Positions 1-40,318 of a stretch of 40,318 bases of DNA are shown in pieces. Below the pieces are notes generated by a model. The model saw nothing but the letters and a program-made list of their open reading frames with translations, ran no database searches and had not been told where the DNA came from. The stretch is taken from NCBI GenBank assembly GCA_032718475.1, contig JAUCBJ010005024.1, forward strand, positions 1 through 40,318, written 5' to 3'. Every line of letters begins with the position of its first letter. Position 1 is the first letter of the stretch. This DNA comes from Nemertoderma westbladi (Eukaryota > Animalia > Xenacoelomorpha). Position numbers and translations under genes: made by a program.

Positions 1-3000
1 CCCCAGGGACCATTCGGTGTCCCACACCCCGTCCCTACCGGCAACCCTAGGGACCATTCGATGTCCCACACCCCGTCCCTACCGGCAACCCTAGGGACCA
101 TTCGGTGTCCCACACCCCGTCCCTACCAAGGGGGCAACCCTAGGGACCATTCGGTGTCCCACACCCCGTCCCTACCAAGGGGGCAACCCTAGGGACCATT
201 CGGTGTCCCACACCCCGTCCCTACCAAGGGGGCAACCCTATGGGACCATTCGGTGTCCCACACTCCATCCCTACCAAGGGGGCAACCCCAGGGACCATTC
301 GGTGTCCCACACCCCGTCCCTACCAAGGGGGCAACCCTAGGGACCATTCGGTGTCCCACACCCCGTCCCTACCAAGGGGACAACCCTAGGGACCATTCGG
401 TGTCCCACACCCCGTCCCTACCAAGGGGACAACCCTAGGGACCATTCGGTGTCCCACACTCCGTCCCTACCAAGGGGGCAACCCCAGGGACCATTCGGTG
501 TCCCACACCCCGTCCCTACCGGCAACCCTAGGGACCATTCGGTGTCCCACACCCCGTCCCTACCGGCAACCTAGGGACCATTCGGTGTCCCACACCCCGT
601 CCCTACCGGCAACCCTAGGGACCATTCGGTGTCCCACACCCCGTCCCTACCAAGGGGCAACCCTAGGGACCATTCGGTGTCCCACACCCCGTCCCTACCA
701 AGGGGCAACCCTAGGGACCATTCGGTGTCCCACACCCCGTCCCTACCAAGGGGCAACCCTAGGGACCATTCGGTGTCCCACACCCCGTCCCTACCGGCAA
801 CCCTAGGGACCATTCGGTGTCCCACACCCCGTCCCTACCGGCAACCCTAGGGACCATTCGGTGTCCCACACCCCGTCCCTACCAAGGCAACCCTAGGGAC
901 CATTCGGTGTCCCACACCCCGTCCCTACCGGCAACCTTAGGGACCATTCGGTGTCCCACACCTCGTCCCTACCGGCAACCTTAGGGACCATTCGGTGTCC
1001 CACACCCCGTCCCTACCGGCAACCCTAGGGACCATTCGGTGTCCCACACCCCGTCCCTACCGGCAACCTTAGGGACCATTCGGTGTCCCACACCCCGTCC
1101 CTACCGGCAACCTTAGGGACCATTCGGTGTCCCACACCCCGTCCCTACCGGCAACCTTAGGGACCATTCGGTGTCCCACACCCCGTCCCTACCGGCAACC
1201 TAGGGACCATTCGGTGTCCCACACCCCGTCCCTACCGGCAACCTTAGGGACCATTCGGTGTCCCACACCCCGTCCCTACCAAGGCGGCAACCCTAGGGAC
1301 CATTCGGTGTCCCACACCCCGTCCCTACCGGCAACCCTAGGGACCATTCGGTGTCCCACACCCCGTCCCTACCGGCAACCCTAGGGACCATTCGGTGTCC
1401 CACACCCCGTCCCTACCAAGGGCAACCCTAGGGACCATTCGGTGTCCCACACCCCGTCCCTACCAAGGGGTCAACCCTAGGGACCATTCGGTGTCCCACA
1501 CCCCGTCCCTACCGGCAACCCTAGGGACCATTCGGTGTCCCACACCCCGTCCCTACCGGCAACCCTAGGGACCATTCGGTGTCCCACACCCCGTCCCTAC
1601 CGGCAACCTAGGGACCATTCGGTGTCCCACACCCCGTCCCTACCGGCAACCTTAGGGACCATTCGGTGTCCCACACCCCGTCCCTACCAAGGGACAACCC
1701 TAGGGACCATTCGGTGTCCCACACCCCGTCCCTACCGGCAACCTAGGACCATTCGGTGTCCCACACGTCCCAGTGGACCATTCGGTTCCCACACCCCGTC
1801 CCTACCGGCAACCCTAGGGACCATTCGGTGTCCCACACCCCGTCCCTACCGGCAACCTTAGGGACCATTCGGTGTCCCACACCCCGTCCCTACCGGCAAC
1901 CCTAGGGACCATTCGGTGTCCCACACCCCGTCCCTACCGGCAACCCTAGGGACCATTCGGTGTCCCACACCCCGTCCCTACCGGCAACCCTAGGGACCAT
2001 TCGGTGTCCCACACCCCGTCCCTACCAAGGACAACCCTAGGGACCATTCGGTGTCCCACACCCCGTCCCTACCAAGGCGAACCCTAGGGACCATTCGGTG
2101 TCCCACACCCCGTCCCTACCAAGGCAACCCTAGGGACCATTCGGTGTCCCACACCCCGTCCCTACCGGCAACCTTAGGGACCATTCGGTGTCCCACACCC
2201 CGTCCCTACCGGCAACCTTAGGGACCATTCGGTGTCCCACACCCCGTCCCTACCGGCAACCTTAGGGACCATTCGGTGTCCCACACCCCGTCCCTACCGG
2301 CAACCTTAGGGACCATTCGGTGTCCCACACCCCGTCCCTACCGGCAACCCTAGGGACCATTCGGTGTCCCACACCCCGTCCCTACCAAGGCGGAACCCTA
2401 GGGACCATTCGGTGTCCCACACCCCGTCCCTACCAAGGCGGAACCCTAGGGACCATTCGGTGTCCCACACCCCGTCCCTACCGGACAACCCTAGGGACCA
2501 TTCGGTGTCCCACACCCCGTCCCTACCGGCAACCTTAGGGACCATTCGGTGTCCCACACCCCGTCCCTACCAAGGACCATTCGGTGTCCCACACCCCGTC
2601 CCTACCGGCAACCTAGGGACCATTCGGTGTCCCACACCCCGTCCCTACCGGCAACCTTAGGGACCATTCGGTGTCCCACACCCCGTCCCTACCGGCAACC
2701 CTAGGGACCATTCGGTGTCCCACACCCCGTCCCTACCGGCAACCTTAGGGACCATTCGGTGTCCCACACCCCGTCCCTACCAAGGCGGTAACCCTCAGGG
2801 ACCATTCGGTGTCCCACACCCCGTCCCTACCAAGGCGACAACCCTAGGGACCATTCGGTGTCCCACACCCCGTCCCTACCGGCAACCCTAGGGACCATTC
2901 GGTGTCCCACACCCCGTCCCTACCGGCAACCTTAGGGACCATTCGGTGTCCCACACCCCGTCCCCTACCAAGGCGACAACCCTAGGGACCATTCGGTGTC

Positions 3001-5322
3001 CCACACCCCGTCCCTACCGGCAACCTTAGGGACCATTCGGTGTCCCACACCCCGTCCCTACCAAGGCGGTAACTCTAGGGACCATTCGGTGTCCCACACC
3101 CCGTCCCTACCGACAACCCTAGGGACCATTCGGTGTCCCACACCCCGTCCCCTACCAAGGCGACAACCCTAGGGACCATTCGGTGTCCCACACCCCGTCC
3201 CTACCAAGGCGGTAACCCTAGGGACCATTCGGTGTCCCACACCCCGTCCCCTACCAAGGCGGTAACTCTAGGGACCATTAGGTGTCCCACACCCCGTCCC
3301 TACCGGCAACCTTAGGGACCATTCGGTGTCCCACACCCCGTCCCTACAGGCAACCTTAGGGACCATTCGGTGTCCCACACCCCGTCCCCTACCAAAGCGA
3401 CAACCCTAGGGACCATTCGGTGTCCCACACCCCGTCCCTACCGGCAACCTTAGGGACCATTCGGTGTCCCACACCCCGTCCTTACCGGTAACCCTCGGGA
3501 CCATTCGGTGTCCCACACCCCGTCCCTACCGGCAACCTTATGGACCATTCGGTGTCCCACACCCCGTCCCCTACCAAGGCGACAACCCTAGGGACCATTC
3601 GGTGTCCCACACCCCGTCCCTACCGGCAACCTTAGGGACCATTCGGTGTCCCACACCCCGTCCCCTACCAAGGCGGTAACTCTAGGGACCATTCGGTGTC
3701 CCACACCCCGTCCCTACCGACAACCCTAGGGACCATTCGGTGTCCCACACCCCGTCCCCTACCAAGGCGACAACCCTAGGGACCATTCGGTGTCCCACAC
3801 CCCGTCCCTACCAAGGCGGTAACCCTAGGGACCATTCGGTGTCCCACACCCCGTCCCCTACCAAGGCGGTAACTCTAGGGACCATTAGGTGTCCCACACC
3901 CCGTCCCTACCGACAACCCTAGGGACCATTCGGTGTCCCACACCCCGTCCCTACCGGCAACCTTAGGGACCATTCGGTGTCCCACACCCCGTCCCCTACC
4001 AAAGCGACAACCCTAGGGACCATTCGGTGTCCCACACCCCGTCCCTACCGGCAACCTTAGGGACCATTCGGTGTCCCACACCCCGTCCCTACCGGCGACC
4101 TTAGGGACCATTCGGTGTCCCACACCCCGTCCCTACCGGCAACCTTAGGGACCATTCGGTGTCCCACACCCCGTCCCCTACCAAGGCGACAACCCTAGGG
4201 ACCATTCGGTGTCCCACACCCCGTCCCCTACCAAGGCGACAACCCTAGGGACCATTCGGTGTTCCACACCCCGTCTCTACCGGCAACCCTCGGGACCATT
4301 CGGTGTCCCACACCCCGTCCCCTACCAAGGCGGTAACTCTAGGGACCATTAGGTGTCCCACACCCTGTCCCCTACCAAGGCGGTAACCCTAGGGACCATT
4401 CGGTGTCCCACACCCCATCCCTACCAAGGGGGCAACCCTAGGGACCATTCGGTGTCCCACACCCCGTCCCTACCAAGGCGACAACCCTAGGGACCATTCG
4501 GTGTCCCACACCCTGTCCCCTACCAAGGCGGTAACCCTAGGGACCATTCGGTGTCCCACACCCCATCCCTACCAAGGGGGCAACCCTAGGGACCATTCGG
4601 TGTCCCACACCCCGTCCCCTACCAAGGCGACAACCCTAGGGACCATTCGGTGTCCCACACCCCGTCCCTACCAAGGCGGTAACCCTAGGGACCATTCGGT
4701 GTCCCACACCCCGTCCCCTACCAAGGCGGTAACTCTAGGGACCATTAGGTGTCCCACACCCCGTCCCTACCGACAACCCTAGGGACCATTCGGTGTCCCA
4801 CACCCCGTCCCTACCGGCAACCTTAGGGACCATTCGGTGTCCCACACCCCGTCCCCTACCAAAGCGACAACCCTAGGGACCATTCGGTGTCCCACACCCC
4901 GTCCCTACCGGCAACCTTAGGGACCATTCGGTGTCCCACACCCCGTCCCTACCGGTAACCCTCGGGACCATTCGGTGTCCCACACCCCGTCCCCTACCAA
5001 AGCGACAACCCTAGGGACCATTCGGTGTTCCACACCCCGTCTCTACCGGCAACCCTCGGGACCATTCGGTGTCCCACACCCCGTCCCCTACCAAAGCGAC
5101 AACCTTAGGGACCATTCGGTGTTCCACACCCCGTCTCTACCGGCAACCCTCGGGACCATTCGGTGTCCCACACCCCGTCCCTACCAAGGCGACAACCCTA
5201 GGGACCATTCGGTGTCCCACACCCCGTCCCTACCAAGGCGACAACCCTCGGGACCATTCGGTGTCCCACACCCTGTCCCCTACCAAGGCGACAACCCTAG
5301 GGACCATTCACTGTCCAACACC
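1..5322. repeat. Tandem satellite array, 44-49 bp unit (core CTAGGGACCATTCGGTGTCCCACACCCCGTCCCTACC[AAGG..]GGCAACC), roughly 115 copies, runs off the window start
   Basis: The unit repeats directly (for example CTAGGGACC at 47 and 91, period 44). Variants differ in a short AAGG/AAGGCG(A/G) insert. The last degenerate unit ends near 5322. Confidence 0.98.
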
Positions 5323-6090
5323 AGACAGTTTGCGCTCTGCAGTTCCATCGACTCGTCCCCGACTGCCCACTGACCCGACCGTTTCTCTACCGACGTACTA
5401 CCGACATCCGACGTACAGACTCCCACGTAGGAATGAGTTTTATTATGTTTAGCAAGATGGTCGCTCCTAGCGAATCGTTTAGAACAGTGCTGGCAACTAA
5501 AATTTCGCTCACCTAAAAAGGGATAGACAAATTAGGAAAGTCTTATCAAATAAATAATAAAGATCTACTTGTTTATGACTCTATACGAATATGATCAGTT
5601 TGCGTACCGGTTCAGTGGAGCAGTGACAGTCATCCATAGTCACGGCACTGATGTTACTTTCGCAGTGACAGATAGTCGTTTCTTTGGGTTAGGGTTTCTT
5701 GGTAAGGCCCAGACCTAATTAAAAGTTTCTTTTAACCCGAACCATAAGTCATAACTCATAATCACATAAGTTATGCGGAATTTCGGATATTACCGCCCTC
5801 AGCAGGTCCATGGTAATCCTCGATTAATATGAATTACCAACTGATACAATCTCTCCCAGACTGTTGGTGAATATGTGGCAAATGATGAATATAGAACAAT
5901 ATTGAAAATTGAAAACCCCGATCCAAAAAATCAGGATACCCAGTGCCAATGATGGAATCCCGAAAAGTCTGATATCCGGTTTAAAGTTTAAACACCAACT
6001 TAAGTTAAAAATAGTTAATGCAAATAACCATAAACGAAACACCTAGGCCTAATAAAGTAAAAGTAACATAACTACTTCCATGTGACTAAC

Positions 6091-6272
6091 CAGTATGAGT
6101 CCTCCGGTGTCTCTGTAACTCGTCACTGCGGGTGAACCCCTTCTGACATCCGGTATAATCGCATTGGAACGGTCTGATACCCACGTGAGCCCGTAAATGG
6201 GCCCGCAAGTGCGACGTTTTACCGTAGAGTTTATTACAAATGTAACATTTATGGAGCCTCCGTTGTTCCACC
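6091..6272 (-). CDS. Sp1-4-like: Sp-family transcription factor, exon 5: C2H2 zinc fingers 1 and 2
   Basis: Reads [23 protein letters not shown]...[27 protein letters not shown], containing the Sp signatures GKTSHLRAH and [10 protein letters not shown]. Acceptor ttccacag| (phase 2 matches the upstream exon); donor G|gttagt. Confidence 0.93.
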
Positions 6273-7244
6273 CTGTGGAAAACAAACATAGGAACTTTAA
6301 TTCAAATAAAGCTTAAGGGGGGTGGGGGGGGGGGGGGGGGGGGGGGGAATACCATCAGAAAGAGAAACAACTAAACGAAATAAAAAATTTGAAAACAATT
6401 TTTTGACGCCCTCTAGCGCCAGAGATTTAAAGTAGAGATTAAAAAATGTCTCTAAACTCCCTACTCATCCATTATTTTACATATATTCCGATACCACATT
6501 TTTTAGAACCAGGATGATTTTCATCATAATTTCCGGCCACTTTTTGTATTTCTGAAAATTTGATATTTTGTAAAAAAAATTACAATAAACAAAAATTGAA
6601 AAACCAGAAAAAAAATGTTTTTTTTTTCTAATTTTTCATTAAAAAAATGGGGAAATATTATGAAATTAGAAAACTGGCTGAAATTTATTAAAGCTTATGG
6701 AATTGCCTTTAATTGCATTTAATATAAAGCAAAAATTGCAAAAACCGGTTAAGAAATGGTGGAGGAGTTTGTATTTTTCGTGTGAAAAATGTCATTCTGA
6801 GATAATCGCCTTCTAAGTTCAAACCTTCCCGCGCTGTATGGGGGTCTGGTTGGTTAATAGTGTCTGACATGAAGGTAACACACCAACGAGCTAAAATTAT
6901 ATTTATGGCGGTTTTCGGGGTCGCTGATTTCATTTCCGGTGTCAGTTTTAATATTTGGTGGAATCTAGTCTGTCCGTCGGCAGGTTGTCTGTCTTCCTTA
7001 CATTTTGACAGACTGATATTCCACGATAACTCGAAAACTAAAAGAGATCTCTCTAAAAGCTGTTTTCACATTTGAAATCCCCATTAAACTCTACTCTAGA
7101 TGCAATAAAACTAATTAATGTAGTATCTTTTATAGTCTGTGATCTGAGTAGTCCTTCTGACTACCACAGGCACTTAATATAGTATCCCGTTTAAATAAGA
7201 CGCGCCGCACTCAATGTTTTGTACAATCGGAACAATTTACATAC

Positions 7245-7626
7245 CTCAAGTGCTTCGGTATATCAGAAAGACAGTTGGGGCAACTACAGGGCTGACGCTT
7301 GTTGATTTTCCCGTTGCCTTGGTTATGGTTTGGATGGAGTTGTTTACGCAGAGATTCCAGAGTCCGATCAGACCAACCATCCAGGGGTTGATCCTTCCTC
7401 AGGGAATCCGAAAACTTTGCCGGAGATGTGACCGACTTCCCAGACTCCCTGGTAGAGGCGACACTGAGCGGACTGGACACGTTGCTGTTGATAACCTTAA
7501 CTGTGTTTATCTGTTCTAGAATGTTGACCCCAGACAAGGTAATAACGCTGCCACCGGGCTGGGAGTTCACCTCTATTGTTCCCTTGTTTGAGGAACCGAG
7601 TTCGGGAACTTCTGTAGCTGGGAGAG
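7245..7626 (-). CDS. Sp1-4-like: Sp-family transcription factor, exon 4, with the Buttonhead box
   Basis: Contains RQPCSCPNC (Btd box CxCPNC). Acceptor tttattgcag|, donor AG|gtatgt; 382 nt, phase 1 to phase 2, consistent with both neighbouring exons. Confidence 0.88.
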
Positions 7627-7827
7627 CTGCAATAAATAAATATAAATCGATAGATATTCCAGAACTATAGCTACAGCGCTACAGGCTATAACTGCTACCG
7701 CTACTGTATTGGTTTTGGTGGGATCCAGATTAAACAATAAATCCATGGGCTGTATTCACTATCAAACGTAAGGTAGCTTAGCAACCTGTAGCAAATCAAG
7801 TAAATGGTGAATAAAAACTCGCTGCAT

Positions 7828-7895
7828 AATGGCCTATCAGGATACCTGAAAGTTGATCTGCAGACGCGGATTCGATCCCAGCTGGTGTCGAATTA
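7828..7895 (+). mobile_element. Degenerate tRNA-derived SINE-like fragment
   Basis: GACGCGGATTCGATCCCAGCTGGTGTCGAATT resembles the B-box segment of the element at 35564-35632 (GACGCGGGTTCGATCCCCGCTGGTGGCGAATT). Confidence 0.4.
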
Positions 7896-9255
7896 ATTTT
7901 TCCTATGCTATAGAGTTGTTCATCTGTATATAAATCCGGGTCTGAGGAAATGTAAGTACAACAGTATACAACATTATACTACAAACATACATTACATGAT
8001 ATATAACCGGGCGCGGGCATGTGGTTAAAGATAAATACCAATATCACAAAGAACTAAAAAGTGTATTTAGTAAGCCATTGTGCAGTAATGACGTTTAATG
8101 GCTAAGGGCACATACACTGTGACTGTAGTACCGATAGCCAGGGTTTTATTTTTTAAATGTACACTGAAAAGTTTATAAATGGTTGGAAAAAAATTAGAAA
8201 ATATAAATTTTGTTTAGGAAACCAAAATAATTTTTCAAACGAATTGAGAAAGTGAAAAGTAGGCCATGCAATTCTGCTGTATTGCATGTTTTCTACTTTA
8301 TTTTTTCATGCCGTAAATCCTGCAATCTTAGGTCCCCCACCTAATAATATTATTATCATTGAAATATTGACCTGATTAGGCCACTCCTACTTTTATTACC
8401 ACTATGGTAAACTAAAGCCATTTTATTGGAAAGGACAAGGAATACTCCACATATTATTATAAATATTATTTTATCATAATAATTAATTATTAACCAATAA
8501 CGCCCGACTATGGCATATAAACAAAGAACTTAAACGGCTTTCTAAATAAAAAAAATACCCCCTTTATTATTTACGCGCATACAATTGTAATTTTTATTAA
8601 CTTATTAGTTAGCTGTTTTAATTTACACAGGTCGCGTTAAATGCCTAAGGTTCCCGGTAGGATAACCACCCGGTCGCACTTGGTCCCCTTCTACTATGAC
8701 CGACTATGAGTATGGTAACTATACCTAACCAATACCAGCCATTATTTTCCATAAGTTTCCTTGAAAAGTGCTTAAGAGATATTATTTGATTTTTTTCATG
8801 TAATCCAGCATTTTGATTCCACAAAACAGGTTGTGAAGAAATAGCTAAGTAAAAAATATTTGTTTAATAATTTAATTTCAATATAATCCACAATGAATGT
8901 TAAATTCTGATTTAAAGTCGGTGTTCTTATTTCAATCTCTGTAGCAAATTAATTTGTTAGTTACAGTTTTAGAAATATTTCTAAACAAGTTTAAGATATT
9001 TAGAAATCATTGTTTTTATTTATAAATTTCATAACATATTTAGAAAAAAAAACCCAGCGCGGTACCTAACGGCAGTATGGTTAAATATGTTTTATGAATA
9101 TGGCATACATTTAGTATAAATATTCAATAATTTAATACGAGTTATATTATTGATCCTTTTTAATGATTTTTGCCTTGCTGAATTATTTCGATTGATATTA
9201 TAGGTCGTTTTAAATAATGTTTCAAAACTCATTATTTTGCTTAATATTATAGGTG

Positions 9256-10462
9256 TGTTCGCGCTTTTGAAGACCTTTAGCAGTTTAACCTGCCAAAATT
9301 TATATGTCTTTTAGTTAATTAAAACACCTTTAGCATACGACAATATTTTATGCTAATAAACAAAACATTAACCGAAGCCAGCCCATGCGCGATCATTCAC
9401 CCGATGGATCTACACCCGGGAGGCTGAATTCGGCTGCTTAAATTTTATTATTGCAGTGTAAGGTTGCAGTGTAAACCTACTGTATTATTCGATTGATCGT
9501 TAATAATTAATTTCTGACAGATATTATTGGCTTTCGGGAAATATTAACAGTTCCTTTAGGACGTGGCGCTCTATCTATTTAAACAGAACTAGGACTTATA
9601 CTAAACGCAACGATAATGCTTATAATTAAAGTATAAGGCGCATTCTTTAGGAAATGCTTTGTTACCAATCACAATCATGTACACTATTCTGCCGACAGTC
9701 AGTAAATTTGATCACACATAAAGAGAGCAGCAATTGACTCATGTATGGTCTGCTAAATAACATTAGATTCAATACACACCACATTGACATAAATCGCAAT
9801 TGTTATATATAGCCTGTCTCTCTAACCTGTAGTGTATCAAGAAAATTGGGAAATTTGGGTGATTTATCAGTATTCTCCAAAGAGCAATATTTCCATCAAC
9901 AAATAGATACAATTAATAACTGACGGTAAATAACAGTACAAACAATATAATTAGTGCAGTTAAATTAAGTGAGTGAGACTAGTTAGTTGATTGATTGATT
10001 AGTAGGATAACAGTTATACTTTCGATAATTTAAGCAGTTTTACTAGAGTTCTTCCCAAAAGCCGGTGGTCTGGCGAAAAATGGGAACACAACAACAGAAT
10101 CATATGAAGAATCATATGACTACCTGACTATACGAGGATACCAACTACCCTTATTCCCCGAAGCTCCCGTCCAACACAGAGGATGAGCATAGAGATAGGA
10201 AATTCAGTTCAGTAGCTCTGGGATAGGTCAAAATCCACGCCCACTCAAATTCTATTGGCCGATACGGACAGCAGGGCTGAAGCAACCTCCCTAAGCTGGT
10301 TGGCCGATTAAACGGAGCCCAGATACCTTCGTACAGCACATCAGCCAATAAGCTGGTAGCTTGCACTATTTTAGCTATAGATCCCTTTTAGAGTATTCTA
10401 GCGACCGGGGGGGAACTGGCCAGCAAGGCAAACGAATCAGTTATCCCACAAAAGCTTTTACA
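9256..10462 (-). repeat. 3' LTR (1207 bp)
   Basis: Plus strand TGTTCGCG...CTTTTACA. Matches 20961-22167 apart from differences seen at 9499, 9594, 9746 and 10304. Confidence 0.97.
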
Positions 10463-10470
10463 CCGCTCCC
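10463..10470 (-). promoter_or_regulatory. Polypurine-tract-like site (GGGAGCGG) abutting the 3' LTR
   Basis: The minus strand reads ...TTTTCTGGGAGCGG|TGTAAAAG, a G-rich tract directly before the LTR TG. Confidence 0.6.
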
Positions 10471-10540
10471 AGAAAATGGGATTTAAGTCTATAAAATATA
10501 CAAAATCACAGTTTCTAAAATATAAAAATACTCTAAACAG

Positions 10541-12778
10541 TTAGTCTTTCTTGCGCGGACGGTGTTTACGCAGTTTTTTAAGGCTAGCAAGAGTCCTTTT
10601 CTCTTTGGGGCGAGCCACTTTACAAGGAGGGCTATAACTCCTGGGTGAAGGGTGCAATATGATTGCATCAGAAGGTATGGGATTACGATCGGTATATCCG
10701 CCGGTCGAAGTACCGGGTTGATTGACATCAACGTCCGGGGAGAGGGGTCTAACGGCTTTGAGAGCTCGTTTCAAGACAGCCGCTCTTACGGGTCCTTTAC
10801 GAGTGGTCTGAACGAGGGCCGTGGGTGGACCATAGGCAGTTAGAAACTTCCTTGGTTTAATGGTTCTTTCCAACTCGCGTTCGTGGGCTCGGTACTCGTA
10901 AGGCCGTCGATATACTTCCTGTAACTCGGGGTGTGAGTTGACAAATAAGTCTCCATAGGCAGGATCTTGACGGATAAAGTTTATTAAGTTGTAAGAATTG
11001 ATGTCACTCGGATTAATGCTCCTGAGAAATTTGCGTACATATTTGGTTGAAATACATTCTCCAACGCGCTTCAGTAGTTCATAACTTGATAGGCGTGATT
11101 TCTGCTCGACGGAGGCAAACAAATAAGGATGGAACGCATAAACTCCTTCGTAAGCGCGTCCAGGGTAATAGCGATGGCGTGAATCACAATGTAAATCAGC
11201 GTTCGCTTCCCAAGCTCTGATATAACGTAGTACAATCATTTCATCTACGCTCTCTAAATCATGATTAAAGGGACAATCAAAGCTGGCGTGTCCTTTTAAT
11301 TGACAATGATGGCATTGAGTCATAAATTGGGGGCAGACAGCAAAAATGTGCAAATTATTAAGCCGACAATATGCACAATAGATTTCCATCGACGGTTGCT
11401 CGTGGAAATAGGAACAGAGATCGTTGGTGTCCATAGACGTAATATGGTCTCTCGATGCGCACAGCCGACAACGTTGTCGAGAAACATAATTGGCATGGCG
11501 ATAATCATACGCAGTAAGACACTGTGGACCTTGATACCATTCCAATATGTAGTCGCTATCGCTACTCCGAGACGTGGGGGGCTGAATCTCTTCAGATTCT
11601 AAACATATGGGTTCGTCTTCCCCTTGTATAGTTGAGGTAGGCATGGCCGTCTCCTCAAGTGGACCTACCGTCTGAATTTCCACGACCGAATAACCTGTGG
11701 GGATTCGAGGTCTTTGGATAACAGAGGAGTGCATGTTTATTATACAAATGTCTTTGAAAATAGCAAATCCAGCGCTATCTAACTTCTCCGCAGCCGAGTC
11801 TCTTAAGCTGAGCTTGGTCAAAGCGCTGTCTTTGAATTGGCTATCCACGTTGCGAAACGGGGTTAAAAACCGTCGGAAACATTCAAAGCGGATGAATTTA
11901 TTATGTTCATCTAGCTTAGCGAGTTTGGTCCCAAGGATTAATGGATGGGCGCGTATAGTACGACTGCACACATCGGCTAGCCAACCGGAAAGTGCGGTGT
12001 TTTCGAAGATCGTGTAGATAGCTAAGGAGGGACGGAGTGGAACACTCATGAAGCTATACACGGCGCCAGGTGCGGTCAACGGTCTGTCAAAGTATAATCG
12101 AGAATAATGGTCTCCGTATACTTGTTGATAGTTGATGGGATTTCCGACCTTGAAATTCCATCCGTATTCCTGAAAGGCAAGATGTCCGATGGAAGTTCGT
12201 TGCACCTTTGTAATGTTGCTAGACGCATTAGCATACATGGTGCGAAAGAAACCTCGGCCTTCGGCCCAAGGAGCTATCAGCTGAGTATCCACGAAAGGAT
12301 AGGGGATATTTTCCATATTCCGAAAGTCGTTTTGGAGATCTCCGTAAACAGCTGAGCCGATTTTAATGATTCTTTCGTTGAATAACATCTCGAGAACGGG
12401 CTGGGGTAACATCGATCCATCGATACCCATGGCCGGTTTGCGTTCGGTGTCAATGACGTAACGCTGCGCGAGTTCGAATTGTCCATGTCGGAGATTCTTT
12501 TGCGTTTCGGTGAGAGTTTCAAAGGAATAATCGATCACGTCGGAACACGCTCGCGTAAACACGTGAGTGGAACCAGCTAATCCGCGTATGTGTATCATGC
12601 GCGTAGTTCCTAATTCTCCGATTGGAACGCTACCTTCGTTATCGTAAGTAACAACGCCATACATCTCAATGATATTAAGAGTTTCATTCCACTCTTTGGT
12701 GGCGTTCTCGAGGGTCATCCCTACTGGATGCCACAAGGTGGCGCATTGATTAGCGTCAGGGAGATCACTATACTTCAT
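10541..12778 (-). CDS. Retrotransposon accessory protein: DEDDy 3'-5' exonuclease-like domain (WRN-exo/EXD/Mut-7/RNase D type), three CCHC-type zinc knuckles and a basic tail
   Basis: ExoI VVTYDNEG; ExoII LPQPVLEMLFNERIIKIGSAVYGD; FVDTQLIA; SIGHLA; ExoIII-like PLRPSLAIYTIFE. Knuckles CRLCASRDH..C, CAYCRLNNLHIFAVC and CHHCQLKGHASFDC. First ATG at 12778 (the ORF track starts at GTG 12802). Confidence 0.75.
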   Translation of the reverse strand: MKYSDLPDANQCATLWHPVGMTLENATKEWNETLNIIEMYGVVTYDNEGSVPIGELGTTRMIHIRGLAGSTHVFTRACSDVIDYSFETLTETQKNLRHGQFELAQRYVIDTERKPAMGIDGSMLPQPVLEMLFNERIIKIGSAVYGDLQNDFRNMENIPYPFVDTQLIAPWAEGRGFFRTMYANASSNITKVQRTSIGHLAFQEYGWNFKVGNPINYQQVYGDHYSRLYFDRPLTAPGAVYSFMSVPLRPSLAIYTIFENTALSGWLADVCSRTIRAHPLILGTKLAKLDEHNKFIRFECFRRFLTPFRNVDSQFKDSALTKLSLRDSAAEKLDSAGFAIFKDICIINMHSSVIQRPRIPTGYSVVEIQTVGPLEETAMPTSTIQGEDEPICLESEEIQPPTSRSSDSDYILEWYQGPQCLTAYDYRHANYVSRQRCRLCASRDHITSMDTNDLCSYFHEQPSMEIYCAYCRLNNLHIFAVCPQFMTQCHHCQLKGHASFDCPFNHDLESVDEMIVLRYIRAWEANADLHCDSRHRYYPGRAYEGVYAFHPYLFASVEQKSRLSSYELLKRVGECISTKYVRKFLRSINPSDINSYNLINFIRQDPAYGDLFVNSHPELQEVYRRPYEYRAHERELERTIKPRKFLTAYGPPTALVQTTRKGPVRAAVLKRALKAVRPLSPDVDVNQPGTSTGGYTDRNPIPSDAIILHPSPRSYSPPCKVARPKEKRTLASLKKLRKHRPRKKD

Positions 12779-13068
12779 GTATCGAGTGGTATACGTCTCC
12801 ACATTTCCATATCATGTAAATCGGTAGGATGGCCGGTAGTTAAGAAGTCCATATACATACCATTACGATTCGTATAGCGAGCGGTGAATTTTCTATAGTC
12901 CAATTCACGCGTAAGTTGTTCCTGGGACATCGGCGGTTCGATATAACGACCATCGTCCTCCGTAATAGTCGGATCGGCTTCACCGCGTATCAAGCTATCC
13001 ACAAACGCTTGTAAAGGTAGAGTATATCGCTCTCTAATACCAAGGTCATCTTCTATCAATTCCGTCAT
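12775..13068 (-). CDS. 97-aa upstream ORF whose TGA overlaps the exonuclease ATG (ATGA); unknown function or a frameshifted N-terminus
   Basis: Open frame from ATG 13068 to TGA 12777-12775; the ATG of the next ORF is at 12778-12776. Confidence 0.5.
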   Translation of the reverse strand: MTELIEDDLGIRERYTLPLQAFVDSLIRGEADPTITEDDGRYIEPPMSQEQLTRELDYRKFTARYTNRNGMYMDFLTTGHPTDLHDMEMWRRIPLDT

Positions 13069-14261
13069 ATCTGCTATCTGAGTTTATTAATATCAGTATG
13101 AGTTAATATTTAGGCAAGCGGGCGTCGCTGCCTACTAGGCTTTGCCCCCGGACAGTGGGTTTCTCAGCGCCGATGTACCGTTGTCGCGGTGTTTACACCA
13201 ACATGTAGCAACAGCACGACAACGATAACCGGCACAAGTCCCACCACTGTCCGTCCCAAAGGCTTGAATCCACTTGAGGTTATCTCGGTAGAGTTAGGGC
13301 TACTTTACAATTGCGATTAGCTACTGTAAACACACTTTAGTAGTAACATTCACCTATAAACGCACAAATTCCATACAATCATTACTTACTGCACACATGC
13401 ATGCCATTTGTCCGTTAATCAGTGTCTTCCAGAATGTCACGTTATTACTATGTACCCTTGGATACTAATAGTGCGCTATGTATACTCTTATGCTACGCAA
13501 TGGGGCAAGCTTTTTATTGTTCCTTTAACTTGCTTCTAATTCTAGCGTGGGTGTTGCCATGGTGACATTATGGAAAACTAGCGGTAGAATTAGGGTAATT
13601 CTCATGCATACAGATCTGGGATGCTATTTAATAGTAATTCTTTAATTGTCAATATCCTCTTTATGCATGATTTTATAAATTTTATCGGCTATTGACTATA
13701 TGTTGGAGATTCTCGCACTCTAGTACACTCAATATGAATCTCCGCTCCCATGATCTATTAATTACTGGAATTTTGGGAATGTTATAAATTGCACAAAATG
13801 ACAATTTATGAAATTCATTTGAATATGAATTTAAATTTATTCCCGTGAATTTTATTATTTGATGTTAAATTGACACAAATTTTATTCCAGAGCATATCTG
13901 GGGACTTAGGATCCTTAATTCTATAAAATAGTCCTCCTAAGAATATCGGTAAATACTGCGATATCTTAATTGACTAGAAATTTTAAAGGATCGGGATTTT
14001 ACAGGTTTTAATAAATATTAAATTAATATTTAGGATGAGCACCGATTTATTCCAGAACTTGTCTGGGGACGTTAACCACTGATTCTAGAATTTGTCTTTC
14101 AAGTATATCGGTGGGTGCCACGATATCTTAATCGACTAGAATTACAGATGGTCAAAAAGTTTAACAGATTTATTTGCGATTTACGCTACTGTTAGAGGGA
14201 CATCACGCTACTATATGTATTATTTAATATAAGGTAGAAGAGCAATATCACACGAAGCAAT

Positions 14262-14425
14262 GTCAGTGTGAAGAGGCAAGTCGTTTCCAAGGTCTACCCA
14301 GAGCTTGGTTTAGCCGAGACACGAGGATCTGAACTTTGCATTCCTAATACTCTGCCTACCAATAATACTTAAATATAGTAGTGGCTTTATTGTACTTTAA
14401 TAAGTACTGACATGTCATCTTACTA
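14262..14425 (-). pseudogene. Eroded remnant of a BEL/Pao integrase C-terminal (DUF5641-like) region
   Basis: Broken minus-strand frames give VLIK...LVGRVLG and CKVQILVSRLNQALGRPWKRLA, resembling VLxK...WPLGRV...VxV...RPxxKL, with stops and a frameshift. Confidence 0.35.
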
Positions 14426-14693
14426 TAGTCTCGCATTTATAATATAATACGGACAGTAAGGAAAGAGAAAAATAATTATTTCTTGCCGTCGCACTAAATA
14501 TATATTATAAGTAATTACGTACGTAATAAACACTAATATATTGCACTAATCTACTAAATAATCGCTAAAATAACATTCTACTAAATAAAATTAAAGAAAA
14601 CGATTATAATAAAATTACGTAATAATACATACATAAATATAAAATAAAAAACAAATATAAAATGATATAGTCACACACCCACTCCATATGTTA

Positions 14694-17600
14694 TTACGTT
14701 ATGGAGTCCCTAGATATTTGTCGGATTAGGGAAGTGGTCGTAGGAAGAGTATCTTGCCTTCCATAGTTTCCGGACAGTTTCCGGTTTCTTTCCCGTAAAC
14801 ATAAACGACCAGCTGGGTGATTGGGTTGTCGTGTTACTTTCTCCGCTCCCTTGGCCTGTCTACTCTCCGCCGTGGTAAGATGAGGAGGCCGTTCATCTTC
14901 TTCTTTACTTAAGAAGTCGGATCCACCTAACCAGCCTGGAGTATCTATCAGTTCTTGAGGAGTTGCTCCTCTGGGATCGATGTCGGCTGGATTAATTGTC
15001 CCAAGGCAATGTCTCCGTTGATCTACATTGGAGTTAATATCGTCATTATCTGAGGAGTATGGTGTTCCCTCAGTTAGTTCGTCCACCTCACTGCTTTCCA
15101 CTTCCCAATCGTTTACTTGATATATTTGTTCGTGTGGCATTCTCTCTTCGAGAGTTCTACGGGAAGGGCCAGTAAAGTACCAACCTACTCTAGTTCTTAC
15201 CGCATAGGTTTGCAGTGGCTGTGGTTGAGCAGGCCGTTTCTCTAATGTTTCGAGCGCCTCGTGCGCGTTTTGGCCGATGAGTATTTGCACTCCAGGGTAA
15301 TCTGTCTGGAATCGAGGTATCTTAAGATGTTGGATGCTCTCATCCTCGTCCCAATTATAAAGGTCTGCTTGAGTAGTAGCAAAGTTCTTTATAGCCACCA
15401 TTTTTACTGACCTTATACCTTGTGTTCCTAACTTATCCTGGGGGGTGGACAACACACCTACATAGTAATCTGCCGTTAGGGTAGATTTCCAAACCTGCAT
15501 AATTCCTGACATATTCAATTTAGTCCGGAACTTGGGTTGTCCAGCAAAGATATCTTCGGCTAGTTCTTGATCGATGAATGTTCCTGTGCTGCCGGAGTCA
15601 AGGAGGGCGTTCACTATGTAGCTTTTGTTAAGACCGTGAACTCTTACTTGAACTACAGGAAATTCTCTGATTCCTACGTTGGAAGCTGGAGCTTTCCAAG
15701 ATGGTTGTTTGGCGAAAGTAGTTGGGGGAAACTCGTCGTTGATGTCCTTTTCGTAAGTAAGTGCTCGATACACTGCGGTATTTATTAGATAACAGGATTC
15801 ATTGGCGTCGGAGAATTCGTCAGTATAGAATCCTTCCATCTCAGACTCTTGATCAGTGTCGTTTACGTCACTAAATTGGACATGTAGTTCGGGCTCACTT
15901 ACCTGACTCAGTTTGTCTCGTTCGAACTCACTGTGTAACAAGATGTGATGTCTCGCGCCACACTTTGCACACTTTATGTCGGAGTAACAGGTTCGCCGTT
16001 GGTGTCCTGATCTGAGGCAATTATAGCATAACCGCTTATTCCACAGGACTGTACGTCTGTCTACAAGGGATTTCTTTAGAAATTCAGCACACGCACTCAA
16101 ACGGTGGGGCCCGTCGCACAGCGCACATTTTGGTTTGATGTTACTCACCTTAACTTGGTTAACGTTCTGCACTCTCGTTCTTTCTTTGGGCTTTCTTCCG
16201 TGAATTCTCTTAGGAGACGTAGGAGGAGTTGTTGTTACCTGTTCTCTCCTGTCACTGGTTCGAGACTTGTATTTACTTACGTCTTTATAGGTCTTGTTGT
16301 CATAGTAAGATTTTGCTGTGTCTTTCCCGCTGTCCTCTTCTTGAGAAGCTTGGCTTTCGCCGTCGTCAGTATAACACACTGGTATTATCCTTCTCCTAGA
16401 AACGGGTTTCTCACTTACCTTATTTTCCGATGTTTTCTCTCTGGACTGCCTTATGAGTTGTAATTTTACTTCACTATCTAAGAAGGACATGAGATCAGCC
16501 ATGGTAGGGCTTCGTCGTTGTTGTTCATTCATGTACAACACCTTTTTGTCCCAGCGTGTACATACTCCACCCTTGGGTAAAGTAGAGACTACGGCTCCAA
16601 TAACCATGGAACTCTGATATTCATGAGACTTACCTAACCAGTCCAATTGTCTACAGATCTCTTGAATTTCATCGGAAAACTCTATAATCCCGCTACTAAG
16701 GAAGTGTCGGGGGGCTACTAATTTTGCATACAAATACTTAGCTATGTTATCCTTGTTACCATACCTGATGTTTAATGTATCCCAAACTTGTCTTAATCCA
16801 TCTGGATGTCCAATAAACTTTAACGCCATTAACTTGGGAGGTCCTTCCAAGCACTTGATGAGGAATCTAAGTTTCTCTCCATTAGATAATACAGAGTTCT
16901 GTATGCTATCTTTGTAATATTCGTTGAAAGGTAACCATTTCATCTCATCTCCATTGAATTTGACGATCTCTCCCACTTTGACCGCTTGGCGGGCTTCTGT
17001 TCTAGCCATCTGACGCGTAAAGCTTTCTTGGGCCATCATGTTATTTAATATCGAATTATCGGTATATAAATTTCTCGGATCATTATCAGGTCTATAGGGA
17101 ATATCATTAATAACAGGTCTATAATCACCCTTAATAGGGTTTGCTATAGGAGTTTCAACTTCACTAGCCGTATAGATGCGTGTAGGCTCCACACCTTGCG
17201 CATGTAATACTTCAGACCTAACAGGTTGACACAATGTTACAGGGGGTATTGGTATGCCCTTTTGTATATTGACTAATTTGTCGCGTTCTAGCGCGATACT
17301 TTGCTGCACTTCTTGCAACTCTGCTCTACCTTCCCTCACTGTTCCCTTAAGTTGGTGGACAGTCTCCTGCATCTGTCCTAGCAGGAGATTCATCCCCCGC
17401 CGTCCCTCTTCCACCCACTCAACCGCCGAAGCGGGAGTCGCCAACATAGTAGCGGGCTGACGCGGGACGATGGGAGACAAATTTTTGATTTCTCTCTCTG
17501 CTATCTGGACAGGGATATTCTCTTGGACTGTTCCACCGGGTACAGGCAGTGTAGTACTATGTAAAGGGAACTTAGAGTTAAGCTCTGGAAGTACAGGGGT

Positions 17601-19337
17601 CTCTAACACAGAAGTGACTTTGGGAACAACAGGCCTAATTATTTCAGGCTCATCAACTATTGTAGGGAGTCTTTTAACCTTAATACTTTGGGCTGTAGGT
17701 TCTACACTACTCAAGTCTGTGCTAGCTAGCTGTCTTCTAACAGCTGGGGGCAAATCAGGCAATTTGCGACGGTAAGATGTTTTTCTACGCCTACTTAGAT
17801 GAGATCTATTTCCTCCGCCTTCAGGATCGGTGGTCTCGCCTTCCTCCGAGGATGTGTATCCCTGGCGCTTGGGAGTATATTTTCTCATCATCTGCATTTG
17901 ATTAGCAGTAAACTGTTTATTTATACTGTCTTGCGTCTCTTGCAGATTTTCCAACTCCAGTTGGATAGTCTCCTCAGAAGCTCTCCGTTCTGCTTCTGCC
18001 ACTGCTGCTTTTCTTTCTGCTTCTGCTTCTGCCGCCTTTCTTTCGGCTTCTGCTTCTGCTTCTGCCGCCTTTCTTTCGGCTTCTGCTTTTGCCGACTTTC
18101 TTTCGGCTTTTGCTTCTGCCGCCTTTCTTTCGGCTTCTGCTTCTGCCGCCGCTGCTGCTGCCACCTTTCTTTTCTCTATCCATTCTTTCTTTACTTGTTC
18201 TTCTCGGACTCTAGTGAGGCGGAGTTTTTCATCACATTCAGCTTGGTTTGCAGCTAACATTTCGGCATCGATTGAGTCCAACACAAGCTTGGTTCCTTCA
18301 CTATTAGGGGAAAGTCCAGACAGCCGTCTCCTCAACTCTTCGTCTCCTAGGAATCGCTGATAGTCGGACAAATAAATGTCGATAGCGTCTCTAGTTCGCG
18401 GCTTCTCGGCGGTCTCTTCGCTTTCCGCTTGAGAAAGGGTGACATCAGTTTGTTCTTCATGGGGTGATCTCTCAGCCAGCTGGGATTTCCACTGGGCCGT
18501 TTCCTGTACTTTGAGATCTACCCGATGTAACCAAGTTTTGACAGCAACCTGCAGCGACGTGTCCTGTCTTCTTTTGGAAGTTTCCTCAAAGGCTGAGAGG
18601 ATTAGTCGTATGCGTAGGGTTCTTTCGCGTATTTGGTATAGCAGCTCTTCCTGCTCTTGAGGTCCTTGAGGTTGTCGAAACAGTTGTTCTTCCAATCGCT
18701 CCAAGGAGCCGAAGAATCCCTGCACATATCCTGCTGCCGACCTCTTCCAAACAGCTGGATCCATTGTATCTTTAGCCACTCCCATCCTGTGTATATCTTC
18801 CCAAGTAGCCTCGGACAGATCCAACGGGAGTCCGAGTCCGGGAAAGTTCCATTGTGACTCGACAATAGACATCAATTCTTCCCTGGCGTATCCCGCATAA
18901 TTATCTTGGGTCGCTCGCTTATTTCTCGCCCAGTCGGCTTGATGTTCCTCCACCGCAATGAATATAGTAGTTAGCACTGCAGCAGGAAGGGTGAGAAGGG
19001 GGTCCGAGTAGACTGTAGCAGCCATCTGCACTCCGCGTTCGGGGGTCAGCTCTACAGTATCCGAACTACTGGAGCTATCGGGTCGCTGGGAAGTAGGTTC
19101 TTGACCAAGATGTTGCTGCGATAGGACAACTGTCTCTTGGTTCCGTTTGACCTGTGCCCGAGTGCCTATGATGGACCTATGGTGGATTAGCCTAGGGTCT
19201 GATACTACCGGAGGGATGACCTTTCTTGCAGTAGGAGGTGAGCTGAACTCCTTTCTTAATCGCTCCACACTCCTATCTGTGTCACAGATGGTTGTATCGA
19301 TCAGACTGTCTGACAGGTTTTGCTGAGTGTCAGACAT
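14694..19337 (-). CDS. gag-pro: BEL/Pao Gag-protease polyprotein (1547 aa), lacking RT and integrase
   Basis: DUF1759-like KFNGDEMKWLPF...EKLRFLIKCLEG. Triple knuckle CALCDGPH..C / CYNCLRSGH..C / CAKCGARHHILLH. Protease ALLDSGSTGTFI, ILIGQ, TRVGWYFTG. RNase H C-terminal remnant RHCLGTINPADIDPRG...WLGGSDFL. No YxDD motif. Confidence 0.93.
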   Translation of the reverse strand: MSDTQQNLSDSLIDTTICDTDRSVERLRKEFSSPPTARKVIPPVVSDPRLIHHRSIIGTRAQVKRNQETVVLSQQHLGQEPTSQRPDSSSSSDTVELTPERGVQMAATVYSDPLLTLPAAVLTTIFIAVEEHQADWARNKRATQDNYAGYAREELMSIVESQWNFPGLGLPLDLSEATWEDIHRMGVAKDTMDPAVWKRSAAGYVQGFFGSLERLEEQLFRQPQGPQEQEELLYQIRERTLRIRLILSAFEETSKRRQDTSLQVAVKTWLHRVDLKVQETAQWKSQLAERSPHEEQTDVTLSQAESEETAEKPRTRDAIDIYLSDYQRFLGDEELRRRLSGLSPNSEGTKLVLDSIDAEMLAANQAECDEKLRLTRVREEQVKKEWIEKRKVAAAAAAEAEAERKAAEAKAERKSAKAEAERKAAEAEAEAERKAAEAEAERKAAVAEAERRASEETIQLELENLQETQDSINKQFTANQMQMMRKYTPKRQGYTSSEEGETTDPEGGGNRSHLSRRRKTSYRRKLPDLPPAVRRQLASTDLSSVEPTAQSIKVKRLPTIVDEPEIIRPVVPKVTSVLETPVLPELNSKFPLHSTTLPVPGGTVQENIPVQIAEREIKNLSPIVPRQPATMLATPASAVEWVEEGRRGMNLLLGQMQETVHQLKGTVREGRAELQEVQQSIALERDKLVNIQKGIPIPPVTLCQPVRSEVLHAQGVEPTRIYTASEVETPIANPIKGDYRPVINDIPYRPDNDPRNLYTDNSILNNMMAQESFTRQMARTEARQAVKVGEIVKFNGDEMKWLPFNEYYKDSIQNSVLSNGEKLRFLIKCLEGPPKLMALKFIGHPDGLRQVWDTLNIRYGNKDNIAKYLYAKLVAPRHFLSSGIIEFSDEIQEICRQLDWLGKSHEYQSSMVIGAVVSTLPKGGVCTRWDKKVLYMNEQQRRSPTMADLMSFLDSEVKLQLIRQSREKTSENKVSEKPVSRRRIIPVCYTDDGESQASQEEDSGKDTAKSYYDNKTYKDVSKYKSRTSDRREQVTTTPPTSPKRIHGRKPKERTRVQNVNQVKVSNIKPKCALCDGPHRLSACAEFLKKSLVDRRTVLWNKRLCYNCLRSGHQRRTCYSDIKCAKCGARHHILLHSEFERDKLSQVSEPELHVQFSDVNDTDQESEMEGFYTDEFSDANESCYLINTAVYRALTYEKDINDEFPPTTFAKQPSWKAPASNVGIREFPVVQVRVHGLNKSYIVNALLDSGSTGTFIDQELAEDIFAGQPKFRTKLNMSGIMQVWKSTLTADYYVGVLSTPQDKLGTQGIRSVKMVAIKNFATTQADLYNWDEDESIQHLKIPRFQTDYPGVQILIGQNAHEALETLEKRPAQPQPLQTYAVRTRVGWYFTGPSRRTLEERMPHEQIYQVNDWEVESSEVDELTEGTPYSSDNDDINSNVDQRRHCLGTINPADIDPRGATPQELIDTPGWLGGSDFLSKEEDERPPHLTTAESRQAKGAEKVTRQPNHPAGRLCLRERNRKLSGNYGRQDTLPTTTSLIRQISRDSIT
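17985..18160 (-). repeat. Coding tandem repeat in the Gag coiled coil (EAEAERKAA)n
   Basis: About six 27-33 nt imperfect units of GCAGAAGCCGAAAGAAAGGCG. Confidence 0.9.
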
Positions 19338-20761
19338 GTTTAGCTATACAGTTGAATGTCTACTACTATAGTTTCAGTTAAAGCAAGTCTAGTAATTCAG
19401 TATGACCGCAAGCCTAGCGATTTATTACCGATACCGTTACTCGGTGTAACGTGATATATATACAATATATTAGAATACCGGTATGCTTATAATATATATA
19501 AGTATTATTACAGACTAGATTTGTCACAGAGTACCGGTATATAATTTTAGCACAAATATATATAAATATATAATAGGCCTATAGTGAATACCGGTATACA
19601 GCTTACACTTATAGTATATATAAGTATAATTATGAACTAGAATTAATTACAGAATACCGGTATGATTTCAGCTCAAATTTATAGAAATAAATATAATAAG
19701 CCTATGGTAAGTACCGGTATGTCAATTATTTTTAGAATAATTGAATTTCTGAATATTTTAGGGTTACTTGGTTACTTTAACTTACTTTATTACCGTTATT
19801 TAAGCAGTAGTCCAACTGATATTGAGACCTAGTTGTTGTATGGCAGGCCTACTATTTATAAATCGTTTGAGTTGATTTATAATAGATATATACCCGTTTA
19901 AATGGGTTTTTTCAATATTTGAAATAAATGTTATTATTTCTGGGGGGTCACTACACAGAAGCTGTGCGCTCTCAGTGAAGTGCTATTTATTTGACACTAA
20001 AACTGATAATTCTAATTTACTTAAGTTACTTAATACTACAAATTACTTACGATATGGGTGAGATTAATTCTCTAATTAAACACAACAAAAATATTACGTA
20101 CGAAATTTTTAGGGTAATTTTACAGGAAGTCTACAAACCAGCCTAACAAAGGGTTAGGTTTCTGGTTATTACAACAGACAGGGTACTACGGTATTTGAAA
20201 ATAATAAGTAGTAGTAAATATACTGTACTGTCCAGATAGGAAAATACCACCGCCTGACGACCTATAACCGTATCGCTATAGGTACTACGTTATGTATCAC
20301 ATAGTTGAGTAATAACTATTACGGTACCTGAACAGACCACACAAACAAACACAGGCTAAAACACTGGCAGACTACGATCAAGCCTAAATAAACTACAGTA
20401 TATGCAGATTCTGAAATAGTTAGTTAGTATGCGTTCTAACACGGTAGTACGACTTATTCTTTAAGAGGGGATTGACCTTACAGCATATGGCTGCCCCAAC
20501 TTACTAACGGCACTTTATCAGACAAACTCTACACACGCCGTAATCTCTCCAAACCCAACAACAGTCAGACAGCAGCTCAGCCTACAATTATCTGAACAAT
20601 CTGAGCAGGGTCACACGCCTTCTGCTCAATATTAGCCTACTAGGAAATAAAACCGACAGAAATAAGTAAAATCTCAATAAAAATTCAGGGCTGCAGTCCC
20701 TGATTAAGTACTAAGACCTACCGGTATACACTAATCAAATTCGAATAATACTAATGTACTG

Positions 20762-20895
20762 ATACAGCAGTACCGGTTAGGACAGTTGGGCCTACAGACC
20801 TACAGAAGTACCGGTTCTGGCAGTTGGACCTACGGACCTACAGCAGTACCGGTTCTGGCAGTTGGGCCTACTGACCTACAGAAGTACCGGTTCAG
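20762..20895. repeat. 38-bp tandem repeat (about 3.5 copies) in the retrotransposon leader
   Basis: ACAG(C/A)AGTACCGGTTCTGGCAGTTGG(G/A)CCTAC..ACCT repeated. Confidence 0.85.
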
Positions 20896-20960
20896 GTTTA
20901 CCGGTCACTACGGTATTTTGCAACCTTATTGCCTACTGCAATAAGATCGATAACTGTTAT

Positions 20961-22167
20961 TGTTCGCGCTTTTGAAGACCTTTAGCAGTTTAACCTGCCA
21001 AAATTTATATGTCTTTTAGTTAATTAAAACACCTTTAGCATACGACAATATTTTATGCTAATAAACAAAACATTAACCGAAGCCAGCCCATGCGCGATCA
21101 TTCACCCGATGGATCTACACCCGGGAGGCTGAATTCGGCTGCTTAAATTTTATTATTGCAGTGTAAGGTTGCAGTGTAAACCTACTGTATTATTCGATTG
21201 ATCATTAATAATTAATTTCTGACAGATATTATTGGCTTTCGGGAAATATTAACAGTTCCTTTAGGACGTGGCGCTCTATCTATTTAAACAGAACTAGGTC
21301 TTATACTAAACGCAACGATAATGCTTATAATTAAAGTATAAGGCGCATTCTTTAGGAAATGCTTTGTTACCAATCACAATCATGTACACTATTCTGCCGA
21401 CAGTCAGTAAATTTGATCACACATAAAGAGAGCAGCAATTGACTCATGTAGGGTCTGCTAAATAACATTAGATTCAATACACACCACATTGACATAAATC
21501 GCAATTGTTATATATAGCCTGTCTCTCTAACCTGTAGTGTATCAAGAAAATTGGGAAATTTGGGTGATTTATCAGTATTCTCCAAAGAGCAATATTTCCA
21601 TCAACAAATAGATACAATTAATAACTGACGGTAAATAACAGTACAAACAATATAATTAGTGCAGTTAAATTAAGTGAGTGAGACTAGTTAGTTGATTGAT
21701 TGATTAGTAGGATAACAGTTATACTTTCGATAATTTAAGCAGTTTTACTAGAGTTCTTCCCAAAAGCCGGTGGTCTGGCGAAAAATGGGAACACAACAAC
21801 AGAATCATATGAAGAATCATATGACTACCTGACTATACGAGGATACCAACTACCCTTATTCCCCGAAGCTCCCGTCCAACACAGAGGATGAGCATAGAGA
21901 TAGGAAATTCAGTTCAGTAGCTCTGGGATAGGTCAAAATCCACGCCCACTCAAATTCTATTGGCCGATACGGACAGCAGGGCTGAAGCAACCTCCCTAAG
22001 CTGGTTGGTCGATTAAACGGAGCCCAGATACCTTCGTACAGCACATCAGCCAATAAGCTGGTAGCTTGCACTATTTTAGCTATAGATCCCTTTTAGAGTA
22101 TTCTAGCGACCGGGGGGGAACTGGCCAGCAAGGCAAACGAATCAGTTATCCCACAAAAGCTTTTACA
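20961..22167 (-). repeat. 5' LTR (1207 bp)
   Basis: Direct repeat of 9256-10462, upstream of the gag ATG on the minus strand. A minus-strand AATAAA lies near 21149-21154. Confidence 0.97.
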
Positions 22168-22954
22168 AGGTGGATTTAAAACATTTTGTCTGTTTAAATA
22201 TTTTGCTTGATATTATTGATTGATTTAAATAACAGTTGACTTATTGACTTATTTCAACCGATAATTATAGGTAGTTTTAAATGAGACAGTTAATTATTTG
22301 GACGTATAATTATATGTCGTATTAAATGTAGCTATTAATTCAGCTGATCTCGCGATGATTAACTTCTCTGCTTCTATACCATGCTTCACTACCGTACCGG
22401 TACCACTGTGCACTGTACAGCTGTACCAGTACTGCAGTATCTGAGTCAGCTGATCACATTTAATACGACCTATAATTATACGTCAAAATAATTCACTGTC
22501 TCATTTAAAACTACCTATAATTATCGGTTGAAATAAGTCAATAAGTCAACTGTTATTTAAATCAATCAATAATATCAAGCAAAATATTTAAACAGACAAA
22601 ATGTTTTAAATCAACCTATAATATTAAGCAAAATAATGCAGTTTTGAAACATTATTTAAAACTACTAATAATATCACTCGTATTAATTTATTGAATATTG
22701 ATACTAAATGTATGCCATATTATGACAAGCGATATTTGGGACCAAATTGATTTAAAACAACTAAGGTCAACAGAGGTGAAGGACGGTTTAATTATTAATC
22801 CTATCTAATGTAAAAAGCAATGGAAGTGCTGCTTGACAGTATGGTTTAAGCACTAATGGTATACGTTATACGAACATTTCGTCTCTGGACTTTTCGTCCC
22901 GGGACGAAACGTCCTAGATCCAAGCATAATACCAGTAGCTACAGATGACCAATA

Positions 22955-23705
22955 GTGGTTACAAACCCCGTCACCATAAAGGGGAGTCAAAGGGGTTACA
23001 AACCCCGTCACAATAAAGGGGAGTCAAAGTGGTTACAAACCCGTCACCATAAAGGGGAGTCAAAGTGGTTACAAACATTCCGGCCGGAATTGACCCCATT
23101 CCGGCAATTCCGGCCGGAACCGGAATCGGGCAAAAACCGCCGGAATTCCGGCCGGAACGGAATTCCGGGACATCCCTAGTTACAAACCCCGTCACCATAA
23201 AGGGAGTCAAAGGGGTTACAAACCCGTCACTATAAAGGGAGTCAAAGGGGTTACAAACCCGTCACCATAAAGGGGAGTCAAAGTGGTTACAAACCCCGTC
23301 ACCATAAAGGGGAGTCAAAGTGGTTACAAACCCGCCCCATAAAGGGGAGTCAAAGGGGTTACAAACCCGTCACCATAAAGGGGAGTCAAAGTGGTTACAA
23401 ACCCCGTCACCATAAAGGGGAGTCAAAGTGGTTACAAACCCCGTCACCATAAAGGGGAGTCAAAGTGGTTACAAACCCGCCCCATAAAGGGGAGTCAAAG
23501 TGGTTACAAACCCCGTCACCATAAAGGGGAGTCAAAGTGGTTACAAACCCGTCACCATAAAGGGGAGTCAAAGTGGTTACAAACCCCGTCACCATAAAGG
23601 GGAGTCAAAGTGGTTACAAACCCGCCCCATAAAGGGGAGTCAAAGGGGTTACAAACCCGCCCCATAAAGGGGAGTCAAAGGGGTTACAAACCCCGTCACA
23701 ATAAA
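22955..23705. repeat. Tandem minisatellite, 35-37 bp unit GTGGTTACAAACCCCGTCACCATAAAGGGGAGTCAAA, interrupted at 23078-23178
   Basis: About 17 copies are directly visible. Confidence 0.95.
23078..23178 (-). mobile_element. hAT-like terminal fragment (TAGGGATG...) with CCGGAATTCCGG subrepeats, inserted in the minisatellite
   Basis: The minus strand begins TAGGGATGTCCCGGAATTCCG. TAGGGATG is an Ac/hAT-type terminus; no partner end was seen. Confidence 0.45.
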
Positions 23706-23737
23706 CGTGAGTCAAATTAACGGAATATATAACTTAC

Positions 23738-23932
23738 CACTGAGAACCACTTGCGATTCGTTGCTAGTCTGTCTGGTAATAATCCGAATACCCGAACCAG
23801 ACTGGCCCGAGTTAGATTGTCCGGAACCAGACAGTCCGGAACCAGATTGTACGGAACCAGATTGTACGGAACCAGATTGTGCGGAACCAGATTGTGCGGA
23901 ACCAGAATCAGTTACCTTTACCGACAAGCCAC
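23738..23932 (-). CDS. Sp1-4-like: Sp-family transcription factor, exon 3 (SGSxQ repeats)
   Basis: Acceptor ttcgtacag|, donor G|gtaagt; 195 nt, phase 1 to phase 1; open frame GLSVKVTDSGSAQ...VVLS. Confidence 0.8.
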
Positions 23933-24073
23933 CTGTACGAACAAATACGGTAAATTAATCGATAATATAATATAAATTTGAAGTAAAGAAATACCGGCGC
24001 ACTAACACTGGTAATTAACTAAAATTATTGTTACTAACTAATCTCTTCGATTCATTAAATCAACCCAACTCAC

Positions 24074-24170
24074 CCGCTGGACAACCTGATTGCACCGTTT
24101 GGGAATTCATCGATGTCATTTGAGTCGTCGAAGAATTGCTCAGCCGAACAAAATCCCCGGAAACTACCGA
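24074..24170 (-). CDS. Sp1-4-like: Sp-family transcription factor, exon 2
   Basis: Branch-like ctaac, acceptor gtaacag|, donor G|gtgagt; 97 nt, phase 0 to phase 1; reads SVVSGDFVRLSNSSTTQMTSMNSQTVQSGCPA. Confidence 0.72.
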
Positions 24171-24628
24171 CTGTTACGGGATTAAACAGATTTAGTTAGT
24201 TTAATGAATAGGACAAAAATAATCCTACAGAAATGTAATAATGGCGACGATTTAGTAAAATTGATTTATCTGTATCATATTACCCTCACTCAGACATATT
24301 TAAGGAAGACAAACTACAACTTTATATCACTAACTCATTTTTATGTTTCCAAGGAAAACCGGCGATAATAATACACATAAATAATATAGGCCTACACAGA
24401 GATAATATTAATAACAAATTGCATATAACACATTTGTTTCATGCAATACTGGTACTGCAATTTGTTATTAATATGAAACTCTGTGTATTATTTCTGCAAA
24501 CATATATTTTCGGTTCCTGAGGATATTTGTTTGTTTATATTATTAAAAATTTGTGCGTAAGGGTTTACTGTGGAATGTCACCCAAGGTGGCTAACGAGTT
24601 ATCTATCTCGCGTAAATAGCTCAAAAAA

Positions 24629-25448
24629 CAGGGACGGATTATGGATTTTCGGAAGTCGCATCTTACGGGCCTACCACCCCCCCCCGCACGAAAACCAATT
24701 GCAAAATTTTTGGACCCCGTTGGTAAAAATAAATAATGCTGGTGATATTTTTTTCGAATAAAACAATATATTCCATGTAAAAACGTAACGGAAAGCACTA
24801 TGGACAGAATAGTTGAATGTCGCTAAATTGAAAATCAGTGAAAAAAACGGTGATTTCCGCTTACACTTTTTTTTATCGAATAATAGTTCTATATTATTTA
24901 AATAATAATTATATTTTCCTAAAATTACACAATATATAATTAACATAAACTCTATATTTAGATACGACTGACAGCGTACGCGCGTTGGGTAGTGAGTGAC
25001 TAGTGACATACTGAGAAATAATGTGTGACTTTGTTTGTGATATAATTTTGAAAATATATTGGTAAATCAATAAATTAGACACAAAAATTACCGGTACTTA
25101 AAAAAAAGCAATTTCATAGTCTTGTGACTACTGAACTCGTAAATGATATCAGATAAATCTAATTGAAAAGTAAAGTAAATGTTGTTAATTGTAGTTGTAG
25201 TACCGGTAATAATTTACTATTATTTTAAATCGACCCTTTTGCTAACGTTTTCCTTTAATCATTACTTTGGTACTCTAAATATTTATTGAACAGCCAGAAA
25301 TTAATAAATAAATGAGGATGTTTTATCTGTGAGATAATTTTCGGTAAATTTCTCCCAACTTGCGGGCGGGCCCCTTCCAACTTACGGGCCCCCGTCATCT
25401 GCGCCTGTTGCCCCCCCCCCCCCCCCCCCCCCCCTCAATCCGTCCCTG
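24629..25448. mobile_element. hAT-like MITE (820 bp) in Sp intron 1
   Basis: 12-bp TIR CAGGGACGGATT / AATCCGTCCCTG. The flanks ctcaaaaa and cccaaaag give only a degenerate TSD. Confidence 0.6.
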
Positions 25449-25857
25449 CCCAAAAGATTCACCAATTACTTATTTAAAATTAGCTTTCTAACCAAATTTT
25501 AGGAAAAGATGGAGGAAATTCAGATTCTTTATCTCCCGTACAGTATATTCTATCGAATCGTTATGATATCGAGATATTCATCATTCAGCAGTCAAGTTTG
25601 TTACCAAGGATTAAGTAATTCCATTATAAACCGCTTCAGCACAAATATTTCTAAATTTCTGATAGATCAGTCCATTTCGGCGAAATGATCAATGAGGGAA
25701 GAATGCCTTCATGCAGTGCTGCAGCGCACAATAGAAAAACGATATAACCTATTGACATATTGGTATCGAAAATCGATAGGCCTACTCGATAAAATAAAAA
25801 TATATATAATAGATAAATTGATTAATTTTAAATAAATAATATCACCTTATTTCTCAC

Positions 25858-26910
25858 TGTGGATTTGACGTCATCGTAAGTAATTGATTGAATAAACCCC
25901 TGATTGGCTGTCTGTATGAGGCCCTGATTGGCTGTCTGTACGAGACCCTGATTGGCTGTCTGTATGAGGCCTTGATTGGTTATCTGTATGGGCCCCTGAT
26001 TGGCTGTATTTAAGAACGCCTGATTGGCTGTGTGCTGTTGGCCCATCATTAGATTAGGAGCTGGATGGGGCGAGTTTATACCTAAGGTTTGATTAACACC
26101 GGGTTGGGGAGCGCCAAGACCGGAACCAGAGGGAATAATCATTGACGGCGTTCCTCCTTCCATCCCGCCTATACAGTATCCCTGGACCTGTCCTTGAGGA
26201 TTAGTGAGGGCGTAGAGATTAGCCACTGTAGGGCCGGATTGGTTAACCGGGAAGTTGGCGCACGCTGCTGATTGGTTGGTTGGGAAACCGGCGCATTGGT
26301 TGGTCACGGGTTCGGTTTTAATGACAGAGGAATTCGACCAGGGTTGTAAGTTTGGAAGTTGCGATAGGTAAGGTACTCCGGTGGATACTGACGGCTGCAC
26401 TGGGTTGCCCGCTAACTGAGTTCCTGTCTGGATGAGGTAGGACTTGCCGTCAGCGCCGTAGACAATCTGGTAGGCTGAGGAGTTGGTACCGGTAACAACG
26501 GATGCGTTGGGTGTCCGAACCGCCTGTATAGCGCGGAACGTTTTGGTTGCAAAGGGGGTCTGCGCCGCAGAATTGGAGACTGCAGGTGTGGGATAGCCCC
26601 CCGTGGTACGCGGAGAAGGTTGGGTTGCATCCATTGACCCAGAAGAGTAGGTAGTCTGGTAACCCAGAGAAGATGATTGGGAGACTAACGATTGCTCTGC
26701 GCTACCGGAATCAATAATCTGAGAACAGGACGAGTTGATGTGATTATCGGTGACCTTCTGCAGTTCGGTTAGCAGAGCGGCAATGGCTGCGCTGATATCC
26801 GCTGAGCTTCCCTGGTCCCCTGGAGATAATGTTGAGACAATCGGGTCCGAAGTAAAACAACTACCGGTAGTGTTACCTGGATTATTTGTGTGGTCCTCAT
26901 TCTCCTCCAT
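25858..26910 (-). CDS. Sp1-4-like: Sp-family transcription factor, exon 1: S/T- and Q-rich activation region
   Basis: 351 open codons, S/T/Q/G/P-rich, with (TANQGLIQ)n repeats. Phase-0 donor ACA|gtgaga (alternative AAG|gtgata ending at 25846) fits the next exon. Confidence 0.75.
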
Positions 26911-27114
26911 TGTAATTGTAAAACGTATTAGTAAGCTATTAACAGTAGGCCTACAGCAGTAATACCTGTATCCGATCCGATTCCGATAGGCTATGTCAGT
27001 ATGTTATACTATATACAGATATATAGTAGGCCTATAGTCTGACTGTCCGATAGTAGAAAGTAGAAGCAGTACCGGTATTATATATTACAGAAAAAACAGG
27101 TTTTACGATACTAC

Positions 27115-29354
27115 CAAGGACAGCTCTACTACAGGACTGGCAAGCCTTTTTCCCCGATACCGCTAGCGGGGGCCATTGCTTTATACTTAATAAACAGTCG
27201 ATATATGACCATTACACCGCGGTTAGGGTCTATCTGGAGTAAAATTTTACAGTGAAAACGAATAGATTATTTATTTTTATCCATTTTTTATTTAAAGACC
27301 TTGAATTTTAATTTTAATAAGTGAAGCACCAATTTGAGTATCACTTATGAAGATACATTGTTTAATTTCAAATTCTAATATTACGTTAATAATTATGACA
27401 CAAACTGAAAAATTACCGGTACCCCTATGGCAGCCTAAAACAAGCTCTATCAGCAATGAATTATTGACAACCAAAATAACAGTTTGTTGCTATGGTAACC
27501 GAGTAAAACAACGTATAAAAAGCTCACTTTTTTACTTTCGTATCGCCTTATTGCTACAAGTTATTGTATATTTCTTTGTATAATTCACATATTTATTTTA
27601 AAAGTAATATGTGGGGTGGGACCAGTATAAATGTGATAAAAATGGAAATATAATAGTCTCTAAAGGTACAGAAATTATCCTACTATAAAATAGTCCTAGA
27701 AATGTTATGTTCCCGTAATTCGAGCCAGTTTGGTATGAGCCCCAGTACTGCAGTATGGCGTCTGTTCTCAGTTTGATGTGAATCCGTGGTTCTCTTCTGC
27801 AGGCCGTTTACAATCGTGTTAGCTAGAACACGACACGCGGATATAGGCGGTCTTGGGAAAAATTCATAGTAGCTGGCAATTAGATCGATGATTACAACAA
27901 GTTGCTTATGACAGCGAATAGTGCCATGGGGCACAAGATCAACGAAGGCTGCTGAAGCCAATGTCCACCACACCAACTCTTGGCAGGGCAGTTGTAAACC
28001 ACCACGTGACAGATTTCGAATAAAAGTACTGTCCGCTTGCACTACATCTTCTGAGTTTTCAAGTTCTGGTACAAAACGTAACAGATATCCCGCTACGTAT
28101 GCGGCAGCCCGCGTTCACAGTCCGTGGCCTTTGGCCTTAGACTAGAGTCTATATCAGAAAGACGTTCAACAATAGCAAGGGTTTCCTCGGGTACCTAATG
28201 GATAACTGCATGAATCACATGTTTTTGAATGTTCAGCTGCTGTAACGGCTTTAGGTATCTCATTTAAGTCGACCAACAATAACAAACTCCGTCCCAGAAA
28301 AGCCGCTTCAACGTCTTTCACAGTAAGAGTGAGATTTGAGCCCGTCATACCACGGAAACAGCCAAACTCACCTTCCAATCTGTTTTGGTTAATTGAACCA
28401 CTCTGCCACTTAAAACGTAATCATAGCCCCGCTGTAGTAAAAGGAATGACAATTCTCGCAGTCCAGACGTTGTCTGCCATAATGCCGCTGTGTATTAGTG
28501 GATAACACACCCTGCTGCCCTGTCTCCTACGTCCAATAGCATGAGGGAAGTTCTGGAACTCGGTGCCCATCACCATTTCTTCCAATGTTCGTATCGCCGT
28601 GCAGTCTGTAGAAGTGATTGCTTCACGGTAAGGATCTTTAAACCGTACTGCTTCACCAACACTTGTCACACTAACAACTTTCCACCATATTAAAATATGT
28701 TCTATCCCTTCTGCTGTACCATTACAACCATTCAAGGAGAGTGCTGCGACTACCTTTTCATTAAAGACGCGGAGAACACGAGACGAAAGGTTCTCCGCCA
28801 TCTCCAACTCGCTTAGGTAAAAGCCGAAATCCACTTATCGCGCTCAGTTCCGGACGGAGGCAACTTCACAGTGCGAACCGGATTTCCTTTATAATTGCCG
28901 TCACACCCAAAGTAGCAAAGACACAACACTTCTTCGTCATTATTACAGTACCGGTTGCCGGTATAACAGTTAAGGAAGAAAAGAAGAATCTCAAATATTA
29001 TTAATTAATCCATAAAAACTAATAATTTGGAGTAGTAAATTTACTACAAGTTTGCAAGTACAGCAGTACAGTATCGGTACAGGTCTAGTTCTGCATTACC
29101 CTGTTACCTGATTACGGCAGTTGCTGAGTTGTAGTCTTACACTACACTACACTGTACACTGCTACAGCCTGACAGCGGCCTACATATTCATATCTGCATA
29201 TCAACAATAACAATAGGGCCTAGGCTAGCAGCTAGTCAGCCAGTACACATACAGACATTCAACAACAAACTGTACAATGGCCACCGCTCTGCCGCTAGCG
29301 GTATCGGGGAAATACTGAAATAGGCTTGCCAGTCCTGTAGTAGAGCTGTCCTTG
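27115..29354 (-). mobile_element. Internally deleted P-element (THAP9-like) DNA transposon, 2240 bp
   Basis: Perfect 33-bp TIR CAAGGACAGCTCTACTACAGGACTGGCAAGCCT plus a 21-bp subterminal inverted repeat. 8-bp TSD GATACTAC at 27107-27114 and 29355-29362. Confidence 0.92.
27683..28940 (-). pseudogene. P-type transposase pseudogene (partial THAP domain joined to C-terminal catalytic fragments)
   Basis: MTKKCCVF/GCDGNY...LP...ERDKWI (THAP start). Downstream fragments RVFNEKVVAAL...IWWKVV, LEGEFGCFRGMTGSN, YVAGYL and LSRGGLQLP lie in several frames. Confidence 0.8.
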
Positions 29355-30008
29355 GATACTACACTACACTACACAACACACTGCTGCACTGCTACACGTT
29401 CTCTTGCTATCTACCGTATCTACCGCGTGTAAAATATCGATGGACAGGGACACTCTCACTGTCAGACTGTCTCAATTAATTAAAGCTACCTTGTTACCTA
29501 CTTTCGAAAAGTTTTAATGTTAGTTCAGTTTTCAGTAGTTTAGCCAAAGGCTGAAAGATTAAATATTTAAATGTTAATGTTTCTAGCCCTAGCTGTACAG
29601 TACAGCAGAAATAAAGATATGCTTTTATCTGTCAGTACACACCTATCTACCACAGTTAGACAGTTAGCAGGTTAGTGAGTTAGGTACAGAGGTACTGTAG
29701 GTCATTTTTAGCCATCAGCGTCAGGCCGTCTGTCCATGATAAATTAATTACTTAAATTTTAAATTGAAAATTCGTAAATCTATAAATTATGAAATTAATT
29801 GGACCTATGATTGATTCAGTGATTATGAGCGATTGGCGAACGATAACCATACTTTATTTTTTTTTAATAAATAAATAAATTTTGAAAAACTCCAATACCC
29901 ATTAAATCTACAACTGCGTATTTACGCATGGTGTACGCAGGTTTTGTTTTAATAAACGCGGCAAATTCGCATTCCGCATAAAAAACGCAAGCGTCCCGCA
30001 TGCGGCTG

Positions 30009-31462
30009 TCATACTGGGTGCGGATGACTGACGTCTTTAAGTGGCCCCACATCGACTCTATACGTTGAGTGTGAGTGCCAGTCGCACTCACCCACTCTAC
30101 CGAATGGTTGACGGTTTCGTGTATGTAGGTCCCTGTTCCATTGGTGGCAGACAAAAAAAGGGTTAGTGGCGTTTGTTATGTCAACATTCACACCGCAATA
30201 CGCAGGCCATTCGTCGGACTGTATCTTGGTTCCACCGGCGACATGTTTCTCCAAAATAGGGCAGAGGGTGTCTGCATCACGATGCAAATTTTGATGTAGA
30301 GTTCGGGGGAGAAGCTCCACGCTTTGTGCAAACTCAATAGCGCGCTCCTCAGTCTCGATATGTTTCCCTACTAGGATCGGCATGCTGCATTGCAGCTGCA
30401 TTTTTAAGAATGCTGTGCCGGCTTGTCAACAAAATTGCACCGCCACAACTCCCTATCACCCATGACATTTGCTAGATCATCCGCATCTTTAAGGCCAGTG
30501 TCCTTTAAGATGCGTCTCAAGAAAGTCATGGGCTGTCCACCATGCTTATTCACTCCATGAGGCTGCCAAAGTACAAGATTATGCACAGGCTGGTCCTCAC
30601 GGCGAAAGCAATGTCCTGCAAAGCGGAGGCGATTTTGTTCTAGTGTCAAGCTTGGGGGAGCCAATGAGACACCTCCAATGTTATATAGTGTCTGGTTGGA
30701 GATGTGTGCATTGTACTTGACACAATGTACCCGGCGTAGCATTCTTGTGAATGTGCCATCCAGAGATTTGGTGTCCTCAGCAGTTAGAGCCCAGCATGGA
30801 CTCCCGTAGAGGAGTACTGGAACTACTGCTGCTCTAAATAATCGGACCTTAAGTTTCCGATTAATTCTAGGTGACTTCCAAATCCTGGAAAGCCTATTCA
30901 AGGCTGCCCATGCCTTTCCCTTACGTATTCGAAGGTCCTCATCTGACTTCCGGATCCATGATCCCAGGTAACAGAAGTCGTCCACATGCTCAAGCATACC
31001 ATCCTTTGAGCTTATGCTCATCCGATCAGAGACTTGCTGAGGACTTTCAAAGTTAACTGTCAGAATTTTGGTCTTTCTGGAGTTAATAAAAAGACCAACA
31101 CTAGAAGCAGCATGTTCTAATGAGCTGAGGAGCCGCTGGGCTCCCTCTAATGATTCTGAGAGTACTCCTAAGTCATCAGCAAAGTCTAGATCAGTTAGGT
31201 ACTTGGCAGGATTTCCTCGACTTCTGGAGCCAGTAGGTGGAGTTATCATCACCCCATCTTCATTATGATGATCTAAGGACATGCGTAGAACATAGTCAAC
31301 CACAATAATGAACAAGAATGGTGCAAGTGTGTCTCCTTGGAGGACGCCCCATAACACTTCAAATGGTTCTGTGTCACCGTCAACAGTAGACACAAATGTT
31401 GTCGAACCATCGTATACTGATCTGATATGTTTCCCAATCTCAATGAAATTTAATTCAGCCAT
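30009..31462 (-). pseudogene. Merlin/IS1595 (ISXO2-like) transposase remnant interrupted by an RTE LINE
   Basis: RDADTLCPILEKHVAGGTKIQSDEWPAY and HETVNHSVEWVSATGTHTQRIESMWGHLK in shifted frames. The N-terminus MAELNFIEIGKHI|ETEERAIEFAQSVELLP is split by the insertion. Confidence 0.8.
30369..31423 (-). mobile_element. 5'-truncated RTE-type non-LTR retrotransposon (RT C-terminal half), 12-bp TSD
   Basis: GVLQGDTLAPFLFIIVVDYVLR, DLDFADDL, DFCYLGS, RLRFAGHCFR. TSD GATATGTTTCCC at 30357-30368 and 31424-31435. Confidence 0.9.
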
Positions 31463-31579
31463 GACAGTACACGAGTACAGTATACTAACAGTAGGCCAGT
31501 AAGTAACAGTACAGCAGTAGGCCTAACAATACTGCTATACCGGTACCGGTAACAATTTTTATCAGTTTCTATCTGATTT

Positions 31580-34500
31580 CATGATTGTTTGGCTAGTGTC
31601 GTTCAAACGTACTAATACCCTTAAGGTGGTGGTGTGGTGGGTAAGAACTGTCTTGGATGCGACTGTTGTGGATCGTGGATTCATAGCAAGTGCCTCGGGC
31701 TCGTTGCCTCGGATATTCCTATCTTCGGAAAAAAGTAAAAACTGCAAAATAATATGCAACACCTGTGAATCGCGAGGTGCCGTCAGTTTGACAACGAATG
31801 CTGCAAAAATGATGGTTCCGTTTCAAATTCTGAATCGCTAATATCAGTCATCGCCAAACTGGAAGATAAAATAACAAAGGATTTCAGTTTGTTGAGATCC
31901 GAAATCGATAATCTTAGAGATCCATCTAGAGAAGATCCGACTGAGGAGGCCTGGACAAAGGTTAGACATCGGAATAGTAAATCCCGGCCGGTGTCGCCAG
32001 CGGTTCAAATGACTGCGGAGGATGTGGATCGCGAGGTTCAAGAACAGCGAAAACCGGAGTATAATATAGTTGTTCGAGGTTTAGAGGTAGCCCTATCAAC
32101 CGATGATTCTGGGACGGAAAAGATTTCTGCTCTGTTGGAGTCTGAATTCGATCAGAAAGATGTAGTAGCATCAGTATTATCAAACCTACCGCCAAGGGAT
32201 GGTAAGCCTGCGCGTGTCATAGTCTGCCTCTCGAACATGGATTCCAAGAATCATATTATGGCTAAAAAGAAAAAACTCCGAAATTCGACCGCGTATACTG
32301 GCGTTTACATCGACAACGACCTTACCCGACTTCAGGCCGAGCAGCACTTCCTTAAACGAGAAGCTATGCGTAACGAACGACAATTCAGATCAAAAGGAAC
32401 CCGCTCATCTAGCACAAATCTGCCACGGAGCCCACAACCGAAATCTATTGGCACACATATTGAAGTCGATCCAACCTCTCCCTCTTCGGAAAACGCTTAA
32501 ACGGAGGAAAACAACCCTGTAAAGATCCGTTTACTGAATGCTGCCTAATCACCGCGCGATCCCTTAACAATAAACTCAATAACCTCGAACTATTTTTAGA
32601 ATCTAACGATTACGGGATAGTTGGTATTACAGAGTCTTGGCTAAATGATACAACCACTGACAAGATGATTAGTAACAACGGCGAATATCGAGTATTTCGT
32701 AACGATCGCGCCACTCGGGGTGGCGGTGTTACTGTACTCGTCCGATCTGATATAAAATGTTTCCAATGTAAATTGCCAGCTCGTTTTGAAAATACTGAAA
32801 TTTTAGCTGTTGATTTGTTAGGAAGTTCCCCAAGTCGTGTTATATGTGTATATCGGTCAGGAACTATCGCTACTATAGATTCGGATAAACTTCTAACTGA
32901 GTGCCTATCTCTCCTTTGTGAATTCAATACGCCATGTGTTGTTACCGGTGATTTTAATTTACCTGAATATGATTGGTTGAACATTTCACATCCTATGAAT
33001 GCAACCTACAAATTATTTGATTAATTATTTTAGATTTAGATTTAGATTTAATTATTTGATTATATCAAATTATTTTGTTTTATGGATAATGGTTTAACCC
33101 AGTCGCAGTTAAAACCCTCCCGCGATAATAACATTCTAGATCTTAAGTTTTTTCCAGTGAGGATATGTTTGTTTCTAATGTAGATGTTACTGATAATTTT
33201 AGTACTAGTGACCATGCATCTGTAATTTTTAATATTTTATATGCTGATCTAGCCCTACATCTGATGAAAACATAGGTTTTTATGATTTTAAGAATGGTAA
33301 TTTCAGTCAATTTTCTAGTTATATGGAAAGTATTGATTGGCACAGATTATTTGAGGAGTGCATTTCGGTTAATGATTTTTGGGATCTATTTAGTGCCACA
33401 GTCCGTACAGGAATTGAGCGATTTGTACCCTTTAAAAATATTGTGACAACGGGCAAGAAGAAGGTTTTCCCTGAGTTTGTTCGTCTATTACAACGAAAGA
33501 AAAAACGTTTATGGCGGCGACGTCATACAGTTAACGGCAGTTCAGTTAACTGTCTACCTTCAATTTGGTTAACAGCATACGTAGTTCCTATTTACAAAAA
33601 GGATGATGCTTCCAATCCTTATAACTACAGACCTGTTTCTTTGGCATGCATTGCCTGTAATGTTATGGAAATGTGCATTAAGGACAAACAACTTGATTAC
33701 TTATATTCTCATAAACTTATATCCAAATCCACGGTCTACCTGTACTCAATTGTTACAATGTACTAATGATTGGTGCAATATATTAGATAAACGACAGAGC
33801 ATTAACACAATTTATATTGACTTCGCGAAAGCCTTCGATTCTGTTGTACATAAGAAATTACTTGCCAAACTATCTGCCTTTGGTATATCTGGAGATTTGC
33901 TACTATGGCTAACTGCATTTTTATCGGATCGTAGCCAACGTGTTGTGGTTGGGAATAGTTTTTCCGATGTATTTTATCTGGTACCCCTCAAGGTAGCGTT
34001 CTTGGTCCACTTTTGTTTGTCCTCTTTATAAATGACCTACCGGATGTAATTAATGATATTGTATCTTGCAAATTGTTTGCCGACGATGTTAAGCTGTACG
34101 CGCGTTCCTCAGATCGACTTTCACTCGCGGAATCGTTATTAGCTTTGGAAAAGTGGGCTGATGTATGGCAACTTAAAAATGCAGGTCAGAAATGTAGCGT
34201 GCTTTGCATCGGTTCGGCAGATAGCAACGATACACAGTACATGTTAGGCGGTAAATATTTAAAAGTTGATACTTCCTGTAGAGAACTTGGCATTACAGTG
34301 TGCAGTACTCTAAATTTTGACGTTTATTGTCGCGAACAAGCTGCCAAAGCATTAAAAATGACAAATTTGATTTTTAAATGTTTCTAAACAAACAATCGTA
34401 CTGCCTTAATTACTGCTTTTAAATCTTATGTACGTCTACTTTTAGAATATTGTACTCCCATATGGTCTCCATTTCATTTAGGTAGTATAGACTTACTTGA

Positions 34501-35545
34501 GAGATATTTTTCACGTCGTCTTTTTAAACGTTGTGATTTGGATTGTACAGTAAGCTATCTAGATCGAATTAAACTTTTACATCTTCAACCACTGGAAGTG
34601 CGCCGTATTATTTTTGACCTAAAGATGACTTTCGCTTTTTTTAACAATGAAGTCGACCTAAACTTCTCTGACTTTTTTGCCCTAGCGCCCAGGGCCGGGT
34701 TAAGAGGAAATGGTCGTAAACTGTTTCATCATCAATCTCGCCTTCAAATCTGCAAAAATATTTTCTCCCACAGAGTGGTGTGGAGTTCGCTTGCAGCTGA
34801 AGTTGTAACTTCAACTAATAAATTATTATTTTCGCGCATGATTAAAGAAATTGACCCTCTTTCTTTTTGTAATTTTAATCGCAATATGATAGAGTGATAT
34901 TTTTATTTCCGTGTTCTACTGTATATTTATATTTTGTAATATATTTTTTTTAAATATTTATACTATATTTTAATCTGCGGTATCGTTTGATTCGATCTGA
35001 TATTTATTTTTTTGTTTTATTTCCTTGTACTACTGTATATTTATTTTTATCTTTTGTAATATATGTAAATATTTATACTGTATATTTTTATCTACGCTAT
35101 CGTTAGATTCGATCTGATATTTTTATTTCCGTGTTCTACTGTATACTTATTAGGTTTTTTATATATGATTTTATCCGCTATAATCCTAGTTATTTTATTT
35201 CACTGTTCTACTGTATGTTTTTTTCATCAGCACTACTGTCGACTGTTATTTACTTTAAGATTATTTAAATTACCATTTAATAGGCCTATGTTTTTATCAG
35301 CCCTCTGTATACTATTGATTTTTAAATTACCATTGGATATACTGTATATTTTAATTAGATGCATTGGTCACTTTCTTTCTGATAATTCCGTTTGGTGTCT
35401 GTTTTTATTTTATTTTCTTCTGTGTCTGCTTAGCAACTGTGAGTGTACCTGGTTTTTACCGTAAGTGTACCTAGTTGTTTTTCTCCGGTGACAATTTTAT
35501 TTCATTTTATAATATTTCACTGTGTTAATAATAAATAATAAAATG
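31580..35545 (+). mobile_element. Degenerate CR1/L2-type LINE: PHD-containing ORF1 (about 31630-32500), APE endonuclease-RT ORF2 (about 32540-34897) and an AT-rich repetitive 3' region
   Basis: CDCCGSWIHSKC...ICNTC (PHD); NIVVRGLE...VYIDNDLT; GITESWL, RNDR..GGGV, GDFNLP, SDHA; NYRPVSL, YIDFAKAFDSV, FINDLP, FADDVKL. Many stops and frameshifts; the ends are approximate. Confidence 0.9.
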
Positions 35546-35563
35546 GAGCGGAAAAAAAGAATT

Positions 35564-35632
35564 CGCCACCAGCGGGGATCGAACCCGCGTCTCTCGATAA
35601 ACGTTCAGGTATGCTAACCACTACACCACGGA
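35564..35632 (-). mobile_element. tRNA-derived SINE-like head or tRNA pseudogene
   Basis: Minus strand TCCGTGGTGTAGTGGTTAGCAT...GCGGGTTCGATCCCCGC has pol III A and B boxes and a T-arm, but the anticodon and acceptor stems do not pair. A T run follows. Confidence 0.6.
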
Positions 35633-36100
35633 ATATTCTGGAATACTTTGCAATATTAAATTGACATCAAACGAGTAGTCAAACAAATCAATAGGACCTA
35701 AATAATAATGTATACAAATTGTGTGTATGTATGAAATAGATTAAATGGCCTGCTGGTAGCAGCGGAAGCAAATACCTGCAACCTGCCATTTTTGAACGAC
35801 GATATCTCAGCTATTTATCAACGAAACTAATAGTTATATTTACATATTTAGAATCGTTGCAACGATAGCTTTTCCATTGGTACGAACAAATCACACAAGG
35901 ACGAAGAATATCTACGTTGCGACTGCGGTGCAATATCTACAAAATTATTAATTAATTAATTATTTTAATACAGTAATTATAATAATACATAGGGGGCCTA
36001 TTGTACAACAAATAAAATACTTTATTTACCTTTTCGCGCCTCGATCTGACTTATTTACCTACCTCGCTGCGCTCGGTTGGTTAATATCAGATCTCGGGAC

Positions 36101-36241
36101 TAGGGATCGACCGAATTATTCGGTTCGGTACCGAATTATTCGGATCGGTACCGAATTATTCGGTTCGGTACCGAATTTTGCCGAATATGGCATATTCGGT
36201 TCCGGCCGAATTTTAAAATTTGAATTACCGAATATTCGGCA
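36101..36241 (+). mobile_element. hAT-like terminal fragment with 20-bp palindromic subrepeats (CCGAATTATTCGGTTCGGTA)n
   Basis: Starts TAGGGATCGACCGAAT, followed by three tandem 20-bp units. Confidence 0.45.
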
Positions 36242-36267
36242 CAAATTGCAAATTACTGTACTACGGT

Positions 36268-37130
36268 AGATGATGATGATGATCGGCTTGCACTAGGGTG
36301 CAGTGCCGGCGGCCCCAGAAACATAGCGCCCCCAGATCTTGCGGTCAGCCATACAATTTCCTAATTCATTCCTGTTCTCAAGTCCTGTGTCCTTGAGCAG
36401 GCGTTTGAGGAAAGTCATTGGCTGTCCACCACGTCTATTCTCGCCAGCAGGCTGCCACAGCACAAGGTTGTGTACAGGTTGATCCTGCCGGCGGAAACAG
36501 TGCCCAGCAAGCATTAGGCGGCGTTGCAGGGTGATGCTAGGTCTTGGCAATGAGATGTTACCATATTTATATAACACCTCATATGCTATGTTGTGCACCC
36601 GGCGAAGCATCCTGGTGTATGTGCCATCCAAGGACCTGCTGTCTTCAGCAGTTAGAGCCCAGCATGGGCTGTCATAGAGCAGCACAGGCTCCACTGCTGC
36701 ACGGAAAAGGCGTACCTTTAAAGAGCATGAGATATCAGAGCTCTTCCAGATCCTGGATAGCTTGTGGATGGCGGACCAGGCTTTCCCTTTGCGAATTTGG
36801 AGATCTTCAGCAGACCTCCGAACCCATGATCCAAGGTAGCAGAAGTCGTTCACATGACTTACCAGTCCATCCAGCGATTGAATGTTATCCCGATCAATTT
36901 TCTGCTGATCTGAATCCATGTTTACTGTCAGAATTTTGGTCTTTGTGCTATTCACAAAGAGGCCAACACTAGATGCAGCCTCCTCTAAGCTAGATAGCAG
37001 CTTCTGTGCTCCTTCTAATGTCTCTGACAGTAAACCAAGGTCATCTGCAAAGTCAAGGTCGGTTAGATGTTCTGCTGGGGAACCACGTCTACGGCTACCT
37101 GATGGTGGAGATATTTCCACCCCACTACGG
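36268..37130 (-). mobile_element. Second 5'-truncated RTE-type LINE, diverged from the 30369-31423 copy, with an (ATC)n tail
   Basis: LTDLDFADDLGLLSE, DFCYLGSW, LAGHCFRRQDQP. After the stop comes TGCAAGCCGATCATCATCATCATC. Confidence 0.88.
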
Positions 37131-38646
37131 TAGAAGCAACATGCTGACATCAGAACATGGCCTGATAAGACAGATTTTATAATATCTGACCTGAATATGT
37201 AAAATATGATTAAGGCTTAAACTGTTAGGCGAAGTAGCAGTAGGCCTACCGACTGACCGAGTTCAAATCCCACTTGCCGACATACTTTTTTGTAATGACA
37301 TTTTTAGCACTCAATCGGCAGATCGGGACAAAATTTGAATTATATCCTTAAATTTGGTATGCCTATAAACCAATATAGGATTGCATTGATTTTATTTTTT
37401 TGGCGAAAAAAGTAAATTAAAATATTTTCCTTGGTGGAATTTCTTAAATTTTATTACATAGGCCTATATTGAAATAGCATCCAAGTAGACAAGGTATGCA
37501 AGTAATTTGAGCAAATCCATTCACACACTCAAAAGTTATTGCAAATTTAGTGCAGTAGTTTCTGCAAGGCGAACTACAAAACGTAACTCAATATCGAATA
37601 TCCAATATTTGGTTTACAGGTTTATGTAGTTAAACACTTATACTGACTTAAGCGGCTCTCAGTTACTTAATAAAGATTCAAGAACACTAAACTATTTAAC
37701 ATTGAATAAGACAGAATCAGGATTTGAAGAGTACAATAATTGAAATCGCAGTAACTATGGAAGCAATATAGGCCTACTGATATAGTAAAATACTACAGTT
37801 CTATTTACATTGGGAAAAAAATTCTAGCTCACCCAGCAAGGAGGAGGGAGGTGAAACTATCTCTGTTTCAAATTTCATGCAATCTCATTACGATTTGTAG
37901 AAAAATCGGTTGAACTCATTAAATAAAATATCTCAAGTATAGTTTAGTAATCAAAATAATATTCTGCATTATTTAACCGTGCAATTAATAATAATTAATT
38001 TTACTAATAGAGAACTAAAAGACTAATGACACTAAATATGAAAATAGCAAGGTAATCAAATCGTCCCACTTATGAGTTATTGGCAAAGGATTATCCAATA
38101 TCCAACACGATCGACGCGAGTCTGCTTCCATGTACCGGAACACGGTTCGCACAAACCCAGGGATCTGATCCGATCTTTCTCGGAACAGTACGGTGGCGGG
38201 AAATTTGAAAAATATCACAATAATTTTATTTACCGTATTTATTTATACGGTGTCATTGTCATATTATTCTGTATCCTGTATCATTAGGCTATCGGTCTAA
38301 CTTACCACTGTACCACAGTACTGCAACTGCTGTACCTGCTTGCTGCTGGTATTAAGTCAGTAAGTTGTTTTAGCCTGAAGAAAGACCCCGTAAGCAAGGG
38401 ATCGGGTCATATACTTTGGGGACCGACCTTTTCAACCGTTTCTAATGCGTAAGCGTACCGATACCTACTGTATTGCTTGACTGCCTGATTTTTTTGGTTA
38501 TACTATGATGTGGTGACTATGACTGTATGACTATTGCAGTATTTGGTATTGACCATCTGACTGTCTGACCATGTGACTACTTAGGGCCTACTGTCTAACC
38601 GTGCCGTGACCATATGGATTCTTTCAATTGTTAAAGTGATCGTATT

Positions 38647-38767
38647 TTGTTTTGGTTAGAAAAGCCCGCCTCTGTCTGCTCTTTTCCCTCAATTGGTAAA
38701 GTGGCCGTTTATTGTTTTGGTTAGAAAAGCCTGCTTCTGTAACCTGCTCCTTTCCCTCAATTGGTAA
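38647..38767 (+). promoter_or_regulatory. Duplicated 53-56 bp block upstream of AGA with reverse CCAAT boxes and one GC-box-like CCCGCC
   Basis: TTGTTTTGGTTAGAAAAGCC...TTTCCCTCAATTGGTAA occurs twice, 120-240 bp before the ORF. Confidence 0.4.
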
Positions 38768-38887
38768 GCCAGTAAGCTGACCGACAGACCGATACTAGTA
38801 GGCTACATAGATATATACTGATATATAGTACTGTATAGTACGGTACAATCAATAGGACCTACGCTGACGCTAGACGCTACTGCAATA

Positions 38888-40000
38888 ATGAATCACTGTT
38901 TCGCCCTATTTTCTATGACTACCACCACCGGCTATAATAATAACCACGGCGCACTGATGCTGAATTGTAAATTAATTATTCTAACATTGCTGCTTATTAT
39001 AACTCCTTGTACCGTTACTTCCGGTCAGTTTGTAGTAACAACGTGGAACTTTACGAGGGCGACACGCGAGGCGTGGGAGGCCCTTTCCGAGGGCGGGGGA
39101 GCGATGGACGCGGTAGAGAGGGGGTGTTCGTGGTGCGAGTCAGACCTCCGGGTGGGTAGCGTTGGGTTCGGGAACCATCCGGACGAGTCCGGGGAGACTA
39201 CGCTGGACGCCATGGTGATGGAAGCGGAGTCAATGCGAGTCGGCGCGGTCGCCGATTTGCGACGCGTTAAATCCGCGGTATCCGTAGCGCGGGCTGTTCT
39301 AGAACACACGAAACTTACGATGTTAGTCGGAGAATCCGCTACGAAGTTCGCCGTTGCTATGGGGTTTGTTAACGAGTCCTTAACGACAAAGTTCTCGCAT
39401 AACGAGTGGTTGCTATGGAAACGGAATCGATGCCAACCGAACTATTGGCGTCACGTGACCCCAGATCCCAGCGCGTCTTGCGGCCCTTATAAACCGTTAC
39501 CAAGAAAACAACCTTGGAAGTATCCTATTGGACATGAGTATTTGGTTGGCGTTAGTAACCACGACACTATAGGTATGATTGCCGTCGACCGGGATGGGCG
39601 CGTTGCTGTCGGGACTTCCACCAACGGACTCGATCATAAGATCCCCGGTCGTGTTGGCGACTCTCCCATCCCCGGCGCCGGGGGATACGCGGACTCTACG
39701 GCAGGGGGCGCTGCCGTCGCCACTGGAGACGGTGACGTCATGATGCGGTACCTCCCGGCCCTCCGGGTTGTCGAGTGGATCCGCTCAGGCGTTGCCCCTG
39801 GCGACGCGGCTCGGAAGGCTATTGCTTTTATAGCCAATCGGGAGCCGGGGTTCTCCGGAGCAGTGGTAGCCGTGGATACGGTGAAGCGGCGTCATGGGGC
39901 GGCGTGTCGCGGTTTTCCCGAGTGGGGAAACATTTTCCCCTACAGTGTGGCCGACACTGACGGTCGGGTTTCTTTGTTTCGGGTTAAATGTAATTCATAA
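38888..40000 (+). CDS. AGA: N(4)-(beta-N-acetylglucosaminyl)-L-asparaginase (glycosylasparaginase), intronless; likely start Met at 38957
   Basis: [30 protein letters not shown], autocleavage motif [34 protein letters not shown]. Hydrophobic signal peptide [10 protein letters not shown]. Confidence 0.96.
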
Positions 40001-40318
40001 CGAACCCGGGGGTTGGAACTCGAGGACGTAACTAGGGAGATAAATTCTGTATCTCTATATCAGTCGAGTCGCTTTTGAAGTCAATTCTACGACTAATTGA
40101 TTTTATTAAGAGTTTAATTAACTTATTTTATTATGCAATGTTCAGTTTACTGAAGACTCATCATATTATTTTTATATTAATGAATCACAAATTTCGTCGC
40201 CGTTTTGATATTATTAATTTATTCATGTAAAAATTTAAATATTAAAGTCTTTAAATATTATTTAGTTTTACCTAATAGTATATATCCAGTTGGTAGACGA
40301 CATTAAGTCAACCTAAGG

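Follow-up and report, generated by a model that had tools for sequence, protein, structure and literature searches.

What does the third gene of an LTR retrotransposon do when it lies in the env position and appears to encode an exonuclease? This question is raised by an element of the BEL/Pao lineage in Nemertoderma westbladi (contig JAUCBJ010005024.1), which was analyzed within a window of 40,318 nucleotides. ORF3 of this element is very probably a real and selected accessory gene homologous to DEDDy exonucleases. For its product we favor, at a little short of an even chance, an RNA-bound exonuclease that trims the RNA ends of the element itself.

The element spans 12.9 kb on the reverse strand (9256 to 22167). 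Its two LTRs are 99.67% identical (4 mismatches), have TG...CA ends and are flanked by a 5-bp target duplication, as is expected of BEL/Pao LTRs, and the insertion is recent. Its main features are the following:

9251..9255, forward strand: left copy of the target-site duplication, AGGTG
9256..10462, reverse strand: 3' LTR, 1207 bp
10463..10471, reverse strand: short tract rich in purines that abuts the 3' LTR, found in the sequence and given its function by position
10541..12778, reverse strand: ORF3 (745 aa), with a DEDDy-like exonuclease domain, an acidic linker, three CCHC knuckles and a basic tail
12775..13068, reverse strand: small ORF of 97 aa with no family; its stop codon and the ATG of ORF3 overlap (ATGA)
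14694..19337, reverse strand: ORF1, BEL/Pao Gag-protease, from Pfam DUF1759, polyprotein matches and the blastp map
14886..15032, reverse strand: in-frame pol remnant (the stretch after RNase H), from the alignment of ORF1 to polyprotein P0001
20961..22167, reverse strand: 5' LTR, 1207 bp, TG...CA
22168..22172, forward strand: right copy of the target-site duplication, AGGTG

The purine-rich tract is likely the plus-strand primer site. ORF1 matches DUF1759 above the Pfam cut-off (E 8.3e-12) and 29 polyproteins of BEL/Pao type, 28 of which carry PF05380, with PF05585 and PF03564 in the remaining one. Together with the LTR pair and the target duplication, these matches bear out the BEL/Pao linkage proposed in a first-pass annotation of this DNA. 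Its description of the element as pol-less also held. In the blastp map, ORF1 residues 1222 to 1390 align to residues 488 to 648 of P0001 and residues 1436 to 1484 to residues 1171 to 1219, such that the protease passes directly into a remnant that is placed after RNase H in BEL polyproteins. Reverse transcriptase (RT), RNase H and integrase are absent from this copy in that map, and a search for a trace of integrase found none. We therefore file the element as a putative non-autonomous derivative of the BEL/Pao lineage, for which RT, RNase H and integrase would have to come from another copy. A loose end at 14995 was rejected as proof of pol-bearing sisters, since it amounts to 22 letters within the remnant, which the window has as well.

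Compared with the Belpaoviridae as described (PMC8742986), the element is alike in its Gag and protease homology, its short purine tract and its third ORF in the env position, and its LTR length lies at the top of the 0.2- to 1.2-kb range. It differs in its size (12.9 kb versus 4.2 to 10 kb), in a third gene that is not env-like, and in missing the RT, RNase H, integrase and 18-nt tRNA-Arg/Gly site that Belpaoviridae have.

ORF3 runs from an ATG at 12778 to 10541 with no internal stop, and it ends 78 bp ahead of the start of the 3' LTR at 10462. Both the length of about 745 aa and the distance to the LTR had been given in the first-pass annotation and were reproduced. The motifs it quoted for the WRN-exo/EXD/Mut-7/RNase D family were likewise all found in the stated order: YDNE at residues 45 to 48, LPQPVLEMLFNERIIKIGSAVYGD at 124 to 147, VDTQ at 163 to 166, SIGHL at 196 to 200 and PL..Y...E at 247 to 259. 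The residues it named D54 and E56 were numbered from a GTG at 12802; counted from the ATG they are D46 and E48. The parts of the protein map as follows:

11954..12700, reverse strand: exonuclease domain, approximately residues 27 to 275, from the RNase D model and profile alignments
12643, 12637, 12340, 12016 and 12004: exonuclease-domain residues D46, E48, D147, Y255 and E259, respectively
11273..11470, reverse strand: three CCHC-type zinc knuckles, residues 437 to 502, also present in both homologues

The three annotated knuckles have the spacings Cx2Cx4Hx9C (437 to 455), Cx2Cx5Hx4C (468 to 482) and Cx2Cx4Hx4C (489 to 502), and the K/R-rich tail, likewise annotated, has 13 K/R among the last 30 residues. 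The peak 19-residue hydropathy is 1.27, which indicates no transmembrane helix; by this measure the product lacks an Env-type anchor and is not Env, in agreement with the annotation. A derivation of the knuckles from those of the element's own Gag was unsupported (pairwise E 0.074). The small ORF upstream had no match in Pfam, NCBIfam or PHROG, and three of its four listed sister differences are synonymous. A slippery heptamer linking it to ORF3 was sought and none was found. The ORF3 protein would be translated either from a message of its own or by translational coupling.

Profile comparison indicates that the N-terminal domain of ORF3 is homologous to DEDDy 3'-5' exonucleases, the family to which it had been assigned. 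Against 13 DEDDy references, hhalign gave a probability of 86.0 (global, 172 columns) or 88.6 (local), versus 0.15 for the reversed control and no more than 1.08 in any of 60 column shuffles, and the match ran through Exo I, II and III in collinear order. D46 and E48 fall on the D-T-E of RNase D Exo I and D147 on its Exo II D, and these residues are invariant in ORF3 and its only two protein matches among 1.84 billion, P0030 and P0031, which have the same architecture at about 30% identity. An HMM of the 13 sequences scored only 5.9 bits on ORF3, compared with 1.5 for the highest-scoring of 200 shuffles. Among 18,950 family models, RNase D matched residues 126 to 171 only, far below the family cut-off (E 0.006 for whole ORF3, 0.0016 for the domain).

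Exo III is less regular. An imperfect 14-residue repeat (233 to 246 and 247 to 260), undetectable in the DNA (14 of 42 bases alike), creates two possible registers, with an acid only in the second. The preferred register reads Y255-x3-E259 and the other Y241-x3-S245, neither being Y-x3-D; the E in place of D that had been noted before is thus E259. The register was unstable in three of five alignments, and two of the five favored the first repeat outright, placing Exo III of the homologues on Y241/S245, without an acid. The acid is E in ORF3 and P0030 and D in P0031, which makes it a family variant and no evidence of a lesion in this copy. ORF3 is therefore filed as DEDDy-like, with strict DEDDy membership withheld on its motifs.

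Other searches placed the family at a distance from known proteins. Family profiles matched solved structures of HIV nucleocapsid knuckles (E 5e-4) and, weakly, Egalitarian (0.081), Rrp6 (0.82) and EXD2 (1.7), and residues 50 to 280 of P0031 group with DNA_pol_A_exo1 by language-model features in the Atlas (score 0.94, 26 of 30 matches). The collinear Exo I to III and these structure matches liken ORF3 to the EXD1/EXD2/Egalitarian/Mut-7/WRN-type proteins (PF01612); unlike them, it shows only remote similarity and is fused to triple knuckles. In Pfam, the exonuclease model did not match ORF3 itself, no helicase or other host domain was found in it, and HRDC was absent from ORF3 and its homologues at E up to 1. 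NCBIfam gave no match to the two homologues, a word-indexed protein search none to ORF3 or alignment A2, and phmmer against PDB none to ORF3, with only chance glutamine synthetase rows in a further run. Searches of viral contigs, prokaryote genomes and PHROGs gave no relatives; tblastn on plasmids gave two weak matches, of which one was an RNase D (E 4), and none in a second search. AlphaFold2 reached mean pLDDT values of 29.8 (residues 1 to 336, single sequence) and 30.8 (residues 27 to 293, a 7-row alignment with three distinct sequences), and Foldseek with the latter model, too poor to inform, returned nothing at E ≤0.001. Candidate L001 was rejected as a chance short-word match inside a 190-aa ORF that resembles a peptidase, as was L002, with identical match statistics. 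In the Atlas, 57 proteins, mostly euglenozoan, form a cluster in which PF01612 and zf-CCHC are combined (a lead, score 0.86), which suggests that exonuclease and knuckle occur together elsewhere too.

Whether ORF3 belongs to the element was judged from its sister copies. Four runs yielded sister contigs that contain it, the most diverged of them at 80% identity, and no small indel was listed across 4511 aligned contigs. Over the exonuclease domain (11900 to 12800), 36 of the 40 best-supported differences out of 203 are synonymous, a share inflated by selection on support, versus an expected share of 0.22 to 0.29 (p < 2e-15). In the whole-element alignment of sisters, two of three ORF3 rows are non-synonymous. 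The excess of synonymous differences supports purifying selection, as read from the sequences, on many diverged copies, which implies that the element benefits from the gene. The family, of BEL/Pao lineage, has many copies, and ORF3 very probably serves it as an accessory gene that the sisters have conserved. A recent capture of a host gene that sister copies lack had been named as an outcome that would overturn the annotation; this reading, like that of a neutral passenger, is largely refuted by the diverged sisters, the mostly synonymous differences and the lack of a close relative among the 1.84 billion representatives or in the word-indexed search, and we consider both extremely improbable. 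The family appears very abundant, with single contigs at depths of 4,900 to 6,200 in run X3 versus about 28 for other contigs, where depth does not equal copy number.

The precedent invoked in the annotation is sound: in bdelloid rotifers, Juno, Vesta and Athena/Terminon carry a DEDDy-exonuclease ORF3 (Rodriguez, Kenefick, Arkhipova 2017, PMC5408684). By published description rather than by sequence, the two cases share a young LTR element whose env position is taken by an RNase D-like DEDDy ORF, a lack of transmembrane or coiled-coil env features, and one D replaced by E. Four clades are covered by the rotifer study (Juno, Vesta, TelKA and Mag), whereas the carrier here is BEL/Pao by Gag-protease homology and this copy is without pol. 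The motif is D-E-D-E here and DEED in rotifers; three CCHC knuckles are fused here, whereas for rotifers nothing beyond a Cys-His-Cys motif in some ORF3s is mentioned; and sisters here show purifying selection, whereas the rotifer study tested only env and GDSL ORFs, which were neutral (PMC5408684). In the literature searched, exonuclease third genes of LTR elements have been published for bdelloid rotifers only. The present element extends that arrangement as a variant with knuckles in BEL/Pao, adding another superfamily and another exonuclease type (no HRDC, three knuckles). Repeated gain of an RNA exonuclease by unrelated retrotransposons would indicate a common need, either to finish their own RNA ends or to blunt small-RNA defence.

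The ORF3 product is probably catalytically active, and, if so, the balance tips modestly towards the element's own RNA as its main target. D46, E48, D147 and E259 would bind two metals despite the E for D in Exo III. The substrate would be RNA, namely that of the element inside its particle, to which the zinc knuckles would tether the exonuclease, and RNA 3' ends would be trimmed during replication. Such 3'-end processing of element RNA was proposed by Rodriguez et al. for the rotifer DEDDy ORF3s (PMC5408684). A different target, the first of the two offered in the annotation and considered possible but doubtful, is the host: the product may degrade or bind piRNA/siRNA or their precursors, or compete with factors of EXD1/Mut-7 type, and all copies of the family would then be shielded. 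EXD1-like proteins are among the nearest named look-alikes (P0030 feature score 0.77, a lead only), the apparent abundance of the family is in line with such shielding, and a silencing-linked role has been raised for the rotifer ORF3s; there, however, the DEDDy ORF3 has no clear correlation with copy number and the elements carrying it are still covered by small RNAs (PMC5408684). The nucleocapsid-like knuckles fit binding of the element's own RNA equally.

Egalitarian is an RNA-binding or localising adaptor, and it is the top non-knuckle solved structure for profile A2. The ORF3 domain could be of that kind, with little or no catalysis, which we regard as unlikely. The E for D and unstable register of Exo III would fit, as would the 20 residues inserted between Exo I and Exo II, which both homologues lack. 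Catalytically dead domains, however, usually lose their acids, and here the D/E of Exo I and the D of Exo II are invariant and Exo III has E, E and D in three proteins only about 30% alike. The host relatives EXD1 and Maelstrom function without catalysis, whereas rotifer ORF3s with a D-to-E swap were judged possibly active (PMC5408684). An enzyme that trims cDNA ends or flaps, like the WRN-type or proofreading exonucleases, is improbable. Single-stranded DNA nucleases exist among DEDDy enzymes (PMC5408684); the CCHC knuckles and basic tail suit RNA binding, however, and the top family-library match is RNase D. In favor of a DNA substrate, the K-I-G ahead of Exo II, a WRN-type motif, is closer to WRN/EXD-type proteins than to the K-x-x-H of RNase D.

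The primer site adds a point beyond the first-pass annotation, namely the absence of a tRNA site together with 11 nt complementary to the LTR:

20950..20960, reverse strand: 11 nt where the primer-binding site is expected, directly adjoining the 5' LTR, near-palindromic and lacking TGG
21712..21722, reverse strand: candidate self-primer in the 5' LTR (LTR positions 446 to 456), with its counterpart in the 3' LTR at 10007 to 10017

The first 40 nt past the 5' LTR contain no TGG, the 18-nt tRNA-Arg/Gly primer site is lacking, and a tRNA scan and Rfam search gave no result. The 11 nt at 20950..20960 are complementary to LTR positions 446 to 456, with predicted pair probabilities of 0.67 to 1.0. 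When the LTR was subjected to 3000 dinucleotide shuffles, an 11-nt complement at offset 0 arose in 2, and among 10,487 internal 11-mers there are 6 with a complement of this kind. Self-primers have been recognized by a complement of at least 10 bp starting 0 to 5 bp past the LTR (PMC6317226); with 11 nt at offset 0, the element carries the self-priming signature of Tf1. A half-tRNA may be the primer instead.

Since the tRNA site is missing, the second option of the annotation, the trimming of RNA or primer ends, gains some circumstantial weight, and since an LTR-complementary 11-mer replaces that site, the 3' end of a self-primer is one candidate target of the favored RNA-trimming exonuclease. 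The 5' end of the element RNA would pair with the 11 nt that follow the LTR, and cleavage within the long loop would free a 3' end. The knuckle-tethered exonuclease would then trim this end as far as the duplex, and the primer would end flush with the LTR. The coincidence of an exonuclease gene with a self-priming signature yields one sharp hypothesis, a BEL/Pao family without tRNA priming that carries its own primer-maturation exonuclease, to which we give only a slim chance. If true, it would be a third way of starting LTR reverse transcription and the first assigned function for exonuclease ORF3s.

In Tf1, the primer is made by RNase H cleavage with no exonuclease, an observation that speaks against a trimming role (PMC7175516). 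The Schizosaccharomyces pombe element (Tf1/sushi) is alike in that 11 nt after its 5' LTR pair with the LTR and no tRNA-type site is present; unlike the present element it is Ty3/gypsy, and its primer is the mapped RNA 5' end, released by RNase H (PMC7175516). Here, the site is near-palindromic, the pairing is predicted from sequence, and an exonuclease gene is aboard.

The carrier of ORF3, the candidate exonuclease gene in the env position, is a non-autonomous BEL/Pao-lineage element with the following layout.

22167-9256, minus: complete LTR element, 12,912 bp
21712-21722, minus: candidate self-primer at LTR positions 446-456, partner of the 11-mer in the next line
20950-20960, minus: 11-nt stretch at the primer-site position, abutting the 5' LTR and perfectly complementary to LTR positions 446-456
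19337-14694, minus: ORF1, Gag-protease polyprotein, 1547 aa
12775-13068, minus: small ORF of no known family, 97 aa, its stop on the ORF3 ATG (ATGA overlap)
12778-10541, minus: ORF3, 745 aa, ending 78 bp before the 3' LTR

The LTRs (1207 bp each, with TG...CA ends) show 4 mismatches between the pair (0.33%), and a target duplication, AGGTG, is found on both sides of the element. This low divergence, together with the duplication, indicates that the element inserted recently, by an integrase. The insertion site is a hairpin-type repeat, whose flanks (9097-9250 and 22168-22721) match inverted at 78-91%.

ORF1 passes the Pfam cut-off for DUF1759 (E 8.3e-12) and matches an aspartyl protease weakly. 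A search with its residues 770-1450 picked 29 proteins out of 3077 candidates, and the Pfam lists of all 29 are those of BEL/Pao-type polyproteins. In the best of these, residues 488-648 align with ORF1 1222-1390 and residues 1171-1219 with ORF1 1436-1484, a jump which indicates that about 500 residues with RT and RNase H are missing. No integrase trace was detected downstream of ORF1 by tblastn with all 29 polyproteins (E up to 1), and the description of the element as pol-less in the first-pass annotation is thus borne out.

No TGG follows the 5' LTR; the ICTV profile of Belpaoviridae gives an 18-nt tRNA-Arg/Gly primer site (PMC8742986). The pairing of the 11-mer ends at the first base past the 5' LTR, which is the geometry needed by a minus-strand primer. 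Dinucleotide shuffling of the LTR reached 11 nt at offset 0 in only 2 of 3000 cases, a figure that applies to a single copy and to a feature looked for after the missing TGG was noticed; of the element's 10,487 internal 11-mers, 6 are matched by a complementary LTR segment. Folds of ~860 nt from starts 440, 445 or 446, chosen to include the stretch, gave duplex pair probabilities of 0.67-1.0. The pairing fits the definition of a self-priming signature given by Neumann et al. (PMC6317226), and the element probably primes without a tRNA. The Tf1 primer is described as 11 nt long and released by RNase H (PMC7175516, PMC4600332), and fungal GalEa elements are described with another tRNA-less arrangement (PMC5445492). 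Since the 11-mer is itself near-palindromic, an RNA dimer might instead serve for priming. The 11-mer is followed by an 8-bp hairpin, and a second stretch, of 10 nt (20935-20944), is complementary to the LTR right at the AATAAA signal.

The gene singled out in the first-pass annotation is real and was correctly seen, from its 745 aa and the stop 78 bp from the 3' LTR to the quoted motifs, all of which are present. After the first 300 residues come an acidic linker (pI 4.1), three CCHC-type knuckles at residues 437-502 and a C-terminal part that is basic (pI 11.3), and the annotated lack of a TM segment agrees with the absence of any hydrophobic stretch (maximum hydropathy 1.27). The acids annotated as D54/E56, counted from a GTG at 12802, are the same residues, but from the ATG they are numbered D46/E48. 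Read backwards from the ATG, the frame is open for another 11 codons (to 12811), which leaves the true start uncertain; a spliced message with coupled translation of the 97-aa ORF and ORF3 is possible. Two AG dinucleotides lie just upstream of the ATG of the 97-aa ORF. Also upstream of this ORF, a 12-nt stretch (13317-13318 region) is found in inverted orientation in the LTR (about 9790-9802), and joints between these two regions occur in X5, one public sequencing run.

Family searches of ORF3 returned only a weak knuckle match from Pfam and two NCBIfam families, both RNase D (E 0.006 and 0.041, residues 126-172). An exhaustive search of 1.84 billion proteins gave two hits, the unnamed proteins P0030 (E 1e-6, 30%) and P0031 (E 4e-5, 32%), whose source ENA contigs are at most 9-11.5 kb. 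Both have the architecture of ORF3: exonuclease motifs, linker, three knuckles and, after these, a common motif (aromatic-E-x2-A ... R-x-R ... G-aromatic) that may be a further small domain. In Atlas, which groups proteins by language-model features, P0031 residues 50-280 group with PF01612 (score 0.94, 26/30 hits); whole P0030 groups with PF01612 with zf-CCHC (0.86), which is a lead only.

A profile of the three proteins was compared with a reference alignment of 13 domains from RNase D and polymerase-type exonucleases, hand-picked from a set made up of 36 listed rows and E. coli RNase D; this reference contains no eukaryotic host enzyme, so the comparison addresses the superfamily rather than the subfamily. 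The probability was 88.6 in local and 86.0 in global mode (172 columns), versus 0.15 for the reversed alignment and 1.08 for the best of 60 column shuffles. Globally, D46/E48 fall on Exo I, D147 on Exo II and Y255/E259 on Exo III. The collinear motifs uphold the proposed DEDDy-family homology. Because of an imperfect repeat of 14 residues, the register at Exo III shifts with the alignment, between Y255/E259 and Y241/S245; the former is preferred because the YTIFENT stretch runs on into a helix matched in P0030. The Exo III acid is E in ORF3 and P0030 and D in P0031. Two attempts at structure prediction of the N-terminal region yielded no usable fold. On sequence grounds, the env position of this element is taken by a gene for a predicted DEDDy-like exonuclease that carries three knuckles.

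The element region is present in six public runs from four studies, and in four of these runs contigs that are 80 to 100% identical to the element span it completely (30 of 30 bins). Over 11900-12800 (3362, 1100, 12 and 37 contigs in the four runs), no small indels are listed among sister contigs; jumps of 55-190 bases occur at three low-depth joints, which is what decayed copies would give. Among the best-supported 40 of 203 differences, 36 are synonymous (expected share 0.22-0.29, p < 2e-15), and none of the 4 non-synonymous ones falls at D46, E48, D147, Y255 or E259. Selecting by support inflates this ratio, but under neutrality would not create it. Counter-evidence comes from the whole-element comparison, where 2 of the 3 ORF3 rows listed are non-synonymous; many of its rows are positions where the window departs from nearly all contigs. 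In ORF1, the window differs from nearly all sister contigs at many places in 14694-17000, and 15 of 24 listed differences are non-synonymous; within the pol remnant 4 of 5 are. Constraint seems weaker on Gag-protease than on the exonuclease domain, although the two difference lists were chosen differently. The recent capture missing from sister copies that the first-pass annotation had raised is largely contradicted by these contigs: over the family as a whole, pol-bearing and pol-less copies taken together, ORF3 is a long-standing gene kept by selection, and a mere passenger is scarcely credible.

Our favoured reading, held tentatively, is that ORF3 encodes an active exonuclease working on the element's own RNA, because distant homologues have kept the acids, the knuckles of the family resemble nucleocapsid (E 5e-4) and a primer end on the element RNA may have to be trimmed. 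The protein would be expressed and catalytic, with this RNA, which it would trim, as substrate and target. A link specifically to primer maturation is improbable. That ORF3 acts instead as an anti-silencing factor is less probable, and that it is a non-catalytic adaptor somewhat less probable still; an enzyme that trims DNA is very unlikely.

DEDDy ORF3s occur in the rotifer elements Juno, Vesta and Terminons, with a DEED motif and, in the accessible text, activity not demonstrated (Rodriguez et al. 2017, PMC5408684); in their accessible portions, reviews on such cargo cite that work alone (PMC6338049, PMC6431247). ORF3 differs from the rotifer genes in its carrier element, and it has no HRDC. 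The extra gene mentioned in the available part of a BEL/Pao survey is env (PMC3118150), and an exonuclease goes unmentioned in PMC12440569. Listings and abstract openings in the open literature, a search weakened by the slash in the name and with Repbase entries and supplements outside its scope, brought up neither an exonuclease gene nor self-priming for any BEL/Pao element. The joining of exonuclease gene and self-priming signature in one element sets the present case apart.

The rest of the window contains the following.

1-5310: satellite array, 44-50-nt unit repeated about 115 times
30404-31462 and 36293-37150, minus: non-LTR retrotransposon fragment, RT-like ORF (RVT_1 E 1.2e-10), with a second diverged copy
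32009-34031, plus: broken endonuclease/RT-like non-LTR element (from translations)
38888-40000, plus: uninterrupted Asparaginase_2 family ORF, 370 aa (E 5.7e-77), probably a host gene
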